Shown one piece after another: positions 1 through 64,000 of a stretch of DNA of 64,000 bases. The notes under the pieces were generated by a model, which made no database searches, had not been told where the DNA came from, and was given only the letters and a program-made list of their open reading frames with translations. Made by a program: the position numbers and the translations under genes. Source of the DNA: Heptranchias perlo (lineage: Eukaryota); assembly GCF_035084215.1 (NCBI RefSeq), contig NC_090349.1, forward strand, positions 10,974,001 through 11,038,000. Direction: 5' to 3'. Positions within the stretch are counted from its first letter, which is position 1, and each line of letters begins with the position of its first letter.

Positions 1-49
1 ATGTACTTATTTCCCTTAATCTGTTCCTTCATGTAAATGTCAAGAATAA

Positions 50-899
50 CCATTAGCACAGTAAATTGTGTAGATGACAGCAGGAAATTACAAAGGGACA
101 TTGATAGATTGAGTGAGTGGGCAAAACTGTGGCAGATAGAGTTCAATGTGGGGAAATGTGAGGTCATCCACTTTGGATCCAAGAAAGACAAATCAGAATA
201 TTTTCTTCATGGCAAGAGACTAGGAACTGTGGAAGAGCAATGGGATTTGGCTCTCCAGGTACACAAATCACTAAAAGCTAGAGCACAGGCACAAAACGTA
301 ATCAAAAAGGCTAATGGAATGTTGGTCTTTATCCCAAGGTGGCTGGAATACAAAGGGAAGGAAGTTATGCTTCAGTTGTACAGAGCCTTGGTCCATCTGG
401 AATACTGCGTTCAGTTTTGGACACCGAACCTCAGGAAGTAGATATTAGCCTTAGAGCGGGTACAACGTAGATTCACCAGAATTATTCCAGGGATTAAAGG
501 GTTAAATTATGACAAGTTGCAAAAACTTGGCTTGTATTCTCTTGCATAGAGAAGGTTGAGGGGTGATCTAAATGAGGTGTTTAAAATGATAAAAGAATTC
601 GACCGGGTAGATACAGAGAAGCTATTTCCTCTAGTGAGGGAATCCAGAACAAAGGGGCACAATCTTAAAATTAGAGCTAGTCCATCCAGAAGTGAAATCA
701 GGAAGCACTTATTCACATAGAGGTTAGTGGAAATCTGGAATTCTCTTCCCCAAAAGGCTACGGATGCTGGGTCAAGGTTATTAAGGGATATGGATCAAAG
801 GTGGGTAAGTGGAGTTGAGGTACAGATCAGTCACGATCTACTTGAATGGTGGAACAGGCTCGAGGGGCTGAATGGCCAACTCCTGTTCCTATGTTCCTA
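50..899 (+). mobile_element. CR1-clade LINE, 5'-truncated and degenerate (RT C-terminal part plus 3' UTR)
   Basis: ORF 37..441 has the CR1 ORF2 motifs LQRDIDRLSEWAKLWQIEFNVGKCEVIHFG and LEYCVQFW. The element ends in the typical tail ctcctgttcctatgttcct. Confidence 0.9.
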
Positions 900-1979
900 G
901 CTGATTATCTGGATGGAAGGTCAGACTGGGAAGGATTGAGAAAGGACCGTATGTTTAGGATGCTGTATCTGACACTTCAAATAAACAAATACTTGGCATG
1001 AAAAAGAATTCTCCTCAAACCATCTCAGTGGCCAAGAGACTGGGGCAGCAATCTGTTTCTAAGGCTGCACCAATAATGCTCAGTACTGGACACTAGAAGC
1101 TCCATAAAAGAGGCAGGTGACTCACAGTCCCTGTCGGTGAAGTGCCGTACCTGTGTCCTGCATCTCCACAACTGTGGGCACAAGCTCGCCCATTACAGGA
1201 GTTGCAAGCACAATCCTGTGTGCTGCCCCTTCATGCATCTCCTGCTGCTGGAACTCCACTGCACTACCCCACAATGACCTTCTATTAACCCTACGCTCTG
1301 AAATAGCAATGTTCAGAGTACAATTTATAACAGGATTCCTCGGTGCATCTTGCAATTAGAAAATTTCTGGATCAAGTACATTTGTAGTGAGCATTTCCAT
1401 TCTATTCTATTGCATTAACACATCATGGCTGTACATAGTTTACCATAACCAAGCAACAGCCCCTCACCGGAACAGCACTTCAGAAGCTCTGAGTCATGCT
1501 TGCCTCAATTATATTTAAAAGCTCAGTGATCTACTTAACTTGAAGTCCTGGTATTCAAACTTAATGCCTTCTCCATTAACATTGAACCTATTATATTTAA
1601 ATGGATCTCTCACAATTGCCCCATCCCACAGTGGCACCCTTTCAACTAGCTCATTAAAACCATCCTGTGCTTCACCTCCCATAGCAGACGGTTTGAGAAG
1701 CCTCACCAGCTTGGCTTCTGCTCAAATCACAATTTGCTGGAGACACAAAAGCAGGGCAGGACCACACACCAATATTGGACTTGGGAGTACATCAGGGTTA
1801 CACCCACTGCAGCACTCAGGCACATGCTCCTTTCACTCTGATATAACAGACTGTTTCTGACTCCAATAACAACTTGCTTTTATATATGCTCCTTAAATAA
1901 AGGAATGCCTCGGAGAGAAAGGGAAGGCACATAGAACCTGGAAAGGATTGAGAGAATCAAAGGCACAGTCAGAGAACCA

Positions 1980-2838
1980 GAATTATAGAAAGTTACGACA
2001 CAGAAGGAGGCCATTTGGCCCATCATGTCCGTGCCGGCCGAAAAAGAGCTAGCTAGCTTAATACCACTTTCCAGCACTTGGTCCATAGCCTGTAGGTTAC
2101 AGCACTTCAAGTGCTCATCCAAGTAACTTTTTAAATGTGTTGAGGGTTTCTGCCTCTACCACCCTTTCAGGCAGTGAGTTTTAGACCCCCACCACCCTCT
2201 GGGTGAAACGTTTCTCCTCAGCTCCCCTCTAATGCTTCTACCAATTACTTTAAATCTATGCCCCCTGGTCACTGACCCCTCTGCTATGGGAAATAGGTCC
2301 TCCCTATCCATTCTATCTGGTCTCGTCATAATTTTATATATCTCAATTAAATCTCCCCTCAGCTTCCTTTGTTCCAAAGAAAACAACCCCAGCCTGTCCA
2401 ATCTTTTCTCATAGCTAAAATTCTCCAGCCCTGGCAACATCCTCGTAAATCTCCTCTGTACCCTCTCTAGTGCAATCACATCTTTCCTGTAATGTGGTGA
2501 CCAGAACTGTACGCAGTACTCAAGCTGTGACCTAACCAGTGTTTTATGCAGTTCCAGCTTAACATCCCTGCTCTTATATTCTATGCCTCGGCTAATAAAG
2601 GAAAGTATCCCGTTTGCCGCCTTAACCACCTTATCTACCTGTCCTGCTACCTTCAGGGATCTGTGGACATGCATTCCAAGGTCCCTCTCTTCCTCTATAC
2701 TTCTCAATATCCATCCATTTATTGTGCACTCCCTTGCCTTGTTTGCCCTCCCCAAATGCATTACCTTACACTTCTCTGGATTGAATTCCATTTGCCACTT
2801 TTCTGCCCACCTGACCAGTCCATTGATATCTTCCTGCA
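1980..2838 (-). mobile_element. CR1-clade LINE 3' fragment
   Basis: ORF 2156..2791 (MEFNPEKCKVMHLGR...LEYCVQFWSPHYRKDVIALERVQRRFTRM) is followed by a CR1 3' UTR ending in ttctataattct. Confidence 0.92.
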
Positions 2839-2856
2839 GTAATCAGCCTTGTGTCA

Positions 2857-3300
2857 GTCGTGGCTCAATGATCGCACTCTCATCTCTGAGTCAGAAGGTG
2901 ATGGGTTCAAGCCCCATTCCAGAAACTTGAGCACATAATCTAGGCTGGCCCTTCAGTAGTCAGGGGCTGCTGCACTGTCGGAGGTGCCGTCTTTCGGATG
3001 AGACGTTAAACCGAGGCCTCAGGTGGACGTTAAAGATCCCATGGCACTATTTTGAAGGGCAGCTGGGGCGTTCTCCCCAGCGTCCTGGCCAACATTCATC
3101 CCTCAACCAACATAACTAAAACAGATTATCTGATCACTTATCTCATTGCTGTTTGTGGGCTCTTGCTGTGCACAAATTGGCTGCCGTGTTTACTACATTA
3201 CAACAGTGATTACACTTCAAAAGAACTTCATTGGTTGTAAAGCGCTTTGAGACGACCTGGTGTCAGGAAAGGCACTATATAAATGCAAGTCTTTCTTTTC
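2857..3300 (+). mobile_element. tRNA-derived SINE (SacSINE1/DeuSINE-like)
   Basis: tRNA-like head with box A (gtggctcaatg) and box B (gggttcaagccc), a conserved central body, and the tail gtaaagcgctttg...aaaggcactatataaatgcaagtctttc. The same family recurs at 7871, 33590 and 40468. Confidence 0.8.
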
Positions 3301-3329
3301 TTTTAATTGAAGTCAGCAGAGTAGTGGGT

Positions 3330-4640
3330 CTCAGTTGGAACAAGTGGCTGGAGAAGATTCTTGAGTTAAATTGAAGCGAGACCATGGAAAGATTCATTGA
3401 AGGGTGGAGGAAGGGAGGCCAGCGAGGACAGCACTCAAGGTATTATTTTTTGCGTTGATGAAGGTACGGCTCAGGGGTTTGGCAGCGGAAGGAGAGAGAT
3501 AAAGGTAGATAAAGATACAAATGCCAACTGACTGGGTATGGGGTACGCAATTCTCAGGGTCGAGCAGAAAGCTGATATTGTGTATCACGTAGTTCAGCCT
3601 GCAGAGGCAGCTAGGCTAAGTTAATGGAACTCTTGGGTACTGGCGTGAAGCAAAGAGGATTGCTTTAGTTTTGCTGACATTGAGTTGAAGGAAATTTTGT
3701 CAAGCACCAAAATTTTGGACAGCCAGATAGGAGGCGCAGCCATGGAATCAATGATGGGTGTCACCAGTGTGTCCATGAAACCTAACCCTGTCTTTGTTGG
3801 TGATATCCATAAGCTGAGGGATAGCATGATGATGATAAATATGAGGATATCAAGGATGGGCCTCCGAGGGTAAAAAGGCATGAGAGGAGAAGTTATTCAA
3901 GAAGATGGCATGGTTTTATTTGGATAAGTACAGTTCAAACCAGGAGAACATGGAAAATGGAAATAGACCATGAGAGACAGTGGAGGAGAACATGAGGTTA
4001 ACAGTTTTGAATGCAGGGAGAGGTCAAGGAAGACAAGAAAGACCAAAGACAAGATGGCCGAAGCTGTTTTTATCAGGGTAGACTCAGTCCTATGGGTGAG
4101 TCAAAAACCACATGGGAAGAACTACAAAAAAATGCTTGGAGCGGTAAACACAGAAGTGGGTAGCAACAGCCTTGGAGTTTAAGAACTTTGGAAAGAAAGG
4201 GCAGGTTGGAGATAGTTTGAGAGAGTGGAAGGTCAAAGGCACCCTTTCTTGGAGGAATGGCGATAGTATCAGAGGATAGCAAGGGATTGATGTTATTGGC
4301 AAGCATCGGGCTGAGGAGAGGGAATTGGGCAGTCAGGAGCTGGTTGGAAGCTGGTCAAGAGAACAGATGGTGGCATTCTTAGAGGAAATGAGTTTGGTGA
4401 GATTGGAGGAAGAAACTGAGGAGTTGGTGTTGTCAGGGTTTTGGGAAGGGCAGGGCTGACGATTGACAGCAGAACAGAAGGGAAGGCACAGAAGAAGCAG
4501 CAAACAAGTGTCTCCAAAATCAAGGTCATCCAAAGAAGTCCACAAACTCCTCATATTTAGTGTCAGAGGCTAGTATGGAGATGGTGGGCAAGGGAACTCT
4601 GAAGAGGTGGTGTTGAAGAGGAGGACTTGAAAGTCATTAT
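3330..4640 (-). mobile_element. Old L2-clade LINE fragment
   Basis: The minus-strand translation contains ISNLPFLSKVL, an L2 RT motif, and LAGLPSSTL. Composition is strongly purine-skewed and there are many stops and frameshifts. Confidence 0.65.
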
Positions 4641-4654
4641 AGGGATCATCCTGG

Positions 4655-6300
4655 AACATAAGAAATAGGAGCAGGAGTAGGCCATACTGCCCCTCGAGCC
4701 TGCTCCGCCATTCATTCAGATCATGGCTGACCTTCTACTCCAACTCCACTTTCCTGCCCGATCCCCATATCCCTTGATTCCCTTAGTGTCCAAAAATCTA
4801 TTGATCTCAACCTTGAATATACTCAACGATTGAGCATCCGCAGCCCTCTGGGGTAGAGAATTCCAAAGATTCACAATCCTCTGAGTGAATAAATTCCTCC
4901 TCATCGCAGTCCTAAATGGCTGACCCCTTATCTTGAGATTATGACCCCAAGTTCTAGACTCTCCAGCCAGGGGAAACAGCCTCTCAGCATTGACCCTGTC
5001 AAGCACTCTAAGAATTTTGATACATTTCAATAAGATCCCATCTCATTCTTCTAAACTCCAGAGAATATAGGCCCACTCTACCCAATCTCTCCTCATAGGA
5101 CAATCCCAGGAATTTGGTGTAACCCTTCTAAGGCAAGTATATCCTTCTTTGGGTAAGGAGACCAAAACTCCAGGTGTGGTCTCACCAGAGCCCTATATAA
5201 TTGCAGCAAGACCTCCTTATTCTAATACCCCAATCCCCATGCAATAAGGCAAACACACTATTTGCCTTCCTAACTGCTTGCTGTACCTGCATGTTAACTT
5301 TCTGTGATTTGTGTACAAAGACACTCAAATCCCTCTGAATACCAACATTTCTTCGTCTCTCACCTTTTAAAAAAATATTCTGCTTTTCTATTCTTCCTAC
5401 CAAAGTGGATAATTTCTCATTTCCCCACATTATACTCCATCTGACACCTTCTTGCCCACTCACTTAACCTGTCTATATCTCCTTGCAGACTCTTTGCGTC
5501 CCTCTCATAGCTTACTTTCCCACCTAGCTTTGTATCGTCAGCAAACTTGGATACATTACACTCGGTCCCTTCATCTAAGTCATTGATATATATTGTAAAC
5601 AGCTGAGGCCCCAGCTCTGTTCCTTGCAGCACCCCACTGGTTACAGCCTGCCAACCTGAAAATGACCCGTTTATTCCTACTCTCTGTTTTCTGTCCATTA
5701 ACCAATCCTCAATCCATGCTAATATATTACCCCCAATCCCATGAGCCCTAATCTTGTGTAACAACCTCTTGTGTGGCACCTTATCAAATGCCTTTTGAAA
5801 ATCCAAATATACTACATCCACTGGTTACCCTTTGTCTACCCTGCTAGTTACGCCGCCAAAAAAACTCTAATAGGTTTATCAAACACGATTTCCCTTTCAT
5901 AAACCATGTTGACTCTGCCTAATCATATTATGATTTTCTAAGTGCCCTGTTACCACGTCCTTAATAATAGATTCTAGCATTTTCCCTACTACTGATGTAA
6001 GGCTAACTGGCCTATAGTTCCCTGTTTTCTCTCTCCCTCCTTTCTTGAACAGTGGGGTTACATTTACTACCTTCCAATCCACTGGGGCCATTCTAGAATC
6101 TAGGGAATTCTGGAAGGTCAAAACCAATGCATCCACTATCTCTGCAGCCACCTCTTTTAAAACCCTACGATGTAGGCCATCAGGTCCAGGGGATTTGTCG
6201 ATTTTAGTTCCATGAATTTCTCAAGTACTTTTTCTCTACTGATATTAATTACTTTAGTTCCTCACTCTTATTAGACCCTTGGTTCCCTACTATTCCCGGT
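4655..6300 (-). mobile_element. CR1-clade LINE, 5'-truncated, frameshifted
   Basis: Consecutive ORFs 5897..6151 (NYRPVSLTSVVGK), 5417..5821 (YLDFQKAFDKVPH, FADD) and 4716..5030, with tail ttcttatgttcc. Confidence 0.93.
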
Positions 6301-6353
6301 AACGGACTCCGTCAATAATAGCGAAAACGTATTAAAAATTACTCTCTCTAGCA

Positions 6354-7411
6354 CAGTACTGTACAGTATGTTAGCCACTAGCCACATGTGGCTAATCGGG
6401 AATCCAGATGTGGCTAGTTATATTTTTGATTAGTAAATTTTAAAAAAGAGCAATAGACACCATCATTGGACATGTGATGTCAATACTCATTTGCATGGCG
6501 TATGCATATGTACTTTTTTGTACATTCTTGGTAAAATGGTAAAACAAAAATCAATGTGCGTGAATGTTTTTGATTGTTATGTCTGCTTTAATTCCTTAGT
6601 TATTTGCAAAAATGGTGTGTAACACAGGTTAAAACAACGGGCTTCAGCACCATGGAAACACCATCAACATTGTATGGAGAGGGGAGCTGTCATCGTCGTC
6701 AGCTCGACCTGTCAGAATAATTACTCCTGGCCAGCAGCAGAAAGCAAGCTCCAACAGGGCAAGCAGCACCCTACCACGTTCTGGATGGAGTGCGGGGGGG
6801 GGGGGGGAGGTCCGGATGGAGAGTGGGGGGTTGGGGGTCCGGATGGAGAGTGGGGGGTTGGGGGTCCGGATGGAGAGTGGGGGGTTGGGGGTCCGGATGG
6901 AGAGTGGGGGGTTGGGGGTCCGGATGGAGAGTGGGGGGTTGGGGGTCCGGATGGAGAGTGGGGGGTTGGGGGTCCGGATGGAGAGTGGGGGGTTGGGGGT
7001 CCGGATGGAGAGTGGGGGGTTGGAGGTCCGGATGGAGAGTGGGGGGTTGGGGGTCCGGATGGAGAGCGGGGGAGGGTCTGGTGTATCTTGTTGTGCAAGT
7101 CAACATTGTCCGCAATCTCTCCGACGAAGTCAAAGTATCACTCTCAACTGCTGGACAGAAGCCTAGAAGCTGCACTAAGATGTGCCATGCCTGATAAATT
7201 AATGCCAGAACTCCAAATTTTGGTGAAAGAGAAAGACTGCAAAGTTTCGCGCTGAATGGCAGTTGATGTTTGTTTAGTAAATATTCACGTGAAGTATATT
7301 TACCCTGTACTGTGTGTAAGGTATTTTCTACTAAAATTAGTGCATGTGGCTAAAATAGGGGCACCGTATCCACACTTGTGGCTGGTCAGTGACCTATATT
7401 GGATAACACTG
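6354..7411 (+). mobile_element. Internally deleted hAT (Charlie/MER3-like) DNA transposon
   Basis: 8-bp target-site duplication CTCTAGCA at 6346-6353 and 7412-7419. Imperfect TIRs CAGTACTGTACAGTA / TATTGGATAACACTG and subterminal AGCCACTAGCCACATGTGGCT. Residual transposase C-terminus STLSAISPTKSKYHSQLLDRSLEAALR...KDCKVSR* at ~7085-7255. Confidence 0.85.
6808..7072. repeat. 27-bp G-rich minisatellite, ~10 copies (GTCCGGATGGAGAGTGGGGGGTTGGGG)
   Basis: TCCGGATGG recurs at exact 27-bp spacing from 6811 to 7054. Confidence 0.97.
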
Positions 7412-7870
7412 CTCTAGCACACCCTTGCCATAACGAAATTATGCATCCACACCAAAAATAGACAATCCGAACACAAATCAGATGAACGAACATGAAAAGG
7501 AAATGAAACCACATCCTGTCATGTAAAAATACACTAACACCCGCCCAACTCTTACAAAACCACGGCGTTGTAAAGCTTTGTTTGTTTAAAATGGCCCTGT
7601 AGCTCGTATCTAGGTAGCCAAACTCCAAAACTCGCTCCAATTCCTCTGACCCAGATCCTAACCATTCCTTCGCAGCCAAGTTCCCACTCCCTATCTTTAA
7701 CACTCAATACCAACTCAATCCCAAACCGGTATGTTACAGTCCTAAGGCGAGTACAAGTTTATTTCCTGGCACCATAAAGCAACGCTGCCCAACCTTCTGT
7801 CTTCATGTGCTCACAAAGGTGAGCCTCAGGGGCCATATGTAATGTTCCCATTAATTTCCACATATCTCAA

Positions 7871-8278
7871 AAAGAAAAGACTTCCATTTATATGGTGCCT
7901 TTCACAACCTCAGGACATCCCAAAGCGCTTTACAGCCAATACTTTGTGAATTGTAGTCACTGTTGTAATGTAGGAAACGCGGCAGCTAATTTGCGCACAG
8001 CAAGCTCCTACAAACAGCAACGTGATAATGACCAGATAATCTGTGATGTTGGTCGAGGGATAAATATTGGCCAGGACACCAAGGAGAACTCCTTTACTCT
8101 TCTTCGAATAGTGCTATGGGATCTTTTACATCCAGCGGGAGAGCAGATGGGGCCTCAGTTTAAAGTCTCATCCGAAAGTCGGCACCTCTGACAGTACTGC
8201 ACTGGTGTGTCAGCCTAGATTTTGCGCTCAACCTTCTGACTCAGAGGTGAGAGTGCTACCATTGAGCTACGCCTGACA
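7871..8278 (-). mobile_element. tRNA-derived SINE (same family as 2857-3300)
   Basis: Reverse-complement match to the SINE at 2857-3300, including head and tail. Confidence 0.8.
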
Positions 8279-8889
8279 CATCTGCAAAATGTGCAGCAGA
8301 GTGAATTTTCCTCAGTGGCTTTAAGTTTCCACATCATTATTTCTGTTCAAAAACTTTCATAGTCGTGCCTCTTGTAGTTATTCATTACTATACATGACCT
8401 GTGACTGCACATGATTTGTCTGGCTATTTTGTAGACAATTTGACCATCCAACAAACGTAACAAAAAAAATCCAGAACAGGAGAGGCCACTGATATTAGAG
8501 ATTCATAAACTTTTCAATGTCCAGCATTTGCTTCCTCCCCATCTTTCGTCCATTCCTTCTGTCCTCATCCATTGACCTTTTGCCCCCGACCCTTTACCCC
8601 TCTTCTGCCCCTAACTCCATACCTTCCCCCTCTGCTTCCACCCTCTATCCCTAGCTTCTGTTCTCCTTCTCCCTCCAAACTCACCCCTTGGCCATTTTTC
8701 TCCCTGTATCTGAAGCTTCTATCTTGGCTACTGCCATTTTGTCTTCACTGCCCTTTCATCCTCTCTGTTCCCAGCTCCTGCCCTCTTGCCTCTTCTGCCT
8801 CCAAACCTTTGCCTTTCAGCCCCTCTGTCCCTATCCCCTGTTCAACGTTGCTCCCTGTCCTGAGCTGAGCTCCTCAGCTCCATCTACCC

Positions 8890-9330
8890 CCTGGCGGCCA
8901 GTGGCGGTAGGGCAGAGCCACCAGTTGCCGAGCTGATAGCGCAGGGAGTTAGTGTGAGGCGGGGCGAGGCGGGGCGGCGGCGGCGGCCGGTGTGATGAGC
9001 CGGGCTGGGGGAGATAGGTGGGTGAGAAGGCCGGACGCTGTTCCCCGCCGCAGTTACCGTGCTGCCGGTTGCTGTAGAGCCCGTGACAGTCCTGCAGGAT
9101 CCTCTGGTCGGTCGGGGTAATAACGGCATCGATGCTGTTGGCCACCGGGCGCATTCGAGGTCCCGGTCTGAACATCACTGCGCTGACAGGAGGCGCGCAC
9201 GCAGCGTAACACACCGGGTGCGTGCGTGCGTGCGCGGGCACGCCGTGGGGCGCGCGGCGCCATATTGGCACGGCAGGTGCGTGCACGTACTCGCCACCGT
9301 GTACCTTAACTGAGAGCTCAGAACGTGGGT
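8890..9330. promoter_or_regulatory. CpG island and promoter of the minus-strand gene starting at 9175
   Basis: High CpG density, GC boxes (ggcggggc ~8958-8975), NRF1-like GCGC/GCGTGCG repeats 9192-9236, and an overlapping YY1/CCAAT motif CGCCATATTGG at 9258-9268. Confidence 0.75.
9058..9175 (-). CDS. First coding exon of an uncharacterised protein, probably an EHD/dynamin-like P-loop GTPase; later exons not found, presumably left of the window
   Basis: ATG at 9175 in the CpG island. Encodes MFRPGPRMRPVANSIDAVITPTDQRILQDCHGLYSNRQH and ends at a phase-1 donor G|GTAACT. SIDAVITP..RIL.DCH.LY resembles, from memory only, the N-terminus of an uncharacterised fish GTPase family. Confidence 0.6.
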
Positions 9331-9391
9331 TGGTGGGGCTGGCACCGCACGACAGATGCCCCCGAACAACAACTTGCATTCATATACTTAA

Positions 9392-9850
9392 AAAGGAAAA
9401 TTTGCAGAGCTATGGGGAAAGAGCAGGGGAGTGGGACTAATTGGATAGCTCTTTCAGAGAGCCAGCACAGGCACGATGGGTCGAATGGCCTCCTTCTGTG
9501 CTATATGATTCTACGTAGCACCTTTAACATAGGAAAACATCCCAAGATGTTTCACAGGTTCCAAACCCAGAACCTCCACCTAGGACATGTGCAGCAGGAG
9601 CATGAGAACACGATCCCCTCCAATTTCCCCTCCAAGACACACCCCATCCCAACTTGGATATATAATTGCCGTTCTTTCATCTTGCTGGGTCAATATCCTG
9701 GAATTCCCTACCTAACACCATTGTGGGAGTACCTTTACTACATGGACTGCAGCAGTTCAAGAAAAGGCCCATAACCACCGTCTCAAGGGCAACGAGGGTT
9801 GGGCAATAAATTCTGGCCCTACCACCGATCGTATATCCTGAGAATTAAAA
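9392..9850 (+). mobile_element. CR1 3' tail followed by a HER1/HE1-type LINE 3' end
   Basis: 9392-9512 matches the CR1 tails at 25200, 30280 and 60870. 9690-9850 (ggactgcagcagttcaag...gggcaataaa) matches 55255-55410. Confidence 0.65.
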
Positions 9851-10129
9851 ATTCTATAATGTGTATGGATTTTCAAGTTTGCTAAGGTGTCCTATAGGAG
9901 GCTTGTTACAAAAATCCAGGTGTATGAACGTAGCAGCTTGGATGAAAAGTTGATTGTTGGTCAGGAAACGAAGGATTACGGTGAACGTGGCCGTAGTGCT
10001 GAGCCTGGCTCGGGCAGAGCCACCAGTTGCCTGATTGAAGATGGGTTGGAAGTGGTGTACTCCAGGAGTCAATGCTGAGCCCACTTTAGTTCTCGGTATG
10101 TATAAGTGATTTGGACTTGAGCATAGGGA

Positions 10130-12690
10130 GCACAACTTTGAAATTTGCTGGGGACACTAAAAATAGGTTTGGCAACCAGCAAGGGGGACATGGATTAGTG
10201 GAATGGATGCAATTTAATGTGAAGAACTGAGGTAATACATTTTGGGAGGTAAAACAATAAATGCAAGTATACGCTCAATGGAAATTTGTTGAAGGGTATG
10301 GATGAACAGAGGGATCTGGGGTTTAAATATGTTATTCCCTGAAAACGTGACTGCATCTAGATAAAGCAATTAAAAAATCTAATAGCATTTAGGATTTTTA
10401 AATAGGGACACGAGTCTAAGAGTAAAATCACTCAGGAGATGGTACTCAGTAAAATAATGGGACTCAAGGCGGATAAATCCCCTGGACCTGATGGCTTCCA
10501 TCCTAGGGTCTTGAGGGAAGTGGCAGTAGGGATTGTGGATGCTTTGGTGATAGTTTTCCAAAATTCCCTGGACTCAGGAGAGCTCCCGGCAGATTGGAAA
10601 ACTGCTAATGTAACACCGTTATTTAAAAAGGGTAGTAGGCAGAAGGCTGGAAATTATAGGCCAGTTAGCTTAACATCTGTGGTGGGTAAAATTTTGGAGT
10701 CTATTATTAAGGAGACAGTAACGGAACATTTAGATAAGCATAATTTAATAGGACAAAGTCAGCATGGCTTTATGAAGGGGAAGTCATGTCTGACAAATTT
10801 GCTTGAGTTCTTCGAGGATATAACGTATAAGGTGGATAAAGGGGAACCAGTGGACATAGTGTATTTAGACTTCCAGAAGGCATTCGACAAGGTGCCACAT
10901 AAAAGATTATTACTTAAGATAAAAAATCACGGGATTGGGGGTAATATTGTGGCATGGGTGGAGGATTGGTTATCGAACAGGAAGCAGAGAGTTGGGATAA
11001 ATGGTTCATTTTCGGACTGGCAACCAGTAACCAGTGGTGTTCCACAGGGGTCGGTGCTGGGTCCCCAACTCTTTACAATCTATATTAACGATTTGGAGGA
11101 GGGGACCGAGTGCAACATATCAAAATTTGCAGATGATACAAAGATGGGAGGGAAAGTAGAGAGTGAGGAGGACATAAAAAACCTGCAAGGGGATATAGAC
11201 AGGCTGGGTGAGTGGGCGGAGATTTGGCAGATGCAATATAATATTGGAAAATGTGAGGTTATGCACTTTGGCAGGAAAAATCAGAGAGCAAGTTATTTTC
11301 TTAATGGCGAGAGACTGGAAAGTACTGCAGTACAAAGGGATCTGGGGGTCCTAGTGCAAGAAAATCAAAAAGTTGGTATGCAGGTGCAGCAGGTGATCAA
11401 GAAAGCCAACGGAATGTTGGCTTTTATTGCTAGGGGGATAGAATATAAAAACAAGGAGGTATTGCTGCAGTTATATAAGGTATTGGTGAGACCGCACCTG
11501 GAATACTGCATACAGTTTTGGTGTCCATACTTAAGAAAAGACATACTTGCTCTCGAGGCAGTACAAAGAAGGTTCACTCGGTTAATCCCGGGGATGAGGG
11601 GGCGGACATATGAGGAGAGGTTGAGTAGATTGGGACTCTACTCATTGGAGTTCAGAAGAATGAGAGGCGATCTTATTGAAACATATAAGATTGTGAAGGG
11701 TCTTGATCGGGTGGATGCAGTAAGGATGTTCCCAAAGATGGGTGAAACTAGAACTAGGGGGCATAATCTTAGAATAAGGGGCTGCTCTTTCAAAACTGAG
11801 ATGAGGAGAAACTTCTTCACTCAGAGGGTGGTCGGTCTGTGGAATTTGCTGCCCCAGGAAGCTGTGGAAGCAACATCATTAGATAAATTTAAAACAGAAA
11901 TAGACAGTTTCCTAGAAGTAAAGGGAATTAGGGGTTATGGGGAGCGGGCAGGAAATTGGACATGAAGCTGAGTTCGGATCGGTCAATGCCCTGTGGGTGG
12001 CGGAGAGGGCCCAGGGGCTATGTGGCCGGGTCCTGCTCCGACTTCTTGTGTTCTTTAGATTTGTGGTTGGGATCAGATCAGCCATGATCTTATTGAATGG
12101 CGGAGCAGGCTCGAGGGGCCGATTGGCCTACTCCTGCTCCAATTTCTTATGTTCTTATGTTCTTATGATAAATTTGTACAAGGCAATAGCTATATTACAG
12201 TCGGACTACTGTGTGCAGTTTTGGGTGCCCCATTATTGAAAGGACTTTAAAGCCTTAAAGCGCATTGAGTGTATGGTATACTATTAGCTATGAGAGAATT
12301 GAGATCCTGTGTCTATTTCCATGCAAAGAAGACTAAGAGGAGATTTAATAGGGGGTTTTAAAATTATGAAGAGTTTAGAAAGACTATTTCTTTTGGTTGC
12401 GGAGGCAGTGACAAGGGGGTCATCAATTTAAAATAGTCATTAAGACGGTGAGAGGTTGGAATTTTTTTTATGCAGAGTGTTGTTGGAGCATGGAATGCAT
12501 TGCCACAGGGAGTGGTTGAGGCAGAGATCATTACATCTTTTCAGGGATGAATAGATAAATATTTGAGGCTAAGGTACAGGGCTATGGGGAGAGGAGGATG
12601 ATGGTATTAGTTTTGGATTGCACTAGCAAAGAGCTGGCACAGGCACAATTGGCTGAATAGTATCCTTCTGTGCTGCAATCCTCTATGGTG
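10130..12690 (+). mobile_element. Old degenerate CR1 split by a younger CR1 insertion
   Basis: Decayed CR1 RT sequence at 10130-10428 resumes in register at 12166 (...INLYKAIAILQSDYCVQFWVPHY) and continues to a CR1 3' UTR at ~12690. Confidence 0.75.
10428..12168 (+). mobile_element. Young 5'-truncated CR1 LINE with an intact RT frame
   Basis: Uninterrupted 508-aa ORF 10439..11965 (KSPGPDG, NYRPVSLTS, YLDFQKAFDKVPH, GVPQGSVLGP, FADD), ending in (TTCTTATG)3. Confidence 0.96.
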
Positions 12691-15177
12691 CTACGTCCTG
12701 GAGTGCTGCCCACAACCTTTTGACTCAGAGACATGTGCTACCAATAGGCCAATGGCTGCAGTGTGATTGACAGATAAATGTTATACATAGCAATCTAGAA
12801 AGGAAGGTTTCCTGAAGTACTTAGCCATAGATTGATGCCTAAGCAGAAAGCTATGAGGTAGCAACTTTGATCAACATTGATGGCTTTGCAGTTAAAACAT
12901 ATTAACATATTAAGGCTATCTAGACTCATTCTGCATCTATTGACCCCAAGTTGCAACCAGACATTAACCTATAAAACATTCTGTATCATCATAGCTTGTT
13001 TCTAAATTTATTGGGTGATTTTGTATATTCAGCTAGACTAGCAGTTTCACCAAGATAAATTTAACATAGCCAGCCCCTTCTGATAGAGATATTAAGATTT
13101 TCTTATAATTTCAAAATCAGATGAAATTCCCTATTCATCACAGTAACCTCCTCTGCCACATCAATACAAGGATTTGCTGCAGTTTCTTTTATCAACCTAG
13201 GTCTCATGTAAAACTCCAGCAGGTACAAACAAATTCACTGACCCAAGTTCAGTAATTGCTGCTAATCGATGCAGTGGGAGTATGAGAGAAATGTAATGCC
13301 ATCAGTTTGTTTAACAAATGTACCCATCATTAGTTTTTAATAAGCTCAGAAAATTCCATTAGTCTCTTTTAATTTGTATCAAATTATTTCCGATCTGTGA
13401 GGTATAGACTGGTGAATCGCAAGGTTCTCCTAAAGGATTTTTTCCTAAGCCTCAGATGAGATTCCCATTTGTAAGTCGTGCATCTTTTTAAGATTGGCAT
13501 TTCAACATTCAAAGATTTATGTATAATTCAATCCCTGGTCAGTGCCCAGTTAAATGATCTCAGTTGGGGATCTACAATTAGCTACAGCATCTCAGGTGAG
13601 AGAGAGAGAGAGAAGAAATATCAGGCAGGTGTTTTGGTCCTGATCCCTATCAAGTGATTCAACAACTTGCATTTATATAGCACCTTTAACATAGAAAAAT
13701 GTCCGAAGACACTTCAGAGATGTAATCAAAGAATGGATTCATTTTAAAAGTATTCCCTGCTAGTAAGAGAATGTGTGTGTGTTTTATTTTAGACAGAATC
13801 AAGCTTGGCTGTGATGTTTCCACAGTGAAGTAGGCTGTCTTGGGGGAGCGGAACGACTTTCCTCTTCAATGCCGGAGCATAAGATCTTGGTGCCCTCATC
13901 ACAAAATTGGGCAGAAGCTGCTCACAATTTTCCGTCTGTTATAACGTGAGCAGCTTGTGCCCAATTTTGGCTTCTGTGCTGCCGAGCTCTTTCACCCTGG
14001 CACAGTCGAGGCTCACACACAAAGAATGGACACTAAGACGAGATACTGGGAGGTGGCTAGTTCTCACAGAACAAGACCATAATCACAAGACATGCACTTT
14101 CAGGATAGGAAAAACATTGCGGGAAAGAGAGCTCTAATTCAAAAAATACACATAATTACTTATTTAAAAGGATTTTCATAAGGAACTGCTAACCAGGCCC
14201 CCAAAATGCTGACTGTGAGTGTGTTTTTCTGTTCCTGTTGGCCCAGAATATGAAGGTGTACAGCAACACATCTGGTACTGCAAGTTTATTTGGAGCATGT
14301 AGCCCCATTGGGAAGTACATATACACAAAATACATAGCATCAACAGTGCTTCAACCACGCATCAACAGGTAACTGGTCACAGTAAGTAGTTTGATATCTT
14401 CTAATCAGTTTAGGACGCAGTGAAAATTAAACCTTTGTGGTTGGGTGAGTGGGTGGGGGATGGCTAGAAATGATCAACATACACAGTTCAAGTCCAATTC
14501 ACAGAGTATGTGTTGCCCACGGTGAGGAACAATCCTGTGAATTTGCATGGTAACGAAGTGGCATTTTGCAAGTTATAGGAGATTAGGGCCCAGCTTTAGC
14601 TCTTCAGCATCCCAGCACAAGAGCTTTATCCGTGTGGAGCACCTGATCTGAAATTCGGGCACTTGCTGCTCAAAGTTTTCTGTGGGTAAAAGTGGACAAT
14701 ACTTCCCCGAATTTTAATACGCAGTCCAGGCGAGTGAAGCGCTAATGTCCGGGACGCTAGTGGAAAACCTGTTGCCTGCCTATCTGAACATAGTTCAACC
14801 CTGGCTTTATCACACAAATTATCCAATGAAGTTTATTTGTGGAGGTACTGACCCCACCTCGATGTTACATCAGCACATTTTTAATGATTTATTTTTACAG
14901 CAGTGTGCAAATATGAAAGAAAAAAAAAATCTAGATTTGCTAGACCACACGTTATATGAAAGGCAACAACAATCCAGTACAATCACTGAACCAGGCCAGA
15001 CTTTCCTGTAAGCTTGCATCGCTACGAACAATCTGAAGTGATCTGAGAGTCCGGTGGCAGTAGATTACACGTGCTGGAAGGCAGCTCAGAGAGAAAAAAA
15101 GGTCATGACCCCCGTTTTATAACCCCTCCGCCCAGCAACGCAGTCATCTTTAAGTCGGATGTTAGACATCCTTCCAT

Positions 15178-15353
15178 TTACTGGCTGGATGTTGCTTGTG
15201 TGCTGCTGCCACTTCCAGTCGTTTTCCCGGTACTGCTGCCTTTGGGGACTCTGGTGGCGCTAGGCTGCCGCGGCACACGCTGGCTGGATCCTTCGCGGAT
15301 GGCGCTTCGCTCCGCCTGTACGCCACTGATGGCAGTGTTGGATTTATTTCTCA
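15178..15353 (-). CDS. MZT2: MZT2 last coding exon
   Basis: Pyrimidine-rich acceptor ...cttcctttcgcag|TG, phase 1. Encodes (V)RNKSNTAISGVQAERSAIREGSSQRVPRQPSATRVPKG...SSQ* with TAA at 15180-15178, matching the MZT2 motif REGSSQRMPRQPSATRLPKG. Candidate AATAAA signals at ~14893 and ~14837. Confidence 0.95.
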
Positions 15354-15659
15354 CTGCGAAGGAAAGAAGGGGGGTAAAAAGAAAGCAGTCAGTTTTGTAA
15401 TCCGTACATTTTGGAATCTAAAAGCATCTCACATTCTAGCAGAGGTAATAGCTAGTGTTCCTCTAAGGTGAAAATATGGGTCAGAATACATCCTGTTGTA
15501 ATGTGAGCTGTAGTGATGGGTGCTTTATCAACATGGGGTCTATTTGATCCTCTTCATTCCAGAGAACAACAACCCAACAGTGGTTCTGATTAAAACTAAC
15601 AGACATGATGTCAAAAGGAGGAGAAACAGGCAATATAAAATGTGGCAGCACTGGCAGAG

Positions 15660-15915
15660 TTTAATCCCTGCTTCCCAGTATCAGCCACGATAGCAGTTTG
15701 GGTACCACAATTGGCCTCGGTGTTCCCAATCTATGGAGGGAAGGAAAGAAATAAATAAAAAGTAGCCAGGGTTCCTGCTCCTGATCACTGTTCACTTACC
15801 CTTGCGGGTCGTACAGAAATAGACATTGTGAGAACAGGGACTTTGCTGTGATGGCCATATAGTTGGATAGCCTGCCGACACATACTGGAGGGTAATCGCT
15901 GGCTGCAGTATCAGA
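15660..15915 (+). mobile_element. Old dispersed SINE-like repeat (other copies near 13540-14060, 27330-27625, 34760-35065, 57320-57600)
   Basis: Shared core acaattggcctc...gccagggttcctgctcctgatc...atccagtga in at least five decayed copies. Confidence 0.6.
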
Positions 15916-18339
15916 GCAGCATGACTTATGGTTGGCAGGAGAGCAGCATTGTGGGGGAGGGGGGAGAAAGAAGAAAAGAGTGCCAACATATATTTTTCCT
16001 TCTTTGGAAAAGATTTTTAGTTTTTTTGGGTGGAAGCCATTGAGGAAGGGAACAATTACATTCTCATGCAGAGGTGAGGTGATCCGTCAAAGGGAAGAAA
16101 AGCATAGACAGACTCACTCTCCCTAGTAATGTCCCTGTTAGTGAATCATCAAGCAGTAAAGATAGCAGTGGACACGTCCACAACCAAGACTGACCTCGCC
16201 TTAATTGCTTAACTGAAAGGGGTTGCTTGATTGAAATGGGGAGGGGGGGGGGATGGGGGAAGGAAGAGAGAAAAGATGGTCAATGACAAATTAATTAAAA
16301 CTTTAAAGTAATTTTGCTCAATTAATGTGGTATCCCTTTCCTTTTAATCTCACCACGCAAAGGCTTTTGTTGTAGAGTTGTGCAGATAACCCGCTCCCAG
16401 ATCTCTGCCAGTACTACTTTGGAAAAGAGCTGCAGGGTACGATTCCCTGCGGACCCTCCCCTTCCCACCGAGGCAGAACCAGGCCTATGCTCATTGCGAC
16501 AGCTGCACTGTCAAGATTGGGAACTCAACACGTGGAGAATGGCCGCTTTGTGGAGGGCCTAGGTTCTCAACTGCTGCGTGAGATAAACCAGTCCGGGGCG
16601 GGGTGGGGCAGAAGTACATCATCTTTCCCAGGACTGCTAATGAATTTATGGAGAGCACAAAGCCATAAATCCTTAGCCAGATCATTCCTTCATTCATTAC
16701 TTTTTGATATAAACTGAAATTGTTCCCACAGAAAACTGAATTTTTTTCTTAAAATCCATCAATAGTATGTAAAAAAAAAATTAATTTGAGGTGGTAAAAA
16801 AACCACATGGTACAGACTATAACCTTTTGCTTGGAAGTTGCATCACTAAAATACTCCTCAAATTGGAAAGCACATAATTCAATGAAAAAACATGGTTCCC
16901 TGTACAAGTTCTGGTGCTGCTTCCAACAATCAACTCCCTTACTTGAGGTGAGCGAGAGAGAGAGAAAATTCAGAGACAGAAACAAGTCTGCTCAAATTTC
17001 TGCATAAAACAGAGCAGTTTCTCGTCTTTGGAAAGACTCTAATGACTAGCTTGGAAACCATCTGCACGATCGGAATCACCAACATTTTTCACTCCACTTT
17101 GAAATTTTACTGCTGAAAAGACTTGGCACTTTTGACATCACCGTGCTGTGCAAATTTAATTAATCTCTGAATGTGGGCCATGATCTTTGAACACTTGCTC
17201 TTTGTGGGTATTAACCACATTCCCACCCCTCCACAAAAGCTATGATAGACATTTTTCCTCTCTGTCTCAGAGGAACACCAGCAATTATTCAAAGCGTTTC
17301 AGAGCACTGGAAATAGATTGATTACAAAAGCAGCTTTTAGCAGAGCAAATAAAAAAGGAAATGTGAAAGCCAACTACTGGCAGCCTAATCGTGCTCCCCT
17401 GCCATTGCCCACAGTATGGAAACTACAGCACAAAGCAAGCCAGGTCTACCACATCGCCAACAGCAGGGTAACTTGCAGCCAAGATGGGAAGTCCGATTGC
17501 AGGAATTCATAAATCAGCAGGTAACAAGCGCATCTATTCCAACAACAGGCACCAGCAGGATCATACTAGAACCGGATTCCACGGGGTCTGCCCGAGTGTC
17601 ACATATGGTATCTGGCTTCACCGGTTTTTAAGAACAGACATGGTCAATCACTTGGGCTGTTGTCCACACAGGTCTGTGATCAGCCAGCAATGATCAGCTT
17701 CAGGAACTGGCCACTGACTCAGTTGTTTTTGAGGTTGAGAAGCAGCAATTCAAAAACAAAGATGAAACTCACGACGTACAAGATCCCGTAATCTAAATGG
17801 CAATAATTAACTCGACAGTATATGTTTAGCGTGGGGAATTTTCCACCCAAGTCTCCACTTTAGGTCGCATCTGCAAAGATCCGTACGCATCTCAGGTCAA
17901 GTTTATTATCTACGTACAACTACAACTAACCGGTTCCGCACCAGTGTGGGCTAACACACAGGCCTTTTACACCAAGGGGGCTGGAATTTTATTACAAGAA
18001 AGAGGAAATAAAACACAATCAGCTTGTGTTTCGTTAAATGTGCTTTTCCCACAGTTGTACTTTCATGTGAAGTGCATCAAAATCTTTTAACGTGTCATGT
18101 ACAAGGGATGTTACAAGGTCCTCTGTCTGCCTTTCTGTGCATCCCTCTCCTCCCTCCAAATACACACACAGAACCAGGCCATTCACTCCAACCAGTCCAT
18201 GTCAGCGTTTACCCTCCACGTGAGCAAATAGTTCTAATCCACAGCTCTCATCCTCATCCGCACTAAACCCCACATTCACATCACGCCCGTCCCGTCCAAG
18301 CTCCATTGGCTCACTCTATGTGATAACCACCAGGCTACT

Positions 18340-18660
18340 GTACCTATGCTACCGAACTAGCAGCCCATTGATCTTAAATTCAAATCTCATTGTGGTAAAT
18401 TATGAAACTGAATTCAACAAATCTGCTAAATTGTGAGCTAGCACCTGAAAATGACCAAGAAAGCTGCCAGTATGTCATAAAAATCAAACTAGTTCACTAA
18501 TGTATGTTAAGAAAGGAAATCCACTAACTATCTAGCCTACATGTGACTCCAGTCTTGTAATATGTGGTTCATTCTTAATGCCCTGTGAAGTGGCTTAGCA
18601 AGCCACTCAGTTGTAAAACAAGTATTATTGGCAACTAGGAATGGGCGACAAATACAGTTT
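18340..18660 (+). mobile_element. HE1-like SINE, degenerate
   Basis: Similar to 62008-62285 (ttcaaatc, aatgacca.gaaa, ctagttcactaatgt, gactccagtc) with tail ggcaactaggaatgggc. Confidence 0.55.
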
Positions 18661-21600
18661 TCCCAAAATCCTGGGAAAAATACTATCGAAAAAATGTAAT
18701 TTCAGAACTCGTGCCATCATTTTCAAATCTTTCCGTGGTCTCATCTTAGTCATCTCTGTTCCACCACTGATGGCAGAGCAGTCAGCTGTCTCAGCCCAAC
18801 TCTCTGGAGGTCCCCTCTCCCTGTGTATAAAAGTCTCTTTAAAACCAATCTCTTCAATCAAGCCTTTGGTCATCATTCAGCTCCTCAAAAAACTTTGGGT
18901 CTGTTTGTTTCTTCCTCTGAAGTGCCTTGGAATGTTTTTCTGTGTTAAAGGCATTATATTAATGCAAGTTCTTCTTGTCCATTATAAGTGTTTTAAAAGC
19001 TGGGATATCAAGACTTCAGCCCCAGCCCTGGCTATCTAATATCTGAAGCCCAGGCAACTTGGGCTTATACTTCTTATTTGCTGGTTTGACCAGTTTTAAT
19101 TTTGTGGGCCTGAAGGTTTGATGAAACAGCTGTAGTTGGTGCTGCTGCTTCTTGAATTAGATCAAAATCTAATATATTACACACAAACACACATATATAT
19201 CAAACATGGATTTAAACTTTATCTGTGGTCCTCCAAACTACCATTGTGTGCACCTCTGCAATATTGGAAAGCTTGTTCACCCCTATTAATGGGTTTTCTA
19301 TTGCTGGCTAACTCAAAAAGTTAATTCCAATCCAGAATCAGGCGTTTAAATGTCAATCACAACCATCATTTACACTCACCTACCATCAATGTGGTGCATT
19401 TTGCATTCCATCTTTATGGTGTGGTATGGAGTGGCGGAGGTGGGGGGGGGGGGGGGGGGCGGGGGAAAAGAGAAGGGAAGAAACCAGCAGGATCAGTCTC
19501 TTCCCCACAGTGTTGGCCATTTGCAGTGCAGGACTGACCTGACAGCTGTGAAGCGCACACTTCCCATATGCCAGCCCTCTGGGTTGGCAATGGAGTACAT
19601 GCACTACTGAGATGCAGCAATCAAGATAGGGTGACATGCAAGGAGGAAGAGCCCTGCTGGTCAATTTGATTTATATTTTGCAGGAAAATTTGGTATTTGA
19701 CAATGGGTGGGAAGAAAGGAGGAAGGACAAATAAATCAACTAAACATACACCTCAAATGTTTGTGAAATAAAAATCAAAAAAGAAAAATAAATGGTGACC
19801 AGCAGATGGGAACTTGCAGATGCAGTGCCAAGTGTAATAGCACGGGGCTAATCTCTAAGGTACAGGGCCAAATCTAACATTTTGTCAACAGCAGCACGTT
19901 GTGTATCTTCAGTTTACACTCAAACCAAAGGAACGGAATCCATTCTGATGCTAAAAGGGCAGTGGATTTCCAGGTGTGGGAACGCCTAACTACTTTATGG
20001 TAGTGGTTAACTGGAGACAGAATAGCCGAGCAATTAACCAAACAACATCATATGAGAACCCCAGAAGAGAAACTTTCTACATCCAAACACATTACATTTG
20101 AGTATCATGCAATTCTCTCAAGGTCTCAAACAACGTAAAAGGATGGAACAAGAAAGGGATATTCAGCCCTTCGAGCCTGTTCCTTCGGCAGAATGTCTAC
20201 AATCTAACACATCATGGACTCTGCTGACCAAATTACCCGAGGGAAAAGTTCTATATGCAACTATCCCCAAAGCAAATCAAGTACAGACAATTTTTTCTCT
20301 GGATAACCACATTATGAGAGAAAAGATTTATCCAACCATTTGATGCCAGAGTGGTCTATTATTGCAATTTATCATCTCATTTTGAATTAATGGGTTCTGG
20401 ATCATATCACAAAGAATTCAATAACATATTAGAGTTTAAAATTCTAGGTCTTAACGAATTGGATTGCTTCTAATGTATTAGGCTCTGATTAATTAGCAGC
20501 GTATTTCAGACTTGAGTCTCAAGCTGTTCATTGGGCATCTGGGTTAAGCCTGGGTCTTGAAACAAAGGCAAATGTGAAATCGGAGTTCTTCTCATCCTTT
20601 TAGTTCAATCTCAAGACGACCAAAAAGCAGATAGGTGCAGCAATAATATAGCATCCTTCATTTTCACAGGTTTAAATCCTGCAACACAAAGTCAGATACC
20701 TGCAGTTACTCTACAGTTTCAGGTTCTCAGGGAATAGATCTTCCTCTCACCCGAGGATTCCTAGAAAAGTCTGGTCTCTTACTATCAAAAAGGGCTAAAA
20801 TAATGACAAAAAAGACGAGTTCAGGTTAAGCCAAAATGATTAATGTGGGAATAATAATATGGGAACTAAAAACTATGTTGAAAGGCACGTTAACTACTGC
20901 TGGTTCCACGCTTACAATGCAGGATGTTTAGGAGTGACTGATGAGGCCATTACCAGCTGATGCCAGTTACAGAAATTACACATGCATAGTCTTCCCCCAA
21001 TTATTATTTTTTTAAAATTCTTTGGGAAACAAACCTGGAAATTCCCACCGAAATCTGACAATGTGTTCATTAGTAAAGTTTTAGAGGTTAATGACAATGC
21101 ACAAGAAATAAAGCAGACATCTGAACTGTAGGTTTTCTAAGTGGGGACCACAAGGTCAGATTTCTGTCCTTCTGGGACCATGCACAAGGACAGTATCAGG
21201 AGAATTCTGTAGTTGTTGATTTATAAGCATGTAGTGTCATTTCTGTTGCTGAAGACCAATAAAAATATTTTCTACTATAAGCCGACTATTTTTCTTTGGG
21301 CTGAAGTTAGGATAGGGGTCCATGGAAATGTGTCAATATTTGGAGGGGGTCCCGCACAAAGGAAATCACTGTTCTAAACCCAAGGGTGGACAACTACCTC
21401 CAATGACCAAGGAAAATATAGTACAGTAGCTTGGGTTTAAAAAAAATCAGAAGTCAATGGCTTCAAGCATTATCTAAGATAAGTGGTCATGGTTCCTTTG
21501 GACTCATCAGGAGATACCTGTACTATATCTGTAGCCAACAACATGGCCATCATTAGCTGCTGAATGGATAGCCCAAGATGGGCACAATCAACAGGCTTGT

Positions 21601-24224
21601 TCAGAGAACGGGGTTTATTTTCAATTTGGTGACCTGATGCGGAATCATATGCCTTTGATACACAATATTCCTGTATGTTAGCCACATAAGAGGCAGCCAA
21701 GCCGACATGCATCACTCCACATAAAAGCCCAGCACACCACTTAAAAACCTTTCAGTTAATTTAACTAATATATCTACATAGAGTTTAGAATAAATAACAG
21801 CAGTTTATTAGTTTATCACCGATACTTCAGACCTGCAGACATCTTAGGGTTGGAAAATTCCACTCTTTAAATCAACACACATTGGAAAGCCAGTATGTAC
21901 TTTTAACTTGCATAATTTGAGTCTAATAATGCTCAACATTGTGGCACCAACTATAAATTTCTACAGTGCTCATTTCTCGTGGGACTTTAAGACGGGTTTC
22001 ACTGTACTGCAACAAATGGTTACAACAGTAACAATCATGTTGGGTTGCAGTAGAAACGTTTACAGACTAAATGGAGATCCCTGGGAAAAGCCATTTTCAT
22101 AATCTGAGGAGCCCTGTACTTCAACAAATTTATCTGTATTGCATGTAGCAGAGGGACAATCTTATTGGTTGTAAAGCACTTTGGGACGTCCTGAGGTTGT
22201 GAAAGGCGCTATATAACTGCAAGTCTTTCTTTCTTATTGTACATAATAGAAAGAATAAGGGATACTTATCCTGTAGATACCAGCAGATCTTCCTTCTAAA
22301 CAATTTTCAGTTGCACCAACATTTGGAACATTAGGTGCTCCTTATACAGGTTTGGTGTTGGGGGAAGGTGGGAGGGGAGAGAATGTAACTAATACAGAAT
22401 ATTCATCAGGCAAACTGCAAGTTTTCAAGAAAGCAAGGATGGGTTATTTCTATTGTATGTACATTCCACAATTTAAAGATCACAAGACAGTGATGTAGTG
22501 CAAAGATCATTAGGCTAGGGCAATCTGAGGCAGGTAGAATCCTGGACTTCCACTTTAGAGTCTTAGGATGAACCTCAGTCTTGACAGAAATTCAAACTTT
22601 CAATGGATGAAGTTTCATCAGCTTCCCATTAGACTCCTACTTGGAGGAACTAAATCAGTGAGGTAGAAAAAGCAAGGGTTCCATCCTTCAACAGTTCACT
22701 GCTTATCAGCTGATTGCAACTATTGTCAGGACTGGTCTGCGGAGAAAACCTTCAGCCCAAACTCCCCCAACCCTCCTAACAGAAGCGGTGAGACAACAAA
22801 TCAATACTGTGATACAACTGGTTAAACCAAAGCTATAGCCATCATTGAGGCTAGTTGTCAGATTATAAGTTCACAGCTGGCAAGGATCAGAATCAAAAGA
22901 CAGCAGTAGTAGAGATAGGAGCTCCCAGCACCAAAGATCCAGTGAATGGCTGCTTTGAACGAGACACTTTAGCATTAAACCCACATGGAAAATCTGAAGC
23001 TTCATTACAGCCTTATTTGCAATATTGGAGAATAAACCAGACAATGGGCACATAGAGCTTTTACAGGCCCAGGGCCTCTTGCCATCCTGACCCCAAGCAA
23101 TGACACAATTGGGAAAATTAATATGGCAGCTCCTAATAATTCAGTTACCATCCTGATTTCTCCACTCCCCCGTGCCACCCAACGCCCCCCACCCAAATAA
23201 ATAATTCCTTTTCCACAAGCTCATCAGCATGTTAAGTACATCACATTATTCATACATGAGACAGACACGGAGTTGCTGGATACGACAAGGTCACTTAGAC
23301 AGCATTGCATTTAAGGCCATGAACGAGCATGTTAGCAGGTGATTAGATGAAGCAACCGAACATGGACAATCTCAGAGCTGGCTAGATGAATAAGCAAATG
23401 ATTCTGTCTCAAACTCCTTATAGGCCAACTTCAAGTACATTTTCTGCATACACATTTTATCTTAATGGCTTTAGGCAGAAAGTGATGCTTTTAACACACA
23501 CCACATTACTACAAGAATCCGTCCCATCTTTCAAATGGGATTAATTGGTAAAACTGAATTACTTTGTGAATGCATTATGACAAAAAAAAGGCTCATGTAC
23601 ATTAGGACTAGTGAGTCAGCTTTTATGAGATGGATATTTGTGCAGCACTCAGTGTTTCCATATATCTGGATATCAAGAAAATTCCAACCCTTAGATCAAC
23701 TACTTCCTAACCCACTTCCCTTTAAAGAGACAGTCAGATCGCACCAGGAACCAGAGCTCACATGTTATTGCTTAATCTTTCTTCTTTACTGATTATTGGA
23801 GCATACCTTTGGGAGCCCTTTGAAATTGGTCATAAGCAGGTAGTTTTGTTTAAAAAATCTTTGGTTTCAACATTATTCAACTACTCCCTTCCCTTAATCC
23901 AACTGCTTGTTCTTTACAGTCATTGGTGACCACTGCATACCCTCTTCTCAACAAAAAAAAAATCACAAAATAGTTACAGATGAGAAAGTACATCTGACCC
24001 ATCTAAATTAATTCATCAATCCAGAAAGATGGTAAAGCATCCCCAATTGCAGCATCCAATTGTTTGTTAAATGCTTCCAGGGTTTTGCCTCTATTATGCT
24101 ATCTGGAAGAGTATTCCACATAGATTACTCTATGTCCTAGATTTTTATCCTGTTTTAGTTTGAATCGGTGTCTCGTTGTCCCACTCTTGCAATAGTCCGT
24201 AACTATCTTATATACCTCTAGTAG

Positions 24225-25315
24225 CAAAATTAAAGCCCATGGGGTTAAAGGGACAGTGGCAGCGTGGATACAAAATTGGTTAAAGGACAGAAAGCAAAGA
24301 ACAGTTGTTTTTCAGACTGGAGGGAAGTATACAGTGGTGTTCCCCAGGCATCACCATTAGGATCACTGCTCTTTTTGATATATATTAATGACCTGGACTT
24401 GGGTATAGAGAGTATAATTTCAAAGTTTGCAGATGACACGAAACTCAGAAATGTAGTAAACAATGTGGAGAATAGTAACAGACTTCAGGACATGGATAGA
24501 CTGGTGAAATGGGCAGACACATGGCAGATGAAATTTAACATAGAGAAGCATGAAGTGATACATTTTGGTAGGAAGAATGAGGAGAGGCAATATAAATTAA
24601 ATGGTACAATTTAAAGGGGGTGCAGGAACAGAGAGACCTGGGGGTGAACATACACAAATCTTTGAAGGTAGCAGGACAAGTTGAGAAGGCTGTTAAAAAA
24701 AGCATATGGGATCCTGGGCTTTATTAATAAAGGCATAGAGTACAAAAGCAAAGAAGTTATGATAAACCTTTATAAAACACTGGATAGGCCTCAGCTAGAG
24801 TATTGTGTTCAATTCTGGGCACCAAACTTTAGGAAGGATGTCAAGGCCTTACAGAGGGTGCAGAAGAAATTCACTAGAATGGTACCAGGGATGAGGGACT
24901 TCAGTTATGTGAAGAAGCTGGGGTTGTTCTCCTTAGAACAGAGAAGGTTAAGGGGAGATTTGATAGAGATGTTCAAAATCATGAACGGTTTTGATGGAAT
25001 AAATGAGAAACTGTTTCCAGTGGCAGAAGGGTCAGTAACCAGAGCACACAGATTTAAGGTGATTGGCAAAAGAGCTAGAGACGACATGAGGAAACTTTTT
25101 TTAAGGTAGTGAGTTGTTGTGATCTGGAATGCACTGCCTGAAAGGGTGGTGGAAGCAGAGTCAATAATAACTTTCAAAAGGGAATTGGAGAAATACTTGA
25201 AGGAAAAAAAATTATAGGGCTATGGGGAAAAAGCAGGGGAATGGGACTAATTAGATATCTCTTTCAAAGGGCTGGCACAGGCACGATGGGCCAAATGGCT
25301 TCAGTCTGTGCTGTA
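24225..25315 (+). mobile_element. CR1 LINE fragment inserted in an older antisense CR1-like relic
   Basis: ORFs 24264..24614 (GVPQ..LG, FADD) and 24681..25109 (LEYCVQFW), plus a CR1 3' tail. Flanks 23970-24220 and 25320-25620 resemble antisense CR1/L3. Confidence 0.88.
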
Positions 25316-28300
25316 AGACCACCTCTCAGATGGAGAAGCCCAAGTTTTCACACTAGCCTCGTGGATCTTCTCTGTGGTGCCTCCAGTGCTTGAATGTCTC
25401 CTTTGTGCCTTGGTGACTAGAACTGGGCACAATTCTCAAGGTACAGTTTAAGCAGAGCACTATAAAGTTTTATCACAACTTCCTCTGATTCATTCCCCTG
25501 TTTTGGCTATGTACTTCAACATTCTATTGGCTATCAATCAGCTGGACATTTTTAGCATTGAGTCGACAAAGACACCTAGGTCTCTTTCAGCGTCATCCTT
25601 GGCTATTGCAACCACTGCATACAGATGTCTTTACATTTTTCAAGAGGAGCTATTTTTAAAATATCAAATCTTCATGCTACTGGCTAGCTCATACACAGGT
25701 TTACCAATAAACACAGGGTTAACTTCTGGGATTTTGAGACAGAGAGCACAGTTGCACCTGCTCCACAAAGTATTTCAGATTAATAGAACATGTCAAAAAG
25801 CAAGCAACAGTATTAAATTATACACAGACAAGGCTACAACAATGACTGGAAGAGAATTCAAACACGAAAAGCTGTATTTTAGGAGGTACAGGTGCCTCCA
25901 AATACTCACCTTTACCGTTATATATTATGACTCAGTTATAACCACAAACATTAATAGAGAGGTTACTGTAAAGCAACCAGCTGATTTATCAAAAGAGTGA
26001 GCGTTAGCCACCAGCTAAAGAGTTTAGCAAATAAAATGAAGCACTGTGGGATTAAGTTGCTACACTGACACTACTGGGTCGGTCTAGCTTCTATCCCCAC
26101 TACCAGTGGTTAGCGAGTTACACTGCATTTTATTACGGAACAGACACTCTTGATTCAATTATAAAGCCCTTGTTGCATCTCAATGAGGTAACTGGCACCA
26201 ACTTATTCTAGTGTCAAGTATACTGAAACAATCATTAAGAAATCAAAAGCTCTCAATATGAAAATAAAGCCTTGATCACTTCAATCTCTGTAGTCAAGAA
26301 GCTAATTCCCTGATTGAGTGCAGTCGACCTCAATGCATCCTACAGAATTGGGAAGAGTTATTGGATTAGTTCCATACAACCTGACAGATTCAGTGAACTA
26401 GGAGTTAAGGTTTTCATAAAATTACTTTTAAAAAGCACAAGGTCTTAATGCATAACGAGAAAATCTGATGTGGAGACAGCGTCCATTGCTGCTGCGTAAC
26501 AAAATGCACTCCTATTTTAACAGCGGGGTGCACAGACAGCAAGGTTCTATGATGCTGGGCTACCTTTTGTTATTGTGGGATATTACCACACTGTATAATT
26601 AGTATGCTGGGGACAGGTGGAAGAGGAGACAGGGGAAAAAGAAACTGGATAACATACACATCTTGGTACCTCAGCATCACAGTGTGCACTGTATCAGGAT
26701 CGCAAATCTTTCTGGAATTTACTATCCAAAATAATCCAATACTGCATCAAAATATTTTTATATCCTTTATATCTTTATATCCTAGGTCATCAAAGTCCTA
26801 ACCTGCAAAGCCCTACCTGAAACTAGCCAGTGCTATCCCTATTATAACTGTTAAAAACACAAGTTACTCCATTTTGACTTTCACTATCCATTTTATATTA
26901 TAAACACTAAATCCCTTTTAGGGTATTTATAGCTGTAAATACTCAAATAATTCACATAACAAAACCACCAAGCCCCTCAACTGAATTACCTTTGTGTAGT
27001 TTATTGAAACACTGGTAGTATCTATTATATTGGCAATCTCAGGTTTAGTGGACTTACAGATATGGAGAAGAAGCATCTCCCAGTTTCTAAAAGAAACATA
27101 AAACAAACTTCACCCAAACATGGATAATCCTAATTTACAGAATGTTTAGGAGTTTTATTTTTGGGTCCATTATTGGTAATATTTTCCTATTGTTTCCAAA
27201 ATACGATTTCTACCTGCAGTTATCAAAAATATTCTTTAAAAAACTTCCTAATATCAGATTATCCACACTCCAAAACATGGCTGACTGGGTAAATACAGTA
27301 CTTAGTATGGTACTGAGCAATACAGACCAGGGGGACCGTAGGTAGCTGATCTCAGGCCAGCAGTTGGGACACAACAGTTGGCCTCAGCATTGAGCTAGCA
27401 TCAAAAAAAAAAGCAGGACTTCTGTATCGACTGCTATCCAGTGACTCCTGCTGGACCCTAGAAGCACGTGGAATAGCAGGAAAGGACAGAATTGCACTCA
27501 GCTGAACGTACCAAAGTCAAACAATGCACCAAAATTAATTGCCCAGGCTCACCCATAAATAAGCACTTGGGAGAGGTTCCTGATGGCTGCTGAGGCCCAT
27601 GGTGGCTCAGTGCCTTCAGAAGAGGGCTGATGACAGAATATCGAAGGCAAATTGGAGAATTTTTAAAATATATATAATTATATATATACACACACACAAA
27701 ATAATTCAAGAAGTATTCAAAACATAAGTAGATGGAATAAAGTGATAGATGTCAATTTAAAAGTGTTATTATGTAGATGACTTGAACATTTACTAAGAAT
27801 GGCATCCATCAATCACTCAAGAGTACTATCAAAAAGGAAGTAACCTAGGCAAAGGAAACTTCTTATCCTGTTGCTTTAGCTAATCTAATTCTAGATACTA
27901 GCCCAAGGGTACAAGGAGTCAGCTCCACTCTGTAAAAGCCTTCAGTTTGTAATCTAGTTCCTAGTGCAATCACTGACTGTACAGGAACCCAGCAGATAAA
28001 CTAATAAACGCAACCTGAGAAGGGTGAGAACAGGCAGCAAGAAAACTGGAAGGAACCAGGGGGACCTTGAGAGAGAGGTGAGCAAGCATCAGCAGGGTTG
28101 TAGACCACAATCTTAGTGGCTAGTCTCGGAGATCGGGCAGAGGAAAAGGAGAGTGCTGGGATTTTACTGTTCTTTGCGGAGACAAACGAATGCTCTAGTT
28201 CAGAGAGGAAAGAGATGAAAACACATTAAGGAACACAGGATGTAGAGAGGTACAGAAATTTAGTCCAGTGCAAAGATACAAATTCAACTAATCTATCAGA

Positions 28301-30271
28301 AACTGTGTGGTTCTAACGAATCTTTGGGCTCTATAGCCACATATATTTTTAAAGAGTGAGTATCATCATCAAAATTGCTTTAAGAAAAAATTATGAGGAA
28401 CTTTAATATATCCTCTTATTTTGATTTGGTATTTTTGATTTTTTTTTGGAAGATTTTTAGTGAGATACATCATAGTCAGGTGAACTGACTGGGAGCAGTT
28501 ACTGAGACAAATTATGTAAAGGACTAGGATTAACAGCCAGTACAGTAATTAACCAATGGCATTTCAGCTTCAGCTTGTGTGTTAACAGTCAAGCTCAGTA
28601 ACTAGCAAGTATCCACAAGGAGGTTTGGTTTTCTTAAAGGGGATCCCAATGGAAAGACTTCCTCTTTAAATTACAAATGCAACAGCATAGTTTACACAAG
28701 GCGGGAATTTTAATTTTTTTTTGCACAGTAGCAAATTCCTCCTCATGGGTGGAATCATTTTGTAATATGGTCTCTGGGAGCACATTATAAAAAGGTACTT
28801 AACATGGGCCTGTGTCAGGAAGACTTAAAACAATCCACATTATGTTATAGATTATATTACATCACAAGGCTACTGTGCGATAAAATCTTTAGTACAAAAG
28901 TTATATGGATTACAGCACCTTTACCCACACTAAAACATTCATACGTAAATTGGCTTCTTAAAAATATATTGCAATAAAATCTGCTCCCCTGTAAAACAGA
29001 TCTGCAGTTATATTTTAATGTAGAATTACTGCATAACCATCCATTTAGACATTACTATTGCCCAACAGAGATTTGAGTCTTACCTCAAGCTGTTGAGAGA
29101 AAGCGAGAGAACGGGAGGGGGGCAGGGAAGAGGAAAATGAGGAAGGACAAGAGACAAATACACAGAGCAAGAAGCTACATTTCCCTCCCAACTTGCACAA
29201 AATACAGAAAGACTGGACACCAAGAGCTGGACTTCAGCAGCTTGTTAGCAAGTGCTCAGATAGTGAGAAAGCTCACAGTAACTTTGCCTGGCATATTTCT
29301 AAAGGCTGGTCGACCCCCATTTAGAACAGGCAGAGCCCCCATGTAGTATGGCTCCAGTCACAACATCTCATTTCACAAATTGGTTCAGTCAACGGTCAAT
29401 TGAGTTTTCACTGATGACTCACCATTATCCAATCCTCTTTCTAAAATAAATTAGTAGTTGCACTGTGATTTAATGCTTTTTAAAAAAAGTCAATTTGATT
29501 TGGGCTAATCACCCCCAAACTGTCAATCAAACATTCAGAACAATTTTTTAAAATATTAAAAAGGTGCTTTGCTCTTTACGATGTAAAACAAACCAATGCA
29601 CACTTCAACGCCATAAGATGATCGAAGTCCTTCACACCAGCTGCACAGTGATGAAGATAAAAGATGAAAAGCTACTTGTGTGACATTCTGCTGCCAGTGA
29701 ATTGATCAGGGAATTAAGGTTCACACCGACAATATAGCCTCTGAGCTATTTTCCTTAATCTATTATCGTAAAAGAATTTTGATACAAAAATTGTGTTTTT
29801 TACAAAAATTGGCTTAAGTGCTGCACAAGGAGTGCTATCTTAGATGTGCTGGTTTGGCCAAAGGCTATATCACAAGGGTGAAAGAACCCAATATATTTCT
29901 GCAGTTGCGGGTACACTGGGGTATAATTCAATGGGCACTAGCAGCCTTCTGGAACCTAACTCGAGTGGCTACTCGTTCGAGTCTAAATGGCGAGTGTTAG
30001 TGGGCTATCTGTCTCTTAGCACCATCATTTGAGCCCAATTCTGTCTTTACTTTGCCTTTACATGCATGTCCTTTCCAGTAGGGGTCAATTAGAAGCCTTT
30101 TTTGACCATAGCCAAGGACACAGAGATTTTAAAAATATGGTCTCCTACTGGAAACTAGTAATTAATATGGTATAAAGCAAACATCCAGCTATGGCAGAGG
30201 AAACCTGCCCAAACATTACAACTCAATAGCAAGAGTGACCTTGAAGGAGACATTTTAATATTTAATATAAA

Positions 30272-30422
30272 CATTAGATCAATACTTGGAGGGAAAAAAT
30301 TTGCAGGGCTACGTGGGAAGAGCAAGGGAACGGGACTAATTGGACAGCTCTTTCAAAGAGTCGGCACAGGCACAATGGGCTGAATGGCCTCCTCTTGCGC
30401 TGATCCAACTATGATACTATGA
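30272..30422 (+). mobile_element. Short CR1 3' tail (copy 1 of a direct pair)
   Basis: attagatcaatacttg...ggcacaggcacaatgggc...ctatgatactatga. Confidence 0.8.
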
Positions 30423-31350
30423 AATGAAAGGCACCACTCACAGAATGACTTCTTTTCCTCACAAAACTTGCCACAGGGATAAGATTTCAAATCACACCTT
30501 CTCTTTTCAACGATTTCCCATACAAAAAAAGGCAGCACACAGAAAAGTACTTTTTTACCCTACCTCCATTGCTTCATTCCACATTGCTTTCTAGTATTGT
30601 GGCTTTCAATCGCATTGTGAACAGTGGTGTTACTCAGATAAAGGGCACCAGAGTCATAGAATGAAACTTCTTCCACACAAAGGCTGCTGATTCTGCTCCG
30701 TTACTCAGAGAATTACTTCCAATGCTACTTCTGACATTAACAGTTTGCCAGAAAAATAGACACCAGAGCCAAGCAATTCAGTCATCAGCACATAAAAGTT
30801 GCCAGAGTTCCTAACTTTGTAGGCGGGGCCTTTCAGGTGGCAGTGCTCAGATTAATGCTTTAGGCCAAGGGCACAAGACCTGGAGAGTGGCTTGTTTCCC
30901 CTCACAAAGTTAGGTAGATACAGGTGATTTTCTGGGAAGCCAAGCTCCAAATAGCACTTGTCACATAAAGTAATTTAATTGTGAGAAAAGGAAAGGCACG
31001 AGAATGAGAGACTGAAAAGTGCTGCTTGGAATGAATGTTGGATTGTGGTTTGTTTTTGAATGGCTCGTGTTTGAATGCAGCTGTGCTGCTTGTGTTTTGT
31101 CAAGTTGAGCAAGCAGAAATGTAGGCGAGGTCAATGTTAAGCGATAGGTTGTAAAATGTGAGTTGTTTTGAGAAATGTGTGTGTGAATGTTGGTTTCACT
31201 GCAGGGATGGTGAACTTCATGACTGGCACTGCCTGATAAGTCATGCAAGAAAATGGAATGGTGTGTGTTTTGTGTTTGCACAAGAAGGATCAGTGCGAGG
31301 CAGCTCAGTAAGGGTACAGATTTTGGAGGACACTTTTACAGCATTGCATT

Positions 31351-31469
31351 GTCAGGGTGGCTGAGTGGTCTGATGCACCAGACTCAAGGACTGCTTATCC
31401 TTACCTTACTAAAGGTTGGTGAATTTTGGTCCCTTTCTAGGGGCATGGGTTCGAATCCCACTTCTGATA
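31351..31469 (+). pseudogene. Intron-containing tRNA-Leu(CAA) gene, degenerate and probably a pseudogene
   Basis: GTCAGGGTGGCTGAGTGGTCTGATGCACCAGACTCAAG-[~35-nt intron]-...GGCATGGGTTCGAATCCCACTTCTGATA matches the vertebrate tRNA-Leu-CAA layout. It carries CpG-type substitutions, an intact B box, and a T5 Pol III terminator at 31475-31479. Confidence 0.85.
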
Positions 31470-31587
31470 TTAGCTTTTTATCCACACAAATGCCGTCAGC
31501 GTCAAACAGCCTGCTCAACTCTGCTTCAATTTACACGTGGCCGCTTCAAGTACCTCAGCGGTATTGCCGTTTGCCGACAAAAGTGAA

Positions 31588-31735
31588 TTAGATCAATACT
31601 TGAAGGGAAAAAAATTATAGGGCTATGTGGAAAGAGCAAGGGAATGTGACTAATTGGACAGCTCTTTCAAAGAGCCGGCACAGGCACGATGGGCCATAGT
31701 AGGTACAGCTCTTGTGCTGTACCTACTATGATACT
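31588..31735 (+). mobile_element. Short CR1 3' tail (copy 2 of a direct pair)
   Basis: Starts with the same attagatcaatacttg as 30272 and is colinear with it. Confidence 0.8.
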
Positions 31736-31829
31736 GTAATATTTTAAAGAAACAGTACACTTTTGGCAGGACTAGCCAAGGTTAAAAATGTAATACTGCA
31801 ATGCAATCATTTTTCTGCAAAAAACAAAT

Positions 31830-32130
31830 TGTCCTGGCTAAAATAGCAATTCACAAGTCCAGGATGAGCGCGATCCGTAGGGAGGGTCACTCTGGCTGGC
31901 TGCCTCTTTGCCACCGTCTCGTCCGCACCCTGGCGGTCCGGGAGAGGTACCATGTCCACGGGCATCTACGAGTACACTTGGCGCCTTCCACGGCTGGTAG
32001 ACACCACAGGACGCTGGTTGCATAATTGACAGATATAACGAGATACAGATTTAGTTTAAGTTTCTATTAATTTGATTAGACCAGGTTAGATTATTTTTAC
32101 TGGTGCCCTCTTTAAAAAAACTTGTAGCAC
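31830..32130 (+). mobile_element. Degenerate Tx1-clade LINE 3' end
   Basis: Translation LAKIAIHKSR....G.SGWLPL..RLVR...RERYHV aligns with the better-preserved Tx1 C-terminus at 42811-43012. It is followed by an AT-rich 3' UTR with ggtgccctctttaaaaaaaa. Confidence 0.65.
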
Positions 32131-33589
32131 TGATTCTTTGACCAGTGACACTGCGGAACTCGGTGTTACCTTTACCAATCTAATTAAAAAAAACAAAAAC
32201 AAATTCCCATCTATTTTTAGGATGGGTTGGGGGGTGGTGGAGACTCTCTCTCGAAGTGCTAGATATCTACACGGATGAGAAGAAGAACTTACCATGTAGT
32301 GAATTACAGGTGTGAACTTGCTTAATTGTCATTCTATGGAACAGTGTCTTGGTGGACGAGCACACTGGATAATCCCAACTGCACAACTTTTTTATTAAAA
32401 AGAGGGGCAATTTTGCAATTCCATTATTTTCAACTCAGGACAGTACAGCAGGATGTTTTCCTCCTCCCTGCTACAGCTTGATCCCATCTTCAACAACAAA
32501 GTTGTATAGACAGATTGGCTCTCAGGGATAGTACGAGATCCTGAGTCAGTCCTATTCAAGCATGCCATGAATGGAGAGTCTAACACTGAAAAAAATGCCC
32601 TCAGGAAATAGGCAAAATAATACATTTATAAATAGCTTTATTCTGCATTTAAAACACGAGACAGATCCTAACACTGGTTTAAAACCCATCACATTGCCAC
32701 ACAGCAGTGACAATGTAACAAACAGACAGCAACTCTCCCAAGTGTGACTGTAAAGGTGTTCCCATCATTTGTGCTACCATTCACCAAGTGTTAATTTGCA
32801 GTTACATATAGCAACCCATAATCAAATCTACACTACACTATAATTACATTGTTAAATGCTATTTTAACCCAATTGATACTAAGACTGAAATAAGAATTGT
32901 TCTTAATGCAGGATGCAGCTCATTAGCTGGAATTTAACAGGCACTTTTACGAAGTGTTTCTGCATTCTGGTAGGTCAAGTGCTTTGCTTTTAATGCATCA
33001 AATTCTTTAAAATCTAGTTCTTGGTGGAAGTTTCTTTGGCCACAATCTGATCAAAACAAATTGGAGGGAGAAAGGAGGCGAATGAACTCCCTCCCAAACC
33101 ATTCCCTTCAAACTCACAGGACAATTTACCATTTTCTTCCATCTGTAGGGTTTCCATTTTATGTCAATGACTCAAACATTTACAGTCCTAAATATTTCAA
33201 ACCAAGTGCTATGAAACTAACAGTTGTAGCAAACCAATCATTGGTGTTTTGAGACTGACTGAGACCTTCTAGAGATCCAACTATAATATTGCAAAACCCT
33301 TTGCATCACAGTAGGAGACCATACGTGGTGGAGGATTCTACCTTTTTTGCAGGGGGGGGGGGGGGGAAGGGGGAGTGGGAGAATCTGTGCACTCACTTTT
33401 AAGTGACTGACAGAAAAATGAAGCCCCTCACTCACATAGGCAGTGGTAGCTTAACCCTTCAAAATCTAAATTGCTTAATTTCTGGCAATCATTATCTACC
33501 AATTTGTGTCCCCCTAAGGACATTATATTTCATGGCTATACAAAAAAAAAGTTGTGACTTAAGATCTATAGAAATGCAAGTTTTCTTAA

Positions 33590-33945
33590 CACATCTCTCC
33601 AAAACATCCCAAAGGGCTTCACATACAATGTATCACTGAGGTGCACTCACTATTGCCATTTTACACACAGCAAGATGCCACAATGAGTGAATGAGTGGTT
33701 CATATTTTTGTGGTGGCATTGAATGAGGGAGGAACTCTGTGCTCTTCGAGTAGTGCCATAGGATCTTTACCCACCTCAACTACTGGAATAGGCAGACAGA
33801 GCCTTGATTTAATGTCTCATCTGAAGATTTGTACCTCAGGCAATGCAGCACTCCCTCAGTACTGCAATAAAGCATCAGTCTAGATATGTCCCTGAATCAC
33901 AACCTTCTGACTCAAAAAGTCAGTGTAACCAATTGAGCCAAGCAG
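33590..33945 (-). mobile_element. tRNA-derived SINE, degenerate
   Basis: Reverse-complement similarity to the SINE at 2857-3300 (aaccttctgactc, aattgagcca head). Confidence 0.65.
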
Positions 33946-33974
33946 ACATCTGTGAAGCTCCAAAAAGGAACTTA

Positions 33975-34740
33975 ACCCCGATGGTTCAGTTGGCAAAGTT
34001 GTGAATGAGCCAGAATTTCCTCCAAATTAATATCGACACTGCCAAAAACTCCATACCCTTACCACTCCCTCCTCAACTTTTCACTCAGGCTGCACCAGAC
34101 AGTCCACAGCCTCAGGATCCTGTTTGCCCTGGAGCCAAGTTTCAAACCCCAGATCCTGGTCACCAAAAAGGTCACTTGTTTCCACTTCCATTGATATGGC
34201 CCACCTCTGACCCAACCTCTATTGAAGCTCTAGTCCATGCTCATCGGCCTCAGACACCCTCCCAAGCTACACCCTCCATAAACTCCAACTAGCCCAAAAT
34301 TCTACCACCAGATCCTATCACACACTAATGTCTGCTTGCCCATCAGTCCAATCCTCACTAAACTATGTTGGCTCCCTCTCTCCCAACATATCAATTTCAC
34401 CTCTGCATACTTGTGAACTCTCCACCCTTATATCCCATTCCAAGCTCTTCCTTCTTCTCAATCTGGCTCCCTGAAAATGGCTCCCTGAAAATTGCCCCCT
34501 CCTTTTCCACCCTTTGTGGCAGAGCTTTCAGCTGCCTCAGCCCTACTCAGTCTTTTCCTAAACCCCTCCCCATCCTTTCTTCCCATCTTCCAATGCCATC
34601 TCAAAATCTGTCTATCGAACCCTATATTTGGTTACCTCTGCTAACTCCCTCACTCAAGCTGGATGTCTATTTTTACTCCTATGAAGCACCTTGGGATGTT
34701 TTCTATACTCAGGCTGCTACATTAATGCAAGTTTGATATT
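33975..34740 (+). mobile_element. Old L2 LINE 3' fragment
   Basis: C-rich L2-type sequence (..SIEALVHA.., ggcagagctttcagctgcctcagccc) ending in the L2-type tail attaatgcaagtt. Confidence 0.6.
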
Positions 34741-36044
34741 GCAGCTGAGTCATAGTCACCAGACGATCCCAGGTTCCTGCCCAGTCTGTGTGGAGTTAAC
34801 TGATCAAGAAAAGGCAGCAGTAAGAGCGCTACAATTAGCCCCAACACCTTTAGGCTACGCTGGGAAAAGAGAAAAAGAAAAAGCCATCATTCCCACTCCT
34901 GATCGCCATTAATTCGCCCCGCTGGAAAGAGTCTGCAATTTTATAGACATCAGTCAATGACACGGTCAGGCTTGGCTGCCAACATTTACTCGTTAGGTTT
35001 GCGTACATGAGCAAGGTATCACAGGGTGCCTGGTACCCATGAACATTACTCCAGCAGGAATCAACATCTTGCAGGATGGAAAAACAAAGACAACCTTTCC
35101 CCCAATCATAATATTTTACTTTAATTTTTCTTCCGAGATCAATGGCACAAAACAGCAAGTATAGCTGGTGTAAGCAATAGAAATGTCACACACATGTAGC
35201 TGCGGGCAGGGGGGCATCTCTTCTGAGGGTGAAGTTAAGGCATCTTGTTCAGAATCAAGAGGTTTATTCAATACATCTAACTTGTGCTGTATGTCAACAC
35301 TGAGTACTCACTGTTCCATTCTTCAGCATTAAGATCCCTTGCAAAAAAGTTAATTTAAAAATAATTTAAATCCCTTGCATTTATTTTACTTTAAATTCTT
35401 TTGTATGTCACACACCATTCCCTGGTTGAGCAGAAGGCAGGTGATGTGCTCGCAGGCTTCTGCTAATGGTTTCATTTTGACCAGTGGAACCTGCAGCTGA
35501 TCGGTTTTGTGGCAACGCAAACTCCAACTTTGCCTCCTTCCCTTCAGGGAGGATTGTTCCACTGACACCGTGAGACATGCTACATACTGTACTTTTCACC
35601 CCAGAATAAAATCCGACAACCATTCCCTAGCAATGGGGATGAAATTCTTGACTATACGAGCCCAGTCTAGTTACATGAAGAAAAGAAACTGAACTTACCA
35701 CACTATTTAAGATTTGAACTTTGAGTGAACTGCATCAAAGCTATTAGAAGCCTTCTACAGGTGCCGCGTGGACTAGTCACACTACCAGTTTTAAATTCAA
35801 CATTTCAACTGTGAAAATAGCCTCAAACTGTTGGGCCACGAGCTGCACTTTGCATTGTAGGAGGGAAGTAGCTAATGTTTAAGGGACCCAATATTCAAAA
35901 ATACCCACACAGCACCTCTGTGGAGCACACAATCTGTGGTAGAATAACGGGATTTGAGAGATTAGAAGCTCATAATACGCTTTGTCGTTGCGATACAAAT
36001 GACTCTGGGGCATTGCTCCCGCTAGTCAGCTGATGGTGTCTCAC

Positions 36045-36193
36045 CTCTAGAGTCCGCCAGGCTGCTCTGTGTCATTGTGGACGGTGTCTCAGCTGAGGAC
36101 ATCTCTGCAATCCGGTGTCCTGCACACATGGCTTTCAGCATCTGGAAAACTGCCAATGGAGCCACGTTCATCTTCAACAGATCCACGATTATC
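36045..36193 (-). CDS. MZT2: MZT2 coding exon 2 (MOZART2 domain)
   Basis: Acceptor tttctcgtttatcag|G (phase 2) and donor AGAG|gtgaga (phase 1). Encodes IIVDLLKMNVAPLAVFQMLKAMCAGHR..., near-identical to the MZT2 motif ILVDLLKLNVAPLAVFQMLKSMCAGQR. Confidence 0.97.
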
Positions 36194-36377
36194 CTGATAA
36201 ACGAGAAACAGGAACAGCACGTTAGAGGAACCAGATCCTTCCAGCACTTAACAGATGATGGGCACAGAAACAATGATTCCCTGTTTAAATAATGTCACAT
36301 CTGAAGGAGTATCACAAAGATGAATACTGTAACTTAGGATGAGAGACTGGAAAAATCTTGGGAAAACATACATACAT

Positions 36378-37585
36378 GGTAACACAGTGGATGTGGTATA
36401 CATGGATTTCAGTAAGGCCTTCGATAAAGTCCCCCACAGGAGACTGGTCAAGAAGGTACGAGCCCATGGAATCCAGGGTGCCTTGGCACTTTGGATACAA
36501 AACTGGCTTAGTGGCAGAAGGCAGAGGGTGATGGTCGAAGGTTGTTTTTGTGACTGGCAGCCTGTGGCCAGTGGGGTACCACAGGGATCGGTGCTGGGTC
36601 CCTTGCTGTTTGTGGTCTACATTAATGACTTGGATATGAATGTAAAAGGTATGATCAGTAAGTTCGCTGATGATACAAAAATTGGTAGGGTGGTAAATAG
36701 CGAGGAGGATAGCCTCAGTCTGCAGGACGATATAGATGGGTTGGTCAGATGGGCGGAACAGTGGCAAATGGAATTTAACCCGGAAAAGTGCGAGGTGATG
36801 CACTTTGGAGGGACTAACAAGGCAAGGGAATACACAATGAATGGGAGGACCCTAGGCAAGACAGAGGGTCAGAGGGATCTTGGTGTGCAAGTTCACAGAT
36901 CCCTGAAGGCGGCGGAACAGGTAGATAAGGTGGTAAAGAAGGCATATGGGATACTTGCCTTTATTAGCCGAGGCATAGAATATAAGAGCAAGGAGGTTAT
37001 GATGGAGCTGTATAAAACACTGGTTAGGCCACAGCTGGAGTACTGTGTGCAGTTCTGGTCGCCACACTACAGGAAGGATGTGATCGCTTTGGAGAGGGTG
37101 CAGAGGAGATTCACCAGGATGTTACCAGGGCTGGAGCGCTTCAGCTATGAAGAGAGACTGGGAAGATTGGGTTTGTTTTCCTTGGAGCAGAGGAGGCTGA
37201 GGGGGGACATGATTGAGGTGTACAAAATTATGAGGGGCACAGATAGGATGGATACTAAGGAGCTTTTTCCCTTCGTTGAGGGTACTATAACAAGGGGACA
37301 TAGATTCAAGGTAAAAGGCGGGAGGTTTAGAGGGGATTTGAGAAAGAACTTTTTCACCCAGAGGGTGGTTGGAGTCTGGAACTCACTGCCTGAAAGGGTT
37401 GTGGAGGCAGGAACCCTCACAACATTCAAGAAGCATTTGGATGAGCACTTGAAATGCCATAGCATACAAGGCTACGGACCAAATGCTGGAATATGGGATT
37501 AGAGTAGACAGGGCTGATGGCCGGCGCGGACACGATGGGCCGAAGGGCCTCTATCCGTGCTGTATAACTCTCTCTCTCTCTATAA
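36378..37585 (+). mobile_element. Young 5'-truncated CR1 LINE with an intact RT frame
   Basis: Uninterrupted ORF to 37502 (YMDFSKAFDKVPH, GVPQGSVLGP, FADD, LEYCVQFW), followed by a 3' UTR and a ctct/tataac tail. Confidence 0.95.
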
Positions 37586-39725
37586 CATCTAAGTCACAAC
37601 AAATGATCAAGTTCGTTATGCTTGTGAAAAAGACAACGGCATGGCAAGTAGTTCAAAGGACAACAAGAATGGTTTGGGTGGGGGGGGTTAGATCAATGTG
37701 AGGAGGACAGGCTGAGGGAACGCGACCTGGTATCATCAGGGAAAGACAAATGATGAAGCAACGTGAGGCAAGATCCGTGATTTAAATAAAAATCCTGAAA
37801 CAAAATCCATGGGAAAGGCATGGATCTTTGTGCTGAACCAGGAGAGAACTACAGAACATGACTGCAACCTGAGGAAACTGTGAGGTGGATATACTTTAAG
37901 CAGCAGTGTCTCTAGGTGTAGAGTTAACTAGCAGAATAGCACTCTATCCAGCTGAACACCGAATCGGTTTTAGCATAAGTAATTTTTAAAAAAGGGAGTA
38001 GAGGTTTGTGTGTTTGATGCCAAATTAGGAGGGTGATGAAAAGTTCCTCAAATGATGATCTAAGTGAGTAGCCAGCAAGAGGTTTGAGACCCCAATCCAG
38101 GACAACACTTAAGTCCTCTGACCCTTGGGATGCACCCAGCCTCCAATTGGTGCTTCCTCACAACAGCTCAGTTGAGTCAGCAACTCACTGTGCGGAGGAT
38201 GTAAGTGTGTCACCCACTGCTCATACACCAGTGCATGTGACCACCATGCCATCTGGTCTTAAATCCCCACAAATATAATTGATCCCCTGAACGATTGCGA
38301 TATTGTGAAAAGAAAGACAAAATTAGTAACCAAAAACAGATTAATTTATTTTTTAAATTATGCTTTTAAAAATGCATTCACAGAACACTAACTTCAGAAA
38401 TATTCTCTTTCCATAATGTTCACCCAATTCTATTAATGAATTTGCAGCTTTAAAAAAGGTTCAGAAATTCATTCTGCCAGATAACATAAACCAATGGCCA
38501 TCAGAAGTACTTATCACAAAAGGGATCACTGGCACCATGACAATCACTTCTGCAAATGTAAATTTTAGTTTTGATTAGGAATGAAAAATACCAAAGAAAC
38601 AGCCTTGGGAAAATTTACACTGGTGTAGCACTCAACCCCTTGAAGTCTTGAAAATGAAAGGCAGATTATACCTACAATGTGTAACTAATTGCTTACATTG
38701 GATTTCTTCATAAGATTGGCGATGAAGGATATGTACTCGAGCACTTGGGTCAGACTTCAGCTCAGACTGTTGGGACAAATGAACATAACTAGGAAAGCCA
38801 ATCATGACCACACATTCATACCCTGCAGTGGCCGGTTGCAGAGCATCACCATAGGTCATGAATAGCTTCCTGCCCACCCTCTTGGTTGGGGACCAGAATA
38901 TAGCACGGGAGACTTAGGTGGGAAGCAGTTTATAAAAGGGGACAATATATATATAAATTATTAATTTTTAAAAAGTTCCTTCCCTTGGGTTAGGAGGCAA
39001 GTCAAATTTCAGCAGTGTCACACCTGCCAGCAACTGATTCAGGTCAACTGCCAGGCCTCATGGTCACAGAATAAAGCATTCAGAAGCTGGTATTCTTTCT
39101 GGGGAACCCTGAAATCCAATACTCTAACGTTCACTGTGGTCCTAGCTGGAGAAGTGGTAGGACACTTACTGCTGTTCTGCATTGATAAGCTGCCCAGTTT
39201 TACATAATTAAACTCCAACAGTACCCTTTTGCATACTTAGGGTTCCCAAAGCCTTGGCTCCTGCCAACATCCAAGGTCTCTGAGCTCTCATATGCAGGTT
39301 GTGATCTTACGGGAAATAATGCACACTCCGTATCAGGCAAACAGATTAGTGATTTAGCTTGGAAATGGGTTTCAGTGTATGTCAAAGACATATTTGGCTG
39401 AAACAAAAAATAAATGATGAAACAGAAAATACACAGGTCAGTCAGCATCTGTAAAGAGAAAAGACAGGATAACATTGCAGGTGCAACCGTTCATTAGAAA
39501 TGAAAACAAAAATAAGCAAACCTGTTTAAGTAGAGTTCAAAAAGAGAAGGGGGAAGAAAAAACAGATACTCCAATCACTGGAAGGAGGTTAATGGGTTGA
39601 TTGACCAAATAAAATGGAACATGTCACAACCATGGGGTAGGCCAGCTCATTTTGAAATTGAGGAAAAGCTAAATGAGGCTACTTTCTGCAAATCCACAGC
39701 TGTTGAAGATATTAACAACGGCAAT

Positions 39726-40455
39726 TGTAAGGAAAGGGTTAATTAAATTGTCTTGCAGTCTCTTTACATTGTAGTAATATTCACTGTGTGCTTTTGCCTG
39801 TTAAGTGAGATTCTGATAGAAGGATGAATATGTAATCATAAGACTGGTATGCTTTATTTTGAAAAAGTGTGTGTTTCGGCAGTTTCAGTTTTGACAGCGA
39901 GAATTAAAAGTTTGTAAACTTAATTAAAAGTAACAGGCAGAGACAGGCTTTAGCTGATAAGAAATTCAGCAGCAGACAAAGAAACTGTCTTTGTTAGCTA
40001 CAGCCTCTAAGAGGCACCTGCCTGATAAACACCATATATCTGGAAAATTAGGGAGTGTGAGTTAAGTTAAGGCAGTACAATCTATTGTTGCAAGGACAGG
40101 ACAGGCAAATCAGTGTTGAATCATAAATGTGGATTAGGTAATGTAGAAACATGAGGATTTCATGTAGTAGGGTGGAAAAAAGGTTTAAAAAGTGGGTGTT
40201 AGAACAGATACGTTTAAGAATTCATTTGAGGTCTTGCCAACCAAGTACACTGAGCTTAGAATTGCAATTGTGTTTTGAATTTCCTGGTGAACTCACAAGG
40301 TATTGCCCTAAGTGTGCTGTTAAGTGTATGTTTGATTATTGTCAATAATGGTTATTGCTGTATGCTTAATTCCCATGATCAACCATAAATACTTTGAACC
40401 CTATTAACTTGGGGAGTAACTTATTAACATAAGTACGAACACCCATCCTCTAACA
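39726..40455 (+). mobile_element. Solo LTR (730 bp) of an ERV/LTR retrotransposon
   Basis: Ends TGTAAG...CTAACA, exact 5-bp TSD GCAAT at 39721-39725 and 40456-40460, and shared termini with the LTR at 44705. Confidence 0.88.
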
Positions 40456-40467
40456 GCAATGATGGAA

Positions 40468-40897
40468 AGAAAAGAAAGACCTCGCTTTAAATAGCTCCTT
40501 TCACAACCTCAGGACACCCCAAAGTGCTTTACAGTCATCACTGTTGTAATGTAGGGAAACACAGTAGCCAATTTGTGCACAGCAAGCTCCTACAAAAGGC
40601 AATGAGATAATGGCCACATAATATGTTTTAGTGATTTTGATTGAGTGATAAATATTGGCCAGGAGAACAGCTCTGCTCTTCTTCAAATAGTGCCTTGGGA
40701 TCTGTTATGTCCACCTGAGAGAGCAGATAGGGCCTTGGTTTATCATCTCATCTGAAAGATGGCACCTCCAACAGTGCAGCACTCTCTGTGCTGCAGTGAA
40801 ATGTAAGCCCAGATTATGTGCTCAAATATCTGGGGTAGGACTCGAACCCACAACCTTCGACTCAGAGGCGAGAGTGCTACCACCGAGCCAAGGCTGA
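40468..40897 (-). mobile_element. tRNA-derived SINE (same family as 2857-3300)
   Basis: Reverse-complement head (ggctcggtggtagcactctcgcctctgagtc...gggttcgagtcc) and tail. Confidence 0.82.
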
Positions 40898-41254
40898 CAG
40901 AATATAAAGCAGAAGCAGCAGACATCAGCATTTGACAATTTTGCCGACTGCATTCTTACGACAAGCCTGTTCTGCAAACAAAGATCAAAATGAGCAATTT
41001 CAGCATCTTAGAATCATTGATGTCCAGGTGATCAGTACTTGAGAACGTGATTTTACTCACTGGCAACACATTGTTCCTTTTCACAAGCTGCTGGCATTAT
41101 TTGCTACAATTAGGAAAGATTAATCACATTTGAAATAAAAACAGAAAACGATGGAAATGCACAATGGTTGATCAACTTCTGAAAAAAGAAACTGTTTTTT
41201 TTATTTCAAATTTCCAGGATTGTTTCTCACCTTCGTGGTTACTTTTGGACTTAC

Positions 41255-41436
41255 TTGAACACTTCCTGGTCCACGACAATACTAGCGGCCTGTGTGAGCT
41301 CATACAGCTCCAGCTCTTCTGCATTGAGGATCTTCTTCTTCTTGACTGCATATTTCTGTACATTTCCACTGACTGTGGCCAGGAGAGTCTGCTGGGCATC
41401 AAGGCCAGAAATCCCAGCCTGCTGTGGTACAGCCAT
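41255..41436 (-). CDS. MZT2: MZT2 first coding exon
   Basis: MAVPQQ...QKYAVKKKKILNAEELELYELTQAASIVVDQEVF(K) matches the MZT2 motif RRKKVLSTEEMELYELAQAAG..IDPDVFK. Donor AA|gtaagt (phase 2); upstream acceptor gatttcag near 41464. The three exons join in frame: 182+149+176 = 507 nt, 168 aa. Confidence 0.96.
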
Positions 41437-42199
41437 CTGTTATCACTGCAACAATCCCTCACACTGAAATCCAATAAGTAACAAGGTATTATCTCTTGCC
41501 CCAAATGGGAAGAAACACTGCACGGTCACCCCATGCCCCAAACAGGCAGGAAATCCAGATACATAGTGAGTCAATCATACCATGCTAAATTATCAGAAAC
41601 TTAAACATTACACAACCTGCTGCCACTTTGTTTAAAAATAATGGCGAACAAAATGACAGCAGGTTGTGTAATGTTTGTGTTTTTATATTCAGGGAAGTTC
41701 TCCATTCATTTTATGTATCCAATTCTTCACCTGGATAGCCTGATACCTGACCCAGAATTGGAGAATATACAGTCTTCTCCCAGGTGGCCACTAATATTCT
41801 CTATGATTAGATTTTAGGAGGCGCCAGTGGCATGACCGCAGAATTCCACTCCCTCCTACTGAGGCACCATGCAGTACCTCCCCAATAGATGTGGTTTTTC
41901 CTACTAAACAGAAGCACCATACAATTAGCAACACATTAGTAAAAGCAATGTAGTTCAGCAGGAAGCTTACTAAGGAACATATTATATAAATCAAGCAAAC
42001 CAGGATTTACCTTTGTATTATTCATTACAACATTACTGTATTGGCATTCAGTCTGGGTATAATGATAGTGCTGCATAAAATTAACTAAAGGTTGCTTGTC
42101 TATAGTAATGTTGAAAGTCAGAAAATACACATTTCATAGGAAAAGCCATCTATGAACATCGTTTTCTGATGGGGGGGGTGGGGGGGACAGGAATAACAC

Positions 42200-43115
42200 C
42201 AGGGCTTAAAGGGTTAAACTATGAGGACAGGTTGCATAAACTTGGCTTGCATTCCCTTGAGTTTAGAAGAAAAATACAGAGAATCTGTTTCCTCTGGTGA
42301 GGGAATTCAGAACAAGGGGGTATAATATTAAAATTAGTGCTAGGCCATTCAGGAGTGAAATCACAAAGAATTTTTTCACATAAAGAGTAGTAGAAATCTG
42401 GGCCTCTCTTCCTCAAAAGGCTGGGTCAATTCCAGCACAGGCACGATGGGCCCCTCCTGTGCTGTATCATTCTATGAATTGAAATTTCAACACTGAGGTT
42501 GACAGATTTTTGTTAGAGATATAGAGCAAAGGCAGGTAAACTGGGTTGAGATACAGATCAGCCATGGTGGGGGAGTCTTGGACAAGGGGACATAACCTTA
42601 AAATCAGAACCAGGCCATTCAGGAGAGAAGTTAGGAAACACTTCTTCATGCAAAGGGTGGTAGAAGTGTGGAACTCTCTCCCATAAAAAGCAGTACATGC
42701 TAACTCAATTAATAATTTTAAATCTGAGATTGATAGATTTTTTGCTAGCCAAGGGTATTAGAGATATGCAGCCAAGTCGAGTGGATGGAGTTCGGATACA
42801 GATCAGCCATTATCCACAGGTCCAGGTTAGACGTGGCCCATGGGGGCGGTCGCTCCGACTGTCTGCCTCTCTTCCGTGGCATTCTCCGCGCCCGGGTGAC
42901 CCTGGAGAGGGAGCACGCGGTGTCTGCCGGTGCGCTTGAGGCTTTCCGTGACCGGTGGGCACCGCAGGGGCTGGAGTGCATCCTGGACCGAGATAATAAA
43001 ATTATAATTTGACACTTATTTTGGGTTTTTTGGTTGACTAAAAAAAAAATCAGCCATGATCTCATTGAATAGCGGAACAGGCTCGAAATGCTGACTGGCC
43101 TCCTCCTGTTCCTAA
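42200..43115 (+). mobile_element. Cluster of nested or tandem CR1 3' fragments
   Basis: Several CR1 C-terminal/3' UTR pieces joined end to end (caggccattcagg, atacagatcagccat, cctcctgttcct). Confidence 0.75.
42811..43048 (+). mobile_element. Tx1-clade LINE 3' end with poly(A) tail
   Basis: Encodes IHRSRLDVAHGGGRSDCLPLFRGILRARVTLEREHAVSAGALEAFRDRWAPQGLECILDRDNKIII*, ends in ~A10, and is flanked by the 9-bp TSD ATCAGCCAT (42802-42810, 43049-43057). Confidence 0.85.
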
Positions 43116-43369
43116 ATTGAGCAAATATATTAAACCAACATAATTTAATCATCTCAAAAAAGGATTAAAATAGCATATCTTTCAGGCCGAATCACCCTTG
43201 TTAATGGACAACAGGGTGAAGTAATTTATATTTAAATCACATTTTATCTTGATTGGAAACATCACCCCACTTATACCTGGCACTGAGTAGCACTGAGACG
43301 GACAATGGGCGGCAACTGACCCATTTGAAAGGTAACCTGCCCCAAGAATGCTCCACCCCTCACAGCACA

Positions 43370-43650
43370 GGGAGCCGTCACCCATTCACGGTCCCCCCCC
43401 GCCCGCCCGCCCGCGGCGGGTCTGCGGACACAGCTCGACCGCACCCGTTAACCCCAGCGCCGCTCACAAGCCCGCGCTTTCGGCCCGACACCGGTTATCT
43501 ACCTGCTTCCACCCTAACAACCATCGGCCCTGCGCGTCCTCCGCTCCCACCGGCTGGAAACTGCGGGCCTGCACAAACGGTCCTAGGGCGGGGGCGGGGC
43601 CGGGCCGAGCACTCCGTCAGACCATCGGAAACACGCAGACAACGCCTCTT
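43370..43650 (-). promoter_or_regulatory. CpG island: MZT2 promoter and probable non-coding exon 1 (donor after 43503)
   Basis: CpG-rich, with tandem GC boxes GGGCGGGGCGGGG at ~43586-43599 and a minus-strand donor GCAG|gtagat at 43503/43502, 2 kb upstream of the first coding exon. Confidence 0.7.
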
Positions 43651-44279
43651 CCTCAGGATGTTTGAGGCAGGTTTTGCAGGACATTTCATCCTGTTTGTAA
43701 ACATAGGGGGAAACCACACAACCATCTCTTCTACTTGTAATTTATCTGGTTTTGAAATTAAAAATTATTTTTAAAAAAATGTTCAAGAATTTGCACTGCA
43801 ATATCTTGAACCTACCACAGTCAGCAAGGTGAATCCTGAGGTTTTTGGAGCTGGCTGTTCTAGGACCTGATGTTTGCTGAAAACACAACTAAGTTAATTG
43901 ATAGCTTTTTCTTGCCTATACTGAACAATGAGAAGAATGTATTTTATAGCCTGGCCACTACCCACAACATCAAGACCATGCAGGGGGATTCTAATCAAAC
44001 ACCTCCAGCTCCCCCCAAGTTTTGATAGCTAGCCTGGAAGGGCAGGAATGGCTTGTATCAGATATCTGGTGTTGCATGGTTTTCCAATACTGCTGTGTGG
44101 GCAGAAGTGACGTGTTGCGCGTGAAGCAAGCGGGATGCGATATACATGATGTAGATGCACTGAAGAACGGGTCCCAGACATGGTCAGTCAGCCACGCTGA
44201 CAACACACTACATGAAATGTGTGGCTCAGGAGAGTGAGAACATACACTGTAACACGACTAATTAAAAATTTTACTCGAG

Positions 44280-45645
44280 GCTCTTAACACATGCTTCACA
44301 GAGAAACTGACCTTCTGCATTAAGCTTAATGAAACACCCAAGGTAGGGTTAAACACAATGGTACCAAACAGAGAAGAGCATAGAATTGGAAATCCCAAGT
44401 TCAGGTGATCCCCAAAACTGAAACTAATATTATCCACAACATGGATAACAGTAACAGAGTACTGGAGGATCTTTTAAGTCCAGGTGATGACCTTTTGAGA
44501 TATATATGGAAGTACATAGGGAGAAATAGGTTTTGAACCTTATTTACTATCCAATGTATAATGATATTTTTGATATGCTATGTAAAAAAATAATGGGTGA
44601 TGATCTATGAAATAGAATGGATTGAGATAGATATATGATGCTGATAAATTAGTGTTTAGTGTTGGCCTTAGATATTCTAAACAGCAAAGTGGGGGGGGGG
44701 GGAATGTAAGGAAAGGGTTAATCAGATTCTACTGAAGTCTACTAATGTTATACTCACTTATTTTGGTTTTATTGATTTGCTGCACATAAAAACACCCTTA
44801 CCCCACCCCTTATAAAAAGGGGACCTAAAGCACACAAAAAAGAAAATTTAAAAAATGTTATACTCTTTATGTTGTAGTAATGTTAACCTTTGCCTGTTAA
44901 GCAGGGAAGTATAAGTCAGCTTAAAGTATCACTGGGCTATGGGCCATGGCTGATCCTGCAGCAACGGTCGGTTCCAAGATAAAGTAATAAGAGACTTAAC
45001 TAAAGACATGCCATTGCATACTGATTCATAAGTTTGAGAGAACATTAATCATTTGAGAACAATTTCGGAAAAGTTAGTTCTGCAAAGGAAAACATCTGCG
45101 CATACATCATCCTTTTTAATTAGTACAAATGATACAGAAAAAAAGGCAACTTATAATTAAAAGTAGAATAGCAATTATATGGAACAAGAGTGAAACTATC
45201 GATTAAAATAATGAAGTAAGGGCGTTGTACTTGTTAGCCTGATGGTAAAAGAGCTTGTTAAGTAAGGAAACCTAAAGTTATTGGAAAGGGATAAATCAAT
45301 TAAATTCTCCTTATATGGAGTTGTATATTAATTTTTATAAATTATGTAATGCAGAATTGTGTGGATTGACATGTAGAGGGAGTGAGAGAAATGTATAAAA
45401 CTGGCTTTATGTAATACTTAGGTATTTGGATTCATAAAGGCCTAAGATACTGAGCTCTGAACTGTAACATATTTGGACCTCCCAACCAAACCATTGGGTA
45501 CGGTTGTAAATATGACCTTTTAAGCATATGTTTAAATGCTATTACATGTACTATATGCTTAATAAACCTATGGCAACTGACTTCAGTGTTTAAGAACCTT
45601 ATTAATTGGAGGAGTAAATCATAAATAAGAATCCCTCCTATAACA
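44280..45645 (+). mobile_element. Truncated LTR element: internal remnant, polypurine tract and 3' LTR (44705-45645)
   Basis: PPT AAAGTGGGGGGGGGGGGAA directly precedes TGTAAGGAAAGGGTTAAT, which is identical to the start of the 39726 LTR. AATAAA at ~45561, end ...CTATAACA. The left boundary is approximate. Confidence 0.8.
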
Positions 45646-45659
45646 GTATCAGTATACTT

Positions 45660-46700
45660 ACCACACTTGACTTTCTTGGGCCTAACTCAATGTATTTTCT
45701 TTTCTAACTTTGAGTCGCAATTTGCTGCCAACTTAATTCCACAGTCTTGGCTGAGATAACTGTGATGATGTTTTACTCCATGGTAAATGCATGCACCCTT
45801 TGTACCAATAACCTGATCCTAGTCTGCTGTGTCTTTAGTGCAGTAAGAAAGTTCCTGGTTGCCCTACAAGTCTTTTTATTCATGGATGCTCTGCTCATCA
45901 ATGGTGGCATGTCACACAGCATAAATACTGTTTTATCGCAGTCAATGAGGCAAAGCAAAGTGAACCCTGTGCAGTCATTTAATTGACAGCTTTCTGAACA
46001 CATTCATAATTTTGTAGCATAGCTAATCACGATTCTTAGAAATGACAGTAATAACGAGTTCTGTGGAGCAGCTTTTGTATCCACAACCAGAGCAAGAAAA
46101 ATGCTGGCCTGTAATGTACAGGAAACATTAGTGTTTAACTTAATTTGGCTAAATTCAGACAGCAGCAAAGTAAACATTTCTTTAAAGCAGTAAACAGGAA
46201 AATAATACAATTCTTAAAGCTTTAAAATATTTTAAAGGCTTTCAAAAATAATTGAGCAAAATACATTTTAAAAAGTGCAGTGATTAAGAGTGAGCGCAGC
46301 ACAGAGACAAGAAAAAATATTTTAAATAAAATTCAGTTCCACGCAAATTTGAACAAGCTTCAAATGGTTGTTGATGTCTGCATATCTTGTTATTGTCCAC
46401 AGTTCATTTAACAAGTGCAACAAGAGGGCAGGCAGCAGCTTCAACAATGCACAGGGACGGTCAATGATTTGATGACATCTCAAGTCGGCGGACGGCAACT
46501 GTAGCAATTCTCTTAATCCAGTCTGCTCTCTTTAACTTTTGAAGTTGTGGAAGCTAAAATTCAAATGTCTGCAGAATTTGAGCTGTCATGGATCATACCA
46601 ATTAAATGACTGCACAGGGTTCACTTTGCATTGCCTCATTGACTGTTATGAAACAGTATTTATGCTGTGTGACATGCCACCATTGATGAGCCAGAGCATG
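45660..46700 (-). mobile_element. Decayed, rearranged hAT-type transposase remnant
   Basis: A stop-interrupted minus frame at ~45800-45690 reads GACIYHGVKHHHSYLSQDCGIKL..DSKL, like the YH.VKH..SY.S.DC..KL motif of hAT transposases. 46340-46500 gives IIDR..LLKLLPAL. Confidence 0.5.
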
Positions 46701-46719
46701 GGAGAAAGTCAGGGAGAAG

Positions 46720-47780
46720 GAAACAGGCGGCACTACCATGCTCTTTCTAAAGGGGGCGCTGACCGCACTCACCATTCACAAAAAGGAGCTGCACAGATTC
46801 GCGCGCGGCGGGCGGGGTTTCAGCGCCTGTAACCGGGACAAAGTGACGTAAACACCTTTAAAGGGACATCTGACGAAAGGTCTTCGACCTGAAACATTAG
46901 CCCTGTTTTTTCCCCTCCACAGATTGCAGCCTGACTTGCTGAGCTTTTCCAGCACCCGCAGTATTTTGCATTTGATTTAAAGAGACATTGACTTGTATGT
47001 GATTTTTTTCTCTCTAAGGAATAAAGTCCTGTACCAGCCAAAGTCAGCGTGCGGCATGGGATCCGAAGAATAACTGCTCTTTACCGTTCCTCCTGGAAAC
47101 GGTCCCCTCTTCCTCTGAACAACAGCCCTTCCTACCTCTTTGCATTGTTTGTGTAATAATTGTTGTACAACCTAAATTCTCATAATCGCACCGCGCTTTA
47201 AGACTCGCGGTACTGACATCCTAAAAGATATATAAACATTTATTATATACGGGGGATTATTGGCTGGTAGAAGCTGCGACTGACAATCGGTAACAGAGCG
47301 ATAAATAATAGATAAATGTTATATTCTGCTCGTCAGCTTGTGAGGCTGAGGCATGAGGCTAGTAACTAAGAGATTTGGGTTTGAGCTGCAGGACCTGCTC
47401 CCTCCCCCCCCACAGCGCGCGGCCTATCGGCGCCCGGGCCTCTCCCTGATCCCCGCCCTCTCTCTCCAGGACCCGCCTTCTCCATGGGGAAGCCGGCTGC
47501 TTTTCTGCCCTCCTCCTGCGGGGTGTTGGTTGTGGATCGTTCAGTGTCGTGTGAAGGCGTGCAATTCTCCGCTCCGGGCCCGGGCTCCGACCCCAGCAAC
47601 GGGATGAGCGAACCGCCCAGTGCGGCCTGCAGCTCAGCGGGCCCCGCGCTACCGCTGCTTTCGTCGCCGGACAACACCGACACTCACAAAGGCTGGCTCT
47701 ACAAATGGACCAACTACCTGAAGGGTTACCAACGCCGCTGGTTCGTGCTGAGTAACGGACTCCTCTCTTATTACAGGTAG
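46720..47780 (+). promoter_or_regulatory. OSBP2 promoter region and CpG island
   Basis: GC-rich patch 46725-46860 with a CTCF-like CTAAAGGGGGCGC (~46748), GCGCGCGGCGGGCGGGG and a CRE-like TGACGTAA (~46844). The CpG island proper spans 47390-47780. Confidence 0.55.
47484..47776 (+). CDS. OSBP2: Oxysterol-binding protein 2 (OSBP2/ORP4), first coding exon (start of PH domain)
   Basis: [30 protein letters not shown] is the OSBP/OSBP2 PH-domain start; NYLK rather than NYIK favours OSBP2. Phase-2 donor AG|gtaggt. The start codon is either 47484 or the in-frame 47604 (MSEPP). Exon 2 was not found in the window. Confidence 0.88.
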
Positions 47781-47789
47781 GTCACTGGC

Positions 47790-50700
47790 AACCGGAGCCA
47801 GCCGCCGTGCCCCCCCGCCTGGCACCCGGAGCCAGCCGCCGTGCCCCCCCGCCTGGCACCCGGAGCCAGCCGCCGTGCCCCCCCGCCTGGCACCCGGAGC
47901 CAGCCGCCGTGCCCCCCCGCCTGGCACCCGGAGCCAGCCGCCGTGCCCCCCCGCCTGGCACCCGGAGCCAGCCGCCGTGCCCCCCCGCCTGGCACCCGGA
48001 GCCAGCCGCCGTGCCCCCCCGCCTGGCACCCGGAGCCAGCCGCCGTGCCCCCCCGCCTGGCACCCGGAGCCAGCCGCCGTGCCCCCCCGCCTGGCACCCG
48101 GAGCCAGCCGCCGTGCCCCCCCGCCTGGCACCCGGAGCCAGCCGCCGTGCCCCCCGCCTGGCACCCGGAGCCAGCCGCCGTGCCCCCCCGCCTGGCACCC
48201 GGAGCCAGCCGCCGTGCCCCCCCGCCTGGCACCCGGAGCCAGCCGCCGTGCCCCCCCCGCCTGGCACCCGGAGCCAGCCGCCGTGCCCCCCCGCCTGGCA
48301 CCCGGAGCCAGCCGCCGTGCCCCCCCGCCTGGCACCCGGAGCCAGCCGCCGTGCCCCCCCGCCTGGCACCCGGAGCCAGCCGCCGTGCCCCCCCCGCCTG
48401 GCACCCGGAGCCAGCCGCCGTGCCCCCCCGCCTGGCACCCGGAGCCAGCCGCCGTGCCCCCCCGCCTGGCACCCGGAGCCAGCCGCCGTGCCCCCCCGCC
48501 TGGCACCCGGAGCCAGCCGCCGTGCCCCCCCGCCTGGCACCCGGAGCCAGCCGCCGTGCCCCCCCCGCCTGGCACCCGGAGCAAGCCGCCGTGCCCCCCC
48601 GCCTGGCACCCGGAGCAAGCCGCCGTGCCCCCCCGCCTGGCACCCGGAGCCCGCTGCCGTGCCCCCCGCCTGGCACCCGGGGCCGGCACCCGGAGCCCGC
48701 TGCCGTGCCCCCCCGCCTGGCACCCGGAGCCAGCCGCCGTGCCCCCCCGCCTGGCACCCGGAGCCAGCCGCCGTGCCCCCCCCCCGCCTGGCACCCGGAG
48801 CCAGCCGCCGTGCCCCCCCCCCGCCTGGCACCCGGAGCCAGCCGCCGTGCCCCCCCGCCTGGCACCCGGAGCCAGCCGCCGTGCCCCCCGCCTGGCACCC
48901 GGAGCCAGCCGCCGTGCCCCCCCGCCTGGCACCCGGAGCCAGCCGCCGTGCCCCCCCCGCCTGGCACCCGGAGCCAGCCGCCGTGCCCCCCCGCCTGGCA
49001 CCCGGAGCCAGCCGCCGTGCCCCCCCCGCCTGGCACCCGGAGCCAGCCGCCGTGCCCCCCCGCCTGGCACCCGGAGCCAGCCGCCGTGCCCCCCCGCCTG
49101 GCACCCGGAGCCAGCCGCCGTGCCCCCCCGCCTGGCACCCGGAGCCAGCCGCCGTGCCCCCCCCGCCTGGCACCCGGAGCCAGCCGCCGTGCCCCCCGCC
49201 TGGCACCCGGAGCCAGCCGCCGTGCCCCCCCGCCTGGCACCCGGAGCAAGCCGCCGTGCCCCCCCGCCTGGCACCCGGAGCAAGCCGCCGTGCCCCCCCG
49301 CCTGGCACCCGGAGCCCGCTGCCGTGCCCCCCGCCTGGCACCCGGGGCCGGCACCCGGAGCCCGCTGCCGTGCCCCCCGCCTGGCACCCGGAGACGGCCG
49401 CCGTGCCCCCCCCGCCTGGCACCCGGAGCCGGCAGCCGTGCCCCCCCCGCCTGGCACCCGGAGCCGGCAGCCGTGCCCCCCCGCCTGGCACCCGGAGCCG
49501 GCAGCCGTGCCCCCCCGCCTGGCACCCGGAGCCGGCAGCCGTGCCCCCCCGCCTGGCACCCGGAGCCGGCAGCCGTGCCCCCCCGCCTGGCACCCGGAGC
49601 CGGCAGCCGTGCCCCCCCGCCTGGCACCCGGAGCCGGCAGCCGTGCCCCCCCGCCTGGCACCCGGAGCCGGCAGCCGTGCCCCCCCGCCTGGCACCCGGA
49701 GCCGGCAGCCGTGCCCCCCGCCTGGCACCCGGAGCCCGCCGCGGTGCCCCCCGCCCGGCACCCGGAGCCGGCCGCGGTGCCCCCCCGCCCGGCACCCGGA
49801 GCCGGCCGCGGTGCCCCCCCCGCCCGGCACCCGGTGCCGGCCGCGGTGCCCCCCCCGCCCGGCACCCGGAGCCGGCCGCGGTGCCCCCCCCGCCCGGCAC
49901 CCGGAGCCGGCCGCGGTGCCCCCCCCGCCCGGCACCCGGAGCCGGCCGCGGTGCCCCCCCGCCCGGCACCCGGAGCCGGCCGCGGTGCCCCCCCGCCCGG
50001 CACCCGGAGCCGGCCGCGGTGCCCCCCCGCCCGGCACCCGGAGCCGGCCGCGGTGCCCCCCCGCCCCGGCACCCGGAGCCGGCCGCGGTGCCCCCCCGCC
50101 CGGCACCCGGAGCCGGCCGCGGTGCCCCCCCCGCCCGGCACCCGGAGCCGGCCGCGGTGCCCCCCCCGCCCGGCACCCGGAGCCGGCCGCGGTGCCCCCC
50201 CCGCCCGGCACCCGGAGCCGGCCGCGGTGCCCCCCCCGCCCGGCACCCGGAGCCGGCCGCGGTGCCCCCCCGCCCGTCACCCGGAGCCGGCCGCGGTGCC
50301 CCCCCCGCCCGGCACCCGGAGCCGGCCGCGGTGCCCCCCCCCGCCCGGCACCCGGAGCCGGCCGCGGTGCCCCCCCCCGCCCGGCACCCGGAGCCGGCCC
50401 GCGGTGCCCCCCCCCGCCCGGCACCCGGAGCCGGCCGCGGTGCCCCCCCCGCCCGGCACCCGGAGCCGGCCGCGGTGCCCCCCCCCGCCCGGCACCCGGA
50501 GCCGGCCGCGGTGCCCCCCCCCGCCCGGCACCCGGAGCCGGCCGCGGTGCCCCCCCCCCGCCCGGCACCCGGAGCCGGCCGCGGTGCCCCCCCCCGCCCG
50601 GCACCCGGAGCCGGCCGCGGTGCCCCCCCCCGCCCGGCACCCGGAGCCGGCCGCGGTGCCCCCCCCCGCCCGGCACCCGGAGCCGGCCGCGGTGCCCCCC

Positions 50701-53700
50701 CCCGCCCGGCACCCGGAGCCGGCCGCGGTGCCCCCCCCCGCCCGGCACCCGGAGCCGGCCGCGGTGCCCCCCCCCGCCCGGCACCCGGAGCCGGCCGCGG
50801 TGCCCCCCCCCCGCCCGGCACCCGGAGCCGGCCGCGGTGCCCCCCCCCGCCCGGCACCCGGAGCCGGCCGCGGTGCCCCCCCCCGCCCGGCACCCGGAGC
50901 CGGCCGCGGTGCCCCCCCCCGCCCGGCACCCGGAGCCGGCCGCGGTGCCCCCCCCGCCCGGCACCCGGAGCCGGCCGCGGTGCCCCCCCCGCCCGGCACC
51001 CGGAGCCGGCCGCGGTGCCCCCCCGCCCGGCACCCGGAGCCGGCCGCCCTGGCACCCGGAGCCAGCCGCCGTGCCCCCCGCCTGGCACCCGGAGCCAGCC
51101 GCCGTGCCCCCCCGCCTGGCACCCGGAGCCAGCCGCCGTGCCCCCCCGCCTGGCACCCGGAGCCAGCCGCCGTGCCCCCCCGCCTGGCACCCGGAGCCAG
51201 CCGCCGTGCCCCCCCGCCTGGCACCCGGAGCCAGCCGCCGTGCCCCCCGCCTGGCACCCGGAGCCAGCCGCCGTGCCCCCCGCCTGGCACCCGGAGCCAG
51301 CCGCCGTGCCCCCCGCCTGGCACCCGGAGCCAGCCGCCGTGCCCCCCCGCCTGGCACCCGGAGCCAGCCGCCGTGCCCCCCGCCTGGCACCCGGAGCCAG
51401 CCGCCGTGCCCCCCCCTGGCACCCGGAGCCAGCCGCCGTGCCCCCCCCTGGCACCCGGAGCCAGCCGCCGTGCCCCCCCGCCTGGCACCCGGAGCCCGCC
51501 GCCGTGCCCCCCGCCTGGCACCCGGGGCCGGCACCCGGAGCCCGCTGCCGTGCCCCCCGCCTGGCACCAGGAGACAGCCGCCGTGCCCCCCCGCCTGGCC
51601 CCCCGAGCCGGCAGCCGTGCCCCCCCGCCTGGCACCCGGAGCCGGCAGCCGTGCCCCCCCCGCCTGGCACCCGGAGCCGGCAGCCGTGCCCCCCCGCCTG
51701 GCACCCGGAGCCGGCAGCCGTGCCCCCCCCGCCTGGCACCCGGAGCCGGCAGCCGTGCCCCCCCCGCCTGGCACCCGGAGCCGGCAGCCGTGCCCCCCCC
51801 GCCTGGCACCCGGAGCCGGCAGCCGTGCCCCCCCGCCTGGCACCCGGAGCCGGCAGCCGTGCCCCCCCGCCTGGCACCCGGAGCCGGCAGCCGTGCCCCC
51901 CCGCCTGGCACCCGGAGCCGGCAGCCGTGCCCCCCCCGCCTGGCACCCGGAGCCGGCAGCCGTGCCCCCCCGCCTGGCACCCGGAGCCGGCAGCCGTGCC
52001 CCCCCCGCCTGGCACCCGGAGCCGGCAGCCGTGCCCCCCCCGCCTGGCACCCGGAGCCGGCAGCCGTGCCCCCCCCGCCTGGCACCCGGTGCCGGCAGCC
52101 GTGCCCCCCGCCTGGCACCCGGAGCCCGCCGCGGTGCCCCCCCCGCCCGGCACCCGGAGCCGGCCGCGGTGCCCCCCCCGCCCGGCACCCGGAGCCGGCC
52201 GCGGTGCCCCCCCCGCCCGGCACCCGGAGCCGGCCGCGGTGCCCCCCCCGACCGGCACCCGGAGCCGGCCGCGGTGCCCCCCCCGCCCGGCACCCGGAGC
52301 CGGCCGCGGTGCCCCCCCCGCCCGGCACCCGGAGCCGGCCGCGGTGCCCCCCCCGCCCGGCACCCGGAGCCGGCCGCGGTGCCCCCCCCGCCCGGCACCC
52401 GGAGCCGGCCGCGGTGCCCCCCCGCCCGGCACCCGGAGCCGGCCGCGGTGCCCCCCCGCCCGGCACCCGGAGCCGGCCGCGGTGCCCCCCCGCCCGGCAC
52501 CCGGAGCCGGCCGCGGTGCCCCCCCGCCCGGCACCCGGAGCCGGCCGCGGTGCCCCCCCCGCCCGGCACCCGGAGCCGGCCGCGGTGCCCCCCCCGCCCG
52601 GCACCCGGAGCCGGCCGCGGTGCCCCCCCGCCCGGCACCCGGAGCCGGCCGCGGTGCCCCCCCGCCCGGCACCCGGAGCCGGCCGCGGTGCCCCCCCGCC
52701 CGGCACCCGGAGCCGGCCGCGGTGCCCCCCCGCCCGGCACCCGGAGCCGGCCGCGGTGCCCCCCCCGCCCGGCACCCGGAGCCGGCCGCGGTGCCCCCCC
52801 CGCCCGGCACCCGGAGCCGGCCGCGGTGCCCCCCCGCCCGGCACCCGGAGCCGGCCGCGGTGCCCCCCCGCCCGGCACCCGGAGCCGGCCGCGGTGCCCC
52901 CCCCGCCCGGCACCCGGAGCCGGCCGCGGTGCCCCCCCCGCCCGGCACCCGGAGCCGGCCGCGGTGCCCCCCCCGCCCGGCACCCGGAGCCGGCCGCGGT
53001 GCCCCCCCCGCCCGGCACCCGGAGCCGGCCGCGGTGCCCCCCCCGCCCGGCACCCGGAGCCGGCCGCGGTGCCCCCCCCGCCCGTCACCCGGAGCCGGCC
53101 GCGGTGCCCCCCCGCCCGGCACCCGGAGCCGGCCGCGGTGCCCCCCCGCCCGGCACCCGGAGCCGGCCGCGGTGCCCCCCCCGCCCGGCACCCGGAGCCG
53201 GCCGCGGTGCCCCCCCCGCCCGGCACCCGGAGCCGGCCGCGGTGCCCCCCCCGCCCGGCACCCGGAGCCGGCCGCGGTGCCCCCCCCGCCCGGCACCCGG
53301 AGCCGGCCGCGGTGCCCCCCCCGCCCGGCACCCGGAGCCGGCCGCGGTGCCCCCCCCGCCCGGCACCCGGAGCCGGCCGCGGTGCCCCCCCGCCCGGCAC
53401 CCGGAGCCGGCCGCGGTGCCCCCCCCGCCCGGCACCCGGAGCCGGCCGCGGTGCCCCCCCCGCCCGGCACCCGGAGCCGGCCGCGGTGCCCCCCCGCCCG
53501 GCACCCGGAGCCGGCCGCGGTGCCCCCCCGCCCGGCACCCGGAGCCGGCCGCGGTGCCCCCCCGCCCGGCACCCGGAGCCGGCCGCGGTGCCCCCCCCGC
53601 CCGGCACCCGGAGCCGGCCGCGGTGCCCCCCCCGCCCGGCACCCGGAGCCGGCCGCGGTGCCCCCCCCGCCCGGCACCCGGAGCCGGCCGCGGTGCCCCC

Positions 53701-54345
53701 CCGCCCGGCACCCGGAGCCGGCCGCGGTGCCCCACCCCCCCCCGGCCCGGCACCCGGAGCCGGCCGCGGTGCCCCCCCCCCTGCCCGGCACCCGGAGCCG
53801 GCCGCGGTGCCCCCCCCCCTGCCCGGCACCCGGAGCCGGCCGCGGTGCCCCCCCCCCTGCCCGGCACCCGGAGCCGGCCGCGGTGCCCCCCCGCCCGGCA
53901 CCCGGAGCCGGCCGCGGTGCCCCCCCCCCTGCCCGGCACCCGGAGCCGGCCGCGGTGCCCCCCCCCCCGCCCGGCACCCGGAGCCGGCCGCGGTGCCCCG
54001 CCCGGCACCCGGAGCCGGCCGCGGTGCCCCCCCCCCCCGCCCGGCACCCGGAGCCGGCCGCGGTGCCCCCCCCCCCCCCCCGCCCGGCACCCGGAGCCGG
54101 CCGCGGTGCCCCCCCCCCCCCCCCGCCCGGCACCCGGAGCCGGCCGCGGTGCCCCGCCCGGCACCCGGAGCCGGCCGCGGTGCCCCCCCCCCCCGCCCGG
54201 CACCCGGAGCCGGCCGCGGTGCCCCCCCCCCCCGCCCGGCACCCGGAGCCGGCCGCGGTGCCCCCCCCCCCCGCCCGGCACCCGGAGCCGGCCGCGGTGC
54301 CCCCCCCCCCGCCCGGCACCCGGAGCCGGCCGCGGTGCTCCCCCC
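47790..54345. repeat. ~34-bp GC-rich minisatellite, ~190 copies (GGCACCCGGAGCCAGCCGCCGTGCCCCCCCGCCT and variants)
   Basis: Directly visible tandem array with a variable poly-C tract and three variant classes arranged in blocks. Confidence 0.99.
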
Positions 54346-54479
54346 CTACTGAGACCCTGCTGTTATTATCAGCTGAAGATTGTAACTTTACTATTAGCAG
54401 TGAGGATTTGGTGTGAAACCTGGGATGGATTAGAAATTAGTTCAAGGGTTGAAGAAGCAGGTACTTGGTAGAGTCTTCT

Positions 54480-55460
54480 TGAGATGGGAACAAATACTGA
54501 GTGGGGTGTCCTCAGGGCTCAGTGTTGGGACCAAGTTTGTTTCTAATTTACAGTAATGATTTGGAAAGAAGTTAAATGCAAATTACTATAGTTGAATTTG
54601 CAGAAAATACCAAACTAGGAGTGTTGGTTGAATTTTGTAGCTTAGGAACTTTAGAAATAATGGGACAATACATGAAAAAGGGTAGATCAGTAGCAGAAAA
54701 TTTAATTTGATGCATGTGTGAACAACTGCACATAGGCAAGAAAAAGATGACATGCATTCAGTGAATATTGTTGAAATAGTTAAGTTGAAAGAAATCTTGG
54801 AGTTTTAGTATACTCTGTGATCAATATGTCCATTCAATGCAGAGCAGCAACGAAGAAACCAAACAGAGTGCTGAACTATATAGACAAAACAGAAGAGTAC
54901 AAGATGGAGGGACCTGCACTCAAATAGTATATTGCTCTGCACAGACCCTGCCTTGAGTACTGTGCCCTGTACTAGGCAGGGAGCTGCAAGGAAGATATTT
55001 TGGAGAAGAGCCATAGAACTGATCCCTTGCATCAGATGAAGAGTTATAAGGAAATTTGAGCTTTTTGGCTTTGTTTGTGAAGATAGTAAATGATACAGTA
55101 AAAATAGATCAGGAGCATTACTTCAAACTAAACTGCTACAGTAGGATAAAGAGACACAAGTTTGAACTGGTAAAAGGCACATTTAGAACTGCTATCATGA
55201 ACTTCTTCACATGTAGTGACTGATAAGTGGATTGGACTACTGGGTAGAATTGTGGGAGTACCTAACAGCACTGTGGGAGCACTTTCACCACATGAACTGC
55301 AGCGGTTCAGGCAGAAGGCCCACCACCACCTTCGTAAGGGCAACTAGGGACGGGCAATAAAAGCTGGCCTTGCCAGCAATGCCCAAATCCTGAGAATGAA
55401 TTAAAAAAAATAGTGGAAGGGATGACCTTGAACTCAGTTAAGAATCAGTTAAATGCTGTG
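54480..55460 (+). mobile_element. Old CR1 relic with a HER1/HE1-type 3' tail inserted at 55255-55410
   Basis: Decayed GVPQGSVLGP/FADD-like region (gtggggtgtcctcagggctcagtgttgggacca) and an LEYC-like segment. The insert matches 9690-9850. Confidence 0.65.
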
Positions 55461-57614
55461 CAAATATCCCCGCTGGACACTGGTACTCTGTTGTATATGA
55501 GTCTTGCTCAGTTAGCCACTGTTGCAGGCTAGAGTGGTTCAGACACCTAATGTCATTGGGCAGGCTAGTACAAATACCTGCTGTCAGTGTGTGTACAGGC
55601 CAGCCTAGCATAGATGTTGTGTTTACAGGCTATCCAGTGTTGGTCTTTACATTAGCCAGCTTGAAAAACGTAGCTGGTGGCTGTGCTTATTATAAACCAG
55701 ACTGGAACTAGCTACTTTGTGGTACTGCCTAAAGGTCATACTGGCATTGGATTACTGCTGTTAGTATTTGTAAAGTATGTGTGACCTGGACCAGATGTGA
55801 TACACGCTGGAATATTTGGGGAAATAAATAAGGCTGTGATTAATGTTTTGAGAAGCTCCATAAAGCCCTGAATTGTATCTGAGGATTCAAGGATATCAAA
55901 TGTAATATTGAAATAGTCCAATTTTGGTAGTGGGGGAATTGCTTGAGAACATTTTACAGTATGCTTTCTGTATTTATTTCAAGAATGCAAAGGCTATAGC
56001 AAAGTAGTGTGCATGGATATAGAAGCAATGCTTTACAAGATCACAAGATAGATTTGGATGAATAAGGCCTTTCAACCCATTTGATTTCATCGATCCAGAA
56101 TATCAAACGTTGTATCTTGCCATCGTGCCATCTAACTATTTCTTAGACGAGTGCAGTGATCTAGACTCAACTATTCTTCCTGGGAACCTGTTCCAGCTGT
56201 TGATTTCCCCCCACCCTGTGTAAAGACATAGTGAAATCACTTAGTGATGCATTTGTACTAAATGTGATGATCATTGTATCAGGCAACACGCTGGCAACAT
56301 CAGCCTCTCTGCACAACTGATTTATCAACTGATATGCCAGTTCACAGGTTCCCATCCATCTGACCCACCACTGACTCAAGATGGGACATTTCACAAGGCT
56401 ATTTGATCTGCATAAACTATTTGACATTAAGTTTCATCTGGGTTAAGATTACTATAGCTCCCTCTCCCAGCGACAGAGAAGATCATTAAAAGCAGTATGT
56501 GCTCGCTTTCGGTGCTCCAATCAGCAGCTCCAGCAGGATCCTTGGTAATCTAAACCAAGACCAATCTCAGTCAATAGTTTACGTAGACCGGGTATCCAGA
56601 TCTGTTGGCTCTGAGCCAGCATGTCAGCTGATGCTGTGCGGCAGAGCAGCAGGAATTATAAATGAACAAAATCTCTGTTTAAAGCTGGACAACCAGCTGC
56701 ACCAAATGAGTTGCTGTCTAGGTGATAACACCACCAAAAACATGAGAAAATCTCTGGAGTCTGATTAATAAAAGTGTCCTTCCTGGTGTCTGCCCTAAAC
56801 TTGTCCTTCACAACCCTGAACGTGTGCCCTCATCCTCAAGTCATACCTTATGATTCTACTGGAACTTCTTGAGGCGGTATTAAGTAAATGATAGCTCTCC
56901 AGTCGATATATTTTCGTTGGAATTTGAGAAGGTATTTAGAAACGTTTTGGCACCTCCCTGGGTTTCAAAAAAGATTGGAGTTCATGGGATTGATAGCGAA
57001 GCGACCAACTGGACTGAAAATCGACCTGGCAAAAGAAAGCAGAAGTTGTATGCGTTTAAAGACCAGTAGAATGCTGCAGGGATCTGTCGCGAGTCTCCTG
57101 TTGTTTATCCTATAGAGGAACTCTTTCTCTCACTACTTCATTGGATGGGCTCAGTGGGTAAATGAATTGCATAGAGACAAAGAAGTTACACTTGTATAGT
57201 GCCTTAACACATCTTCAGAACATGTCAATACTCTACAGCCAATGGATTACTTTTGAATTGCATCACTGCTTTGTAAGCATAGTATGGCCGGCAGCCCTTC
57301 AGACCGAATTACGAATCCCTGCCAGAGTTAGCTGATTTCAGCCAAATGCCACTCATTGCTGTAATTGGTCACAGTATTCCTGGAATAGAGAAAGGTGGGA
57401 GGGGGGGGGGGAGGAAATCAGCTGGGGGGGGGGTTCCTGCTCCTGATTACTTATCCAGTATCACCATCTGCAATGCGTTTGTGAGGTGGTCTGGTGAGGT
57501 CAGCATAGAGCGCTATCTGCTCACTACTGTGTCCAGTCAGATAGATGAAGAATAGCCACTTGGGTGAGTTACAGGAAGGTTGCTGGTTCATACATGGGTC
57601 TGTATTTCATGTAT

Positions 57615-57825
57615 GTACCTAAACTCTGGAATTCACTCCCTAAACCTCTCCATCTTTCTGCCTCTCCTCCTTTTGACACTCCTTAAAACCTACCTCTTTG
57701 ACCAAGCTTTTGGTCACCTGTCCTAATATCTCCTTATATGGCTTGATGTCAAATTTTGTTTGATCGCTTCTGTGAAGCACCTTGTTTTATGTCGTTAAAG
57801 GTGCTATATAAATGCAAGTTGTTTT
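57615..57825 (+). mobile_element. L2 LINE 3' end
   Basis: ctctggaattcactccctaaacc...cttaaaacctacctctttgaccaagctttt...aaaggtgctatataaatgcaagtt. Confidence 0.7.
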
Positions 57826-58879
57826 TGAGTCAGTCACCTTGAGAGAAGGGAGAAGAGTGAAGGAGACAGTTGTAAGAGGGTAAAAATGTCGAGCAGGACG
57901 CTTCTGGTAGCATCAAACTGACACCCACCAGGTTTAATTTAACCGATGGATAGCATTCAAAGGGATCTGAATGTATGATCATTGGAGAAAATATTGAGGA
58001 TGCATGATCTGTGTCTTTAACATGTTGGACACATAAATAATGTGCAATTAAGCAGGTTACCTCATTTAGAATGTAAGTTTAAAACCAAAGGACATGAGAA
58101 TAAAATTCTTGAGCTAGCCTGAGAACTGAGATTGGAAGATTTGTTTTTATCCCTACAGAGGGGTAGGTATATGGAGCAGACTCATGAAAAGCAATGCTAC
58201 GTCATTTAAATCATAATTTTTAAAAAAGCTGACTGAAATAGAGAATAAATTATGCAGGAAAATTTTCATATAGGATAGGTTGTAGCAAACAAACCCCAGT
58301 ACTATATTCTGGAAAGGAATTTTTCAAATTTAATTGTGTGAAGAGGTTAAAATTTGAGTGTACTGGTGTGCTACATTCTTTAGAGGTTTGATTCCAATAC
58401 AGTTAAAGGCAGTGTGAGTACTAATAACTCTGGTGCTGTGGGATATGGGTTTAGAATATTTATGCTGTAAACATTCTCCTCAAACTCATTTTTGAAAAGG
58501 TAAGTTATTGCAGCGATGTGGATCCCATGAAAAATGTTTAATGGACAAAATGCTATCATGTACAGCCCTGCACCTTATGAAGGGAATTGACAGCTAATTG
58601 GAGGTATATTGGGAAGTAGCTCAGTGAAGATATTCTGAACCCTATTTCTCAGAATAGATGCCAATCTAGAAACAGAAATTCATGCCCTCACTCCCCATCA
58701 GATCCCCCCCCCCCCGACATGTCCTTTAATGCTGGTTTATGACTGGCTAAGTTGACATTGATATTCCACAGTACTGACCAGCCTGGCATCAGAGACATCA
58801 TGGGTGACCAGTCTGATATTAATTGTTATGATCGGTGTGACATTATTGAGGAGATACTCCACAACAAACATCTTTATGA

Positions 58880-59335
58880 TGATACCCAGACTTAAGGGGT
58901 TAAATAGTGAGGACAGGTTGCTTAAACTTGGTTTGTATTCCCTTGAGCTCAGGTTGAGGGGTGATCTAATCGAGGTGTTTTAGATGATAAAGGGATTCAG
59001 TAGGATAGATACAGAGAAACAATTTCCTGTGTTGCTGAAATCCAGAGCAAGGTGGGTATAATCAAATTATAGCTAAGACAATTTAGGAGTGAAATCAAGA
59101 AGCACTTTTTCACAAAAAGGATAGTGGAATTCTGGAAACCCCTTCCATCAAAAGGCTATGGATGCTGGGACAAATGAAATTTTCAAGACTGAGATTGACA
59201 GAGTTTTGTTGAGTAAGGGTATCAAGGGATATGGATCAAAGGCGGGTAAATGGAATTGAGGTACAGATCAGCCGTAGTCTGATTGAATGGCGGAATCGGC
59301 TCGAAGGGCTGAATAGTCTACTCTTATTTCTATGT
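58880..59335 (+). mobile_element. CR1 3' fragment
   Basis: Colinear with the 3' half of the CR1 at 50-899. Confidence 0.82.
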
Positions 59336-60439
59336 TAACCAGCCTGACCAGCGCCTCAAGGTTTGTTTGGGTGAGTACCTTTGGTGAGTAACCGTCAGTG
59401 TCTGACACTGTTACTGTTACCTGGGATATTACACAGCTTTCTAGATGATTTAAGTAGAATGAAAATAAAAAAACAATTAATGGCTTGGGCTATCTGACAC
59501 ACTGGCTTCAAATATTGCACTTGTTACTATAATGCAGCCATTATAGACTGTCATCCTCTCCAACTTTGACTTTCTGCATACTTATTGCTTCATTTGCTTC
59601 CCGGGTTCCATTTCTGCTGTGGCTATCTGGGAATGTTGAATAGCATGGGATTCACTACTGGTCCTTCTTGGTTTCTTTCTCTCTAGTAGGAGAAAACAAG
59701 GGAAAACAAATGGGATTCAAGGCTATTGCAGGATTGATAGAGCAAGTGAAAGGGGCCTAATAAAATAGAACTATTGGATATATAATTTTTTTCCCTCCCT
59801 GTAGTGTAATTCCTGACCTTCACTTGGCAACTGCCCATGATGGCATGAGTGAATTCAGAGACTCATTATTCCTTTATCTGTGCCCAATCATTAAATGCTC
59901 GAGCTTTACCAATAATGATCCTCAAGCAAGACGTTGCTTGGGATTGAGGTCGTTGAGTGCTGTGGGCATCTTGTGAACCCGTGGTTCATCCACTATAGCG
60001 AAAGACTCTTGTAACAGAGTGGCCAGCGTGAAGATATATTGGAAGGGTTGCTGCTTTTCAGTTTTATTTTTGGGTCATATGTACTCAATGTGGCACTTGT
60101 GGGATATTGAGAAACTTGTGCAGAATTATTATAAAGAAGGAAAAGAGAAACTGCTATATGCAATCAACAGACTGGTTGTTCTTTGGAGGAGCCCAAACAT
60201 TCCATTTGAATTACTACAAAAATTAACTTTTTAAAAGGCAATGAATCATCCTCAGCAGTGTGAAATTTTGTATCCTGTCTTTTTTTTAAAGAGTAAGTTT
60301 AAGACTTAATGTCAGACAAGATTATTGTTTGCAAATAGTCTGTCTTGTGATGTTGACCTCCAAAAAACGCAGCTCATTGTTTCCAGGAGGATCTTCCACA
60401 GGAATGCAGCTAGGAATCTGATTGGTATCCACAATACAG

Positions 60440-61430
60440 CTGGCTAGGCCTCAGTTAGAGTGTTGTGTCCAGTTCTGGGCACCACACTTTTAGAAGGATG
60501 TCAAGGCCTTAGAGAAGGTGTAGATGACATTTACTATAATGGTATCAGGGATGAGGGACTTTAGTTATGTGGAGAGGCTAGAAAAACTGGAATTATTTTC
60601 AGAGCAGAAAAGGTTAAGGGGAGATTTAATCGAGGTATTCAAAATTATGAAGGGTTTTGATGGAGTAAATAAGGAGAAACTGTTTCCACTGGCAGGAGGG
60701 TCGGTAACCAGAGGACATGGATTTATGGTAATTGACAAAAGAACCAGAGAGGAGACGAGGAAAGATTTTTTTACGCACCGAGTTGTTATGATCTGGAATG
60801 TACTGCCTGAAAGGGGGGTGGAAACGGATTCAGTAGTAACTTTCAAAAGGGAATTGGATAAATACTTGAAAAGGAAATATTTGCAGGGACATGGGGAAAG
60901 AGCAGGGGGAGTGGGACTAATTGGATAGCTCTTTCAAAGAACCGGTTCAGGCACGATGAGCTGAATGTCCTCCTCCTACGCTGTTATGATTCTACAGTAT
61001 GAGGAAATGCAAATATGAAGAACAAGCGGGAAAAAATCTGGGTTTTTTTTTGTTCTAACAATACAGATTGTGGGTCGATATGAGAGAAGTGCTTAAAATT
61101 ATGAAAAGTTGAGACAGGGTAGATAGAAGCTGACTGTTTCCAGTAGTTGAGGGGTCCAGAATGAGAGATTATAGACACAAGATTAAACGTAAGGGGTTTA
61201 GATCAGAGCGCCAGAGAAACTTCTTCACATGGAGTTGTGAGCCTATGGAATTCAGTTCCAGGGTTAGTGGTTGATGCAGAAACTATGTCAACATTCATTG
61301 GATAGATGGATGAAGGAAGAGGTTGAAGGGATATGGGATCAGGGTGAATAAATGTGATTAGAACTATTTGCTCACGTGGAGAGTAAATGCGACATGGACC
61401 AATTGGACCATTGTAACTTCTGTGTATCAC
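60440..61430 (+). mobile_element. Two CR1 3' fragments (60440-60995 and an older one at 61060-61430)
   Basis: ORF 60524..60928 (RLRGDLIEVFKIMKG...FFTHRVVMIWNVLP) and CR1 tails. Confidence 0.82.
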
Positions 61431-62007
61431 GCTGGTGTAATTACAGTCCAAAATATAATTTCCAATTGTTTATCGTGTGGTCACATAGTCTCATTGTGAC
61501 AGGTTAATGCCGCAGGATGGAGGAAAGAGGCCATGGAGGTCCCAAGTCATCATCCTCTTGTTTAGAGATGTTAAACTGCCTATAGAAAACAAAATCTTAA
61601 CTATCTTAAAATATATTGCTTTTAACTTCAATGGGGAAAGTATCCATAAAACACAAGAATTCTTTTAGTGTTCAGCATTTCTGGCATTTGGCCAATGTAT
61701 ATTAAGGATGAATCAAACTCTGTAAGCGACCAGTTTACTTATTATTACAAGATATTATATCCTCAATAGTTTGCCAGAAGGAGCTAGGAGAACAACAGAC
61801 TGTTTTAAACAGTCATCCCAGTTGTGTGTATTATGAATTACCGCTTGTACAGTGTAGTATTTTGTCACTATCTTTGCTTCTGTGAATCGTCTAATTGTAA
61901 AGAAATTTCGTCAGTAGTTTTAGCTGGTACGCAGTGGGTCTAGCATTTGATATTTAGATTGATGGGAGACCTAGTTGGCAACCTATGCAAATCCCATTCA
62001 CCATAGG

Positions 62008-62285
62008 TACAATAGTGTGGTGGGTATGGTCTAGCATCCCAGATGTTGTGAATTCAAATCCCACCATGACAAGTTGTGAAATTGAATTCAATAAATATGG
62101 TAATTTGTGGGCTAGTATCAGAAAAAATGACCATGAAATCTGCTGGATTGTCATTAAAAACCCAACTGGTTCACCAGTGTCCTTCAGAGAATAGAACCTG
62201 CCACCCCTACCAAATCTGGCCTGCACTTGAGTCGAATCTATACTACTTGGTTGACTCTTAAAACCCCTGACTTCAGAGGGCATTA
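62008..62285 (+). mobile_element. HE1-like SINE
   Basis: tRNA-like head (gaattcaaatcccaccatg) and body aaaatgaccatgaaa...aaaaacccaactggttcac; similar to the copy at 18340. Confidence 0.65.
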
Positions 62286-63742
62286 AGATTTTTCTGGCTT
62301 ACAAGGGAGAAAATCCATTTTGGTATGATATTGTTCAATGCTAACAAATGATGGTACTCTACGTATGTCTGTAGTATGATTTGGTGCCTGTTGCTACTAG
62401 AAGATGGATTGTCATAGCCAACCACCCAGCCTGCAGGATCACTATAGGCTGTGATGGGCTGAGAGTTTACTCGCTTGCCCTGATGCTCCCCTCTCACTGC
62501 TGGGGCAATTGTGTAACCATCCAAAGTCTATGGGATCTTCCTGATAGAGATTTGTTTGGCATTTTATCGGTACTAAGCTTTATTGCAGTGATTTTTCTTA
62601 GTAAAAACAAATGGCTTTCTTCAGTTCTGATGCAGCTTGTAATGGCATAAAGTTTGATCTGTCAGTTGAGATACTGAACTTCCAAATGTCTTTTTAGAAA
62701 GTTACTGTATCTCCATTTAAAATTTGAGAGTTGGAAATAACTTATCCCCATGAATCAGCTCCTGTAACAGTGACAAGCAAAATCCTGAGCAGAGTGATAC
62801 TTGAGTTTGATGATCGGTTTTTCTAAATAGGTGGAATTCTTTTTTTTATCTTGGCTGCACCCAAAATTTTGTGTAGAATTTGTTCTTCCCAATGCCTTTA
62901 CATAGGGATTAGTGAGGCGAGCATATCGCCCAGCATTTTTCACTTCTCCCCAGTTTAATTTTATTTCCCCTGCAGGAAATATCTAAAGCATACCTGAAGC
63001 TGTCTGTACACTGGTGTCCGTTTAGTTCTGATTCTGCGGAAACCATCAGCTGCGAGCCACTGGCTGTGCTTCCTCATTCCAGTGTGCAGAAGCATAGATC
63101 CACAAAAACTGCATCCATGGATCTGTTACCGGGATAAAGGAGCTGGATTTGGTGGTTTAAACGCAGGGAGCCAGTTCATGCAGTCTGATCTCCCAGAATC
63201 AGAACTGAACGAGCACCAGTGCAAAACTGGCCTTTTACTCTTTGCGTTTACCTGTTCAAATCTCTGCACCCCCCACCCCCCAACTTTGTCTTGGTCAGTT
63301 GTATAAAGGGGTTGTTCCTTGCCTTTTTCCAGTTATGACCCAGGATACCTACCTAAAACATTAATTTACAAGTGATGGACCTATTGTATATTTCCAGAAT
63401 TTTTTGTCTTTTTACTTCAGATTTGCAGTCATTTTTTACCCTCTATCTCTAAAGTGCTTGGGACTGTTTAGCTGGTCTCCTGTGATGTGTGACATGTATC
63501 AAATGTCTGCTTCAGGGAGGCTAGCTTGAACTGTATTTGACCCTCCCTTAGATATGTTTTTATGAAGAAACTGCTTGGGAAAAGCACTTTGATAATATGT
63601 TTCCAACAATGGAAACTAGCAATTTAAGTAATTTCAATGTCAGCATGAATCATTTAGTAACATTCATGCATCTGAGTCAGAGGGTTGTGGGTTCAAACCC
63701 CACTCCAGGATTTGAGTTCGTAATTCAAGCCAACATTTCAGT

Positions 63743-64000
63743 GCTGGAGCGTGTCACGGGCAGGTGGCGCGCTGGAGCGTGTCACGGGCGGGTGGCGCGC
63801 TGGAGCGTGTCACGGGCGGGTGGCGCGCTGGAGCGTGTCACGGGCGGGTGGCGCGCTGGAGCGTGTCACGGGCGGGTGGCGCGCTGGAGCGTGTCACGGG
63901 CGGGTGGCGCGCTGGAGCGTGTCACGGGCGGGTGGCGCGCTGGAGCGTGTCACGGGCGGGTGGCGCGCTGGAGCGTGTCACGGGCAGGGCGGCGCGCTGG
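63743..64000. repeat. 28-bp GC-rich minisatellite (GCTGGAGCGTGTCACGGGCGGGTGGCGC), at least 9 copies, runs off the window
   Basis: Exact 28-bp period (63743, 63771, 63799...). It directly follows a SINE head at ~63670-63742. Confidence 0.97.

Follow-up and report, generated by a model that had tools for sequence, protein, structure and literature searches.

Strong splice signals around a six-base candidate exon, and a conserved cassette exon, in one intron of MZT2 in Heptranchias perlo

Introduction

The second coding intron of the MZT2 gene in Heptranchias perlo holds the six bases CTTGAG, set between a strong acceptor and a strong donor, and the question raised by this locus is whether these bases are spliced into the message, where they would read Ala-stop and cut the protein short, or are passed over. 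All positions refer to the window, the whole stretch of 64,000 nucleotides that was analysed. A preliminary description, made from the letters alone, had taken the six bases as a microexon that would yield a stable tail-less MZT2, with an intermediate splice point as the alternative. A literature search, covering titles and abstract starts outside subscription journals and supplements, found no study of MZT2 splicing, of a cassette exon or of a 6-nt exon in this gene.

The MZT2 host gene

The first coding exon of the minus-strand gene in the window (41255-41436, 182 nt) matches two H. perlo MZT2 proteins at 100%. The host protein carries the MOZART2 domain (PF12926) at residues 16-99 with an E-value of about 1e-44, and it matches the solved human MZT2B chain 9qvm_p with an E-value of 5.4e-34. 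The second coding exon (36045-36193, minus strand, 149 nt) ends in phase 1, the last coding exon, exon 3, runs to the stop codon (15178-15353, minus strand), and the second coding intron measures 20,691 nt. Joining exon 2 to exon 3 without the six bases gives a protein of 168 aa, the same length as the annotated protein P0001. The gene is single-copy in its own genome, where a genome search matched just its four known exons, and the paralogue that was sought there for a conservation comparison was likewise not found beyond these four. In sharks, rays and chimaera the annotated isoforms are about 170, 214 and 231 aa long, the longer ones owing their extra residues to the cassette described below, and the simple three-exon picture of the preliminary description has to be widened, since a conserved cassette and a stop-bearing exon also sit in the same intron.

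Splice signals and reading of the six bases

On the MZT2 sense (minus) strand the arrangement cag|CTTGAG|gtaaga stands exactly where it had been placed, with the candidate exon at 29089-29084, the acceptor CAG ending at 29090 and the donor GTAAGA starting at 29083 (29078-29083). The pyrimidine tract, which had been put at about 65 nt, is also borne out: pyrimidines make up 57 of the 65 nt that precede the CAG, AG is absent for 83 nt, and the acceptor, CU-rich tract and AG-free zone together occupy 29090-29174. Of the intron's 654 YAG sites this one is the strongest acceptor. On a human-type matrix, the donor is the fifth strongest GT in the intron and scores 6.3 bits, compared with 5.5 and 5.8 bits for the two constitutive donors. 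The tract has the highest density of the 4-mers TCTT, TCTC, CTCT and TTCT in the intron, and a branch-point-like CTCAT lies at 29141, inside the zone upstream of the six bases; the labels “PTB-type” for the CU 4-mers and “branch point” for CTCAT rest on consensus sequences. The signal at 29089-29084 is confirmed, as a signal rather than as use in splicing.

With 6 nt between AG and GT the candidate falls within the 3-27 nt that define a microexon by length. It departs from neural (SRRM3/4-type) microexons in their open frame, the six bases putting in an in-frame TGA, and in their UGC following a set-back tract. The tract reaches to 5 nt from the six bases, UGC is absent between tract and AG, and the closest upstream TGC, at 29124, lies inside the tract, 35 nt away; the layout upstream is thus not the typical SRRM3/4 one. 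Neither TGCATG nor GCATG was found when sought in 29400-27700.

In phase 1, inclusion of the six bases translates as Arg-Ala-stop, as had been claimed, and gives 111 aa against 168, a form that does keep the MOZART2 domain, given where that domain lies. By the established rule, a message enters nonsense-mediated decay (NMD) when its stop precedes the last junction by more than 50-55 nt. The stop in the six bases would lie 1 nt before the last junction if they were joined to exon 3, and 130 or 181 nt before it if the cassette followed, so the proposed escape from NMD would hold for the direct junction to exon 3 and would fail with the cassette, for which NMD is predicted. The proposed tail-less isoform needs correction as well: inclusion would give 111 aa without the tail, but the tail is not only low-complexity, as residues 171-220 of the annotated protein P0121 align to human MZT2B with an E-value of 5.7e-8. 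According to the accessible text of one structural study, structures place only the N-terminal helices of MZT2, with GCP2 and a CDK5RAP2 peptide (PMC7416306), and since these helices are resolved with GCP2, the 111-aa form is expected to keep that module. Were the six bases included, they would be among the shortest stop-bearing exons and would show the tail of MZT2 to be under regulation in the gamma-tubulin ring complex.

Strength of the site against chance

Locally the site stands above chance. In the surrounding 464 kb, surveyed on both strands (928 kb), the six-base site alone among 30,748 YAG sites combined a tract of at least 48 pyrimidines in 65 nt with a donor that scores at least 4 bits and lies within 3-27 nt, and a tract as long as its own was found at 4 of the 30,748. 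Equally strong sites are expected by chance at roughly 0.0015 per 64-kb window, or about 75 per genome, figures scaled from local counts that rest on just 3 other long-tract sites. With about 75 such sites per genome, strength by itself is no proof of selection when many windows are scanned.

Searched genome-wide, the pattern of an acceptor and an AG|GTRAG 3-27 nt apart gave 323 matches against 522 in a reversed control that may be inflated by repeats, and the motif class is not enriched but stands at chance level. Lengths divisible by three occurred in 14 of 40 matches (the first 40 of 100 listed), which is the chance rate. Within the motif class the six-base site is at the top, as judged against these 40 matches: one of them had a tract as long, one an AG-free zone as long, and none had both. 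Moreover, its tract stops at the acceptor, whereas many other long tracts continue past the YAG. A strict all-pyrimidine pattern, which the six-base site does not fit, gave one match and one control match; a pattern with one free position, fitted after the site had been seen, gave three matches including the six-base site and one control match. The site is single-copy in the genome by a search that skips simple repeats, and it lies outside tandem repeats.

As an observation in its own right, the strongest of the 40 sampled motif matches is a 15-nt microexon-like site at G000:C1:108773566-108773604 (plus strand), with 60 pyrimidines in the 65 nt upstream and an AG-free zone of 75 nt.

The cassette and other exons of the same intron

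The tblastn search with annotated isoforms places a conserved alternative cassette exon at 28015-28194 (minus strand), beginning 890 nt downstream of the six bases. It is 180 nt long, or 129 nt via an inner donor after 28066, has phase 1-1, and both of its donors are weak, scoring about -3 bits on the human-type matrix. In the window it corresponds to an exon of the annotated proteins P0121 and P0002, and a search with the cassette peptide returned 66 matches, all 66 being MZT2 forms or unnamed. Homologues occur in Callorhinchus, coelacanth, lungfish, sturgeon, amphibians, turtles, lizards and crocodilians, and as far as the marsupial Vombatus, and teleosts have a diverged version. The end of the cassette, GPPGSFQFSCCLFSPF, is nearly invariant from chimaera to marsupial; from its sequence, the di-cysteine in the hydrophobic patch could be a palmitoylation site or membrane anchor, or conservation of this end could instead come from RNA signals.

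The last 51 nt of the cassette (28010-28065, minus strand) form a pyrimidine tract ending in CAG|GT, which ranks third among the acceptors of the intron, and this tract matches the distal exonic recursive motif as given in the accessible text of PMC10156609. Read-through past the cassette gives Gly-Cys-Val-Tyr-stop, as in gene models of Scyliorhinus torazame, Amia and Atractosteus, which implies that the start of the intron after the cassette is conserved too. The window cassette is one codon shorter than most other chondrichthyan cassettes, missing the Leu of SSALRSP (28135-28150, minus strand). The idea that the six bases supply the Leu-Arg seemingly absent here (SSA-RSP against SSALRSP) was rejected, as the cassette is one continuous exon and the difference is 3 nt in the genome; a two-residue insert from the six bases in the 170-aa isoforms of other sharks was rejected as well, both extra residues falling inside exon 3.

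Further along the intron, a stop-bearing exon of the annotated 192-aa isoform P0002 lies at 20700-20794 (minus strand), 95 nt long if the donor CAG|GTATCT is used. Other lineages have small exons of their own in this MZT2 intron, coding for 7 aa in Stegostoma, 8 aa in Latimeria and 28 aa in Chiloscyllium, for which no convincing match was found in the intron of the window. The Mustelus tail, searched in the same intron, matched a repeat-like stretch at 22165.

Evidence on inclusion

No chondrichthyan MZT2 protein, out of 62 among the matches listed (23 named species and 3 unnamed entries), ends after exon 2; beyond the exon-2 end these 62 go on to the cassette (33), to exon 3 (25) or to another exon (4). 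A wider set gave the same answer, with none of the 227 proteins that carry the anchor motif, of 239 fetched among the matches listed, ending in Arg-Ala after exon 2. The protein sets behind these isoform counts were the best 120 of 375, 66 of 66 and the best 120 of 419 matches. Annotated cassette isoforms, RefSeq isoforms X1/X2, are present in gene models, and the 6-nt exon is in none of the models examined. Annotation pipelines and contigs both lose minor exons of 6 nt, so that such negatives weigh little on inclusion.

Contigs from 4 of 8 sequencing runs (runs X1, X2, X3 and X5) were placed on 27900-36300, the RNA status of all 8 being a guess; runs X1 to X3 are one sample and run X5 is another organism. 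Exon 3 lies more than 20 kb from exon 2 and outside this stretch. Of the optional exons in this intron, the one observed in spliced form is the conserved 180-nt cassette. In run X3 one contig of 210 nt (depth 158.7) consists of 30 nt of exon 2 and the whole 180-nt cassette, with GT..AG ends; its two parts leave no space for inserted bases, and it is unbroken where the cassette begins. Judged from depths, about half of the flow out of exon 2 passes through it (159/333). Run X3 is the only one of the four in which the cassette is covered. The exon-2 contig of run X5 continues for 28 letters beyond the exon end with no branch.

The exon-2 contig of runs X1 and X2 ends exactly at 36045, cassette and intron are both uncovered, and bin depths fit branch contigs without intron read-through; the contig end and the depths together imply that a second path leaves exon 2 there. 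This path may lead to the six bases, to the exon at 20794-20700, which is a candidate for it, or to an exon outside the stretch, and majority inclusion of the six bases in these two runs is unlikely, given normal gene models. Heuristics of the SPAdes kind would remove a minor 6-nt bubble, so that just majority inclusion would show. Such contigs are simplified by these heuristics, according to the accessible text of PMC12424806. Since 28743-29585 has no contig cover in any of the four runs, that region gives no evidence on inclusion, and the proteins and RNA-like contigs neither demonstrate nor exclude inclusion of the six bases. The cassette, which jawed vertebrates conserve and which is run-specific, is the firmer lead of the two, one already in gene models.

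Comparison with known exons

A close counterpart would be the 20-nt neural poison microexon of Bak1, which, in the accessible text of PMC10551640, is likewise tiny and stop-bearing, and the MZT2 tract would be compatible with PTBP1 repression. The Bak1 exon is shown to be included, its conservation extends across mammals, and NMD acts on the message that carries it (PMC10551640, accessible text), whereas the MZT2 exon has 6 nt, is a candidate only, and would escape NMD if joined straight to the last exon. With the SRRM3/4-dependent neural microexons, as far as the accessible text of 10.1101/2024.09.17.613571 describes them, the candidate has in common a length of 3-27 nt in a multiple of three, a strong donor, a long AG-free zone and an upstream UCUC...UGC pair. 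In those exons, however, the tract is set back from the AG, UGC usually lies near the AG and the frame is mostly open (10.1101/2024.09.17.613571), while in MZT2 the tract reaches the acceptor, UGC is 35 nt off inside it and a stop is encoded. The UGC motif occurs in 74-79% of SRRM3/4-type exons and is not strictly required, by the same accessible text. As a candidate, the six-base exon would work like a poison or tail-truncating microexon that lacks two typical neural features.

Vertebrate recursive sites of the form Y5+N0-4YAG|GT (PMC10156609, accessible text) likewise have, inside an intron, a pyrimidine tract and an AG that a donor closely follows; in MZT2 acceptor and donor are 6 nt apart, and the AG juxtaposed to GT is GAG rather than YAG. 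The annotated MZT2 cassette isoforms of sharks, rays, chimaera, coelacanth, lungfish, amphibians and reptiles are a further comparison, belonging to the same gene and the same intron.

A proposed, mostly skipped cryptic exon and its rivals

To the reading that the six bases are a cryptic exon, skipped in most transcripts, we give about an even chance. CU 4-mers are the kind of motif that PTB proteins bind. Six bases would be too short for exon definition across their length without helpers, and PTB-type repressors probably bind the CU-rich tract, which would leave exon 2 normally spliced to the cassette or exon 3; inclusion in rare cases, followed by exon 3, would give the tail-less 111-aa protein, and followed by the cassette a message predicted for NMD. 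The mostly skipped exon is argued for by the 62 proteins of which none ends after exon 2, the insert-free contig of run X3, the unbranched contig of run X5, the chance level of the motif class and the roughly 75 such sites expected per genome. An in-frame stop is, moreover, atypical of conserved microexons in the accessible text of PMC10551640, which we count on the same side. Against it stand a site this extreme, with a tract ending at the acceptor, on the sense strand and with a regulated exon 890 nt away, the small exons that other lineages have gained in this intron, and the branch in runs X1 and X2, which could be the six bases.

It is possible, if on balance not likely, that the six bases are instead a stop-microexon under regulation, probably a neural one freed from PTB-type repression, whose joining to exon 3 would make a stable 111-aa MZT2 with the GCP2-binding helices and whose joining to the cassette would lead to NMD. 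The strongest acceptor of the intron's 654 YAG sites, a donor above the constitutive ones, the top CU-motif density and a single-copy site that is no tandem repeat all speak for regulation, as do the neighbouring regulated exon and the branch that runs X1 and X2 show behind exon 2, although the exon at 20794 could account for that branch equally well. A precedent exists in the Bak1 stop microexon of 20 nt, repressed by PTBP1 (PMC10551640, accessible text), and UGC is not strictly needed for the SRRM4 response (10.1101/2024.09.17.613571, accessible text); yet no short isoform is annotated in the 62 chondrichthyan proteins among the matches listed, the exon 2-cassette contig of run X3 has no insert, UGC is missing between tract and AG, and TGCATG and GCATG are absent in 29400-27700. 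We consider it unlikely that the six bases and the cassette form a two-way switch, in which the six bases alone would give a stable 111-aa MZT2 with the GCP2-binding core and no conserved tail, and the six bases with the cassette would give NMD. Were this switch true, a tail-less, a short-tail and a cysteine-bearing long-tail subunit of the gamma-tubulin ring would alternate by tissue, and microtubule nucleation would have an undescribed splicing layer.

Strong sites can also serve without being spliced, as in the decoy-exon concept. Here U2AF, PTB and U1 would occupy tract and donor with no productive splicing, and inclusion of the weak-donor cassette would be tuned in this way, a role as decoy or silencer that would account for strong sites of which no product is seen in contigs or proteins, and that the closeness to a cassette with donors of about -3 bits makes conceivable; a typical splicing element would lie closer than 890 nt, however, and we hold this role to be distinctly improbable. 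Still less can be said for a recursive point of zero length, at which splicing of exon 2 to GAG|GTAAGA would restore a donor for a further round that leaves no trace, and which we judge highly improbable. An AG is indeed directly followed by GTAAGA, and introns with lariat-supported recursive sites have a median length of 3.4 kb (PMC10156609, accessible text), but the motif Y5+N0-4YAGGT of the same source is not present, the juxtaposed AG being GAG, the tract is followed first by the CAG that lies 6 nt upstream, and the best donor for a downstream RS-exon within about 590 nt scores 0.45 bits. The intermediate splice point offered earlier as an alternative fails on the YAG|GT rule in either frame of cutting (CAG|CT, GAG|GT), and the sole YAG|GTRAG in the intron is at 19382.

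Other features of the window

Elsewhere in the window, about 6.6 kb of repeat-like sequence at 47780-54400 has a GC content of 86-91% and long stop-free frames on both strands. This GC-rich stretch directly follows an exon whose peptide resembles a PH domain of the OSBP family.
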